Source: a virus
Taxonomy: Duplodnaviria; Caudoviricetes
DNA: 41,921 nt
Virus record (IMG/VR): IMGVR_UViG_3300031673_000151
Coordinates: 1 to 41,921 of that record
Reading direction: 5' to 3' (one strand)
In this document: positions 1 through 41,921 of the stretch, in pieces
Numbering within the stretch: position 1 is the first letter of the stretch
How the letters are laid out: each line of letters opens with the position of its first letter
Program-made: the position numbers and the translations under genes
The notes under the pieces: model-generated
Told to the model about the DNA's origin: nothing
The model's input: only the letters and a program-made list of their open reading frames with translations
Databases searched by the model: none

Positions 1-318
1 ACAAAACACTCCACCGGCGACCGGAGCGCCAGCAGTGCCACCGGCGACCGGAGCGCCAGCAGTGCCACCGGCGACCGGAGCGCCAGCAGTGCCACCGGCT
101 ACCAGAGCGCCAGCAGTGCCACCGGCAAAAATTCAGTAGCCATGAATATCGGGATTTCCGGGAAAGCGAAAGCTGGAAAAGACGGCGCAATCGTACTTTG
201 CAACCATGACGAGTATTACAACATTCGACACATTCGCGCCTCAAAAGTTGGCGAAAACGGGATTAAACCGGATGTTTGGTACACGCTGAACGATGAAAAC
301 AAATTCGTCGAAGCGTAA
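1..318 (+). CDS. 3' part of a phage protein with 9-aa SATGDRSAS repeats (5'-truncated by window edge)
   Basis: Frame 1 is open from base 1: TKHSTGDRSASSATGDRSAS...GAIVL...IRASKVGENGIKPDVWYTLNDENKFVEA*. Both the repeat and the C-terminal motif recall a common phage accessory family. Confidence 0.8.
   Translation, partial: TKHSTGDRSASSATGDRSASSATGDRSASSATGYQSASSATGKNSVAMNIGISGKAKAGKDGAIVLCNHDEYYNIRHIRASKVGENGIKPDVWYTLNDENKFVEA
11..126 (+). repeat. 27-bp in-frame tandem repeat, about 4.3 copies
   Basis: Unit CCACCGGCGACCGGAGCGCCAGCAGTG at 11, 38 and 65, a variant at 92, and a partial copy at 119. Confidence 0.95.
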
Positions 319-337
319 GACACAGGAGGATTTAATC

Positions 338-574
338 ATGACCGACTTATCGGCAATCGCAGCCCTGCTTTACGACGCAGCCGACGAGTTGGCTGATGAG
401 AATGATCGGGCCGAAGCGCGGGAACAGAACCGGGTTGTTGATCCACTGGTTGAGCGCATGGCGGCGAATCGTCGGCGCATGAATCCGAGCTTGCGTGAAA
501 GCGATGTGGGCCAGCCCAGGCCATGCAATACCGGGCTGATTGTGGGTAATTTTATTAAATCAGGAAGAGCTTAA
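338..574 (+). CDS. hypothetical phage protein
   Basis: ATG at 338 preceded by AGGAGG; in frame with the provided ORF 293-574. Confidence 0.7.
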   Translation: MTDLSAIAALLYDAADELADENDRAEAREQNRVVDPLVERMAANRRRMNPSLRESDVGQPRPCNTGLIVGNFIKSGRA

Positions 575-576
575 TC

Positions 577-711
577 ATGAAATCGCAACCAATCAGCGCC
601 GGTCTTTACCGGGTAAATGGCGTCATTCTGGTTAGAGCGGAAAACGCCAGCCATGCGGCATGCATGGTTTTGCGGGCGATGATTGAACAGGCGAAAAGGA
701 AAGCGGCATGA
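577..711 (+). CDS. small hypothetical protein (44 aa)
   Basis: MKSQPISAGLYRVNG...KAA*; ATGA overlap with the next gene. Confidence 0.55.
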   Translation: MKSQPISAGLYRVNGVILVRAENASHAACMVLRAMIEQAKRKAA

Positions 712-998
712 GTGAGACACAAACACTGGAACAGATCACCGAGCGCCGAGACGCGCTGGCTGCGCAGATCATAGGGCTTAACAGCGACCTCAAAGCTATG
801 AACCTTCGGATCGCGGTAATGAAGGCTGAATACAAAATCGGTGATCGCGTAATTCGCTACGGCAAAGACGAGTATGAGATTGTAAATATCACGTCAGGTT
901 GGTGCATGTACAGTGGAAAGCGAGTTCTAAAATCCGGGGAACTCGGCAAGCGAGTGTTTGAGCTATACGGGAATCTGAAGAAAGTGGTGGAATCATGA
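708..998 (+). CDS. hypothetical phage protein
   Basis: 96-aa ORF with ATGA coupling at both ends. Confidence 0.75.
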   Translation: MSETQTLEQITERRDALAAQIIGLNSDLKAMNLRIAVMKAEYKIGDRVIRYGKDEYEIVNITSGWCMYSGKRVLKSGELGKRVFELYGNLKKVVES

Positions 999-1084
999 AA
1001 AAGTTCCTCTCCGATTTTGCCTACTACCGGCGTCAAGGTTTCGGGATTCGCACGGCATGGAAGCTGGCGAAGGTGACGCTATGA
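995..1084 (+). CDS. small hypothetical peptide (29 aa)
   Basis: MKKFLSDFAYYRRQGFGIRTAWKLAKVTL*; ATGA overlaps on both sides. Confidence 0.5.
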   Translation: MKKFLSDFAYYRRQGFGIRTAWKLAKVTL

Positions 1085-1680
1085 TGATCATACCTGATGG
1101 CTGGAAACTGGTTCCGGTGGAGCCAACTTATCAAATGGCTGCACAAGCCCTCGTATCCTGCCCTGTTTTTGGTTTAAGTATTAATGCTGTATACCCAATG
1201 TATGAAGCCATGCTCGCAGCGGCCCCAACACCACCAGAACAAGAATGCAATTGCAGCATGGCAATAAAACTGAACGGGGATGGCTGCGCGGTATGCAATC
1301 CGGAGAGGGCTGAAGATTTGAGCGAGCCTGTCAGCATGGAGCCGGTGGCTTGGATTGATGGCATGGGAATAATTGTGTACAGCTATGAATCTCGATGTAT
1401 CCCTAAGGATAATTGGCAGCCACTATACCCCGCCGAACAACTCGCCACCCTGCAAAACAAGCTTGCCGCGCATACTAATTGGTTAAGCGATAAGGTGTGC
1501 TTTACCAAGGTTGACTATAAAAAGAAGGTAGAAGAGCGCGAAGCCCTGCAAGCCAAGTTGGAACAGTCGGAGAAAGCTAGGACAGAGTTGCTGAAGCTGC
1601 TTGCTTGGGTAGATAAAGGGGTGACGTGCGCCATATCCGGCAGTATAAAAGAAGCCATCGCCAAATACGAGGTGAAATGA
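1081..1680 (+). CDS. Eaa/Ead-like mosaic phage accessory protein
   Basis: IPDGWKLVPVEPT...YEAMLAAAP and EPVAW...PLY motifs typical of lambdoid ea-region proteins. Confidence 0.7.
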   Translation: MMIIPDGWKLVPVEPTYQMAAQALVSCPVFGLSINAVYPMYEAMLAAAPTPPEQECNCSMAIKLNGDGCAVCNPERAEDLSEPVSMEPVAWIDGMGIIVYSYESRCIPKDNWQPLYPAEQLATLQNKLAAHTNWLSDKVCFTKVDYKKKVEEREALQAKLEQSEKARTELLKLLAWVDKGVTCAISGSIKEAIAKYEVK

Positions 1681-2003
1681 TGGATTCATACCAACCAATC
1701 TATGATGCTGTTCGTAGCAAAATATCCAATGGTGACATTGGACAAGCAGTCGAAAATTCATTGCGGGATTCAAACTTCTCGCACTATGTTCAAATGGCTA
1801 TGAGTAGTATTGAACAAATTGCTTCCGAATACGACCGCCCATGCGCCATCTTTCGCCCAAAATTATCCCTAGACGGTAATCAGTGGTGCGCTTTGTATGG
1901 TGAAAATTTGCAAGACGGCGTGGCTGGTTTTGGGGAGTCACCTGCGCTTGCAATGCGAGCTTTTGATACCGCTTGGACTGCCAAATACGAGGTGAAGAAA
2001 TGA
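1677..2003 (+). CDS. hypothetical phage protein
   Basis: GAGGTG RBS and ATGA overlap; DGNQWCALYGENLQDGVAGFG motif. Confidence 0.75.
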   Translation: MMDSYQPIYDAVRSKISNGDIGQAVENSLRDSNFSHYVQMAMSSIEQIASEYDRPCAIFRPKLSLDGNQWCALYGENLQDGVAGFGESPALAMRAFDTAWTAKYEVKK

Positions 2004-2353
2004 GCGAAGATGACCGGTAACTGCTGGAACTAGCGGCGAATGCTGCTGGGTACTATGATGCAACGTGGAATGCCGAACTAAGTTGTGTTGAGACATCCAT
2101 GCTTGATGGACTTCGATGCTGGTGGGACCCTTTAACAAATAAATGTCAGGCGTTTTCTTTGATGGCTGAACTGCGAATAGATGTAACGCATAGTGCGTCA
2201 AATAAAACAGTAAGCGCATTTTCAATGAATGCGCCGAGTGTTTGCGTAGAACAGGAAGGCGAGGATAAAAGTGCTTCCACACTACGCGCCGTAGTACGCG
2301 CTGCTGCCGAGATTGTCCGCGCAATGCAGAACAACGATAACAGGAGTGAATGA
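2000..2353 (+). pseudogene. phage protein with premature stop at codon 7
   Basis: MSEDDR*LLELAANAAG...WWDPL...RAVVRAAAEI. The TAA at 2018-2020 sits where the common phage DRELLELAA...RAIVRAAAEI family has Glu (GAA). Confidence 0.65.
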
Positions 2354-2356
2354 ATC

Positions 2357-3193
2357 ATGAGTACCGAAAAAACGAATGTCGCACAGATCAAGCAATCTCT
2401 TCCGGCGCTCGCTATGAGCGAGGACGAACTGATATCTGTGTTGACCACGAGCCTTTACCCTGGCGCGGCAATCCAGAGCATCAAGATGGTGCTGGGATAC
2501 TGCAAGGCAACCGGACTTGACCCCATGCAGAAGCCGGTTCACATCGTCCCGATGTGGGACAAGAACACCAAAGCGATGCGCGATGTGGTCATGCCCGGTA
2601 TCGGCCTGTATCGCACCCAGGCGGCACGATCTGGAAACTATGCTGGCGTGACAGAGCCGGAGTTCGGAGAGGACATTACAGAAGATGTCGGCGGCGTGCG
2701 TATGACGTTCCCGAAGTTTTGTAAGGTAACGGTGAAACGGGCCATTCACGGCGGCGCAGTTGTCGATTTCACGGCTACTGAGTTCTGGAAAGAAAACTAC
2801 GCGACAGCGGGTAAGGATTCGACAGCGCCTAATGCGATGTGGAAAAAACGGCCATATGGGCAAATAGCGAAGTGTGCAGAAGCCCAGGCGTTGCGCAAAG
2901 CATTCCCAGAATTCGGCGCTGCGCCAACTGCCGACGAAATGGAAGGCAAGCCGTTTGAAGGAGAAACCATCGACGGATCGACGGGCGAGATCATGCCGAA
3001 GAATACCGGCAATCCGGTGCTGGAAGAATGCAGCGCAGAGAAGTTCGAGCAGAACCAAGCCGCATGGCGTGATTTGGTTGTTTCTGGTAAGAAAACCGCT
3101 GATGCGCTTATCGCCATGTTAAGCACGAAGGCAATATTAACCGATGACCAGAAGCTGACGATTGATAGCTGGTCGCATGAAGGGGATCAATAA
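2357..3193 (+). CDS. bet: phage ssDNA annealing recombination protein Bet (RecT/Bet family)
   Basis: YCKATGLDPMQKPVHIVPM, GIGLYRTQAARSG and WKKRPYGQIAKCAEAQALRKAFP motifs; adjacent to an exonuclease. Confidence 0.92.
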   Translation: MSTEKTNVAQIKQSLPALAMSEDELISVLTTSLYPGAAIQSIKMVLGYCKATGLDPMQKPVHIVPMWDKNTKAMRDVVMPGIGLYRTQAARSGNYAGVTEPEFGEDITEDVGGVRMTFPKFCKVTVKRAIHGGAVVDFTATEFWKENYATAGKDSTAPNAMWKKRPYGQIAKCAEAQALRKAFPEFGAAPTADEMEGKPFEGETIDGSTGEIMPKNTGNPVLEECSAEKFEQNQAAWRDLVVSGKKTADALIAMLSTKAILTDDQKLTIDSWSHEGDQ

Positions 3194-4947
3194 TGAAAAC
3201 GCACTCGCTAATCCAAGGCAGCAAAGAATGGCACCAGCATAGGCTGTCACACTTTAACGCCAGCGATGCCCCGGCCATGATGGGCGTATCACCCTACAAG
3301 ACGCGCAGCAAACTTCTTGAAGAAACGGCGACCGGACTTGTTGACGCTGAATTCGATGAAGCCACGCAGCGCCGCTTTGCTGACGGCCACCGCTTCGAGA
3401 GACTGGCGCGCCCTCTTGCCGAAGAAATCGCCGGGCAAGACCTTTACCCGGCAACTGGTTCCGAAGGAAAGCACAGCGCCAGCTTCGACGGAATTACTAT
3501 GTGCGAGTCGGTCATATTTGAACACAAAACCTTGTCTGACCGGATTCGCGCAGCCAAAAGCGCGTCTGAACTCCCCAAAGACCTGCGCATTCAGATGGAA
3601 CACCAACTCCATGTATCAGGTGCAGAGAAATGCCTGTTCATGGCGTCCGTGTGGGATGAGGGCGACGAACTTGTTGAGGAAATCCACTACTGGTACATGC
3701 CCGACTTGGATAGCCGTTCTTGCATTCTAGACGGCTGGTCTCAATTCGAGAAAGACCTTGCCGCCTACGTTCCCCGAGAGATCGCCGAGAAGCCCCAAGC
3801 CGAATCAGTAATAGCCCTTCCCGCCCTTCTGATTACCGCCAAAGGTGAAGTGACCAGTACCAACATGCCGTCCTTCAAGGATGCCGCCAGAACGTTCCTC
3901 GCCAAGATCAACCGGACGCTGGAAACAGACCAGCAGTTTGCCGATGCCAAAGAATCCGCCAAGGTGTTGCGTGAAACCGCCGTCAAGCTCAAGGCGAAGA
4001 AAGAGGAAATGCTAGAGCAAACGGCCAGCATTGGCGAAGTGGCGCGGGAGATTGACCTGATTGTCGAAACATTCAACAAGACAGCCCTGGCGCTGGAAAA
4101 GGACGTGAAGGAAAAAGAGATTTCAATAAAGGTGGATATTGCAAACGCTGCAAAGGTGGCGTATGCGGCGCACGTTGCTGCGCTTGAAGCCGAAATAAGC
4201 CCTATTCGCTTGGTTTTGCCTGTTCCTGATTTCGCTGGCACCATGAAAAACCAGCGCACAATTGCCAGTTTGCACGACAAGGTTGATGGGGCGCTTGCGA
4301 ATGGCAAGATTGAGGCTGATTCAGTCGCCAAGGACATCCGCGCCAAACTGGCGTGGTGCAAAGATAACGCTGACGGCATGTCGTTCCTGTTCCCTGACCT
4401 ACAGCAGATCATCGTCAAGCCGATGGATGATTTTACGCTTCTCATCACCATCCGGATTAAGGATCACAAGGACGCCGAAGCGCTAAAAGCCGCTGAAATA
4501 ATTGCCAAGGCAGATGCAGCAGCAGCCGCCAAACTGGAATCAGAGCGCGCCGCAATGCAAGCCGACGAAGAGCGCAAGTCCTGCGAGAAGGTTGCGGCGG
4601 AACAGGCAGCAGAGCGCGCAAATGTTGAGGCAGAAGCCAAGGCGCAAAAAGCGCTTGACGACCTTGAGGAAGAAACGCTACGGAAACAGGAAGCGGCAGA
4701 GTCCAAGAAAACGCCGGCGGAAGAGCCGCGGCCAGATCAGGTAGTGGTTGGCGTCGATCTGGACAATTCCGGCGCAGATCAAGCCGTTCGCAATATGTCG
4801 TCGGGCAAGCGTGTTCAACCTGTGCCGATCATCATTGACCGGCCTACAGATGCCGAGATTATCGGCGCGCTGGCGGTGCGTTTTGCGGTATCCGAGCAGA
4901 CTGTGAAGAGCTGGCTGGCCGACATGAACCTGGAGGCCGCAGCATGA
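3193..4947 (+). CDS. YqaJ/lambda-Exo-like exonuclease with long coiled-coil C-terminus
   Basis: QGSKEWHQHR, ASDAPAMMGVSPYKT, GHRFE, SASFDG, EHK and QMEHQL motifs; coupled to bet. Confidence 0.9.
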   Translation: MKTHSLIQGSKEWHQHRLSHFNASDAPAMMGVSPYKTRSKLLEETATGLVDAEFDEATQRRFADGHRFERLARPLAEEIAGQDLYPATGSEGKHSASFDGITMCESVIFEHKTLSDRIRAAKSASELPKDLRIQMEHQLHVSGAEKCLFMASVWDEGDELVEEIHYWYMPDLDSRSCILDGWSQFEKDLAAYVPREIAEKPQAESVIALPALLITAKGEVTSTNMPSFKDAARTFLAKINRTLETDQQFADAKESAKVLRETAVKLKAKKEEMLEQTASIGEVAREIDLIVETFNKTALALEKDVKEKEISIKVDIANAAKVAYAAHVAALEAEISPIRLVLPVPDFAGTMKNQRTIASLHDKVDGALANGKIEADSVAKDIRAKLAWCKDNADGMSFLFPDLQQIIVKPMDDFTLLITIRIKDHKDAEALKAAEIIAKADAAAAAKLESERAAMQADEERKSCEKVAAEQAAERANVEAEAKAQKALDDLEEETLRKQEAAESKKTPAEEPRPDQVVVGVDLDNSGADQAVRNMSSGKRVQPVPIIIDRPTDAEIIGALAVRFAVSEQTVKSWLADMNLEAAA

Positions 4948-5081
4948 TGTTCAAAAACGCAATGGTTTTCCTGATAGCGCCGGGCTTTCGCGTCGACGCA
5001 ACCATGTTGACGCGCCAGATCGCCAGCGCATGCGGGAGCTTGGTGATGCCCGCTAACTCAACGGTAAATGGCGCCGCATGA
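4944..5081 (+). pseudogene. rdgC: 5' fragment of recombination-associated protein RdgC, running into a half attC site
   Basis: MMFKNAMVF...ACGSL resembles the RdgC N-terminus (MWFKN...PCGS). It is ATGA-coupled to the exonuclease and ends after 45 aa. Confidence 0.55.
5051..5077 (-). other. half attC site (R'/L' arm only)
   Basis: + strand CGCTAAC-TCAAC-GGTAAAT matches the left arms of the intact sites (e.g. GGCTAAC-GTATA-GGTAAGT); no partner arm was found. Confidence 0.55.
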
Positions 5082-5099
5082 CCAAGCCAAACGAAACCA

Positions 5100-5298
5100 C
5101 TGGCGCCGATTCGGCGCACGGTGGCGAGGGATTTCATGGGGTTTGGAAGCAACAGCCACAACAAGGCGGCGACTACCGCCACGTGGACTGTACCGGGATT
5201 GGCAGCGGATAGATCGCGCTGCAATGGCTGACGGCGCAAGGGCGATAACTGAAGTGCTTTGGCTTTCTCCGCGATGCCAAAGCGCTGATTTGTTTTAG
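5100..5298 (+). pseudogene. collapsed remnant of a Dam-like (D12 class) DNA adenine methyltransferase
   Basis: Three short motifs in three frames, in the expected order: RRTVARDFMGFGSNSHNK, GGDYRH and LYRDWQRIDRAAMADGARAITEVLWLSP. Confidence 0.55.
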
Positions 5299-5300
5299 GC

Positions 5301-5363
5301 GGCTAACGTGCGAATTCAGGGGACTGAGCGAAGCGAAGTTCCCGCTGGAATGAAAGGTTAGAC
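5301..5363 (-). other. attC site (63 bp)
   Basis: - strand GTCTAAC CTTTC ATTCCAGC ... CCTGAAT TCGCAC GTTAGCC; R''-L''-L'-R' order with an extra base in L''. Confidence 0.9.
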
Positions 5364-5537
5364 ATGAAAGTAGCCCCAAAATATGCAAACCAGAAATTCG
5401 GCGGTTTTAGCACGATGACCTTTACCAGACCATCGGCCTGCAAGCACAACGATGGTTGGTATGTGAATGTGATGTTTTGGATATTCAAGAAGCGCATATT
5501 TGTATGCTCTAAATGTGGTTCACACTTCGATGCCTAA
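5364..5537 (+). CDS. cassette ORF, small Cys/His protein (57 aa)
   Basis: MKVAPKYANQ...CKH...FVCSKCGSHFDA*. It exactly fills the inter-attC space and its stop TAA lies inside GCCTAAC. Confidence 0.65.
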   Translation: MKVAPKYANQKFGGFSTMTFTRPSACKHNDGWYVNVMFWIFKKRIFVCSKCGSHFDA

Positions 5538-5601
5538 CGCCTGAGATAACCGGAGCGACGCGGCTTTATCGCGGCGCGTCCGGTTGAACGATGGGTTCGG
5601 C
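5532..5601 (-). other. attC site (70 bp)
   Basis: - strand GCCGAAC CCATC GTTCAACC GGACGCG...CGCTCC GGTTATC TCAGGC GTTAGGC. Confidence 0.9.
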
Positions 5602-5625
5602 GGCAATTTACGGAGGACGAAAGAA

Positions 5626-5904
5626 ATGAAAGAAATGACCGATGACCAGAAGGCTGCGGCCTACTACAAGTTTGGGGCGCTGCATGAAGCCCCGCCGTTT
5701 GTGCCGGCGACAGTTCGGACGACGCGCACGCTGTATGGGGATTTTCCATTCCGCGGCGCGGGCGTCCTGGCCGGGGACCACGAATGCAGAAGCAACAAGT
5801 GGGGCGCGGTGAGCGTGACGGACCGAGCCGGAAACCAACTTGGCTTGAGGCTGAATGAATTTGAGCCGCTGACATGGCGCGAGAACTTGCCGCCGAACGT
5901 GTAG
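5626..5904 (+). CDS. cassette ORF, hypothetical protein
   Basis: GGAGGA RBS; the ORF ends ...PPNV* inside the next attC. Confidence 0.75.
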   Translation: MKEMTDDQKAAAYYKFGALHEAPPFVPATVRTTRTLYGDFPFRGAGVLAGDHECRSNKWGAVSVTDRAGNQLGLRLNEFEPLTWRENLPPNV

Positions 5905-5955
5905 CTAAGGGGCTGCGCCGCTTTTGCGCAGTCCCGCTTGAGCGTAGGGTTAGCC
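5892..5955 (-). other. attC site (64 bp)
   Basis: - strand GGCTAAC CCTAC GCTCAAGC GGGACTGCGC...GCGCAGCC CCTTAGC TACAC GTTCGGC. Confidence 0.92.
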
Positions 5956-5976
5956 GCCTGCGCCCCGGTTTATTTT

Positions 5977-6026
5977 GAAACTATTTCAATAAAACGCTTG
6001 ACGGAGTGAAATAGTTTCTATAATAT
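5977..6026 (+). promoter_or_regulatory. sigma70-like promoter with flanking 12-bp inverted-repeat operator
   Basis: TTGACG (5998-6003), 17-bp spacer, TAATAT (6021-6026). GAAACTATTTCA (5977-5988) and TGAAATAGTTTC (6007-6018) are perfect reverse complements. Confidence 0.75.
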
Positions 6027-6070
6027 AGCGACACGGTTGAGAGAAACCGGATAACCGAGGAGTAGCTAAC

Positions 6071-6457
6071 ATGAAACTACAATATCAACTGAGCAACGGG
6101 AATTGGGTCAACTGCAAAAAATCTGACACAGATGACCGCACCGATGAATTTTTAGCACAATGCGCAGAATACAAAAATATCAGCATTGATGAGGTTCTGG
6201 CGATTTTGGCGACCGGTAAATCAGTTGCGAACTGTAGTGGATGGTCGAATGAATGCCGTGACGGTGAGATTGTTGAGGCTAAAACAGCAGCATTTGCTGC
6301 GCAACGTGCCGCCGCCGAGGCTGCTGAGATACCCGCCAGACACTGCGCTGTAAATCATGCGGCCAAACCGGGCGTCGTGGCGCATACCAATTTTCTACTA
6401 ACCCACCGTCTGGCCGTTGCGACGATTGCTGCTAATTTACAGGAGACACAGACATGA
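6071..6457 (+). CDS. cassette ORF, hypothetical protein
   Basis: GAGGAG RBS; first gene after the internal promoter. Confidence 0.75.
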   Translation: MKLQYQLSNGNWVNCKKSDTDDRTDEFLAQCAEYKNISIDEVLAILATGKSVANCSGWSNECRDGEIVEAKTAAFAAQRAAAEAAEIPARHCAVNHAAKPGVVAHTNFLLTHRLAVATIAANLQETQT

Positions 6458-6897
6458 AAACCATAACCGTAGCCGCATCAAAAAATGACACACGCGCCTA
6501 TGCTGTGCGTAAATTCAGCAACGCACCGGATTTAAAATACCTGCGCAAAATATCGCCGGACAGGAACGAACTGACAGAATTGGCAGCATTCCTGTTTGAC
6601 AACTGCCCGCCAGTGGTGGATGGGTATTACCCGGCATTCGACCACGCCAGCCGCGTAGTTTGCTACAACGGCAAAACCGAGGCCTATATGATGCGTTTGG
6701 AGGGGCGCAAAAACGCCGAGGGATATATCCGCTGCTACGATCTGGAAAATGTACCGAGCAAAATTCAGGACTGGAAATTTGACGTGATTCGCCACGACCA
6801 GTCGGACACCGGATATTGGAATTTGCAGGCCGCGAAAATGCTGGGTGCCGGTGTTGTGCGGATCACTATCGGCAGCAGCGAATGGGCGGCACAATGA
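6454..6897 (+). CDS. cassette ORF, hypothetical protein
   Basis: AGGAG RBS, ATGA overlap, 147 aa. Confidence 0.75.
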   Translation: MKTITVAASKNDTRAYAVRKFSNAPDLKYLRKISPDRNELTELAAFLFDNCPPVVDGYYPAFDHASRVVCYNGKTEAYMMRLEGRKNAEGYIRCYDLENVPSKIQDWKFDVIRHDQSDTGYWNLQAAKMLGAGVVRITIGSSEWAAQ

Positions 6898-7061
6898 CAC
6901 CATCCGAACAGTGCAAAGCGGCAGGGCTGAAAAACCTTGCCGAACTTGCCGCGATCAGCAGTGCCAGTACACGAACGCTGATTAACTGGCACAGAGACAA
7001 GCCATCGCTGTTTGCGACCGTCGTTGCTGGGGCGGTCGTGATTAAGGCGGCTAACGTATAG
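6894..7061 (+). CDS. small HTH-like DNA-binding protein (55 aa)
   Basis: MTPSEQCKAAGLKNLAELAAISSASTRTLINWHRDKP shows a helix-turn-helix pattern; ATGA overlap; ends in attC. Confidence 0.7.
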   Translation: MTPSEQCKAAGLKNLAELAAISSASTRTLINWHRDKPSLFATVVAGAVVIKAANV

Positions 7062-7111
7062 GTAAGTGGCGGGAGCGATAGCGACCGTCCCGCTTGACCG
7101 CAGGGTTGGGC
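7049..7111 (-). other. attC site (63 bp)
   Basis: - strand GCCCAAC CCTGC GGTCAAGC GGGACGG...CCCGCC ACTTACC TATAC GTTAGCC. Confidence 0.9.
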
Positions 7112-7133
7112 GGCGCATTTTGGAGTACACAAG

Positions 7134-7391
7134 ATGATTGAAACTGGAGATGTGGTTTTGCACGAACCAAGCGGCGAAGAGTGGCTTGTTGCATTCGTGG
7201 AAGATGGAAGATTGAGCTGGCTTGGATGGACGGAGGGAACGGCGAACGTGGCGGATTGCAAGCTGGTAAAAAAGGGAACACAGGAATACCGAGATATTTG
7301 GCAGCGCGACATGCTCAGATTACCAGATAGCGATATTCGTGGACGGTGGGCAAGAAATCACGTGACGCCCAACGTAAAGGTAAGCGGGTGA
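7134..7391 (+). CDS. cassette ORF, hypothetical protein
   Basis: GGAG RBS; the C-terminus ...PNVKVSG* is encoded by an attC arm. Confidence 0.75.
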   Translation: MIETGDVVLHEPSGEEWLVAFVEDGRLSWLGWTEGTANVADCKLVKKGTQEYRDIWQRDMLRLPDSDIRGRWARNHVTPNVKVSG

Positions 7392-7466
7392 CCACGGCGC
7401 TACAAATGCAAGACGAAGCCACCAGCGGGGCTGCCGTGGGTGCTCCGCTTGACCGAGAGGTTAGGC
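7367..7466 (-). other. attC site (100 bp)
   Basis: - strand GCCTAAC CTCTC GGTCAAGC GGAGCACCCACGGC...GCCGTGGTCACCC GCTTACC TTTAC GTTGGGC. Confidence 0.9.
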
Positions 7467-7915
7467 CCCAGCCTGCCGCCGCAGTGCTGGCGTATGTGGA
7501 AGCACTGAGCCGCAAGCACTACGAGGAAATAGGATTCCTGCCGAAGCCACGGCTTGAGCAGTACCACCAAGCAGGCCGGCTCTGGATGCAGACCGAGAAC
7601 GACGACCTGTGCGGCTTCTTGGTGTGGGGCAATGGCTGGCCGGCGCTGCGCGTGTACCAAGTTTGCATCCAGTACGACGCCCAACGCAGAATGCACGGCG
7701 CAGAGTTGGTGGGCAGGCTGATCCGCAAGGCCGAGGCGGAAGGATACGAACGAATCTCGGCCTGGGTGGCTGACGACATACCGGCAAACGACTTCTGGCA
7801 TTCGATGGGCTTCCAGTTTCACGGGCAGCGTGCGGGAGGCTCGAAGCGAGGCAGGATGCACAACGCCTGGGTCTACTGGTGCTCATCCCCGGCGCAGATG
7901 TCGCTGATTGGGTAG
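7406..7915 (+). CDS. cassette-borne GNAT-family N-acetyltransferase
   Basis: VCIQYDAQRRMHGAELV (acetyl-CoA motif A) and ANDFWHSMGF (motif B); the start codon is uncertain and probably lies in the attC loop. Confidence 0.8.
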   Translation: MQDEATSGAAVGAPLDREVRPQPAAAVLAYVEALSRKHYEEIGFLPKPRLEQYHQAGRLWMQTENDDLCGFLVWGNGWPALRVYQVCIQYDAQRRMHGAELVGRLIRKAEAEGYERISAWVADDIPANDFWHSMGFQFHGQRAGGSKRGRMHNAWVYWCSSPAQMSLIG

Positions 7916-7960
7916 AACGTAATTTAGGCATCAAAAGTGAAATATAATCCTGGCATAGCC
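7912..7960 (-). other. candidate attI-like site terminating the array
   Basis: - strand ...TTATATTTCACTTTTGATGCCTAAATTACGTTCTAC: a GTT core preceded by a degenerate L box (CCTAAA, compare attI1 CCCTAAAACAAAGTT), non-palindromic, at the position and polarity expected for attI. Confidence 0.5.
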
Positions 7961-7989
7961 AACAAACGCGGCGCGGAGGAATTGAAGCA

Positions 7990-8184
7990 ATGAGCTTTGC
8001 AGACTGGAAAAAACGCTCCAAGGTTTATCAGATCTACAAGACCCATGCCGAACGATATGGGCACGATGTCGTAGCCCAGGCCGCATACAAAGCTGGCGAG
8101 CGCAAAGGCCGTAAAGATGCGGAAGCGGCAGCACAGCGGGCTATCGAGTTGCGGGCGCGATTGGTTGCGGAGTTGATGCCGTGA
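7990..8184 (+). CDS. hypothetical protein
   Basis: GGAGGA RBS; GTGA overlap with ninB. Confidence 0.65.
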   Translation: MSFADWKKRSKVYQIYKTHAERYGHDVVAQAAYKAGERKGRKDAEAAAQRAIELRARLVAELMP

Positions 8185-8633
8185 GCAAATTCATCACCCG
8201 CAACATCATCCTGCTTGACGATGATCGCCGGAATATCGCAATCGCTGCCATAACGAATGCGCCATCCGGTATCGAGTGCGTGTTGCGCGAGCAGGTGAAG
8301 GCAAGGAAGCTTGACCAGAACGCGCTGATGTGGGTCGGGCCATTGGCTGATATATCCGCGCAGGCGTGGGTAGCAAACCGGACATATAGCGACACGGTTT
8401 GGCATAAGCAATTCAAGGCCGAATATTTGCCGGAAGAGGATGCACCCGACTTACACGAACTGGTGAAAGACCCTTTCAAATACCGCAAATGGGATTGGAC
8501 TCCGAAGGGAGAAAGGGTTTGCGTAGGCAGCACAACGGATCTGACGGTTAAGGGATTCTCGCAATATCTGGAACAGGTTTATGCGTTCGGCGCTAGCCTG
8601 GGCGTGTTGTTTAGCGCGGGGAGTAAATCATGA
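8181..8633 (+). CDS. ninB: NinB-family recombination protein
   Basis: RKLDQNALMW..LADIS.Q and GSTTDLTVKGFSQYLEQVYAFGA..GV.F motifs. Confidence 0.85.
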   Translation: MSKFITRNIILLDDDRRNIAIAAITNAPSGIECVLREQVKARKLDQNALMWVGPLADISAQAWVANRTYSDTVWHKQFKAEYLPEEDAPDLHELVKDPFKYRKWDWTPKGERVCVGSTTDLTVKGFSQYLEQVYAFGASLGVLFSAGSKS

Positions 8634-8827
8634 CTGACCCCATAGCAACCATGAGCGCATACAACGAATGGCGGCGCGGCGACGATAGCCCGCAGCCAGA
8701 CCCAAAGCCAATCGGGATTGCGATTGACGCGGTAATCGCAGAGTTGGAATCGCTACGTAAAAACGAATACATCTGCAAGAAATGCGGATTGCGGAAAAAC
8801 GACAAGCATCCGAAGGGGGATTTTTGA
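8630..8827 (+). CDS. hypothetical nin-region protein
   Basis: YNEWRRG...IGIAID, C-terminal CKKC; coupled to both neighbours. Confidence 0.7.
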   Translation: MTDPIATMSAYNEWRRGDDSPQPDPKPIGIAIDAVIAELESLRKNEYICKKCGLRKNDKHPKGDF

Positions 8828-9246
8828 TGGGAGACGTGACGTTATTTGCTGTACTGAAAATGCCACCTGAGTTATGGGACAACGATAGCCCGATTGACGT
8901 TTATCAAAGGCATTCGCGGTATGTCTACGCAGCAGACGAGATAGAACGGTTGCGCATCAACGAAAAAGCCAGCCATGAAGTAATCAAGAAATGGCGCGCT
9001 GAGCGGATGGAGATGGTTGTAGAGATTGAGCGGCTTCGAAAACTGGCAACGTGCAGCTGTGGGGATGGGTTTGCAGAACATGATCCGGGCACATGCGGCA
9101 ATTGTTTGGCCGCACTTTCGGCTGGGGTCGACCGGCTGCGCGAAATCGAGAAAGCCGCAATCAACGTGTGCGACTGCAAGGGACGTTATCACGCCGAACT
9201 GACAATGAATCGGCTGATGGAAGTGTGCGGAAGGGTGAAGAAGTGA
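8827..9246 (+). CDS. hypothetical nin-region protein
   Basis: TGATG coupling; Cys cluster. Confidence 0.7.
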   Translation: MGDVTLFAVLKMPPELWDNDSPIDVYQRHSRYVYAADEIERLRINEKASHEVIKKWRAERMEMVVEIERLRKLATCSCGDGFAEHDPGTCGNCLAALSAGVDRLREIEKAAINVCDCKGRYHAELTMNRLMEVCGRVKK

Positions 9247-9776
9247 GGCCGAAGAAATGCAAGGGATGTGGCGAGAAATTCCAGCCCGTCCGGCAATTCC
9301 AGAAAGCGTGCTCCGTCGAATGCAGCGTTTTGATGATTGTTGCCGCTAGGAAGAAGGCGAAGCGCACAGAGTACAAGGAAGCCAAGAAACGGGCCAAAAC
9401 TCGTGCGGATTGGCTGCGAGAGGCACAGGCAGCCGTGAATAAGTATCGCCGCTTGCAAGACCTCGCTGCTGGCCACGGCTGCATATCCTGCGGCACTCAC
9501 AACGGGAAGATGAACGGAGGGCATTACCGTTCGGTTGGAGCTAGCCCTGAAACGCGGTTTTTGCCTGAAAACATATCGCTCCAATGCGAACGCTGCAACT
9601 CACATTTAAGCGGCAACATCATCAATTACCGGCTGGGCCTGATAGCGCGTTACGGCGTGGGGTATGTGGAATTTCTGGAAGGCCCGCACCCGGCAACACA
9701 TTACACCGTCGAGGATATCGAGGGCATTAAGCGGAAATATTCAGCATTGGCTAGGGGGTTGGAACGTGGGGAATAA
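9243..9776 (+). CDS. ninG: NinG/Rap-family endonuclease
   Basis: KKCKGC..F...QKACS.EC; AQAAVNKYRR; CISCG; GGHYRSVGA.PE.RF...NI.LQC.RCN.HLSGN...YR. Confidence 0.9.
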   Translation: MRPKKCKGCGEKFQPVRQFQKACSVECSVLMIVAARKKAKRTEYKEAKKRAKTRADWLREAQAAVNKYRRLQDLAAGHGCISCGTHNGKMNGGHYRSVGASPETRFLPENISLQCERCNSHLSGNIINYRLGLIARYGVGYVEFLEGPHPATHYTVEDIEGIKRKYSALARGLERGE

Positions 9777-9951
9777 AAACGTCAACGGGGATGTGCTAAT
9801 AGACGCATATTGCTGCGTTTACGCTCAGACCGGCATTTACATCCCAACACGTGCCCATATCACGGTATGCGCAAGGACGTTGCTGAATTGCGAAAAAACA
9901 AAATCTTGCGGATTCGAGTTAACCAAGGGGACATACGATGTTGCAGCGTAA
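9766..9951 (+). CDS. hypothetical protein
   Basis: Fills the gap after ninG; GTG start uncertain. Confidence 0.4.
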   Translation: MGNKNVNGDVLIDAYCCVYAQTGIYIPTRAHITVCARTLLNCEKTKSCGFELTKGTYDVAA

Positions 9952-10102
9952 TGGTGATACCAAGTTCTGTGGTGGATGTGGCGAATACAAGCCGGTAGAT
10001 GGGCGCGAGAAGGAAGCTAACTCGCATTGCCACTGGTGCATGGACTGTATCGAAGCGCAGAAGGCGGAAGCCGATGGAAAGGCCGAGAGTGGCGCTCGAT
10101 AA
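9938..10102 (+). CDS. small Zn-ribbon protein (54 aa)
   Basis: KFCGGCGEYKP...WCMDC; GGGGA upstream. Confidence 0.55.
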   Translation: MLQRNGDTKFCGGCGEYKPVDGREKEANSHCHWCMDCIEAQKAEADGKAESGAR

Positions 10103-10256
10103 GCGTTTCTATCAAGACCCTTCCTTACATGCCCGGTACGAAGGTGAGATTAATCCATGCCTGAGATGCAAGCACATCGGCAAGGTATTCGACCTGCCGT
10201 TCTGCCAGCGCGGACTAGTGATGAAACCGAATTGCAAACAATGGAGGGGGAAATAA
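10074..10256 (+). CDS. small Cys-rich protein
   Basis: MERPRVALDKRFYQDP...CLRCKH...C...CKQW. Confidence 0.55.
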   Translation: MERPRVALDKRFYQDPSLHARYEGEINPCLRCKHIGKVFDLPFCQRGLVMKPNCKQWRGK

Positions 10257-10468
10257 TGGACATTGAAGATCGCGCATTGCAGATCCATACCAAAATTCAG
10301 CGGGATAAATCGCCGGTTGCGGTGTACCTGATAAACGGATCGTTCCGCACGAAAGGGAAAAACACTTCCTGGCTGACCGGTGCCACCATAGAAAACCTCG
10401 TGGGGGTCTATGACGAATGCGCCGACCTTGGTTATATCGAAGACGACATGATGGCGATGGCGAAATGA
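10256..10468 (+). CDS. hypothetical protein
   Basis: GGAGG RBS; TAATG coupling. Confidence 0.65.
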   Translation: MDIEDRALQIHTKIQRDKSPVAVYLINGSFRTKGKNTSWLTGATIENLVGVYDECADLGYIEDDMMAMAK

Positions 10469-10629
10469 GCACGTTTTATTGCGCGTCGTGCAGGTCAGAC
10501 AAATCAATCGAAGGGCGGCAGCGCATGATGAATAAAACGGGAAGGCCTGGAAGATGGCGCTGCGCCAATTGTAAGCAAAGGGCAAAAGATGCATTGGCGC
10601 AACGTAGACAAGCATCACCTTCAAGCTGA
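10465..10629 (+). CDS. small Zn-ribbon protein
   Basis: FYCASC...RWRCANC; ATGA overlap. Confidence 0.6.
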   Translation: MSTFYCASCRSDKSIEGRQRMMNKTGRPGRWRCANCKQRAKDALAQRRQASPSS

Positions 10630-10759
10630 CGGGTGGACGATAGCAAAGTGCTTTGTGGGTGACGATACAAAGTACGTTTTATGGCGCGGCGGCACATTAA
10701 TTAATGTGTTCGATGATGCGGACTCGGCAAAAGAAGAAGCAGAAAAGGGAATGAAATGA
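10589..10759 (+). CDS. small hypothetical protein (56 aa)
   Basis: MHWRNVDKHH...FDDADSAKEEAE; ATGA overlap with the next gene. Confidence 0.55.
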   Translation: MHWRNVDKHHLQADGWTIAKCFVGDDTKYVLWRGGTLINVFDDADSAKEEAEKGMK

Positions 10760-11241
10760 GGCAATGCTTGGCTCGTGCTGTAAATTCTTCAAATTTGGAG
10801 ATGGAGACATTCGAAACAGACGTAGACCGAGTAGCCGCAATGGCAGCCGGCACGCACCTAGGCAGTTATTTATTGAGGATCAGGGATGGTGGGCAGGTAG
10901 AATTTTCGCACCGTGCTATGCTGATATTGGCAAGGCGAATTCACAAGCGCCACAGGATCGTTAGGACACTGGCCGAGGCGATTGCAACCCAAGCGTTGAT
11001 CGAATGGATTAAGCCATGGTGTAGAGCCTGCGGCGGGGCAAGAGAGTTGATGATTGATAGCAAGCCAACAACCTGCCCGAAGTGCGGAGGATCTGGTGTA
11101 CATCGTCACTCAGACAGAGAACGGAGAAGCGCGATTGGGTCATGGGGTGGGAGAATCGAAACAGGATTCAATTATGCCGCGGCAGAAATATCATCAGCGG
11201 CTGCGGACATGGCTACAGGTGCAAGAGCGAGGATAGGGTGA
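10756..11241 (+). CDS. late antitermination protein Q-like
   Basis: CRACGG...CPKCGGSG zinc finger; last gene of the nin block. Confidence 0.7.
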   Translation: MRQCLARAVNSSNLEMETFETDVDRVAAMAAGTHLGSYLLRIRDGGQVEFSHRAMLILARRIHKRHRIVRTLAEAIATQALIEWIKPWCRACGGARELMIDSKPTTCPKCGGSGVHRHSDRERRSAIGSWGGRIETGFNYAAAEISSAAADMATGARARIG

Positions 11242-11409
11242 GCCAAAGTGGTTTTTAGCTTTATGTTTATTCTGCTCGGCATTACTATATGGCTTTTTAA
11301 AGTGATGCCGTAATTATTAGGACACGAAATGGATAGGCGTGGATTTCTTGGGGTGATATTGGCTGCTGGAGTAGCCCCATTTGTCGTAAAAGAATAATTG
11401 GAGATTAAT

Positions 11410-11685
11410 ATGTATTACGGAAAAGACGTGTTTTTTGAAAAGGTAATGGAATGGATTGTAGAAAAACTTTTACTCCCGTTTTTTATCATCATTATAACGA
11501 TTTTCTCATTTGGCGGATTGGCCTGGTTGATGTTTGAAATATTCCAATACATTAATAACCCCGTTAAATATATTGATCTTCCAGCAAACCAATTGGCGTG
11601 CAGTCAGACCATAGAACTATGTCGGCCTCCATATTCTTGTGGCTCAAAGATTCAGTGGACGAAACAAGTCAATGCTGACAAATAG
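11410..11685 (+). CDS. single-pass membrane protein
   Basis: GGAG RBS; long hydrophobic segment; AT-rich. Confidence 0.6.
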   Translation: MYYGKDVFFEKVMEWIVEKLLLPFFIIIITIFSFGGLAWLMFEIFQYINNPVKYIDLPANQLACSQTIELCRPPYSCGSKIQWTKQVNADK

Positions 11686-11762
11686 CCATTAAAAGATCGT
11701 CGAACTCTGAATAGATTAGACCGCCGTACTTAGAAATTCAGTTAACCGAGAAAGGATTTTAT

Positions 11763-11957
11763 ATGTGGTGCTGGCACAAGTGGGGGAAGTGGAGTGACCC
11801 GACAAACGGAATTTACTCACCGTTCGGGCCTACCGGATACAGTGATGTCGGGTACTTCGCTGTGGCACAAATGAGGATTTGCGAGAAGTGCGGAGTAGCG
11901 CAGCACCGCACGCTTCCGAAGGTGAGAAGCCTGGCGTCGTTGAAGGATGAGACATGA
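11763..11957 (+). CDS. hypothetical protein
   Basis: AAGGA RBS; CWHKWGKW...RICEKCG. Confidence 0.7.
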   Translation: MWCWHKWGKWSDPTNGIYSPFGPTGYSDVGYFAVAQMRICEKCGVAQHRTLPKVRSLASLKDET

Positions 11958-12478
11958 GTTACGCACAATTGCCAAACAATACCGCCGATAGCCAACCAAA
12001 CTTGATCGTTGTTGGCGCGCTAACTGGGGCATTCACCATGGGGATTGCAGCGCCGATGCGAACTGAAAAGACCACGCCGGATGCATACCGGCTTGCCAAG
12101 AAGCCTGATGGTACGCTGGTGCTCCAGGGATCTTACATGTGGTATGAGGGATGGAACGATTTTGTATATTTCAAAACCACTCCCATGCAAGGCGCAACGC
12201 CCGGTGCAGTCCTTTCCTTCGCGGGGCTTCGTAAGCTAAATTTCAAAGCCGACATCAAGCCCGTCAAGGTTCCTGTTAACGATGCGGCCAAGATTGACCG
12301 CATCAAGACACTGCTGGCAAAGATCGGGGGGCAATGGGAAGAGGGGCATAAAACTCCCACCATGACACATCCGCCCATTCGGGATGCCCTTTTCGCGCAG
12401 GTCGCGGAAGAAGAAGGGCTGGCTGGCGTCGAGGGAAATTGGAGATCCACTTTGACTTTTCATGGGGAGAATGGCTGA
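11954..12478 (+). CDS. hypothetical, possibly chimeric protein
   Basis: ATGA overlap; last + strand gene before the convergence point. Confidence 0.55.
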   Translation: MSYAQLPNNTADSQPNLIVVGALTGAFTMGIAAPMRTEKTTPDAYRLAKKPDGTLVLQGSYMWYEGWNDFVYFKTTPMQGATPGAVLSFAGLRKLNFKADIKPVKVPVNDAAKIDRIKTLLAKIGGQWEEGHKTPTMTHPPIRDALFAQVAEEEGLAGVEGNWRSTLTFHGENG

Positions 12479-12529
12479 TGGCAACCGGAGGCTTGGTCAG
12501 CGGTCGTTATTCTGGCCGTCATCCCGCTA

Positions 12530-15500
12530 CTATTCCAATTTGGTCGCGTTCTTATCGGGGTGCTTTAGACGGTACAGCCTGTCATTAAGTTTTTTCATTT
12601 CTCCGGTTATTCGCATATCAATTAATTTGATACGCTCCTTTTCTGCGTCGTTCTCGATCAGGTGGCGCTTCTGCTTGCGCAGTTCTCCAACCTTACGCTC
12701 GGCCTGATTGGCAAACCAGAATAACCTGGCCTCCGGATTGTCACGCAGGTATTCCATTGCTTCTGCGCCTTTGCGATCCTTGCGCAGCCCTTTGATAGTG
12801 GCCTCATGCTCATTCAATTCCTTGAGGTTCGAATAGAAGGCGTTGCCTTCTGATGCTTGGCCTTCGGTGCTACCGTAAAATCTACCGATAAGCGGTATCT
12901 TGTGGCTTGGAAAATCCTCGCCGGTAAACATCGTTTCTGCCGTGGTCGTTGCCTTGCCAATCTCGCGCCCAACACCGCCGGTCACTTGTCCGATCAGGTA
13001 TTCGATCTGGTCTGCGGTCGGGCTGGCGATACCTTGCTTGTACTTGGTTCCGCCGGATAACGTGTTGATGGCTTCTGCAATCCACTTGGCCGGTGCGCTA
13101 GACACGTCCTTGGAGCGAGTGAATCCTGGGGTTGGATTGAGGCTGTTGAAATCCTCGCGCGCGATAGGTTTCCCCGTCCAGTCCTTGTTCATTCCGAGCG
13201 CGACTATCGGGTCGGTAATCGTGGGGGAAATAATCTGCGCAATCGGGGAAGATCCGCCTAGCGGGTTGGTTGCGTCAACCAGCACGCCCATCATGCTTTC
13301 AATCTTCTTACTTGCCCCCTGTCCGCCAGACAGCATCAGCTCCATGCTCAAGCGCCCGATGTTCGGCAGCACGTTGAAGCCTAGAGGCATTGGCAGCGTC
13401 AGGTATTTCTTATCGCCAATTGGCAGGATCAGGTTGCGCTCGCGCACAAAGTCCGGCGGTTCGTCATCGTCAAACCAGGCTGCGGCCAGCAACAGCGCTT
13501 GCATTGCACCTATGGTAATGCCGCCGTAGATAATTTTCTTGCCTGCCGGCCCTTTCAGGGCTGACGCCATCCGTGTCATGCCCTGCACGGAAGCATTAAA
13601 GAATGCGTACAGAGCGCCGGCCTGCATCGCCATTTCGCCCTTACGATTGAAGTTAACTGTGAGATTCTTGGCGAGACTCGCGGACTGCTCTATCGACATG
13701 CCGGATGCCTTGGCCTCCTTGTAAGCGGCCAGCCGCACCGTGTTTTCCATGGTTTCGTTGTAATCTGATAGCCAATCCAGCAACGGCCTTGCTCCCTTGT
13801 CAATCAGCATGGTTGCCGGGTTCTCCAGATAACCATTTGCAGTGATAACCTTTCCCCATGCGGTCTTTGTCCACCAGTCATGGTCGAGCGCGTGCTGGAT
13901 AGCTTCTGATCGGTCTGCGCCGGTCCTGAACATATCTCGGTATCCGGTCTTTCCTCCGGCTTCCGCGAACTCTTCCGCCAGTTTCGCCCAATCGACATCA
14001 AAGCCGCGCATCTTGTGCTTGATCGATCCGGCCAAAATCTTCCATACATCGGCCAGAATCTTGCCTTGCTTTCCGGACAATGGCGTGTCGGTCAAGTTAA
14101 TCATGGCTCCCTGCACGTCGCGCACCAGGTTGACTACGCCAAATATCGGGTTGTATTGGGTGTTGATCGCAGAGAAGTAGCGCGTCACCTTGGCGGTCGT
14201 TCCAAGCAGTTCGCCTAATTGCGAGCCGTCCAGATTCTTGATGGAGGCCGCCATGCGCACGGCGCGCTCGTTGCGCTCGTTGAAGAGGATCGAATGTTCC
14301 TCGATCTTGCCGGTATCTGGATTAGGGATCTTCACCATCACCACGTTGTCTTTTGACTTGTAGAGCGAGTCCACACGCTCGACTACCTGATCCACGCCGC
14401 CGATGGTTTCTACAACGCGCATCACGGGCGGCTTGTCCACCTTCCAGAAATCGGGGTTTGGATTCTCCTGGGCCAGCCCGTACAGCGCCATTACCACCCG
14501 GTTCTTCTCGCCACGAACTACCGCCTTGTCGCGCTGATTGGCAATGTTGCCGAGAATGTCCACCACCTCGCGCTTTGATCCGGTACGCTTCTTGGACTCG
14601 CTTCCGCGAATTGAAAACCCCTGCCCGGCGCCGGTGCCGTGCGCCATCGTGTCCATATCCTCACGATTAAGCGGGACGTAGAACCGATAGGCGTTCTCCA
14701 AAGTATCCTTGTCGGACTGAGAAATCAGCCCGTATTCCAGTTGCTGCTGGCGAGTCTTGGCGGTCATGGCATAAACCCGCTTCGCCAGCGCTTCAAACGT
14801 CTTGCGCTGTTCCGGCGATAGAGCGTCCATGTAGTCGTCGGCCTCCCGATCCGTCATGCCGGAACCGCCGTCCCACATTTCTTCATTGTCCGGATTGATC
14901 GAAGCAATATGCGCGTTCGCCTCATTGGCGTGTTTCGCCCACAGGTATTTGCCGAGATCTTCCTGTGACACCTTGCTCATGCGCATCACGGTAATCAGCG
15001 GATTGAGTTCGTTGTTCAGGAATTCATCAATCCGAGTCGCCGCCCTGCCGTGGAATAACTCTTCCTTCAGATAGGCGTTGATTGCGTCCTTGATCTCGCC
15101 AGACGTTTCCTTGATGGCTTTCTGGACTTGTTTGAGGTCGATATGCTTGTTCTGGATGCGATAGACAAAGTTATCCAGCATGGATGGCTCTGGAGCATCC
15201 CATGCGGAACCATCCGTTGCGGTAATGTCGGGTGTTTTGCGGGAATAGAGAATGCCTTGCAGTGGAGTTCCGCTTAATCCCCCTGGTACGATCCTGCCAA
15301 TCTGAGCCAGTAGATCTCCCCCTCTTTCGCCGCGCGCTGCGCGTGAAAAGGTATTTGTGGTAGCCGCTCTTTTAAGCGTTGCGCTTCCGATAATACGCCT
15401 GGATTGAACATCAGCAGGTGATCCAGTTCCTTGTCCTTCAGTTCGAGCGTTATTTCCGTTCCCGGCTTGAGCAGGATTTGCAGCATTTCTAGCTTGCTTT

Positions 15501-18500
15501 CCCGCGAGATATTCGTCAGTAGAGACTCGAAGCGCAGCCAATCCGCCTTCGTCCAATACGGATGATAATGCGCGCGCTCTCTCAAGAATTCCGCGCATGC
15601 CTCCGATTCGGTAGGCTTCGGCAACCGACTTTGATGCGCGGTCGAAATCGCCGGATGTGAATTCTTGCCCATCGGCGTACTCGAATCGCTGCTTATCGAA
15701 ATTGTAGGTGACATTCTTGATTTCTGGCGCCAAGTTGATGGTATTAGTGTAGCTGGTTTTCAGCAGCTCGGACAGATTGTTTTCGTCATCGCCAGTTACC
15801 CAGGTGATCGGGCGCGCAATCCCGCCCAGCACTGTCCCTTGCTTGGCTTCCGGGTTCATCTGGTATTCGTGCGGCTCCATGAAATGAGTCCCGCCGTAGC
15901 GCAGCGCCAGGGAAAGCATGTTTTCAGTACGCCGCAACAGCGCCACATCGGACAGGCCGGCCGGATCTCCGATGAACACCTTGCCGTTGGCCTCGGCGTA
16001 GCTGCCTACCAGCAGATACAACTTTGTCCCGCCGCTCACGCCTTCGCCCAGGTTGGAAGCGTTAAGCCATACCTGGCCATTATCGTTCTCGTATACCCAT
16101 GCATGAGTCTTGTCCGGCATGGTCACATACCACTTCTTGACCATACCCGATTTTTCTTCATCCAGGTCCGGCTTGTCATCGGCAACCTTCATGCCGGGGT
16201 CGATCTCGCGCGCAGATTCAACCATGTCGAAAGATTCTGGCGTAGGATTCTGGTAAAGATCCATGTCTCCGGCCATCATGCGCCAGAATGAAGTGGTTTT
16301 AACGTTTCCTCGGCTGGCAAGAATCCCGTTTTTCTCTCCAACAGAATAGGCGGAGCTTGTGATTTCGTTGCTATTCGCCAATGCACTATGGGTCATGTAA
16401 ACTAAGTCATCCACGGAAAGTGCGTTTATCCCGTCCATAAACTTCATGCGCTGCATTACCGGCATTGACTTACCAATGGCGCGGATTGCTTGACGGAGCC
16501 ATGCGACAAACTTCTGAGCGATGGACATGTCCCCGTTATTTTGCACGAGATAGGCCAAGGCTTCTTCCGGAACATTTTTGGCTGGAGTATCATCAGGAAC
16601 GCGATTAAACGCATCCCGAACCTGCTTGTTGCCCGCCTTGCGCATCATTTCAACTTGGTTCAGGATGGATTGGAACTCTGCGCTGTCTTTTCCGAGGTGT
16701 ATCGCATGGACCGCCAATTCGTGGAGGGCCAAACCGCGCAACTCTTTGCTGGTCGTGTCCTTGCTGATATTGTCGGCAATGAAGTAAGTGATTCCATCAG
16801 CGGGATTGAAGAAGGCGAGCGAGTTTCCGGTTTCGCCGTACTTGTTGTCTCGGCTGAATATGATATCAGAATTACCTGCGTCGAAATCGCCGTTGTTTCC
16901 AATAGCGGATTTAATTTGATTGGGTCGAAAAGCAATAAACACATCCATCGGCAAAGGGTCTGATGAATTTTTAATAATAACTCCGTCATAGCCGCCAGAT
17001 ATTGCCATATCGATTAAGTCGGAATATGTTTTATCTCTGTATCCTGTAATCTGTTCATGCACAAAAGGGTTCTGTAGCGAAAGAAATGCCGGGATGATGT
17101 TTGGCGCTATCGAATCCTTTTTCGCTTCCCATGTTTCCCCTTCTTGATCGCCTCCCGCCCAAGCCTGTTTACTCCATTGCATTTTATACGCGAAATCTCT
17201 ACCTTCTATGGATGTCTTCTTTAATTCCTCTAGTTTTGGAAGTAGCTCTCTAGCGCCTTTTGATAGTAAAGAAAATTCAATCGATGGGGATTGCCCGATA
17301 TTCGGATATTTTGTATCCAGCCAATGACTTATTAACGCACGTTCTTTTCTGTCTATTTTTCCATCAATATATGCGGCTTCAATAGCTGATCGAATTTCGT
17401 TTTCTGCAGCTATCGAACGCTGAATAATATTGTTGTTTTCGGCGTGATCTTTCGCGGAAAGCCTGTCATTCCGCATCGCAATATACGCGGATGAATTACG
17501 ATGAGCAGACTCGGCTTCTGAAATATTTTTAAGAAGCGGATTTATTTCTTCTTCTTGAAGCTTGTTGGCTTTCGGCGTCGGCGCAGAATAAGAGCCAGCC
17601 CGCTCTTCTTCTTCAAGCGCACGACGTTGCTTTATGAGATCTTGAAGTCTGTTATTCATGGTTATTATTGGGAGTTTGGTTGGCGCGTTTCTTTCTGCTT
17701 TCGCCAATAATTCATTGTATTTTGGGATCATCCCGCCAAACTCATATAAAGCCATTTGGTCGTAAACCGGATAGACCGCTGCGGCTCTGGCGTTGGTTGT
17801 GAAAAAGAAGCCTTTTTTCGCGCTTTGCGCGTTAGTATTGAATCCAAGTTTTTCTTGGTCAAATGCTTCTATATCTTGGTCTGTACCATGATAAACCACC
17901 AGCGGATTACCATCGGCATCGACCACCTTGCTATCCCCAAACCAAGATTTAAATGCTGGGGTGCCGGTTTGGCCCGACTTCGCAAACAGCGCATCCTTCC
18001 CAATCACCATCGCCGCCAGATCTGCCGTCACCACACGCGCCTTACCTGCTTCAAACAGTGCGGATATAGCGTTGCGCATCTTGCCGGTGAATGCGTTGAT
18101 TAGGGCGGGTTGCAGGGATTGGGTAGTATGGGGATTGGTGACGGGCTGATCGTTGCGGCTATACAGCGCCGTGCCTTGGTCGGTTTCCTTGGTTTCGATT
18201 GGTGCGGTTTCGCTCTTGGCTTCTTGCGCCGGTTTCGCTTCCACGTCCTTATTCACCAGCTTATCCACAGACTCAGCCAGCTTGGCGACTGATTCTGCCA
18301 TCTGAGTCATAGGGTCTTTGGGTTTGTCGGTTTCTGTGGGATTGGGCGCTGCGCTGTACTCAACTGAGATAGGCGCGTCGGGATTGGTGATTTTGTCTGG
18401 CTGAAGTGGTCCAACTACGCGCTCACCACCATTGAAATAGCGAATCTCAACCGGCATTTCTTTCCAGCCAAGTTTTTTGGCTGCCATGATTCGGTGATTG

Positions 18501-21022
18501 CCCTCGCTGACAGATGGGTTGCCATCCTGGTCAACTTCGATGTAAGGTACGCCAACATCTTTACCGGCGGCCATCGCTTTCACCAGATAGTCAAGATCTT
18601 CATTACGGACGTTTCTTTGCTCGCCGCGCTGTCCTTTGATGATAGCCAAAACAGAAACAGGAACGGTCACATTGCCATCAAAACGGCCAGTGACTTTGCC
18701 CATGTGGCGATAAATTCCGTGCTCGTTTTTTCCATCATCAATGGTTTCTTGGCGCTTTTCGTTAAGCCAGTATTCATTTGGCACATCTGTTTTTAATTTT
18801 GGCGCTTCAGATTTACGCACATGGCTTGTGGTGCCGTAAACGTCTGTCGCTTTCGCAAGAGCGGGCGCAGGCAACGGTTCCGATGATGCGATTTCAGCGC
18901 CATTCGGCACAATAGCAAACTTCCCCGGCTGTGTAGGGTGCGGGATAACCGCTACCTGATCCGTTCCGTTGCGATTGTAGGCGGCGGCGTTGGACTCGGC
19001 TTCCTTCTGTGTGCGGGCTTTAATCGCCTGCGCAACAGTCTGCGCGGCGGGTGCTTCGATGGCCATTCCGGGTGCGGGCGATTCCTGTTTAACCGTGGAT
19101 TTGGGTGGCGTGTCGGGTTGTGAAATGTCGCTATCTGCTATTTTCCCAAATGCAATAGATTCTGGCGTATTAAACGAATCGGCGCTTTTTACCCACTGAA
19201 TGTTGCTTGGCTTGGGCCGCAATTCTTCAAGAGACCCAACTCTCATTGCATCTGGCGAGACCGTATTAAAACGATCTTTCGAAATTAAGCTGATATGCGT
19301 CACTTCCGGGTATCGTGTTTTATAATCAGAGAACGAGGGTTTACCATTGATATCGTCGCTATTGGTAGATGTCCTGGCGCCAGGATTTCCCATAGTGGGT
19401 TCGCCACTCTGCCCATTAACTGGTGTTACATCACTCCCCTCGTACGGGCTTCGTACAAGTTCATCCGTTCCGCCGAAGGGTGCAATATCTCCGGGAGTTG
19501 GCAATACTCCTGATTGGATAGGTAGGCCGTCTCCGCGAAGGCTTGCATCAGCCACGCCTCCTGGTAACTCATTATTCCCGTCTTGACGGCTCGCCGCAGG
19601 TATTTCTGCAATCTCTGATCCAATTGAGCCATTATTCACCTCCGATTGTCTGCGGGTTATTTCTGTGCGCGCCATCTCACCGGCTTTGCTATCGTACTTG
19701 GCGAGATTCGCAAGCGAGCTATCCTTGATTTCGTCTACGCGCTTTCCGAGAATGCGCGGCATGTCGTTTTTGAATGTGTCTGCGGTGGCCGGGGTGACGT
19801 TGCCTTGCGTGTCAACCGTCAATGTCGGGCCGGTAGCATCGCTGGCTGGCGGCAACGCAAGCAAACCCCTATCCAAGAAGCCGGTGGTGGGTTCCGTGCG
19901 GTCTATCTCGCGCTGGTTCGCGTTTGGCAATGCCAGTGATTCACGACGAGCGGTTACGTCGTCGAATTCTTGGCTTGCGAAGTCGGCCAGCTCTTGGGAT
20001 GGCGTATAGGGCGAAGATGGGAATGGGATAGTGGGCGCGCTGGTACTGGTTACGCTTTCCTTGAATGCTTTGATTGCGGTGTCGGTATCGGGTTGAGCGA
20101 GGATGTCGGATGGTGTCGCCGGGGTTGGCGCCGATTTCCCGCCAAAGAATCCGCCGCCTACTCCGCCCATGACGCCGCCAGTAACCAGACCCATTGCGCC
20201 GGACTCTGGCACGCCTTCCATTATTGGCTTGTCCATGGCGACGTTCTGCCATAACTGCTCTTGCATGGATTGCGGCATTTCTTCAAATGCGCCTTCTGAT
20301 ATGCCCCCTTCTACCAGTTTGCGAGCAAATGCTTTATTGCTAAACTTCGCAGCGCCACCGGCAAGCATGGTGTCAACGTCTGCAATACCTAGCTTCTGCG
20401 ACAGCTTGCCACCCACTCCGCCGAATGCTGCTGCGCCAAGCGCACTGGCCCCAGCAGCGCCTATTTGCTTCGGCGTCATCAGCCCGTCGTCAGTTTGTTG
20501 GCGAATTTGTTCAGCGGCCAAGCCTCCGCCGACCACGCCTTCACCTATAGCGCCGGCAGCCCATGGGGCAACCTTGGCAGACCCGGCGACCAACCCTCTC
20601 CCGACAAGCCCGCCCGCGCCCATGGCTGGGAGCGATTCGACAATTGCATGAGCAATTGTGCTCGGATTCTGAACAGCGGCAGACGCTTTTCCAAGAAATC
20701 CGGTTGCGTCATTCAGATTCTTATTTGCTTCTTTTTGAGAGTCAGAATAATACTCATCAAGAAATGATTTAGCTTCTTCCGGCCTGAATCCAAGTTGCTC
20801 AAGCGCCTTCCCTGCGTATCCTCCGCTGACCAGATCTGCTAAGCCAACAATGGCTTCTGGTACGCCAATGGCGCCTTTGATTGCGGTTAAACCATAATCC
20901 GCCGCTCTGCGCGCCATTCCTGTTGGTTTTTCTATGGGTTTTGAAAGCCCTTCGATAGGCGTATCGTTTTCACCGTACCCGCCATACTCAACCAAAGAAT
21001 CGTTTTCCCCGTACCCGGCCAT
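12530..21022 (-). CDS. giant internal virion/ejection polyvalent protein (ParB-like, ART-like, zincin-like, LPD38-like domains)
   Basis: 2830 aa. Motifs: EGNHRIMAAKKLG..MPV (ParB-like); FKSWFGDSKVVDADGNPLVVYHGT...FFFTT...GYDGVII...NQIKSAIGNNGDFD (ART-PolyVal-like); HELAVH; and a C-terminal PPDFVRERNLILP...LPMPLGF region (LPD38-like). Confidence 0.85.
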   Translation of the reverse strand: MAGYGENDSLVEYGGYGENDTPIEGLSKPIEKPTGMARRAADYGLTAIKGAIGVPEAIVGLADLVSGGYAGKALEQLGFRPEEAKSFLDEYYSDSQKEANKNLNDATGFLGKASAAVQNPSTIAHAIVESLPAMGAGGLVGRGLVAGSAKVAPWAAGAIGEGVVGGGLAAEQIRQQTDDGLMTPKQIGAAGASALGAAAFGGVGGKLSQKLGIADVDTMLAGGAAKFSNKAFARKLVEGGISEGAFEEMPQSMQEQLWQNVAMDKPIMEGVPESGAMGLVTGGVMGGVGGGFFGGKSAPTPATPSDILAQPDTDTAIKAFKESVTSTSAPTIPFPSSPYTPSQELADFASQEFDDVTARRESLALPNANQREIDRTEPTTGFLDRGLLALPPASDATGPTLTVDTQGNVTPATADTFKNDMPRILGKRVDEIKDSSLANLAKYDSKAGEMARTEITRRQSEVNNGSIGSEIAEIPAASRQDGNNELPGGVADASLRGDGLPIQSGVLPTPGDIAPFGGTDELVRSPYEGSDVTPVNGQSGEPTMGNPGARTSTNSDDINGKPSFSDYKTRYPEVTHISLISKDRFNTVSPDAMRVGSLEELRPKPSNIQWVKSADSFNTPESIAFGKIADSDISQPDTPPKSTVKQESPAPGMAIEAPAAQTVAQAIKARTQKEAESNAAAYNRNGTDQVAVIPHPTQPGKFAIVPNGAEIASSEPLPAPALAKATDVYGTTSHVRKSEAPKLKTDVPNEYWLNEKRQETIDDGKNEHGIYRHMGKVTGRFDGNVTVPVSVLAIIKGQRGEQRNVRNEDLDYLVKAMAAGKDVGVPYIEVDQDGNPSVSEGNHRIMAAKKLGWKEMPVEIRYFNGGERVVGPLQPDKITNPDAPISVEYSAAPNPTETDKPKDPMTQMAESVAKLAESVDKLVNKDVEAKPAQEAKSETAPIETKETDQGTALYSRNDQPVTNPHTTQSLQPALINAFTGKMRNAISALFEAGKARVVTADLAAMVIGKDALFAKSGQTGTPAFKSWFGDSKVVDADGNPLVVYHGTDQDIEAFDQEKLGFNTNAQSAKKGFFFTTNARAAAVYPVYDQMALYEFGGMIPKYNELLAKAERNAPTKLPIITMNNRLQDLIKQRRALEEEERAGSYSAPTPKANKLQEEEINPLLKNISEAESAHRNSSAYIAMRNDRLSAKDHAENNNIIQRSIAAENEIRSAIEAAYIDGKIDRKERALISHWLDTKYPNIGQSPSIEFSLLSKGARELLPKLEELKKTSIEGRDFAYKMQWSKQAWAGGDQEGETWEAKKDSIAPNIIPAFLSLQNPFVHEQITGYRDKTYSDLIDMAISGGYDGVIIKNSSDPLPMDVFIAFRPNQIKSAIGNNGDFDAGNSDIIFSRDNKYGETGNSLAFFNPADGITYFIADNISKDTTSKELRGLALHELAVHAIHLGKDSAEFQSILNQVEMMRKAGNKQVRDAFNRVPDDTPAKNVPEEALAYLVQNNGDMSIAQKFVAWLRQAIRAIGKSMPVMQRMKFMDGINALSVDDLVYMTHSALANSNEITSSAYSVGEKNGILASRGNVKTTSFWRMMAGDMDLYQNPTPESFDMVESAREIDPGMKVADDKPDLDEEKSGMVKKWYVTMPDKTHAWVYENDNGQVWLNASNLGEGVSGGTKLYLLVGSYAEANGKVFIGDPAGLSDVALLRRTENMLSLALRYGGTHFMEPHEYQMNPEAKQGTVLGGIARPITWVTGDDENNLSELLKTSYTNTINLAPEIKNVTYNFDKQRFEYADGQEFTSGDFDRASKSVAEAYRIGGMRGILERARALSSVLDEGGLAALRVSTDEYLAGKQARNAANPAQAGNGNNARTEGQGTGSPADVQSRRIIGSATLKRAATTNTFSRAARGERGGDLLAQIGRIVPGGLSGTPLQGILYSRKTPDITATDGSAWDAPEPSMLDNFVYRIQNKHIDLKQVQKAIKETSGEIKDAINAYLKEELFHGRAATRIDEFLNNELNPLITVMRMSKVSQEDLGKYLWAKHANEANAHIASINPDNEEMWDGGSGMTDREADDYMDALSPEQRKTFEALAKRVYAMTAKTRQQQLEYGLISQSDKDTLENAYRFYVPLNREDMDTMAHGTGAGQGFSIRGSESKKRTGSKREVVDILGNIANQRDKAVVRGEKNRVVMALYGLAQENPNPDFWKVDKPPVMRVVETIGGVDQVVERVDSLYKSKDNVVMVKIPNPDTGKIEEHSILFNERNERAVRMAASIKNLDGSQLGELLGTTAKVTRYFSAINTQYNPIFGVVNLVRDVQGAMINLTDTPLSGKQGKILADVWKILAGSIKHKMRGFDVDWAKLAEEFAEAGGKTGYRDMFRTGADRSEAIQHALDHDWWTKTAWGKVITANGYLENPATMLIDKGARPLLDWLSDYNETMENTVRLAAYKEAKASGMSIEQSASLAKNLTVNFNRKGEMAMQAGALYAFFNASVQGMTRMASALKGPAGKKIIYGGITIGAMQALLLAAAWFDDDEPPDFVRERNLILPIGDKKYLTLPMPLGFNVLPNIGRLSMELMLSGGQGASKKIESMMGVLVDATNPLGGSSPIAQIISPTITDPIVALGMNKDWTGKPIAREDFNSLNPTPGFTRSKDVSSAPAKWIAEAINTLSGGTKYKQGIASPTADQIEYLIGQVTGGVGREIGKATTTAETMFTGEDFPSHKIPLIGRFYGSTEGQASEGNAFYSNLKELNEHEATIKGLRKDRKGAEAMEYLRDNPEARLFWFANQAERKVGELRKQKRHLIENDAEKERIKLIDMRITGEMKKLNDRLYRLKHPDKNATKLE

Positions 21023-21025
21023 GGC

Positions 21026-21958
21026 TTACTTGCCCTTCTTGTATTGTTTGCCATCTGGCCCTGTATAGGTTGCGCCCACAGGAAGTTTGTCGTACTCGGC
21101 ACGAGACGTGAATTTTGTTCCGCCGCCAGCCCCGCCTTTTACCCGATTCGTCACTGTTCGCTCAAGCACCATGCCGCTATCATCGGTTTTTACCGTTTCA
21201 GTTGACCCTTCACCGGATTTTCCAAGCAGGCCAGATCGCAATAATTCTTCAAGAGACATTGACGGCTTGCCCTCTCCGGATCGAGACTTGTTAATCTCAT
21301 CAAGAGCAAACCTCATGGTCTGAACATCGGCGGGATCTTTGCTGCCATTCTGGAGTTTTGAATAAGCCGCTTCCATTTTGGCGACGGCGACTTGAGTTTG
21401 CATGTCCATCCGTTGCAGGCCAAGTGCATTCTGCATTTCCGCAATCTTCATTCTAGTCTCTAGCGCTGCATCTTTCCCTTCCAGCGCGGCCACGTCTTTC
21501 CACTTCGTGCTATCCAATTCGGCGGTTGCTCGAACCCTATCCTTCGTGGTGATATTCGTATCAGGCGTTGCGTTCCTGTCACTGTATTCAGTGATCGCAT
21601 TGGCCGCGTTCGTGGCGTCTTGTTCGGTTATATCGCCCCGCTGCAAAGCGCCGTTGTAGGCGTTTGCTGCTGCCCCGGCCTGCGCGTCAACTTCCGGCGA
21701 AGTCACCTTTCTTTCGGCGGCAAGTAGGCCGGCGAGGTCGTTGACTTGCTTCGACATGGCGCTCCGCTGCTCGTTTTCTTTGGCGACTTTGTAATCAATC
21801 ATGGCGCGTTCGCGGTTAGCCTGATTCTCTGCACGCAATGCCTCGATTCGGCCTATTTCGTCCTCTTTGTCCATGGACTGATTGCGGCGCATGACTTCAC
21901 TGCTTCCGCCAGCCACACCCCCAAGCAATCCGTTTAGCAATCCTTCACCGATACCCAT
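21026..21958 (-). CDS. putative ejection/internal virion protein
   Basis: Gly-rich amphipathic N-terminus, coiled coil, C-terminal YDKLPVGATYTGPDGKQYKK; directly upstream of the giant protein. Confidence 0.65.
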   Translation of the reverse strand: MGIGEGLLNGLLGGVAGGSSEVMRRNQSMDKEDEIGRIEALRAENQANRERAMIDYKVAKENEQRSAMSKQVNDLAGLLAAERKVTSPEVDAQAGAAANAYNGALQRGDITEQDATNAANAITEYSDRNATPDTNITTKDRVRATAELDSTKWKDVAALEGKDAALETRMKIAEMQNALGLQRMDMQTQVAVAKMEAAYSKLQNGSKDPADVQTMRFALDEINKSRSGEGKPSMSLEELLRSGLLGKSGEGSTETVKTDDSGMVLERTVTNRVKGGAGGGTKFTSRAEYDKLPVGATYTGPDGKQYKKGK

Positions 21959-22419
21959 TACGCCACCTCTTGAGGTTGCTGCTGTTGTTGAGGTTGCTGC
22001 GCTTGCTGCGGTTGCGCGCCGATAGCCTGAGTGATCTTGGTTAGGAACACTTTTATGGCCTCGTTGTTCTCTTCTTCGCCAAACTGCTGGCCCTCTGTTT
22101 TCGACAGGAAATCCATGATATCCGCCACGACGATTACTCCGGCAGGGACAATGGTTCGCGGGTCCATCTTCCCGTTGGCCTGCTGCATCAGGATTGCCAT
22201 CACCCCTGCCGCCGCAATGCCGGCCCGTTCGATCGGAGTCTTCCCGGCAGACTGTAGCTGCTGGATAAACATTTTACTCGTTTTTGGGTTGTACATGACT
22301 TGTTGCGCGGCCATGACAACCTTTTTAACTCGGCCCATGATCGACTCGTGGGAGTCTTTATTGCCACGTTGCGGAGGCGCAACCTGTGGCGCTTGCTGTG
22401 CTTGAAGTAATCCGGCCAT
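21958..22419 (-). CDS. hypothetical virion-associated protein
   Basis: MAGLLQ... start with AAGGA RBS; Gln-rich tail. Confidence 0.65.
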   Translation of the reverse strand: MAGLLQAQQAPQVAPPQRGNKDSHESIMGRVKKVVMAAQQVMYNPKTSKMFIQQLQSAGKTPIERAGIAAAGVMAILMQQANGKMDPRTIVPAGVIVVADIMDFLSKTEGQQFGEEENNEAIKVFLTKITQAIGAQPQQAQQPQQQQQPQEVA

Positions 22420-22420
22420 G

Positions 22421-22942
22421 TTATTTCCTTTGGATGTTTGCGGAAAGCAGCCCAACAGAGCGGTTCCCTCTTGCGCTTATTTTCGGCATGGAAGAGGATG
22501 CGGCGATAAGCCTTTCTTCTTCCTGCTTTCGTTCAGAGACGCGATTGGATGACCGTTGCTGCTCAAGGTCTTTGTTCGCCTGGATGCCCTTGCTTTGATT
22601 CATTGACGACATAACTCCGTTTGCTGCGCCAAGAATCACGCTGGCAGCAAAACTCTGTTGCGCCCGTCCTTGGCCGTCTGTCGTTGGGGCGACCAGATCC
22701 TTGAATACCTTTATTGCATCAGCAATCATGCTGGACTGTTCTTCTGGAACGTAATCAACCCTGTCGGAAGACGATGAATCAGATAGATTCTGATAATCCA
22801 TCGGAATGGTAAAATAGGGCTGAGTCGTGTCGAACAGTCCGCTATCTGTGGAAGGCGCATCCGGAATTGTATACGGCGCTGGTTCGTCGTATTGCAACCC
22901 AGGTATCACGTCGTTTTCATCGAAAGTGTCGTATGTTGGCAT
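22421..22942 (-). CDS. hypothetical virion-associated protein
   Basis: Tightly packed in the operon. Confidence 0.65.
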   Translation of the reverse strand: MPTYDTFDENDVIPGLQYDEPAPYTIPDAPSTDSGLFDTTQPYFTIPMDYQNLSDSSSSDRVDYVPEEQSSMIADAIKVFKDLVAPTTDGQGRAQQSFAASVILGAANGVMSSMNQSKGIQANKDLEQQRSSNRVSERKQEEERLIAASSSMPKISARGNRSVGLLSANIQRK

Positions 22943-24300
22943 TATGCGCTCCTGTTCCTAATTGTGTTTACGCCGGTTCCAACCGTTCTGTTTGAAGCGA
23001 TGTTTGGAACGATGATGGTCTGTTGAGGGGTGATTGGTTGAGACGTATCAATCGCTCGTGGCGTGGGCGTGTTGAGCGATGAATTTATGGCCGTGTTCAC
23101 ATACCCGGAAACAACACCGCCAGCGACACCGGGGATTGTTGTCCTGATCGCGCCGCCAGTTGCGCCGGTAATTGCGCCCGTTGCGGCATCTCCGTTAACC
23201 GCTCCGGTCAACGCTCCGGTTAATCCGCCTCTCAGACTGTTATCGACAATAGCATTACCCGTTGGAGAAATGTCTACCGTGCCCATGCCTCCGGTAATTC
23301 CGCCTGTCAGCGCTCCGGTCAATGGGTCTCTGCCTGTTACCGCGTTAGTCACGCTACCCCTGACAGCGCCATTAAGCACAGCGTCGCCGACTGCGTTACC
23401 CGTAGACCCAAGTAATCCAGTGTTCCCGACCAATGCACCGCCAGTTACTTGCGTTGCGCCTCCATATCCGGCAAGCTCTGCGGCAGAGAACCCGGCCTCT
23501 TGGGCCGCCAGCATGGAGGCTTGAGAAACACCCGTTGCTCCTTGTATGGCAGAGCTAACTAATGGCCCAAGGAAATACGCCGCCACCAGTGGAGCAATTG
23601 CGTTTCCGGCTTTAACTATTCCGCCACCATTGGGGTCCATGCCAAACAACTTATCTCCGTCGTCTCCCGGCAGAAGTTTCCTGCTGAAATCCCACATCCC
23701 GCCTCCGTTAGGGTCGAACCCCAAAACGTCGTCGAAAATAAGAGACATGAACCCATCGTCGTTTATTGGTTTGTAACCAGCATTTGCATAGTTAACCGGT
23801 TTGTTGCTCTCAGACGGCGGGGTAATAGCCCCTAGATTTTCATACCCACCTTCTGCGCCTACGCTCGCTAAGTCTCCATTCGCAGCATTCCTATGCGCCA
23901 ACAGATCCGCTACAAAAGCTTGTGGGTTATTCTTTGCCCATGTTTGCATTTCTGGCGAATACAGTGACCACTCATTTGCGTCAAGTCCTTTGGTATCGCT
24001 ATTTGGTTGTATAAGATGGGTAAACTCGCCGGGCGTTAGAGTGACTTTCCCTGATGCCACATCTTCATAAAGAGAATTTATCAGATTTCTATCGGCCTGT
24101 TTTTCAAAAACACCCGGGATTGCATCGCCCTGTGCTTCAATCATTTCCGGGGAAAATCCATTTCCTCTCGTGGCGATATACTGGTCATACGTCATTGGCG
24201 CAGGTTGGCTCTGTTGAGAGACTTGTGCAACAGGATCATTGGAAATTACCGGGCTATTGAGAAGCCCGGCCTGCCGGTTATAGTTTCGCGTGATAGCCAT
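22942..24300 (-). CDS. Gly/Ala-rich putative ejection protein
   Basis: Glycine-zipper GALTGG/GAITGA repeats; position in the podovirus internal protein block. Confidence 0.65.
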   Translation of the reverse strand: MAITRNYNRQAGLLNSPVISNDPVAQVSQQSQPAPMTYDQYIATRGNGFSPEMIEAQGDAIPGVFEKQADRNLINSLYEDVASGKVTLTPGEFTHLIQPNSDTKGLDANEWSLYSPEMQTWAKNNPQAFVADLLAHRNAANGDLASVGAEGGYENLGAITPPSESNKPVNYANAGYKPINDDGFMSLIFDDVLGFDPNGGGMWDFSRKLLPGDDGDKLFGMDPNGGGIVKAGNAIAPLVAAYFLGPLVSSAIQGATGVSQASMLAAQEAGFSAAELAGYGGATQVTGGALVGNTGLLGSTGNAVGDAVLNGAVRGSVTNAVTGRDPLTGALTGGITGGMGTVDISPTGNAIVDNSLRGGLTGALTGAVNGDAATGAITGATGGAIRTTIPGVAGGVVSGYVNTAINSSLNTPTPRAIDTSQPITPQQTIIVPNIASNRTVGTGVNTIRNRSA

Positions 24301-24304
24301 GATA

Positions 24305-25906
24305 TCAAGGCGCGTAAGTAATCAAGCTGGAAAGATTAAGCCCGGTGATTCCATCCAGCCATTGGATACCCTCGTCAAGCCGGTTCAGTTCGCTATTAAT
24401 CGCGTTCTGCTTTGCCTCCGGCGTCAGGGTGCTGGTCAGGATTGCGCTGATGCGCTGGTTCGTACCGTTCTGCATGGAAAGCATGTAGTTTGTGGCAAGC
24501 TGCTGAGTGTTCCCGCCCGTTGTCGCATCGGTGGCATATTTGCGCGTGTTTGCGTCCAGTTCTGCAAGGCGCATCCTTAGCCCCGCATCGAGGTTTGAAA
24601 GCTCGCGCTTCACGGTAGAGTCAAGATTAGCAAGCTGGATAGTAGTTAGATTCTGCTCACGTGCCTTTGTCAACGAATTGGCTTCTGATGCGTTGAACTC
24701 ACCGCCTTTATTTTGCTGCGAGGCGTTGAACTGCCCAGCATTCGTTGCAAGCTCGGCATTGAACTGATTGGTCTGGTTGACTGCTGACGTGTTGTCTCGT
24801 GACGCTTGGTTGATTGCGCCAGCGCCAAATTCGGAAGCCCTTGACCTTGCCGCTGCGTTGGAAGCTGCGGAGCTTCCATACATCTGCGCATCAGACGTGG
24901 CAATTGGAAGGGCGGAATTATACAGCGCTTGCTGGCCGGACTGAACGGCCATGCTGCTATTCAGCAAGCCAGATCGGTTTGCCTCTTGCCGCGACCGGGT
25001 TTCAGCGGCCTGACTCAATGGGCTGTTGTCAGCGATTATCTTCTTGATCTGCCCTTGTACGGTCTGGTCTTCGTTCACCTTCCAATCAGTCGCGTCATAC
25101 CCGCGACCGGAATAGGTAGAAGCGCCTGGAGCCTGCTCTTTCTGGGCGGTAGATACGGTATACCCAGATACACCTCCCGTTTGCATGACAGGCGATATTT
25201 GCCCGGTTTGAGTGCTGATCTGAGGGGCGGTAGATCCGACCTGAGTAGTCGGCTGAGTAGTTTGCTGTGTCACAGGAGGGACGTAACCGGGCCTTTGCTC
25301 AGGTGGAAGCGCCATGTAGTTCTGATAGTTCGTCGTTGACACGGATGGCGATTGATTCGTAGAAGGCGGAACCATGGGCAACGGGCCGATTTCCCACTGG
25401 TCAGGGTTGGTGTAATCAGGTGGGCGATCTGGCAGGCGTGTTGCGGCCTGCGATTCGGCAGAAGGCGGCGCGTAGGTTTTTCCAACTGATGCAAACGCCC
25501 TTGCCCATGGCGATGCGCTTTGCTCAGGGGATAGCGTAATCGGTGCTGCACTAGGCGTTTGCGATATTTCTGTCGGAAGAGCAATAGATGGTGCAGTGTA
25601 TGGTTTTGTGGTGCTGTTCAGCAAGCCGATTTGCGGAGAGTGCGTGATTGTGGGTGTCGAAGCCAAAGGGTTGGGAGCCTCATAACGTAATTCGTCCTGT
25701 GTAGAGGAAGGATTAGGCGCCACATAATCAGGCCGCTGTTCCAATGGTGTCGCCATATAGGATTCATAGGTATAGCCAGCCGGATTAGGCCCGATTTCCC
25801 ATTGCGCACGATTGGTATAATCCGGCTTGTTGTCAGGAGCGCGGTACGATGTCTCCGGCACCCATTCTTTCCCTATGCTTTCAAAAGCCGCTTTCCAGTT
25901 TGCCAT
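24305..25906 (-). CDS. putative DNA transfer/ejection protein
   Basis: ANRSGLLNSSMAVQ and NQFNA repeats; Pro-rich duplicated N-terminus. Confidence 0.65.
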   Translation of the reverse strand: MANWKAAFESIGKEWVPETSYRAPDNKPDYTNRAQWEIGPNPAGYTYESYMATPLEQRPDYVAPNPSSTQDELRYEAPNPLASTPTITHSPQIGLLNSTTKPYTAPSIALPTEISQTPSAAPITLSPEQSASPWARAFASVGKTYAPPSAESQAATRLPDRPPDYTNPDQWEIGPLPMVPPSTNQSPSVSTTNYQNYMALPPEQRPGYVPPVTQQTTQPTTQVGSTAPQISTQTGQISPVMQTGGVSGYTVSTAQKEQAPGASTYSGRGYDATDWKVNEDQTVQGQIKKIIADNSPLSQAAETRSRQEANRSGLLNSSMAVQSGQQALYNSALPIATSDAQMYGSSAASNAAARSRASEFGAGAINQASRDNTSAVNQTNQFNAELATNAGQFNASQQNKGGEFNASEANSLTKAREQNLTTIQLANLDSTVKRELSNLDAGLRMRLAELDANTRKYATDATTGGNTQQLATNYMLSMQNGTNQRISAILTSTLTPEAKQNAINSELNRLDEGIQWLDGITGLNLSSLITYAP

Positions 25907-25930
25907 TGTCGAACCTCTCGTAAATTATAA

Positions 25931-26419
25931 CTATTCAGCCCACTGCTTTGCAGTATTTAGGTTGATTACTGCAACGTCGCCTTCTTCAACGATTCCCTGA
26001 ACTCCCGCATCAAGCTGTTGTAGCGATAGCTCAAGCTTGGACCTGTCGAAACAGTATCTTTGAGGATTGATGGAACCGGCGGAGGCGGTGGGCAAGAAAC
26101 TGATACTGGAATTGGCGTCGCGCAAGCGCTTGTTAGCAGCGCGCAGGTTAGCAACAGTAGTGGCGTTTTCATGATCTGCTTTCTCCTTCTTGAGTTTGTC
26201 TTCGGCTATTGCTTTATCTGCGGCTATTTTGGCTGCATCGCCAAGGGCTTTCGTCGTTGACACAAATCCATCGAACTTGCTTTGAACAGCGTCGATCCTC
26301 CACCCTTGGATTGTCCATGCCGCACTGCCACCAGACACAATGCCGATGACGAACGAAGCCATGGCTATCCAGAGTATCAGTGAGGGGTTGTTTAATACTT
26401 TTCCGAGTATCCAACTCAT
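25931..26419 (-). CDS. Rz: i-spanin (Rz-like)
   Basis: N-terminal TM helix, AWTIQGWR, coiled coil; follows holin/endolysin and contains a nested lipoprotein gene. Confidence 0.8.
   Translation of the reverse strand: MSWILGKVLNNPSLILWIAMASFVIGIVSGGSAAWTIQGWRIDAVQSKFDGFVSTTKALGDAAKIAADKAIAEDKLKKEKADHENATTVANLRAANKRLRDANSSISFLPTASAGSINPQRYCFDRSKLELSLQQLDAGVQGIVEEGDVAVINLNTAKQWAE
25966..26172 (-). CDS. Rz1: o-spanin lipoprotein (Rz1-like), embedded in Rz
   Basis: MKTPLLLLTCALLTSAC lipobox followed by Pro-rich CPPPPPVP; alternative frame inside Rz. Confidence 0.85.
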   Translation of the reverse strand: MKTPLLLLTCALLTSACATPIPVSVSCPPPPPVPSILKDTVSTGPSLSYRYNSLMREFRESLKKATLQ

Positions 26420-26631
26420 AGAGATTTCTCCTGCCATTCTCTGCCCAGCCAGATGGCCAGTATTAATGCAACGGCCGAGCCGAACTCACCGGCCCCCATC
26501 GGTGGCATGATGCCGAGCGGCCCGAGGTTAACCCCTGCAACCAGAAATTTCACGAGCACCACGGCCCAGGACACTGAGACGAACAATAGCGTAGTGGACT
26601 GCTTACCGCGAACGGACGGTAAGCAGATCAT
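26416..26631 (-). CDS. putative holin (2 TM)
   Basis: 71 aa with two hydrophobic helices, in the lysis cassette. Confidence 0.6.
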   Translation of the reverse strand: MICLPSVRGKQSTTLLFVSVSWAVVLVKFLVAGVNLGPLGIMPPMGAGEFGSAVALILAIWLGREWQEKSL

Positions 26632-26735
26632 GCTTCACCTCGCATCATGTTCGCCAGTCGGATCGCGCGCTGCCCGACCTGGCCAGCCCACTTCGATTTC
26701 AACATCCCTTCGGCGGCAGCGTCTGTAAGTCTCAT
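26628..26735 (-). pseudogene. C-terminal remnant of a T4-type (GH24) lysozyme
   Basis: MRLTDAAAEGMLKSKWAGQVGQRAIRLANMMRGEA* matches the AA.EML.S.WA.QV..RA.RL..MMR.G tail of T4-like lysozymes. Confidence 0.75.
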
Positions 26736-27085
26736 TACGAAATCCCGTCGTGTTCCAAGGAGTAGTGATTACCATCTTGGAATCTTCCTCCCCATACGCC
26801 GCCTTGGCCCTCCCACCACTCGCCTAGAACACGGTGGCTTTCGGTGTCGGCCATGTATTTCCCGTCGATGAATAGGTTAAGGTCAATCGCCAGACGCTGC
26901 TTATGGGCGCTCTTTGACTCTCCATAGCCCAGTCTGGTTCCAATAGGGCCAAACACTCTCGGATCACGGTAGGCGTCACCTAGCGTTATCTCATACCCAA
27001 GCGAGTGGGCGTAGTCGATTAAGCGCACGGACATCCGGGTGAATCGACGCTGCTTTTGCCCAAGTGTTTCACTGGTGGTTGCCAT
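26735..27085 (-). CDS. M15-family (L-Ala-D-Glu) peptidase endolysin
   Basis: GDAYR, SAHKQRLAIDL and WGGRF.DGNHYS zinc-peptidase motifs. Confidence 0.9.
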   Translation of the reverse strand: MATTSETLGQKQRRFTRMSVRLIDYAHSLGYEITLGDAYRDPRVFGPIGTRLGYGESKSAHKQRLAIDLNLFIDGKYMADTESHRVLGEWWEGQGGVWGGRFQDGNHYSLEHDGIS

Positions 27086-27245
27086 GCTCTACCTCCTTCT
27101 CCGTGTTCTTCGGGTCGCACTCCTGGCAGTAAGGCGAATCCGCCACTTTTGGCATGAACGGCTCTCCGCAATGCGCACAGTAACGAGTTAACGATAACGG
27201 TGGGAGCCTGTCAAAACCGTCTTCGATCATGTCAAACGTAGTCAT
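27069..27245 (-). CDS. small Zn-ribbon protein
   Basis: YCAHCG...YCQEC; ATGA coupling. Confidence 0.55.
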   Translation of the reverse strand: MTTFDMIEDGFDRLPPLSLTRYCAHCGEPFMPKVADSPYCQECDPKNTEKEVEHGNHQ

Positions 27246-27403
27246 TTCGCGCACCTTTCCGCAAAATCAGCATCTTCTTCCAGGCTTATTTCCTCAAGAC
27301 TTCTCGCTTCTGCCTGCTCGCATTGATTGCATATTTCTTCATCCAGCACAGGCCGGTACACAGACGAACAGGCAGGGCACAAGAACCAGTCTTTGAAGCT
27401 CAT
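27242..27403 (-). CDS. small Zn-ribbon protein
   Basis: LCPACS...ICNQC; TAATG coupling. Confidence 0.55.
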   Translation of the reverse strand: MSFKDWFLCPACSSVYRPVLDEEICNQCEQAEARSLEEISLEEDADFAERCAK

Positions 27404-27693
27404 TACATCCCCTTTAACCAGATTAGGAAACCGCCATAAGCAACGACTACAGGCGTAACCCATATGATGAAAGACCGTATCCAGTTGGCTCCTTTAGCGA
27501 TAGCCAACAGGACTTTGAATAACTCGACAAGCTCGGCTGTGTTTTTGGCTATTTCAGTTGTCATCTTCACGTTATCGGCAAGCGCTTTCTCGAACTTGCT
27601 ATGCTCACTGAGATGTTTTTCAATGGTTGTTGTTACATTCCCTATTTGCGCTTCTGCAACATCAAGCCGCTGGTGTGCCCTCCGGTCTTCCAT
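27403..27693 (-). CDS. coiled-coil protein with C-terminal TM (holin/antiholin-like)
   Basis: MEDRR start, coiled coil, C-terminal hydrophobic helix; upstream of the endolysin. Confidence 0.6.
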   Translation of the reverse strand: MEDRRAHQRLDVAEAQIGNVTTTIEKHLSEHSKFEKALADNVKMTTEIAKNTAELVELFKVLLAIAKGANWIRSFIIWVTPVVVAYGGFLIWLKGM

Positions 27694-27694
27694 C

Positions 27695-28423
27695 TCATCC
27701 CCCTTTCTTATTGATTATTCTTGCTGCGTAAATCCCTGGAATATAATCGAACCATGACTTGATCGCGTATTTACCGCCGATTTCTTTCAATACGGTCCTG
27801 AGCACGAACACGCATTTAATCCCCGCGCCACGCCTTTTGCCGACCAGCCCATCCAGTTTTTGGAGGATGGTTTCGTTTATCTCAACTCTGGTATTGACAG
27901 CGACGTGCTTGTCCCTCCACCGCTGCGAATATTCGGTTTTCTCGAACACCCCTGACTTGCTTCTGAACGACCACACATACCCATCAGCAAGAATGCAGAT
28001 TGACGATATTGGCGTACCAAAAAACGCCTTGGAAAATTCTGCCAATGAATTCGGCTTGAGCAACAGGATGGTTATTTTGTGAGGGTTTACTTCTTCGCCG
28101 GAAACGTCGTAGTTGCGCATCAGCATGTAAACCATGGCGGCAGAGAACGACACGTAGATAGGTAATGACTCGTCTATGCGAGTATCGCTGACGATCCATG
28201 CGATGTAGGCGAACAGGTCAACCCATACCGCACAACAAAGCAGGGTAATCGCAGTTCTCAACAACAGCGATTCTTTTTCTGACGCACTCCACAAAGCCTG
28301 CATCAAGATTGCAACAGTCAGATATTTAGCTCCTAATGAAATTTGCCACGATACCGACGGGAATAGCGGAACGGTGATCCATTCAAGCGCCATTACAGCC
28401 AGTATCGCGGCAATGAATTTCAC
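27695..28423 (-). CDS. multi-TM membrane protein with soluble C-terminal domain
   Basis: About four hydrophobic helices in the first 105 aa. Confidence 0.7.
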   Translation of the reverse strand: MKFIAAILAVMALEWITVPLFPSVSWQISLGAKYLTVAILMQALWSASEKESLLLRTAITLLCCAVWVDLFAYIAWIVSDTRIDESLPIYVSFSAAMVYMLMRNYDVSGEEVNPHKITILLLKPNSLAEFSKAFFGTPISSICILADGYVWSFRSKSGVFEKTEYSQRWRDKHVAVNTRVEINETILQKLDGLVGKRRGAGIKCVFVLRTVLKEIGGKYAIKSWFDYIPGIYAARIINKKGG

Positions 28424-28497
28424 GGCTTTTCGCGCCCCGGTTTGCTGCGGCCTGGGGTTTTTGCTGGGGGTTTACCTTTTGGGTATGGGGAAGGCAT
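28420..28497 (-). CDS. small basic Pro-rich peptide (25 aa)
   Basis: MPSPYPKGKPPAKTPGRSKPGREKP*; AAGGAG RBS and GTGA overlap with the membrane gene. Confidence 0.55.
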   Translation of the reverse strand: MPSPYPKGKPPAKTPGRSKPGREKP

Positions 28498-28513
28498 TGT
28501 ATTACTCCTTTGG

Positions 28514-29113
28514 TTAGAAAGCTCTGAACACGCACTTGCCATGACAGGTGTTGGAGATAGCCCCGTCCGGGGTTATCGTCGCGTTCCTGACGTTGAAATA
28601 GTAGGTCGTATTCGGCTCTAAAATACACTGCCAAATAGCCCCGCTACCGGTCCGGTAGTTAATCAGCGGCGGCCTCCCTTGCGCAGCGCATTGGTTATAC
28701 CTCGGAACCATCCCGAAATCGCACTTATTTTTGCTGATTGTGATTAACTGAGTCGAGTTTGAATAGTTCGTTGACATTTGCCCAGATTCGGAAGGCCCGG
28801 TCTGGAACGAAAACGAATAAGCCTGCGTCGGGCCAATGGAGAATTCCTTACTCATATTTCCAACACGGGGCAGCGTGATGTTACTGGTGATGCCGTACTG
28901 GACGCACAGGTCAGCAGACTGCGGGGGGGCGGGTTGAGGAGTGGGCTGTGCCGGTGGTGTAGGTTGTGCAGGCGCAGCGATATCCGGGTTACAGGTGATC
29001 GCACCGGATGCGGCCATGGTGAAGGCCGCGCACTTGCTGTCGGTGTAGGTGAGCGTTGCTGAATGAGCGTACCCCGCGCAAACAAGGAACATTGCCGCAA
29101 GAAAAGTTTTCAT
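28514..29113 (-). CDS. exported Cys-rich protein
   Basis: Sec signal MKTFLAAMFLVCAGYAHSA, PAQPT linker and eight mature-region Cys. Confidence 0.7.
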   Translation of the reverse strand: MKTFLAAMFLVCAGYAHSATLTYTDSKCAAFTMAASGAITCNPDIAAPAQPTPPAQPTPQPAPPQSADLCVQYGITSNITLPRVGNMSKEFSIGPTQAYSFSFQTGPSESGQMSTNYSNSTQLITISKNKCDFGMVPRYNQCAAQGRPPLINYRTGSGAIWQCILEPNTTYYFNVRNATITPDGAISNTCHGKCVFRAF

Positions 29114-29595
29114 GGTTGAATCTCCGTCAAAGTCGAGCTGTTTTGCAGCATAAAATCCACCGTTGCTGATGGGGTGTCCAGGCACGGTAGGTCAAGGATC
29201 GTGTTAACGAATTCGGCGCACGATATATCGCCGTCAGCCCGGTTGTTGTAGCCGAAGTACGCCTTGACCGCATCACCCCGGCTGTACTCGACGCCATCTT
29301 TCCCCACCAGCGCCAGGCCGGCCTCGACCTGTTCGTCAGTCATCCCCAGCCCGGTGAGGTGGTAGCACGGCAGCAGATTGGACAGCGGCACGAGGCGCAC
29401 ACGAGGCGTAACGGCTTCCAGCACCCATACGCGCCCACCCATCACCAAGACAATGCCGACATGGCAATATTCGGACATCGTAAATAGCCGTACCAGCATG
29501 ACTTTAAAATCGTAGAGGCTGCGGATCTTCCTGTGGCTCCACGCAATAACGGCACCGGATTGAATTAGTGGCCGGGCATCAGCGTATTTCATCAC
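29110..29595 (-). CDS. permuted papain-like NlpC/P60 (YiiX/YebB-like) protein
   Basis: HVGIV...VLEA...YS...SCAEFV, with His before Cys. Confidence 0.75.
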   Translation of the reverse strand: MMKYADARPLIQSGAVIAWSHRKIRSLYDFKVMLVRLFTMSEYCHVGIVLVMGGRVWVLEAVTPRVRLVPLSNLLPCYHLTGLGMTDEQVEAGLALVGKDGVEYSRGDAVKAYFGYNNRADGDISCAEFVNTILDLPCLDTPSATVDFMLQNSSTLTEIQP

Positions 29596-30098
29596 AACCC
29601 CAATTGCGGTTTAATCACAGCAAGGAACCACGCCCACTGCGCTTGTACGGTTGCCAGCGCAGCAGCGTCAACCGCATTTCGTGCCGCCTCCTTGAGTGCC
29701 AGCCGGTTTGCACGGATAGCCACCTGCGCCGTTCTCCATGTTGCCGCAGCGGACAGAATGTCGTCGGTTGCCCAAGTCGCCGTCTGCACTTTTGCCGTGG
29801 ACCATGCCTGCACGCTGGCTGGAACGGTGCCGGTATATCCCGCTGCCCGGTACGCTGTGGCCTCTTTTTCGGCCAGCGTGTATTCAGCTTCCCGGTTGCC
29901 TAGAAGTGCCGCGTAGATAGAATCTACATCGGCGTCTATTTTTGCTACCAGGGAGGTCTTTTGTTGAGCCAGCGGAATAGGCGTTGGCACGCCACCAGCA
30001 GCCAGAAACGCCTGATAGTGATCAAGCTCCACTCGGCATAGCAGCCCATCATCCCTGCGCACTATTTGCGGATCTTCGGTTAGCTGAAAAGATGTCAT
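29592..30098 (-). CDS. tail fibre assembly/accessory protein
   Basis: YQAFLAAGGVP motif; directly after the tail fibre gene. Confidence 0.6.
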   Translation of the reverse strand: MTSFQLTEDPQIVRRDDGLLCRVELDHYQAFLAAGGVPTPIPLAQQKTSLVAKIDADVDSIYAALLGNREAEYTLAEKEATAYRAAGYTGTVPASVQAWSTAKVQTATWATDDILSAAATWRTAQVAIRANRLALKEAARNAVDAAALATVQAQWAWFLAVIKPQLGL

Positions 30099-30106
30099 GG
30101 CAATCC

Positions 30107-31552
30107 TTATTGGTAGATGAACGAAAAGGTATCGTTCCAGCCGGTAAACACAGCACCAGTAGCGTCGTACTTTGCTACATTGATATAGTTGTTGTACCAG
30201 ACGATGAGCTGTGTTCCGTTCACCGCGACCTCGCGCCCCGCGCCGGTATTATTGTTGCCGCTTGCCGGAAACGGCGCGGCAATAACCAGCGCGCCCGAAC
30301 CCGTCCCCGCGTTGGTCATGGCTACGCTACCTATCACCATGCAGTTTCGCCAGAACATAGTGAAGGCCAATGTTGATGTTATGGTAGTAAATGTGCCAGT
30401 CGCTGGCACTGTTTGACCGATGTAAGCGAACTTTTCAGGGAAGCCTGCCGGGCTGCCGAAGGAGAATGCCGGAAGGGTGATCGCCGTTCCAGACGATAGC
30501 CCCATCTGGTAATCCGCATTGGCGATCAGCGTTACCGTAGTCAGCCCAGTTCCAGCCGAATACGAGGACGAGTTAACATACCCATATTTGACGGTGGTCT
30601 GAGTATACTTAACCCGAACACCACGGAAATAGGTCGTTGTCACGTCACCGAGAACCGTAAACACTGCCTCTACAGGCGTTACGTTGACAGTACCGTTAGC
30701 GTTCAGCGAACCAGCAACACCCGCTGTGGTACATGTCCACGCATCTGCTACTTTGGTCCACCCGTCTACGTGCAGGCCGGGGATGCTTACCGCCCCCGTT
30801 CCTTTCGTAACCTCGATGGGGGTCTTTGATCCTGTAATGTCTACGAGCGACCAGTTCCCTGCTGTGGCTGTAACATCACCTGTTAACCACAATTGAGAGG
30901 TGTTCGTGCTTTCCCATGACTGTATTGCTGCTGTGTTAGAAATATCCACCGATTTTGCGGATAAGGCGTTAACCGCGAAATTTTGCGTGGACGATCCGGC
31001 AAGAAGCGCATTGCCACCAGCGGTAAGTCCTGCCGCCGTGCCTGTGCAGTTCGTCAAAACGCCACTTGTTGGCGTTCCAAGCAATGGAGTGACAAGCGTA
31101 GGGGAAGTTGCGAATACAGCAGCACCTGAGCCGGTTTCATCGGTCAAAGCAGTTGCCAGTTGAGATGATGAGAACGATCCGAGAACTGCCGCGTTACCCG
31201 TAGAAGTGATATGCCCGGTGAGGTTTGCGTTCGTGGTGACGTTGCCAGCAGTCAACCCTGCGGCGGTCCCGGTTACATTGGTCATTACACCGCTCGCAGG
31301 TGTTCCAAGGGCTGGAGTGACCAATGTTGGTGAGGTGTTTAGAACAACCGACCCGGTTCCCGTCACTGCCACTGCTTCGAGAGCAGTTCCGCCAGCGTTG
31401 ACAAGTACGGCCTTGCCTCCATTACCAGACAATGCTGGCCCCTTGCCGAATCCGGCCTCAATCAGTTCCAGCTCTGCACGTAACGCAGAGGAAGATCCCG
31501 GCGCTCCGGTCGATGGGTAAGTCGTGTGATCGTAATACTCGCTGCCAGCCAT
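30107..31552 (-). CDS. tail fibre protein
   Basis: Gly/Thr/Ala rich with duplicated TSPTLVTPxLGTPxSGVxTNxTGTAAGLTAG; follows the tail tube genes. Confidence 0.75.
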   Translation of the reverse strand: MAGSEYYDHTTYPSTGAPGSSSALRAELELIEAGFGKGPALSGNGGKAVLVNAGGTALEAVAVTGTGSVVLNTSPTLVTPALGTPASGVMTNVTGTAAGLTAGNVTTNANLTGHITSTGNAAVLGSFSSSQLATALTDETGSGAAVFATSPTLVTPLLGTPTSGVLTNCTGTAAGLTAGGNALLAGSSTQNFAVNALSAKSVDISNTAAIQSWESTNTSQLWLTGDVTATAGNWSLVDITGSKTPIEVTKGTGAVSIPGLHVDGWTKVADAWTCTTAGVAGSLNANGTVNVTPVEAVFTVLGDVTTTYFRGVRVKYTQTTVKYGYVNSSSYSAGTGLTTVTLIANADYQMGLSSGTAITLPAFSFGSPAGFPEKFAYIGQTVPATGTFTTITSTLAFTMFWRNCMVIGSVAMTNAGTGSGALVIAAPFPASGNNNTGAGREVAVNGTQLIVWYNNYINVAKYDATGAVFTGWNDTFSFIYQ

Positions 31553-31563
31553 AGCAAACCTCT

Positions 31564-33612
31564 CTAGCGCATTGAACGCCGAGTTATGTAATGAATAATC
31601 ATGCCATTCAGTGTGAACTGTTCGTACTCATCAGAGCTTCCACTGAATCGGATGGAAATGTTTTCTGCCGTGCCGGCCAAGTCGATTTCAGAAGGGGAGA
31701 GTGTTTGCCCGTCCCAAAAGAAACTGTCCCATGTGAACGAATCCCAAGCAGTCGCGGAAAGGGATGCGGTAATAGTGGAGTTTGGCGGAGAGTCGTATTC
31801 TGTTGACCCGTACCCGATGGTGTACCCTGCGGTCATCTCGGCGTAATTCCCGCCTGTGATTTCTACGACGCCCTTGGTGAAAGTCTTGAGTAACCTAGGT
31901 CCGCCAAAGTGGCTGAACGACAAGTCGAAATTCCAGCTAATATTGGCACCGTCGAAAGACGTTCCTTTCTCGGCTTGGTAGACATAACCATCGCTTGAAC
32001 CGAAGTAAATCTCTTCCAGACCATTGGAAGCTTCGGCAGAGCAGCAGCACAACACCGGGTTAGGGTAGGAGATAGGCGTCATGCCCATCAGCTTCCCTTG
32101 CGATAGGGTCACGAAAACCCCGTCGCCACCGCTGAAAAACACCCGGTATTGGTTCTTCTTCCGCACAATGCAGCTTGATATTGCACTATCGGTCAGGTCG
32201 AGCAGAGTAGGACTGATCAATGCCGACATAACCGCACTCTGGAAATTCCCGTATGCCTGAGTTGCAGACAGAGAAAGTATCCCTTGGGTATCCAGCGAGA
32301 ACTCTTGATTCAAGTATTGCAGCGTGTACGGAATAGCGCCGGTTTCCTCGCTGTATGGAACCAGGTTCCAATCGGTAGAGTCATTTCCGTACAGGATCAA
32401 TTTGCGGTTTCTGGTGGATATCCCCATCGCCGCCCCTGCTTGAGTACCGATCATCTCGACAAACCCGGAAATCACATCGCCGCAAGCCAATTCCCCGGCC
32501 CCGGAAAGGATCGTAAACGAGTATGGATTCCCTATCCCGGAATGCTGAGCGGATCCAGAGAACGAGAAGAACAGATGATTTTTATGGGCAATAACATGGA
32601 GCGGAGTATCGGTTGTCATGCCGGTGGATATTTTTACAAACGTCGTGCCGTCGAACTCGAATCCCTGATTAACACCGTCAGCACCGTACATCTTTTTAGT
32701 GCCGACCCCGCCGCCAAAATTCCAGTTGTAGAATTCGTATCTTCCACTAGGAAGCAGAGTAATTGCCGTGCTGTTCCCGGCTATCGTGGCGACATTCAGA
32801 GATGCGCCTACATTCAAATTCTCCGCTTGGAAGGTTCCGGTCTGTGATGCGAAAAACAACCTTCCCGCCGCCGTCCCTGCCGCCCATGTCCCGCTAGTCA
32901 GGATCACTTTGACGATAACTGCCGTGGCGGCTGATGTAGCGCCTGTTATGGTGTTTCCTGCGACAACCTCGACCGTTCCGCCAGACGTAAATGAAATTTC
33001 TCGACCTAACGAGACTTCCGTCCACCCGGTAGCAGACTCAACGTGCATTACCGCCGCAGTACCGCCAGCATTGTTCCTGAACGCATAAACATGGCCGTTA
33101 TACATCCACACGCCAAGGATGTTTCCAGACCCAGGTACAACTGCTATATCCGACCGGTATTGATCTGCGGCAAGGTTGTTATATGTGGCGCCAAGTTTCA
33201 GCGTTGGCGCGCCGCCAGAGGATTGCGCGGCAGAGCATGTGCCAACTACAGTAGCGCCAACCTTGATATTCCCAACCGCGAAAGTGCCGGTTACTTTGGT
33301 CAGGTACGCCGTTCCAGAGACAAGCGCAATTACCGTTCCGTAAGCCGCTGCTGTGTTGTCGGTCAGCACATCGTATAAAGAGACGGACCCGGTAATCGTG
33401 CAAGGCAATGACGAATATGTCGCAGAGGATGGCCTTGGCTTACCGCTATACCGCTCATACCCCGCGAGTGGTGAATATCCGCCGTTGATGCCGATTTCAA
33501 TATTACTGGCGGCGCGCATCGTGCCCGGCCCGGTTTCCATTGGGGCGGTAACCTGATCCAATCCCCCGTTGAGCGGGAAGAACTTGGACGAGACGGTCGG
33601 CATTTTAATCAT
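31564..33612 (-). CDS. tail tubular/nozzle protein (P22 gp10 or T7 gp12-like)
   Basis: 682 aa, beta-rich, N-terminal GGLD, HKNHLFF and IYFGSSDGYVY; follows the adaptor. Confidence 0.7.
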   Translation of the reverse strand: MIKMPTVSSKFFPLNGGLDQVTAPMETGPGTMRAASNIEIGINGGYSPLAGYERYSGKPRPSSATYSSLPCTITGSVSLYDVLTDNTAAAYGTVIALVSGTAYLTKVTGTFAVGNIKVGATVVGTCSAAQSSGGAPTLKLGATYNNLAADQYRSDIAVVPGSGNILGVWMYNGHVYAFRNNAGGTAAVMHVESATGWTEVSLGREISFTSGGTVEVVAGNTITGATSAATAVIVKVILTSGTWAAGTAAGRLFFASQTGTFQAENLNVGASLNVATIAGNSTAITLLPSGRYEFYNWNFGGGVGTKKMYGADGVNQGFEFDGTTFVKISTGMTTDTPLHVIAHKNHLFFSFSGSAQHSGIGNPYSFTILSGAGELACGDVISGFVEMIGTQAGAAMGISTRNRKLILYGNDSTDWNLVPYSEETGAIPYTLQYLNQEFSLDTQGILSLSATQAYGNFQSAVMSALISPTLLDLTDSAISSCIVRKKNQYRVFFSGGDGVFVTLSQGKLMGMTPISYPNPVLCCCSAEASNGLEEIYFGSSDGYVYQAEKGTSFDGANISWNFDLSFSHFGGPRLLKTFTKGVVEITGGNYAEMTAGYTIGYGSTEYDSPPNSTITASLSATAWDSFTWDSFFWDGQTLSPSEIDLAGTAENISIRFSGSSDEYEQFTLNGMIIHYITRRSMR

Positions 33613-34280
33613 GCGAGCGGGCCGCCCAGCTTGATTTTAGGTAGCTGGCTTCGCGCCATTTCTCGAATCATCCGCTTGTATTCTTTTTCGCCATCCTGAT
33701 ATATTTCTGACGCTGCTGTATAGCGTCCGTATTTCATCATTGCCCGGTACACTGCGGCCATGTGGAACTCTGGCGGGTAGACCGGGGTATCGTCGTTGTC
33801 GGTCATGGTGGTGACGGACTTCTGATATTCCCCGGAAAGCACGTATATGTCGTTCGGCTTCGGGCCGAGTTTGATCGACTGGTCTGGCGCAATGGTGAAA
33901 TGGATTGGAACGCCGTCAGTCTGAGCACCGGTATTGTAGAGTTGATACCACGTCTCATAATCTATGTAGAACAACTCTGTTTCGCCAGAAACACCGGAAG
34001 AAGAAAGGTAAATCTTGAATGTTCCAATCAGCCATTCGCGCAAGTCCGTAATCGAGCAATCAGTAGCTGTGTATGAACCGTCTGATGCAACGGTGTTGAC
34101 CGTGAATGATCCGTTCATGAACAGCCAGTTATTGCACACGCGCTGAACGTCCTCGTCGGCAGTGGCCGCCCAGCTCACGATACGGCCAAGCTCACCGGTC
34201 TGGTTCGTAACTGTAGAAGGCCCGGTACCGGACCCTCCGACCTCTTGCCGTGTTCTGACCGCTATTTCGAGAAATGTCAC
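33609..34280 (-). CDS. head-tail adaptor / tail tubular protein A
   Basis: MTFLEI..R..QE start, GVPIHF...LGPKPND.Y and DDTP..P.EFH.A.VY.A motifs. Confidence 0.75.
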   Translation of the reverse strand: MTFLEIAVRTRQEVGGSGTGPSTVTNQTGELGRIVSWAATADEDVQRVCNNWLFMNGSFTVNTVASDGSYTATDCSITDLREWLIGTFKIYLSSSGVSGETELFYIDYETWYQLYNTGAQTDGVPIHFTIAPDQSIKLGPKPNDIYVLSGEYQKSVTTMTDNDDTPVYPPEFHMAAVYRAMMKYGRYTAASEIYQDGEKEYKRMIREMARSQLPKIKLGGPLA

Positions 34281-34294
34281 AGGTCAACTCCAAT

Positions 34295-34318
34295 AAAAAA
34301 GGCCCGCCGAAGCGAGCC
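34295..34318 (-). terminator. rho-independent terminator
   Basis: - strand GGCTCGC TTCG GCGGGCC TTTTTT. Confidence 0.75.
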
Positions 34319-34386
34319 ATAAACGTGATTTTGCGTTAAAGCGATTCATGGCAGCCGCCACGTGGTAGCGGCTGCGGTTAAGCGCC

Positions 34387-35799
34387 TTATGAGAATGCCG
34401 GGGTGCTGTCGGAAATAACAGTACCGTTAACGAACCATTCCGTGCCGTTGCTGTAGATTTCAACTACAGTACCGGCAATAGGCGTGGAGACAGTCATCGT
34501 CAAATGCGATGTGCCGTTCCCATAAACGCCGACTGGTGAGGCCACAGCGTTTGTGTCGATCCACGAAATCCCACCGTTGTAGAAGGATGGCGTAGTTGCG
34601 ACGATAACCCAGTTCTGCGCCTCAGTTGCGACTCCGCCCATGAAGAACTTGTAGCTCAACCCTGCGGCGATGACCGGAAGGTTGAGTGTAATGCTATTCG
34701 TCTGTTCGAGGATGATGTGGAGCTTGCCGCTATCTGCCGCCAAGACGGCGTAGGGGGTGGCATCAGCTATAAAAACTGGAGCCTGAACTACGGCACCGCC
34801 GATGGTGAGCGTGCTTCCCGCGCTACACGTTACGGCGCCGCCTGACTGAACCGTAAGCAACCCGCCTGTTGGCATTACCGTGTCAAGGTTCGCGTCAGAA
34901 GTCCATGTCTTGCTCGCCGCGAGCGTGCCCAAGGTGAAAATGTCGTTGTAATTCAGTTCGGCGGCGGATGCGGTAAGGCCGTCAAGGTCTTGCTCGGTAG
35001 GAGTGCCGACGATAGCCGCGTCACCGGTGACGTACCATTGCGTTGCGGATGTCGGGATAAACCACGCCGCGCGCGCCGGACCCATCGTGAAAACGCCTGT
35101 TCCTGCGGTCAACGAGTTGATCTGGTCGTTTCCGGCGTTGATCGGAGATACCTGAAGCACCAGTGTTTGGCTGGCGTTGACCACGTACACCGCGCGCCCA
35201 GCGGATGCTGCAGGAAGCGCAACGCCCTTGGCTGCACTATCGGTAGTTACGGCGTTGATCTGGTCGGAGATTTGGGTAAACGTCGATTGGCCTGAACCTG
35301 CCGCCGCGACAACCGCATTGGAGAAATCCACATAACCGCCATCGTTCATGCTGATGGTTGTAGCGGATAGCGTGGTGAACGCTTCGGTTGCCGCCACCCC
35401 GCCGACACGCAGGTAATCTCCGTCAACTTGACAGAAGTACAGCACGCCATCACCGGCAAGTTGCGTCACGCCGGTCGCCGTGGCAACGGAATCAATCGTT
35501 CCTGGAGTGGCTGCGTATACTTTCATGGCGTTTGTTACAGCAGAATTCTTGACGAAGTGGAACATGCCGATCTTGGGAAGCGGCAACGCCACGCCATCGC
35601 TTGCCGTGCCAACAGTAATGACGTTGTGAAACGAGCAGTCATCACGCAATACGGTAGCGCCGGCCTGTGTTTGCGTGGTTCCGGCAACAACCTCGGTGTC
35701 CTTGCCGGTAGGCAGCATCAAATCAAGGGCTTTTTGAATCTCCAGGGATGTGCGGTTGCTGGGAATGCTGTTGATAAAACGACGGATAGAGGATGACAT
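34387..35799 (-). CDS. virion structural protein (head fibre/decoration-like)
   Basis: 470 aa, Thr/Ala/Gly rich, repeated GVALP modules. Confidence 0.6.
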   Translation of the reverse strand: MSSSIRRFINSIPSNRTSLEIQKALDLMLPTGKDTEVVAGTTQTQAGATVLRDDCSFHNVITVGTASDGVALPLPKIGMFHFVKNSAVTNAMKVYAATPGTIDSVATATGVTQLAGDGVLYFCQVDGDYLRVGGVAATEAFTTLSATTISMNDGGYVDFSNAVVAAAGSGQSTFTQISDQINAVTTDSAAKGVALPAASAGRAVYVVNASQTLVLQVSPINAGNDQINSLTAGTGVFTMGPARAAWFIPTSATQWYVTGDAAIVGTPTEQDLDGLTASAAELNYNDIFTLGTLAASKTWTSDANLDTVMPTGGLLTVQSGGAVTCSAGSTLTIGGAVVQAPVFIADATPYAVLAADSGKLHIILEQTNSITLNLPVIAAGLSYKFFMGGVATEAQNWVIVATTPSFYNGGISWIDTNAVASPVGVYGNGTSHLTMTVSTPIAGTVVEIYSNGTEWFVNGTVISDSTPAFS

Positions 35800-35859
35800 T
35801 TTATTTTCCTTTTGAAAATTCGGGCAGAAAAGATTAACGACCCGTTTGCTGCAAAATGA

Positions 35860-36399
35860 TTAGGCCGGATCGGCAAGCACTTTTTCCCGCCACGCCGTGG
35901 CCTTCGTGCTTTGATTCGAGTCCCGTAGACATTCAAACTGGTAAAAAAACGTGTGATGCTGGGTTTGTAAGATCGTCATCGGATCTCTAGGGTGGGGTGT
36001 TTGCTTGAGAGTCGTCACCTTCGAATGAGCGAGAGCTTCAAACACAAAACGCGGGATGGTGTATTTCTTGCCACGCTCGAAAATATACTGAACCAGTTTG
36101 CCGCCACGACTTGGTACTCCTGGGATCATGTTGCCGTAGTTGTCCTTGGTCATTGGGCCAGTGATTCCGCCCGTCTGAACCGCGATTTCAACAGCCTTTG
36201 GAGCATTGGGGTCGCTGGTTTCCAGACAACGGATTTCCATCGGTTCGTTCATGAATTTTTCATCTTCAAGAACGCTTTTAACCATCGCATCTGCGGGCGC
36301 CACCAGAATGTCCGGGCCGCCTTGTACCGTAGAATTAATATCGAACGGAACGGAAGATGGCAAATCAACATCATGAGACGCTTGATTCTTCATTCTCAT
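35860..36399 (-). CDS. hypothetical head-region protein
   Basis: AAGGAG RBS; FMNEP.EI and RGKKY.IPR.V.EAL motifs. Confidence 0.7.
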   Translation of the reverse strand: MRMKNQASHDVDLPSSVPFDINSTVQGGPDILVAPADAMVKSVLEDEKFMNEPMEIRCLETSDPNAPKAVEIAVQTGGITGPMTKDNYGNMIPGVPSRGGKLVQYIFERGKKYTIPRFVFEALAHSKVTTLKQTPHPRDPMTILQTQHHTFFYQFECLRDSNQSTKATAWREKVLADPA

Positions 36400-36446
36400 T
36401 TGTTTTTTCTCCTTGAATTGCCGGGGACGAATCCCCGGCTGTTTGG

Positions 36447-36935
36447 TTACGCGAACGCGGTAACGGGTTGCTGAGGCAGAGTGGCGCAGTTAACCACCGT
36501 GCCGACGGTGACGCCGGTTTGATCCCAATTGCCAGTACCGAATAGGAACGCAGTTGCGTTTGCGTGGCGGATCGGAACATATGCGAAGGGACAGGCGTCG
36601 TACGGAATGGCAGGGAAGTCCAGCGCTGCGGCACCGTTAACCACGTCGGCATACTTCACAACCTTACCCTGGGATACATGCCAGGTGCCGTCAGAATTCC
36701 AGGTAAAGACGAACATGCTGCATTCGCCGTTTGCCAGGGAAACATAGGCATCGCCGGTCGTATCATCGGCGGTCAGCAGAGCTCCACCAGAGCAGGTGTC
36801 GCCGGTATAGAACTTGCCATCCAGGATGAAAGCCGGGTTGCTGGTGTAAGAGATAGTCTTTGCGGTTCCAGACAAGCCGGTAAGAACCGCGCTGGCCTGG
36901 GTGAATGTCATGCCGCGCATGTCGAGATTTTCCAT
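36447..36935 (-). CDS. putative capsid accessory protein
   Basis: AAGGAG RBS; downstream of the capsid gene and HNH gene. Confidence 0.65.
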   Translation of the reverse strand: MENLDMRGMTFTQASAVLTGLSGTAKTISYTSNPAFILDGKFYTGDTCSGGALLTADDTTGDAYVSLANGECSMFVFTWNSDGTWHVSQGKVVKYADVVNGAAALDFPAIPYDACPFAYVPIRHANATAFLFGTGNWDQTGVTVGTVVNCATLPQQPVTAFA

Positions 36936-36953
36936 ATTTGTAGCTCCTTGAAT

Positions 36954-36977
36954 AAAAAAACCGGGGATTTCCCCGGC
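36954..36977 (-). terminator. rho-independent terminator
   Basis: - strand GCCGGGG AAAT CCCCGG TTTTTTT. Confidence 0.75.
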
Positions 36978-36998
36978 ATTGGATTGAGTTGCTTGTTG

Positions 36999-37574
36999 CT
37001 ACTTGCTGTTTGGTTCCGGCCAAACATCGCCATGTATCGGCGGCTTCCCGTGGTGCATAAGCTGGTGTGATCTGCACGTACAAGCCAATAGGTTTTTGCG
37101 CCCATTGTTTTCCTTGTCTTCGTCTACATGGTGGACGTGAATTTCTTTCCGCAGGCATTTTTCCCCACCCACATCAATCAAAAACTTGTGGTTTGGGGCT
37201 TCTTCCCGCATCCATTCTTCCATCACCAACCGATGCTCAAACACGTACTTACCGGCCACCCTTCTGTACAGATAGCCACGGCTATGCTTCGACTCCCCAC
37301 CTTTCCAGTTGCTGTTATCAGCGCCAGATTTACCGGACGAGAAACCCCCTAGCTTCCATGCGCACTCACGAGAGCAAGTTTTCCTGCGCTCACTGTGCGC
37401 CGGATAGAACGAGAACGGCTTTCCGCAAACATGGCATTTCATTTGCGGAAGCGCTCCCGTTCGCTCCTTTGTCCAAAGCTTACCCTTGCAAGCCATCGAA
37501 CACGTTTTTGCAGTCTTTTCCCTGCAAGGTGGGACGCTAAACACGGAACCGCAAACAGCACAAATCTTTTCCAT
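36999..37574 (-). CDS. free-standing HNH homing endonuclease
   Basis: Two CxxCG..F...TCSxxC zinc modules, NSNWKGG, EHRLVME and VHHVDEDKENN...NL...H...H. Confidence 0.88.
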   Translation of the reverse strand: MEKICAVCGSVFSVPPCREKTAKTCSMACKGKLWTKERTGALPQMKCHVCGKPFSFYPAHSERRKTCSRECAWKLGGFSSGKSGADNSNWKGGESKHSRGYLYRRVAGKYVFEHRLVMEEWMREEAPNHKFLIDVGGEKCLRKEIHVHHVDEDKENNGRKNLLACTCRSHQLMHHGKPPIHGDVWPEPNSK

Positions 37575-37664
37575 ACAACCCCCATAAATAATTACTGAAT
37601 GAGAATTGTACCACAAATGGCTCCACGCGCAGGGCAGACAATAAGCGCTAAGTGTGTGTTTTCG

Positions 37665-38690
37665 TTACAATGATGTAGCTGCGTGCTCTATCCTTCTTAA
37701 CCAGAATTCATTAAGCCGCATGCAAAGGGTGTAGAAATCCACGCCGACATACCCGAACTGGGCCGCGAAGTTCATATGGTTACGCTCGCTGGCTGGGATC
37801 ACGAACGGAGTCATTGCGTCACGCCCTTTCAGAGGGACATGCCCATAAGCGCCATCAGCAACGATAACAGCGGCGTAAACGTCCGCATTCGCGGTGGTGT
37901 AGCGCATCCCATTGAGAGTTGCAGATCCGGCACCAAGCCACGGCTTCAGCATCGGGGTAAGAATGATGCGGAACCCTGGAACAGAACCGATTTCCATAGG
38001 GTGATACGGGGTAGCAGAGCCGTAGTCAATCACGTCCTTGAACCCCGGAAGGGCGCGGTAATCGTGCTCGCAATCGGTGTGGTCATAGCAAAGGAACGCA
38101 CGGCCAACGGCTTGGCTACCATACTCAACCCCGGCCTTGGATGCATTCACCACATTGGATGCGTGAGCAGCATTCAGAGCAGCTTTAGCGCTTTCCAGCG
38201 CATTCAGGCTGATAGGGCTATTGATGCCGGCGCGGGTCGAGCCGTTGGTGTAGCCAACACCGGTGCCGCCCTTGATCTGGTTCCAGACGATCATTTCCTT
38301 GATGGAACCGACACCCTCTGCCGCGGTTGCGCGCATGTCTTCAGGGATGTTGCGCTCGTTCATCAGTTCCGTTTTTTCGGTCGTCTTGTAGTAGACGCCG
38401 TACTTCGCCATGGTGCCGGTCACATCCTGGTATGAAATGGTGATAGGGGCCGGGTTGACGCCTTCCGACAGTTGGTAGCTGGTAGGAGTGACATTTATTC
38501 CGCCAGTGGTAGAGTCGTAACCAATTGGCAGCACACGGCTAAACAGGATGGTATCCGTTTTGTTTTGTGGCTGCGGGCGGGTTTTGCCGAACTTCGACAC
38601 GGCCAGAATCGGCTCCGCGTGTTCGATCAATTCCTGAACGACGTTGTACTGGTTGAGGGTTGATGCGTTTGCATCATTATAATATTGCAT
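37665..38690 (-). CDS. major capsid protein, N4-gp56 family
   Basis: HAEP..AVSKFG...P.NKTDTI.F.R, LSEGVNP, EIGSV and FGYVG motifs; follows the scaffold. Confidence 0.88.
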   Translation of the reverse strand: MQYYNDANASTLNQYNVVQELIEHAEPILAVSKFGKTRPQPQNKTDTILFSRVLPIGYDSTTGGINVTPTSYQLSEGVNPAPITISYQDVTGTMAKYGVYYKTTEKTELMNERNIPEDMRATAAEGVGSIKEMIVWNQIKGGTGVGYTNGSTRAGINSPISLNALESAKAALNAAHASNVVNASKAGVEYGSQAVGRAFLCYDHTDCEHDYRALPGFKDVIDYGSATPYHPMEIGSVPGFRIILTPMLKPWLGAGSATLNGMRYTTANADVYAAVIVADGAYGHVPLKGRDAMTPFVIPASERNHMNFAAQFGYVGVDFYTLCMRLNEFWLRRIEHAATSL

Positions 38691-38708
38691 GATGAATCTC
38701 CTTGTAGA

Positions 38709-39569
38709 TTATGTATAGGCTCGCTTTGCGCGATCCTTTTTGACTTTTTCCCACGCAGCGTCCACGGATAGATCAATATTTCCGACCGAGCTTCCTCGCC
38801 CCTGGATGCTGCTTCCTCTTGCTAGGCGTTCTTTGCGTTCGTTTTCAACTTGAGAAATTTGCGCCGCAGCCTTTTTATGATCGTCGAACCCGGCGAACAC
38901 TGAAGCCAGATCTCCAACATCGCGCGTATTCTCTGCCATTTCCCGAAACTCTGCCGGCTGCTCAGAAACCCACTTCTTGAATTCAGGCAATTCCCTCGTA
39001 CTCCACCAGCCAGGGACTTTTTGCGACATCGCAAGCAGCAGCTTTGCCTCTTCAAGCTCTTCCTTATCGGGGTTTACCGCTGGAGCCTGAGCTTCTTGCG
39101 CAGGTTTAACCCGCACATCGTCAACCGCCATCTCGACAAACTCGGCAAACTCTGGCGAGATATCGGATACCGCCTCGCGCACCTCAATACGACGCTGCTC
39201 CCGTTCTCTGGCTGCCGATTCTGCTGCCGCTCGTCTTGCGGTTTCTGCTGCCGAAATAATCGGTTCTACCTCTTTCAACTTGGCATGGCTCTCGTCAAGC
39301 CGTTGCTTTAGGTTCCCGATAACTCCGTTTGCTGTGCCGAATTTCCTGTCCAGGATTGCAAGTTGCTCGTTTGATTTCCTGACCTGCTCGTCAAGCCCTT
39401 GAATCAACTTGCGGGTAGGCTCTGGCAATGACGCCAGCGGATCATCCGCATTCGCCTCTTGAGGTTCGTTGTCGCTGCCCGATGCGGCTCTCGTCGCGCG
39501 GTCTTGCTCCACCTGTGCCCACAATTCATCTTCCGGCGTTGCTGCTACTTGTTCGGCGGTTTCTGCCAT
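38709..39569 (-). CDS. putative scaffolding protein
   Basis: Acidic coiled coil with EFKKWVSEQP; directly upstream of the capsid gene. Confidence 0.7.
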   Translation of the reverse strand: MAETAEQVAATPEDELWAQVEQDRATRAASGSDNEPQEANADDPLASLPEPTRKLIQGLDEQVRKSNEQLAILDRKFGTANGVIGNLKQRLDESHAKLKEVEPIISAAETARRAAAESAAREREQRRIEVREAVSDISPEFAEFVEMAVDDVRVKPAQEAQAPAVNPDKEELEEAKLLLAMSQKVPGWWSTRELPEFKKWVSEQPAEFREMAENTRDVGDLASVFAGFDDHKKAAAQISQVENERKERLARGSSIQGRGSSVGNIDLSVDAAWEKVKKDRAKRAYT

Positions 39570-39609
39570 TTCTCGTTGCTCCTTGCTAAATGCCGGCTCT
39601 CGTCAGCAT

Positions 39610-39630
39610 AAAAAAAGCACCCGAAGGTGC
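39610..39630 (-). terminator. rho-independent terminator
   Basis: - strand GCACC TTCG GGTGC TTTTTTT. Confidence 0.7.
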
Positions 39631-39647
39631 CAGTTAAAACTTGTTAT

Positions 39648-40001
39648 TTACGGGATAACCGGCCCGTCGTAGTCCCGTTTTCTAATCTCTCTGCACGGCT
39701 TGTCCATTTCCAGCATGTCGCGCAAGGTCTTGGCACGCGCTCGCAAGAATGCCGCCTTATCGCCTACCGCCGCTTCTAGACCGAGATGCACGGATATCAA
39801 CTCGCTCGCGCACCACCTCGACACGGCAGCCCACGTCAGCGACGATCTATCGACGGCACCAGGCTGTTTTGCCATTGATAGAAGATCTTCAGCGTCTTCG
39901 GATGGCGACTTGATCTTAGGAGGGGAAAACTCATCGCCGCCATCGTTTTGCAGCCACGGGACCTTTCCGCGCAAGCTTTTCAGTGCCTCTGCCATACTCA
40001 T
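39648..40001 (-). CDS. hypothetical protein
   Basis: ATGA overlap with the portal; S.TWAAV..W motif. Confidence 0.65.
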   Translation of the reverse strand: MSMAEALKSLRGKVPWLQNDGGDEFSPPKIKSPSEDAEDLLSMAKQPGAVDRSSLTWAAVSRWCASELISVHLGLEAAVGDKAAFLRARAKTLRDMLEMDKPCREIRKRDYDGPVIP

Positions 40002-41920
40002 TTACTAAAGCTCTCCCCTATAGGCGCTTTCCCGGCAGGTTCGATAGTTGGAGCCGTTGCCTGATTGCGCGCATTTACCAAATGGTTGGTTGCAGATAAT
40101 TCTTTCGTGACATTCAGTTTCATGCTGGTTTCAGCCAATCTCGCCTTGATGGCTTCCAACGACCGCCGTTCTGTGCTCGAAAGCTCTGCGCCAGCAAGCT
40201 GCTGGTCGATCATCGCCAGTATGATGGCGTTCTGGCGGTCTTTATCTGCCTCTTCGGCATCGAATTGATGCTGGGCAAGGGTCTTCTCGGCTTCAAACTG
40301 ATGCTGGGCTTGCGTCATCTCGCCTTTATGAACCGCTTGTTCGGCGGCCTCCTGCGCCTGCATTTGCTCTATCTGCCCACGACTTTGTGCCATAATCTTC
40401 GCGGCAGTAATGCGGGGATCTTCTGGTTGGAGCTGCTTCTTGCGCTCTTCCTCAATGGCGGCAATCTCTTCGTCTGTTTTCACAAACTCGTCTGGATCAA
40501 ACCTGCCGGCGCGAATCATCCGGCGCAGTAAGTCCCATTTCTTTATTCCGTGCGCGTATTCAGGGTTGTTCGCAACATTAATCAGACCGCCGACCATGCG
40601 ATTTTGAATCTCGGTATCCATCAGCGCAGACGATGCGCGCGCCTGAACCTCGAAATCGCCCTTTATCTCAGACTTCTCGTTGTACTGCATGTTCCAGTCC
40701 ACATAGCGCCCGATGTGCTGGATCGTCACCTGATCGTCAAAGCACTTAAGCTTTCGGCGCTGCATGATGGTTGCCTGGGTAATCAGGATGTTCATGCCGC
40801 CCAGTACGTCGGTTGCGCTGCCCTGCTCTCCCTGCATAATCTGCGGGATGGCCGTCTCGGCGTCCAGAAAATCCATGCCCATTTTGATGACGTTCTGAAA
40901 CTCGCCCTGATGCGCGGAAATCTCGTAGACCTGGAATGCCTTTTGAACATCGTCACCGTCGCCCATGTCATACCAGAGTTTCGTCCCGCGAATCTCATCA
41001 ACACCATCGGCTGCTTGAAGCGCGCCGTATTTCATCACTACCTGCGGCCCGCTGAATAGGCCCATGTTATCTAGCATGGTGCGCCAGCCTGAGGTAATAA
41101 CCCGTTGCATAGATAGCGCCAGCCACGCCGTTCCAACCCCGCACCACGAACCGGAAAGCTTGTTTGTCACAAAAAAGTCGTAGGGCATTTCCTCCGTGTC
41201 GAGGGATTCGATTTCTGCCTTAATTACCGTGTCGTTTATCATCACCACTACTGCGCTGTAGGATGTAAACAGGTCGTCGTCACTCGTGCCGCACTTGCAG
41301 CCAGCAGCTTCAAGCTCTTCCTTGGTCAGCTCTCCGTGATATTCCCACGCTTCATACACCGTTTCTTCGGTGACAACTGGCGCGGCTCCTGGTTTTTCTG
41401 CCGGACTTTCTGGCGACTTCGGCCCCTCTGTCAACACCTTGCGAATCTGGCTTTTCAGATAGCCATCAACCTGCGCATATCCGCGAATGTCCGCAGCCGT
41501 CACGCCAGGTATGCGCTCCCATATGGGGAATTTCTTGGGGTGTTCTCCGCACTCCGGGTGAGGGTAGATGTCCCATGGGTTGATACGTGCGCTTGTCGGC
41601 TTTGAGTCTGATAGCCGTTGCAGCACATGTACGGTGCGTTTCCCGTCGGAAATCGGCATCCACACCTTTTTTGTCCTGGTGGTGATTGCCGGCCCTTTGA
41701 TGATCCCGACCCCAAGCAATTCCTGGTCGAACATCACCTCGCGCACAACACCCTCATAACCGCATCCGCCAACCGATACATCGAGCTGGTCATCAATCTC
41801 GTCACGCATGGACTTGGCGCGCTTCTTGGCCTCTTCCATGTCCGTCTTTGCCACGTCGGCCACGGTAGCTTGGCGCTGATGTCCGTTATCGCCCATCATG
41901 ACCGGCTGGCCGTTGCGGGT
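39998..41920 (-). CDS. portal protein (5'-truncated by window edge)
   Basis: The frame stays open to the window end; LGVGIIKGP, INPWDIYP, WEYHGEL and DAETAIPQIMQGEQG motifs with a helical tail, as in podovirus portals. Confidence 0.85.
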   Translation of the reverse strand, partial: TRNGQPVMMGDNGHQRQATVADVAKTDMEEAKKRAKSMRDEIDDQLDVSVGGCGYEGVVREVMFDQELLGVGIIKGPAITTRTKKVWMPISDGKRTVHVLQRLSDSKPTSARINPWDIYPHPECGEHPKKFPIWERIPGVTAADIRGYAQVDGYLKSQIRKVLTEGPKSPESPAEKPGAAPVVTEETVYEAWEYHGELTKEELEAAGCKCGTSDDDLFTSYSAVVVMINDTVIKAEIESLDTEEMPYDFFVTNKLSGSWCGVGTAWLALSMQRVITSGWRTMLDNMGLFSGPQVVMKYGALQAADGVDEIRGTKLWYDMGDGDDVQKAFQVYEISAHQGEFQNVIKMGMDFLDAETAIPQIMQGEQGSATDVLGGMNILITQATIMQRRKLKCFDDQVTIQHIGRYVDWNMQYNEKSEIKGDFEVQARASSALMDTEIQNRMVGGLINVANNPEYAHGIKKWDLLRRMIRAGRFDPDEFVKTDEEIAAIEEERKKQLQPEDPRITAAKIMAQSRGQIEQMQAQEAAEQAVHKGEMTQAQHQFEAEKTLAQHQFDAEEADKDRQNAIILAMIDQQLAGAELSSTERRSLEAIKARLAETSMKLNVTKELSATNHLVNARNQATAPTIEPAGKAPIGESFSK

Positions 41921-41921
41921 C

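Follow-up and report, generated by a model that had tools for sequence, protein, structure and literature searches.

The window analyzed here is a linear viral record of 41.9 kb, 72% complete, in which a bet/RecT-like gene (2357 to 3193; Pfam RecT) lies upstream of a YqaJ/RecE-like exonuclease gene, exo (3193 to 4947, plus strand; PHROG 7655, Pfam YqaJ), and in which ninB (8181 to 8633, plus strand; PHROG 72, Pfam NinB) is preceded by an open reading frame (ORF) of 64 amino acids (7990 to 8184). Between exo and ninB, its left and right flanks, lies an array of recombination sites and small genes. Since exo directly adjoins ninB at another locus (L275), from which the array is absent, we count the array as an insertion. 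The slot that intI occupies in relatives is taken here by the ORF at 7990 and ninB. Neither a cI gene nor an integrase proving a temperate lifestyle was seen in the window, the direction of replication was not readable from the skew, and INPHARED held no match to the window except two short pieces. A likeness of ORF 4944 to 5081 to RdgC found no support.

An attC site is built of R''/R' and L''/L' boxes, carries an extrahelical base, forms a hairpin, and spans 55 to 141 nt. Five IntI-type attC, all on the minus strand, are present where the preliminary description had placed them: attC1 (5301 to 5363), attC2 (5532 to 5601), which is 80% like the blaOXA-21 attC over 55 nt, attC3 (5892 to 5955), attC4 (7049 to 7111), and the 100-nt attC5 (7367 to 7466). 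They are 63 to 100 nt long, lie inside 2.2 kb with one polarity, and are 66 to 85% alike over 26 nt. A covariance model trained solely on bacterial attC (n = 14) gave five minus-strand matches over the 41.9 kb, scoring 45.1, 49.4, 48.4, 45.0, and 46.5 bits for attC1 to attC5 (E values of 3e-10 to 4e-9), while all other matches had E values of at least 0.8. With a position weight matrix (PWM) trained on 40 bacterial sites, the same five attC scored 40 to 58 bits, against at most 13.5 bits in 25 shuffles of the window, and a structural scan of 5001 to 8000 called five attC on the minus strand and none on the plus strand, its shuffle control yielding no site in 289 of 300 sequences and one site in 11 of 300. 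No Rfam family reached its gathering score. The asymmetric extra base in L'', from which the sites had been judged canonical on the minus strand, was seen as claimed, for example in attC3, where an extra C distinguishes GCTCAAGC from CCTTAGC. As a control for the strand rule served the class 1 integron carried by pR55, in which both attC were called plus, aadB and blaOXA-21 are plus, and intI1 is minus, the two pR55 attC also being members of the covariance model's training set. The half attC claimed earlier (L'-spacer-R', 5051 to 5069, minus strand, crossover AA|C at 5056/5057) is present at the attI-distal end of the array, though by itself it is weak, scoring 7.5 bits and ranking 16 of 1397.

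The genes run the other way. Next to exo lies a decayed cassette (5057 to 5306, plus strand) holding an internally deleted remnant of a D12-class DNA adenine methyltransferase, which matches an inverted cassette gene of L036 over amino acids 95 to 120 (77%) and 229 to 268 (57%), both cassettes ending at the same crossover. The cassette 5307 to 5537 carries a 57-amino-acid ORF (5364 to 5537, plus strand), whose ATG comes right after attC1 and whose stop codon TAA falls within the R' box of the next site; no PHROG or Pfam family above the cutoff was found for it. A 92-amino-acid ORF (5626 to 5904, plus strand) belongs to the cassette 5538 to 5897. In the cassette 5898 to 7054, three plus-strand genes (6071 to 7061) encode proteins of 128 amino acids (6071 to 6457) and 147 amino acids (6454 to 6897; no atlas match above 0.8) and a 55-amino-acid HTH regulator (6894 to 7061; PHROG 409). 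The cassette 7055 to 7372 has an 85-amino-acid ORF (7134 to 7391, plus strand) extending 19 nt into the next attC, and the cassette 7373 to 7917 encodes a GNAT acetyltransferase (7388 to 7915, plus strand; Pfam PF00583), whose start codon lies within its own attC and whose nearest clusters are viral. All ORFs called in the interval are plus, which homology corroborates in the case of the GNAT, HTH, and methyltransferase genes, and none of the 11 adjacent genes lies on the attC top strand, so that ORF calls and homology agree with the earlier claim that every cassette is read opposite to its attC.

Within the cassette 5898 to 7054 lies a sigma-70-type promoter, TTGACG-17-TAATAT (5998 to 6026; the whole element 5977 to 6026, plus strand), bracketed by a perfect 12-bp inverted repeat (5977 to 5988 and 6007 to 6018) that is likely to be an operator. 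The same promoter and repeat layout occurs in L030, and internal promoters are rare, with 6 at 409 sites and 3 in shuffles. No Pc was found on the attC top strand, a consensus scan of 4900 to 8300, itself a weak test, returning one promoter, on the plus strand. The proposal that phage early transcription rather than a Pc expresses the cassettes is supported and we deem it likely, with the qualification that a promoter and putative operator of its own lie in one cassette. This internal promoter and the attI-like site described below were both absent from the preliminary description.

At the head of the array, an attI-like entry site (7912 to 7936, minus strand) has its crossover G|TT at 7918/7917; a collapsed attC is the alternative. 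With a PWM of 11 bacterial attI, 7918 was the best of 1397 GTT sites at 15.1 bits, just below the 17 to 36 bits of true attI left out in turn, and its upstream part alone reached 11.6 bits, versus 10.6 bits for the best background. A test of the attI side in 27 arrays gave a modest signal: 7 reached at least 10 bits on the upstream side and 1 on the downstream side, and in 14 the upstream score was the higher one. The attI motif of the phage IntI group is GTCG-N2-GAATTTAAG|TT, and with a PWM of this type 7918 scores -3.5 bits, versus 20 to 42 bits for most members. As in a CALIN, at least two clustered attC of one polarity are present and no intI lies nearby (41.9 kb of a 72% complete record), and three features of a complete integron were not found in the window, namely, intI beside the array, Pc on the attC top strand, and genes mostly on that strand. 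Because of the attI-like site, however, the array would be placed closer to an integron lacking intI alone than to a bare CALIN.

According to our analysis, inverted polarity predominates in the viral arrays scanned. The same pipeline called 134 to 140 inverted versus 2 to 3 canonical cassettes at 40 viral loci (of 147 internal cassettes) and 129 to 132 canonical versus 40 to 49 inverted cassettes at bacterial loci (of 211 internal cassettes). In a test free of gene callers, a ribosome site plus start codon followed the site on the bottom strand in 266 of 417 viral cases and on the top strand in 10 of 417, the corresponding bacterial values being 6 and 46 of 244. The C terminus of the inverted gene comes from the neighbor's attC in 105 of 180 genes, and TAA lies within R' in 42 of 180.

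The claim that cassettes are shuffled is borne out, since units of the window occur with new neighbors at the IntI crossover. Three of them recur elsewhere, with the new neighbors starting from the crossover onward. The cassette 5538 to 5897 is found in wastewater contigs at ~98% identity with a different attC behind it, an HTH gene 71% identical to that of the cassette 5898 to 7054 closes a cassette in L030, again at this crossover, and a GNAT homologue sits between two attC in L172. Four integrase-less contigs (L020, L025, L029, and L032) are 99.9 to 100% identical and then, after the same AAC, continue into four different neighbors; alignment ends in arrays fall within 6 nt of the crossover in 24 of 42 cases, against 1.4 expected, the pairs not being independent. 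Cassettes are exchanged at the exact IntI crossover. No crossover-to-crossover excision joint was found in the contigs examined, contigs being prone to lose rare variants; joints with 20- to 32-nt sides that were not crossover to crossover were left out of this count. In soil runs X1, X2, and X3 the cassette order was the same wherever covered. The comparison with relatives suggested earlier showed changes of neighbor at the crossover in other contigs, and no close relative sharing the same exo-to-ninB array was found. Among 11 scanned of 19 other bet relatives, only L179 and L180 carry attC (L178, apparently the window's own contig, was kept out), and viral-contig searches with exo and the 92-amino-acid ORF as single proteins returned one distant locus and two trivial matches.

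No tyrosine recombinase was found within the 41.9-kb window, so that the absence of an integrase, as described earlier and as sought in the rest of the contig, holds for 72% of the genome. IntI above the cutoff was found in 0 of 14 attC-bearing phage records at least 90% complete. A true IntI is encoded next to inverted arrays by phages sharing the exo module and by many others (30 of the 32 that could be scored). Of 177 attC at viral IntI loci, 176 run opposite to intI. The IntI tree used was a quick one, and since a single terminase family matched only 3 of 20 IntI contigs, a gene-by-gene check of phage identity was made, for G047 and G063 only. Given the many phages with their own IntI, we consider it likely that IntI is supplied in trans, from the host or a helper phage. 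The borrowing proposed in the preliminary description is to that extent supported, but not the host as sole donor. A chromosomal integron of the host, favored because the attI-like site is of host type, has about an even chance of being the donor; a second phage in the same host that encodes IntI is a less probable source, and an intI within the missing part of the genome would be rather surprising. The suggested link to SOS found no support: among intI promoters, 1 of 15 bacterial and 2 of 65 viral ones had a LexA-like box, the box of the pR55 control lacks one base, and none was seen in 4901 to 8300 of the window.

We therefore put at roughly three in four the probability that the locus is an array of five intact cassettes and one decayed cassette whose genes oppose their attC, which is shuffled by IntI in trans and read as part of the early operon. 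On the mRNA strand, each cassette would present its attC hairpin, then a ribosome site, then the gene. For excision, two attC on the folded plus strand would recombine with each other, and cassettes would enter at 7918, which would leave the oldest, decayed cassette next to exo. The geometry of recombination would be canonical, the genes alone being flipped, which would let a single rightward bet-exo transcript, boosted by the promoter at 5998, span all cassettes; in phages with intI, that gene would be the last of the same transcript.

An unlikely alternative is that the array is a frozen relic, a former complete phage integron that has lost intI and shuffling and whose genes are early-operon morons. 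In its favor, L179, which shares bet and exo, carries a single attC next to an intI with an internal deletion, and the relic reading accords with the decayed distal cassette and half site, the degenerate attI-like site, and the single cassette order in the three soil runs. However, the five attC are intact and diverse in sequence, one cassette recurs nearly identical in another habitat with a different neighbor, the four near-identical integrase-less contigs differ at the crossover, and the entry site is host-type, not phage-IntI type. That the repeats are instead short homology linkers for a Red-like system (Bet, Exo, NinB, and NinG) is suggested by their position between exo and ninB and by their mutual likeness, but we regard this as very improbable: breakpoints cluster at AA|C, where merely 3 to 5 nt are common, the site body moves together with the downstream gene, the extrahelical base and single polarity are preserved at 194 viral sites, arrays elsewhere adjoin primase, helicase, or ParB genes, and a true IntI adjoins many of them.

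Hardly any weight is left for a bacterial chromosomal integron fragment captured once by transduction, or for the assembly chimera that the preliminary description had named as a refutation; both are largely refuted already. Captured Vibrio arrays have been described (Qi et al. 2023, PMC9892861), and in run X1 an attC3-like sequence is ~150-fold above phage abundance and the contig graph breaks there. Against a chimera, depth in X1, possibly the source run itself, is flat (12.6/13.1) with no mismatches on either side, and contigs of two other studies span exo-array, attC1-2, and attC4 without differences, attC3 alone being unbridged; against capture, bacterial arrays are canonical, whereas that of the window is inverted, and the clusters nearest to the GNAT are viral. 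Just as improbable is a construction in place, in which gene-less attC circles would insert into attG-like GTT at stop codons, on the noncoding strand, and turn resident phage genes into inverted cassettes. Cassette insertion by IntI into short GWT sites does occur, whichever strand carries them (bioRxiv 10.1101/2022.09.11.507474), TAA often lies within R', and the cargo includes NinX, an exonuclease, and a DHH protein, but this would account for the origin of the array rather than its current upkeep, that preprint reports no strand bias, and no empty-site pair was found for a window cassette.

Phage-borne CALINs have already been published by Qi, Rajabal, Ghaly, Tetu, and Gillings (2023, PMC9892861), whose phages, like the window, carry attC clusters without intI, with DNA methyltransferases in their arrays. 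Their phage sites recombine with IntI1 and attI1, and PH101 attC1 and attC2 recombined with IntI1, the bottom strand above the top. Our reanalysis of these phages found TJE1 canonical and PH101 and MW202573 inverted, including the genes flanking PH101 attC1 and attC2, and one MW202573 site is 82% like attC3. In the available text of that paper, inverted genes, an attI in CALINs of the window type, crossover-exact exchange between phages, and a phage IntI group are not reported; within the literature as accessible, we have found neither reversed polarity nor a phage IntI group in print, though two of those phages are inverted. Sedentary chromosomal and class 1 integrons, as far as described in PMC4889954 and PMC8946536, share with the window the anatomy of attC, the G|TT crossover, and an array of single polarity. 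Their attI at one end and oldest cassette farthest from it would correspond to the attI-like site and decayed cassette of the window, and they share with its relatives an intI opposite to attC. Unlike them, the window has genes on the bottom strand, attC before the gene, no Pc, and no intI, and inverted arrays often take C termini from the neighbor's attC. In the inverted-integrase integrons of Treponema (Cury 2016, PMC4889954), intI and cassette genes likewise share one direction, but there intI is turned to the attC orientation, which we found in relatives at 1 of 177 sites, whereas in phages the genes are turned. The attG insertions (bioRxiv 10.1101/2022.09.11.507474) offer a possible IntI route for seeding phage cassettes; those described are single and without strand bias, whereas the window has an ordered array with an attI-like site.

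Among 60 long cassette proteins are 16 DNA methyltransferases, 3 Mom-like proteins, and 2 PAPS-reductase-like proteins, alongside ordinary phage genes (NinX, an exonuclease, and a DHH protein), and from these similarities the cargo pool likely serves counter-defense, mainly DNA modification; the window's own tie to this theme is its GNAT and decayed methyltransferase only. In the sample studied, 1 of 367 viral cassette ORFs had a homologue among 180 bacterial ones, a near-absent overlap that says little for traffic through a host array. We tentatively consider, at somewhat less than even odds for the whole, that phages of Betaproteobacteria may keep an integron network of their own, with a phage IntI lineage and its own attI, integrase-less arrays, a shared counter-defense pool, and a polarity firewall. 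Hundreds of integrase-less arrays might then tap host or phage IntI. Host cassettes, often anti-phage, would be antisense to the phage transcript in a phage array, and phage cassettes antisense to Pc in a host array. Reversed polarity would also put the recombining strand on the nontemplate strand, and such arrays may be the birthplace of new cassettes.

Integrons are known for spreading antibiotic resistance. They have been held to be bacterial and, lately, to be stores of anti-phage genes (bioRxiv 10.1101/2024.07.02.601686). If our reading is true, phages have their own, mirror-image version of integron gene shuffling, both sides of the arms race share one recombination system, and phage early regions owe some of their mosaicism to site-specific rather than illegitimate recombination. 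It would also give a handle on the origin of cassettes and on what sets gene orientation within them, and the arrays would be a mine of small candidate counter-defense genes.

According to three independent detectors, the exo-ninB interval holds five attC sites (5301-5363, 5532-5601, 5892-5955, 7049-7111, and 7367-7466), all canonical on the minus strand, as the preliminary description had it. A structural scan returned five minus-strand attC, none on the plus strand and none in 289 of 300 shuffles; a PWM trained with 40 bacterial attC scored the sites at 40 to 58 bits (shuffles, at most 13.5), and the covariance model, built from 14 bacterial attC, gave 45 to 49 bits. The strand rule follows known attC anatomy and, in the control plasmid pR55, assigned both attC to the strand of aadB and blaOXA-21. 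Every gene of the interval is encoded on the plus strand, and neither a tyrosine recombinase nor an IntI remnant was detected in the window, a linear contig estimated to be 72% complete. Its genes are of lambdoid type: bet, exo, ninB, and ninG lie on the plus strand together with a Q-like gene, and the virion genes lie on the minus strand; the virion region includes a 2,830-aa protein (12530-21022; 2,671 aa in virus record G063), and a short tandem repeat occupies the left end of the contig (1-80). The block is not an assembly chimera, the depth of the soil run X1, possibly the contig's source, being flat with zero mismatches. Assembly of X1 breaks at one place only, inside the third attC, because a similar attC present at much higher abundance interferes there, and the exo junction, the first two attC, and the fourth are spanned, with no differences, by short contigs from two further studies. 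The second attC resembles that of blaOXA-21 and is matched by 37- to 41-nt pieces in wastewater runs at depths of 12,000 to 25,000. The array probably works as integrons generally do and is a CALIN (attC cluster without intI); it belongs neither to complete integrons nor to inverted-integrase integrons.

Cut at the crossovers (AA|C or G|TT), the array yields five intact cassettes, 5307-5537, 5538-5897, 5898-7054, 7055-7372, and 7373-7917, the last encoding a GNAT protein. On the mRNA strand, the attC hairpin is followed by the ribosome site and then the gene; the GNAT gene starts within its own attC, and three window genes have their stop within the following cassette's attC. In viral arrays, the C terminus and stop of 105 of 180 inverted genes are supplied by the neighboring cassette's attC, and shuffling therefore alters protein tails; the GNAT protein has 262 aa in locus L171 and 154 to 175 aa elsewhere. 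The half site previously noticed at 5051-5069 is present and, in addition, heads a sixth, decayed cassette, with pieces of a D12-class adenine methyltransferase at 5091-5298; in locus L036, this methyltransferase is an intact inverted cassette and has its end at the same crossover. The distal half site interrupts a 45-aa ORF (4944-5081), whose suspected likeness to the N terminus of RdgC was not confirmed on checking. Besides a promoter of its own and a perfect 12-bp inverted repeat, the long cassette (5898-7054) carries a helix-turn-helix (HTH) gene, which also matches Marinomonas phage P12026. Locus L030 (5279-6063) shares its frame with different middle genes, and this recurring type, in which a promoter and its inverted-repeat operator precede two variable genes and a terminal HTH gene, is likely self-regulating.

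Cassette inversion, with gene and attC on opposite strands, is the rule among phages. One degenerate half-site pattern retrieved 41 viral loci (40 contigs) and at least 121 bacterial-genome loci, 41 of these only about 600 nt long. Internal cassettes were called by one pipeline with two codon models: 134 to 140 viral cassettes were inverted, 2 or 3 canonical, and 5 to 10 uncalled, and among the bacterial matches listed, 129 to 132 were canonical, 40 to 49 inverted, and 33 to 39 uncalled. Phage-type genes (endolysin; ssb, ParB, and excisionase) occurred in three of eight inverted "bacterial" loci examined, and a ninth such locus, L101, is equal in length to viral contig L019. A gene-caller-free test scored 266 of 417 viral sites on the inverted side versus 10 on the canonical side, and 6 versus 46 of 244 bacterial sites among the matches listed. 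When 80 loci were picked via exo rather than attC, 15 had at least one attC and 9 at least two, the genes adjoining attC were inverted in 84 cases and canonical in 1, and no intI was found within the fetched stretches; in L275, exo lies directly beside ninB with no array. Loci L274, L289, and L011 have two arrays each in divergent operons, each array inverted relative to its own transcript. Bacterial matches of the half-site pattern, among those listed, were mostly from Betaproteobacteria, the likely host group.

The cassettes are mobile, apparently through IntI-type cuts. Within viral arrays, 24 of 42 alignment ends lay within 6 nt of a crossover versus 1.4 expected (the pairs are non-independent). 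Loci L004 and L022 have a 361-nt cassette in common (97.8% identity) with crossovers at both ends, and four contigs, identical for up to 6.4 kb, diverge to four neighbors past the same AAC. Units of the window itself recur with other neighbors: cassette 5538-5897 recurs at about 98% in wastewater contigs of one study, one of which enters a different attC two bases beyond the crossover; the HTH end matches L030 as far as the crossover; and the GNAT gene is flanked by attC on each side in L172. In a 4-kb MAG contig (L048, 3565-3825), an inverted cassette in an otherwise canonical-looking array is 85% identical to a cassette of phage locus L221, a possible phage-to-host transfer.

As to the integrase, none of the 14 phage records that bear attC and are complete to 90% or more has an IntI above the family cutoff, and in-trans supply is therefore common; 2 of all 40 attC-bearing records, whatever their completeness, and none of 19 further ones had such an IntI. 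With one of those two proteins as query, 71 viral loci were retrieved, of which 69 were counted and 32 scorable: 30 were inverted and 2 canonical (121 versus 8 cassettes), and for 176 of 177 sites attC and intI pointed in opposite directions. All six viral proteins tested passed the cutoff, and catalytic motifs were found in 25 to 27 of 27. A rapidly built tree covering 67 proteins, a sample biased by the query and with few bacterial sequences, has a 45-row group (SH-aLRT, 98) that holds 21 of 22 inverted viral IntI, two prophage-like ones, and none of nine canonical bacterial or plasmid IntI. The true IntI of this phage group (L012, L022, L204-L272, and the complete genome G047, or L357-L358) come with inverted arrays and a common attI motif, GTCG-N2-GAATTTAAG|TT, about 40 to 85 nt upstream of intI. 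G047, with terminal repeats, is ordered cI, early genes, six inverted cassettes, attI, intI, xis, and int, and control by cI is plausible in phages carrying their own intI. Identical IntI accompany different arrays in L012 and L206 and in L253 and L256. Loci L116 (a Methylotenera contig whose phage context is putative) and L251 have a host-type attI and inverted arrays next to an IntI that falls outside the phage group.

In the window, the GNAT cassette ends at a G|TT at 7918 that ranks first of 1,397 under a PWM of 11 intI-adjacent bacterial attI, scoring 15.1 bits, just below the 17 to 36 of true attI, and -3.5 with the phage-type PWM. Judged by sequence, it reads as a host-type attI. It could alternatively be a collapsed attC, since the next ORF, at 7990, has a homologue within a cassette of L242. 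A host-type attI at 7918, with decay at the far end of the array, fits integron polarity. The phage-type PWM also gave 16.4 bits at 34938-34962 (plus strand) within a structural gene, probably by chance. Because the window's attI-like site is probably host-type and clear host-type attI adjoin other integrase-less arrays (L035, L040, L041, L111, L290, and L297), the balance is tipped toward the host enzyme as the supplier of IntI. The suggestion that the phage borrows it gains from in-trans supply and the type of attI, but phages sharing the window's exo can carry intI, intact in L226, cut by the contig end in L268, internally deleted in L179, and absent in others; the suggested SOS link found no support in this analysis.

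The accessible text of Qi 2023 (PMC9892861) reports 17 CALINs among 10,705 phage genomes and five phage attC as IntI1 substrates, with no mention there of inverted genes. In our re-analysis of its phages, PH101 (both sites assayed there) and MW202573 are inverted and TJE1 is canonical. We found no published description of reversed phage cassettes or of the phage IntI group in coverage that takes in few subscription journals.

The genes are flipped, we propose, because the canonical intI-attI-attC geometry must sit inside a one-way early operon. More speculatively, inversion may also silence foreign cassettes and ease bottom-strand folding, which the accessible text of PMC8946536 describes as favored on the lagging-strand template. 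Homologues in another viral array were found for 116 of 367 viral cassette ORFs, and among 180 bacterial-array ORFs for only 1, itself inverted. Sixty of the longest among 142 non-redundant cassette proteins of at least 100 aa were surveyed and included 16 DNA methyltransferases, three Mom-like proteins (one just below the cutoff), and two PAPS-reductase-like proteins. The cassette pool looks phage specific and directed at restriction evasion.

What the first reader, a model, noticed from the sequence alone, without database searches (positions are those of the whole stretch)
5357..7373. Each cassette's own ends are complementary, the footprint of real shuffling
Within each attC the outer boxes mismatch (GCCTAAC/GTTCGGC, GCCGAAC/GTTAGCC, GGCTAAC/GTTGGGC, GCCCAAC/GTTAGGC). 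The two ends of the same cassette match instead: GTTCGGCGGCAA (5595) with TTGCCGCCGAAC (5887), 12/12 including a non-consensus base; GTTAGCCGCC (5949) with GGCGGCTAAC (7046), 10/10; GTTGGGCGGC (7105) with GACGCCCAAC (7364), 9/10; GTTAGACAT (5357) with ATGCCTAAC (5530), 8/9. This is expected if each unit entered as a circle by crossover at G^TT. It argues against simple terminators or REP-like hairpins.
Basis: seen in the sequence. Interest (0 to 1): 0.8.

Follow-up and report, generated by a model that had tools for sequence, protein, structure and literature searches.

The report
Backwards integron cassettes in a phage
A phage genome carries five integron-type recombination hairpins that cut its small accessory genes into cassettes whose two ends match, and these genes run backwards compared with ordinary bacterial cassettes, a layout shared by most phage arrays sampled here, which suggests that phages likely keep a swappable gene pool of their own.

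Summary
Each cassette's own ends are complementary (8/9, 12/12, 11/11, 9/10), the best of 24 possible pairings. That property is generic: bacterial integron cassettes show it as strongly. The five attC sites are canonical on the MINUS strand, while every gene is on plus. Crossover is therefore at AA^C on plus, and each cassette is a gene plus the site upstream of it. Relatives of three window cassettes keep the ends and change neighbours right after AAC. The inversion is systematic: 150 inverted against 13 same-sense of 200 cassettes in viral contigs, and 14 against 171 of 235 in bacterial genomes. Profile hits agree (27/74 against 0/74; 0/40 against 10/40). The contig (72% complete) has no tyrosine recombinase and both array ends are decayed. 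One other phage type has a complete inverted integron with IntI. No excision was seen in assembled contigs. Phage attC clusters are published (Qi 2023); my searches found no paper on the inversion. This scan noted inverted phage cassettes before on other DNA (8 notes).

The parts
5301..5363 (-). attC site 0 (63 bp); own site of cassette K1
   Evidence: Canonical layout on minus: GTCTAAC, 5 nt, ATTCCAGC ... CCTGAAT, 6 nt, GTTAGCC (score 28.1; best of 10 hits in 20 null windows 27.6)
5364..5537 (+). K1 gene, 57 aa, cysteine-pair motifs, no family; cassette 5307-5537
   Evidence: ORF; no hit in PHROGs, Pfam, NCBIfam; stop TAA is part of the next site's box
5532..5601 (-). attC site 1 (70 bp); own site of K2
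   Evidence: Found on minus; missed by the stricter scanner and added by hand; 78.5% alike to the blaOXA-21 attC whose gene is on the opposite strand
5626..5904 (+). K2 gene, 92 aa, unnamed family; cassette 5538-5897; stop codon lies in the next site
   Evidence: 30 homologues; 98% and 83% identical proteins diverge right after the PN encoded by the box; 7 of 31 related loci have an adjacent inverted attC
5892..5955 (-). attC site 2 (64 bp); own site of K3
   Evidence: 80% alike to the blaOXA-198 attC whose gene is on the opposite strand; matches a site in phage MW202573
5898..7054 (+). K3: three-gene cassette with a promoter-like head (TTGACG at 5998), ORFs 6071-6457, 6454-6897 and a small regulator-like ORF 6894-7061
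   Evidence: Last ORF weakly phrog_409 (E 3e-5); L333 and L335 keep both ends with other middle genes and other neighbours, L334 keeps the right end only; promoter match not above chance
7049..7111 (-). attC site 3 (63 bp); own site of K4
7134..7391 (+). K4 gene, 85 aa; cassette 7055-7372; last residues read into the next site
   Evidence: A 94% identical protein ends TPNV where the window reads TPNVKVSG; 1 of 6 related viral loci is an inverted cassette
7367..7466 (-). attC site 4 (100 bp); own site of K5; holds the likely start codon of K5 (ATG 7406) in its loop
   Evidence: the 87% identical homologue in L286 also starts inside its upstream site (read by eye)
7406..7915 (+). K5 gene, GNAT acetyltransferase, 169 aa; cassette 7373-7917; right end decayed (6/10 to its own left end)
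   Evidence: PF00583 E 2e-7; L287 (76%) is a full inverted cassette with other neighbours, L286 keeps 9/10 own ends
7912..7934 (-). Collapsed site: AAC box followed 4 nt later by a GTTAGGC-like box, hairpin missing
   Evidence: Seen in sequence; reading as a collapsed attC is inference
7990..8184 (+). Likely decayed sixth cassette gene, 64 aa
   Evidence: GGCATCAA 7927 is complementary to TTGATGCC 8173; its homologue in L080 is a complete inverted cassette
5051..5110 (-). Truncated attC-like half site at the left edge, followed by the remains of a cassette ending at 5306
   Evidence: Seen in sequence: AAC box, 5 nt, GGTAAATG and a short stem, no right box; not called by the scanner; inference

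Best explanation
This is an array of attC-type sites and gene cassettes in a phage early region, with every gene antisense to its site, likely assembled by an integron integrase that is absent from this contig. Shown: five sites read canonically on the minus strand; genes read on plus; each unit is a gene plus the site upstream of it; related units in other contigs change neighbours exactly at the core triplet. Inferred from integron biochemistry: the plus strand is the recombinogenic strand, it folds when single-stranded, IntI cuts at AA^C, and a unit leaves as a circle whose own two ends re-form a well-paired outer box, which is why they are complementary. New units would enter at the right-hand end, as in the complete inverted phage integron of L006. 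The genes are likely read through from phage early promoters; three of them take their stop codon from the next site, and one likely starts inside its own site. The integrase most likely comes from the host or another phage. Both ends of this array are decayed, so it may turn over slowly now. The likely gain of inversion is that phage-type cassettes are expressed in the phage operon while ordinary host cassettes would land antisense and silent; it may also put the recombinogenic strand on the lagging-strand template. Both reasons are untested.
For: Polarity: extra C in the 8-nt inner box on minus at all five sites; sites 1 and 2 align to class 1 attCs whose genes lie on the other strand. Unit of movement: K3 relatives L333 and L335 keep both ends, the L335 upstream site is 97.6% like window 5919-5959, and all four contigs differ right after AAC; P0001 (98%), P0002 and P0032 (94%) diverge at or just after the PN(V) codons; in 11 related viral cassette pairs, 4 share only the canonical own site (0.79-1.00 against 0.35-0.56), 2 share both and change neighbours right after the own site, 5 are uninformative, none shows the reverse. 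Generality: 150 inverted, 13 same, 37 unclear of 200 viral cassettes; 14, 171, 50 of 235 genome cassettes; PHROG hits 27/74 inverted against 0/74 same-sense; Pfam hits 10/40 same-sense against 0/40 inverted in genomes. Enzyme: L006 has six inverted sites, a last cassette with 13/13 own ends, a bare core without hairpin, then IntI (TIGR02249, 420 bits). Circles pair the outer box with P 0.86-0.97 against 0.006-0.64 in place.
Against: No recombination was observed: no circle or cassette-deleted junction in three runs, and contigs of two other runs that bridge sites 1 and 3 match the window (contigs drop rare forms). No tyrosine recombinase in the 72% complete contig, and IntI in only 2 of 47 array-bearing viral records, 1 of 10 that are at least 90% complete. 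K5's rebuilt circle folds poorly (P 0.20). 24 of 31 K2 relatives and 5 of 6 K4 relatives have no attC called beside them, so the cargo also moves without sites. Two pairs carry the same cargo with different own sites, and L334 keeps only one K3 end, so other recombination also acts. Published TJE1 is canonical in the one cassette scored. Viral contigs are not independent of each other, and the ORF caller is crude.
Confidence: 0.8

Rival explanations
1. Frozen relic: the sites are real attCs, but the array now moves and changes only by homologous or Red-type recombination (the phage's annealing protein and exonuclease genes lie just upstream), using the sites as short homology.
For: No integrase in the contig; decayed ends; no excision seen; annealing protein and exonuclease at 2357-4947; same cargo with different own sites in 2 of 11 pairs.
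Against: Neighbour changes fall exactly at the core triplet in window relatives and in other pairs, including a 100% identical cassette at two places of one contig (L066/L067); four cassettes keep near-perfect own ends. This rival concerns present activity more than origin.
Confidence: 0.12
2. A recombinase other than IntI, encoded in the missing 28% of this phage, acts on these sites.
For: 9 of 10 near-complete array-bearing viral records lack IntI; this contig is incomplete.
Against: The sites match class 1 integron attCs; where an enzyme adjoins an inverted array it is IntI; phage attCs are recombined by IntI1 (PMC9892861). I did not search the complete records for a shared other gene.
Confidence: 0.04
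3. One reading: ordinary cassettes, gene followed by its own attC, crossover at the plus-strand G^TT.
For: Own-end complementarity and the circle fold fit this equally well (P 0.91-0.98); top-strand recombination does occur at lower rates (PMC5027507, passages).
Against: Extra base on the wrong arm at all five sites; upstream, not downstream, site travels with the gene; near-identical proteins diverge right after AAC; K5 likely starts inside its upstream site.
Confidence: 0.03
4. Terminators, REP-like hairpins or chance repeats between ordinary phage genes.
For: The same genes occur elsewhere without sites.
Against: Full attC layout, scores above all 20 null windows for four sites; no terminator call at the sites; no Rfam match; precise neighbour exchange.
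Confidence: 0.01

Closest known systems
CALINs in phage genomes (Qi et al. 2023, PMC9892861)
   Same: Cluster of attC sites without integrase in a phage; small genes of unknown function; site 2 matches a site in MW202573, one of their 17 CALINs.
   Different: The paper does not describe genes antisense to attC (text search, supplement search). Here all genes are; in MW202573 the two sites my scanner called are on minus among plus-strand genes, while the one TJE1 cassette scored is canonical.
Bacterial integron gene cassettes (class 1 and chromosomal)
   Same: Site layout, length 63-100 bp, extra base, G^TT crossover, own-end complementarity (7.3 of 9 in genome loci against 6.7 in viral loci). 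ACID (PMC2674596) defines a cassette's own attC as the one in the circular form.
   Different: Gene runs against the site, own site lies upstream of the gene, stop codon often comes from the neighbour's site, start codon can lie in the loop, no Pc or attI or intI here, cargo is phage-type.
Complete integrons in temperate phages (Vibrio anguillarum and Shewanella prophages, PMC9892861)
   Same: IntI with cassettes inside a phage, as in L006.
   Different: The Vibrio case is described as a piece of the host's chromosomal integron; L006 has inverted cassettes with intI on the same strand as the cassette genes. The window has no intI.

Membership tests
attC site | R''-5 nt-L''(8)-loop-L'(7)-5/6 nt-R' with AAC and GTT triplets, 57-141 bp | tested here: met
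   Five sites on minus, 63-100 bp; length range from PMC5027507
attC site | Extrahelical base in L'' (G on the bottom strand) | tested here: met
   C at position 4 of L'' on minus at all five sites, so G on plus (folds)
attC site | Circular form folds with the outer box paired | tested here: met
   P 0.86-0.97 for K1-K4, 0.20 for K5; prediction only
attC site | Recombined by IntI as a folded bottom strand | not testable with these tools
   Needs the conjugation assay; shown for five other phage sites in PMC9892861
Integron gene cassette | Unit from TT of one R' to G of the next, found with different neighbours | tested here: met
   K3 in L333 and L335; K2 and K4 protein ends; K5 in L287
Integron gene cassette (canonical) | Gene on the attC top strand, followed by its own attC | tested here: not met
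   All window genes are antisense
CALIN | Several attC sites close together, no integron integrase nearby | tested here: met
   Five sites in 2.2 kb; no PF00589 match in the contig, which is 72% complete
Complete integron | intI gene beside the array | tested here: not met
   None in the window; ninB follows the array
Complete integron | attI site at the entry end | tested here: inconclusive
   Right end is a collapsed site and a decayed cassette; no attI model was available
Intrinsic terminator or structured RNA | Stem followed by a T run; Rfam family | tested here: not met
   No terminator call at the five sites; no Rfam match to E 1

The most novel reading that the evidence does not exclude
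Phages run their own branch of the integron system: a shared pool of inverted cassettes built from phage accessory genes, shuffled by host or phage IntI. Inversion insulates the two pools, so host defence cassettes land silent in the phage array and phage cassettes land silent behind the host promoter. Because the same genes also occur without sites, these arrays may show cassettes being made from ordinary genes, which would open the long-standing question of cassette origin to test.
Probability: 0.4. Interest if true: 0.85.

Novelty: new variant of a known kind. Interest (0 to 1): 0.62.

Why it matters
What it led to is not: a near-complete split in cassette design between viral contigs (about 9 in 10 scored cassettes inverted) and bacterial genomes (about 9 in 10 canonical), found with one and the same search pattern. 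Integron models assume genes point with their site so that the integron promoter can read them. A phage class that reverses this would mean phages use IntI to vary their accessory genes; 11 of 27 identified cargo genes in other contigs are DNA-modification types. It also changes how phage-borne cassettes could feed bacterial integrons, since they would arrive antisense to the promoter.

Tried and rejected
Folding rebuilt circles cannot decide polarity: both readings give P above 0.86. Purine and AT skew as a gene-strand test did not separate viral from genome cassettes (AT skew negative in 184/200 and 172/235) and was dropped. A search for close relatives of this phage with the exonuclease gave one distant locus without sites, so I have no same-phage comparison with another cassette set. 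Laying contigs of three runs gave no circle or deletion joint; the single joint 5951 to 7363 has a 22-nt side and is most likely another organism's similar site. The pattern hit L332 is unrelated. L296 is identical to the window and was dropped from all counts. The promoter match in K3 is not above chance (2 found, 1.7 expected). The 45-aa ORF at 4944 looked to me like the start of RdgC (recalled); no library or structure search supported it. Two paper searches returned nothing.

Full report
Setting. The window is a whole virus record of 41,921 bases, linear and 72% complete. Plus-strand genes to 12.5 kb include a single-strand annealing protein, a RecE-like exonuclease, NinB, NinG and a weak Q-like match; minus-strand genes beyond include head, tail and lysis matches. 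The array lies between the exonuclease (ends 4947) and ninB (starts 8181). No tyrosine recombinase is found in the record (0 of 1; control 14 of 14).

The observation. All four end pairs are present as stated; the third is 11/11. Outside the shared triplet, own ends match in 15 of 16 core positions. The true pairing is the best of 24 permutations among sites 1-4 and is reached by 2 of 120 when the box at 5301 is allowed. Own-end complementarity is generic: mean 6.7 of 9 against 4.4 in place over 200 viral cassettes, and 7.3 against 4.9 over 235 bacterial cassettes. It follows from published definitions: a cassette's own attC is the one in its circular form (PMC2674596, passages) and the two outer boxes of a site are complementary (PMC5027507, passages). 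It records past recombination, not present activity.

The sites point the other way. Five sites (5301-5363, 5532-5601, 5892-5955, 7049-7111, 7367-7466) show the canonical order on the minus strand, with the extra C at position 4 of the 8-nt inner box. My scanner called four of them at scores 28.1-32.8; 20 resampled windows gave 10 hits, none above 27.6; site 1 was missed and added by hand. Sites 1 and 2, as written on plus, align to the attC of blaOXA-21 and of blaOXA-198 in class 1 integrons whose genes lie on the opposite strand. All window genes are on plus. So the crossover is AA^C on plus and cassettes are 5307-5537, 5538-5897, 5898-7054, 7055-7372 and 7373-7917.

Which site travels with a gene. 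For the window's own cassettes: three viral contigs share K3's last gene and right end, and the bases after AAC differ in all four. L333 and L335 also keep the left end and a promoter-like head with other middle genes, and the L335 upstream site is 97.6% like window 5919-5959; L334 keeps the right end only. A protein 98% identical to K2 ends LPPN-AALTERGGVK where the window has LPPN-V; a 94% K4 relative ends TPNV where the window has TPNVKVSG. K5 likely starts at 7406 inside site 4, as does its 87% relative in L286; L287 is a full inverted cassette with other neighbours. Among all fetched viral and metagenome cassettes, 11 related pairs were found: 4 share only the canonical own site, 2 share both and change neighbours right after the own site, 5 are uninformative, none shows the reverse. 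Two of the uninformative pairs carry the same cargo with a different own site, so sites are also exchanged by other means. The cargo is not tied to sites: 7 of 31 K2-related loci and 1 of 6 K4-related loci have an attC called beside them, all inverted; many of the others are short contigs, and seven K2 loci read by eye are plain genes.

How general. One strand-neutral attC pattern was run over viral contigs (115 loci) and genomes (157 loci from 3 of 64 parts); only 80 loci of each had long flanks. Of 200 viral cassettes in 62 loci, 150 were inverted, 13 same-sense and 37 unclear; by locus 51, 5 and 6 tied. Of 235 genome cassettes in 71 loci, 14 were inverted, 171 same-sense and 50 unclear; by locus 1, 64 and 6. 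A narrower pattern gave 22, 3 and 4 of 29. As a check that does not rest on my ORF score, the longest ORF of each strand was scanned: in 74 viral cassettes, 27 inverted and 0 same-sense ORFs hit PHROGs, 11 of them DNA-modification types; in 40 of 74 prepared genome cassettes, 10 same-sense and 0 inverted ORFs hit Pfam. Identical segments were removed, but related contigs remain, so these are not independent counts.

The enzyme. IntI was found in 2 of 47 array-bearing viral records, which are near-identical phages, and in 1 of 10 that are at least 90% complete. In L006 six inverted sites are followed by a two-gene cassette with 13/13 own ends, then a bare core without hairpin, then intI on the same strand as the cassette genes, then a second tyrosine recombinase. 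I read the bare core as attI (inference). It puts the entry point at the right-hand end, as the minus polarity predicts. In the window that end is a collapsed site at 7912-7934 and a likely decayed sixth cassette whose homologue in L080 is intact; the left end is a truncated half site at 5051.

Activity. Three public runs hold this DNA, one possibly its source. All are contigs. No circle junction or cassette deletion was listed, and contigs of the other two runs that bridge sites 1 and 3 match the window. This neither shows nor excludes rare excision.

Mechanism. Shown: site layout, polarity, unit boundaries, neighbour exchange in relatives. From integron biochemistry: IntI cuts the folded bottom strand at AAC, and strand choice depends on the extra bases (PMC5027507, passages). 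Inferred: here the bottom strand is the coding strand; the integrase acts in trans; genes are read from phage early promoters; K2, K3 and K4 take their stop from the next site, and every site offers an in-frame stop within 2-18 codons of AAC. Why inverted is open. Host cassettes entering this array would be antisense to the operon. If forks move with the genes, the bottom strand would sit on the lagging-strand template, which raises excision (PMC5371416, passages); the origin is not in the contig, and the positive GC skew of 0-12 kb is only suggestive.

What is known. Qi et al. 2023 (PMC9892861; I read parts 1-4 of 7, the whole body, and searched its supplement) report 17 phage CALINs and show IntI1 recombines five phage sites. 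They do not describe antisense genes, although MW202573 appears inverted here; the one TJE1 cassette I scored is canonical. Five searches for phage cassettes in inverted or antisense layout listed no such paper; I saw only listings for most, plus passages of PMC8946536, and the library lacks most subscription journals and bioRxiv supplements. I reached the inversion, before the look-up; one search then showed eight earlier notes of this scan with the same reading on other genomes. They are unchecked notes and are not counted as support.

Verdict. Observation confirmed; interpretation partly supported. The flagged feature is ordinary; the array is a member of an inverted, phage-type class of integron cassettes. 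New variant of a known kind; interest 0.62.

Noticed in passing
L006:4493-10308: Complete integron in a phage with inverted cassettes: six attC, a bare attI-like core, and intI co-oriented with the cassette genes, next to a second tyrosine recombinase. A near-identical phage is L008/L330.
   Followed up: partly
L066:3697-4215 and L067:4265-4776: A 100% identical cassette with its own site at two places of one viral contig, with different neighbours on both sides.
   Followed up: partly
window:12530-21022: 2830-aa protein with LPD37, LPD38 and ART-PolyVal domains: a phage polyvalent protein.
   Followed up: no
window:11-145: 27-bp tandem repeats in a gene cut by the contig start.
   Followed up: no
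window:4944-5081: 45-aa ORF after the exonuclease that looks like a cut-off RdgC start (recalled, no search supported it) and runs into the truncated left-hand site.
   Followed up: partly
window:5896-5952: Site 2-like sequence reaches depths in the thousands in three soil runs against 13 or less for the phage, with many different flanks: a very common site type in those communities.
   Followed up: no
L286:1915-2090: The K5 relative ends at a bare AAC that runs straight into what looks like a coding sequence: a possible insertion at a secondary site.
   Followed up: no
L300:790-806: A K2 relative is preceded by an AAC box with no hairpin: a second likely collapsed site.
   Followed up: no
L158: The only genome locus with mostly inverted cassettes (Rhodanobacter caeni); possibly a prophage, not checked.
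   Followed up: no
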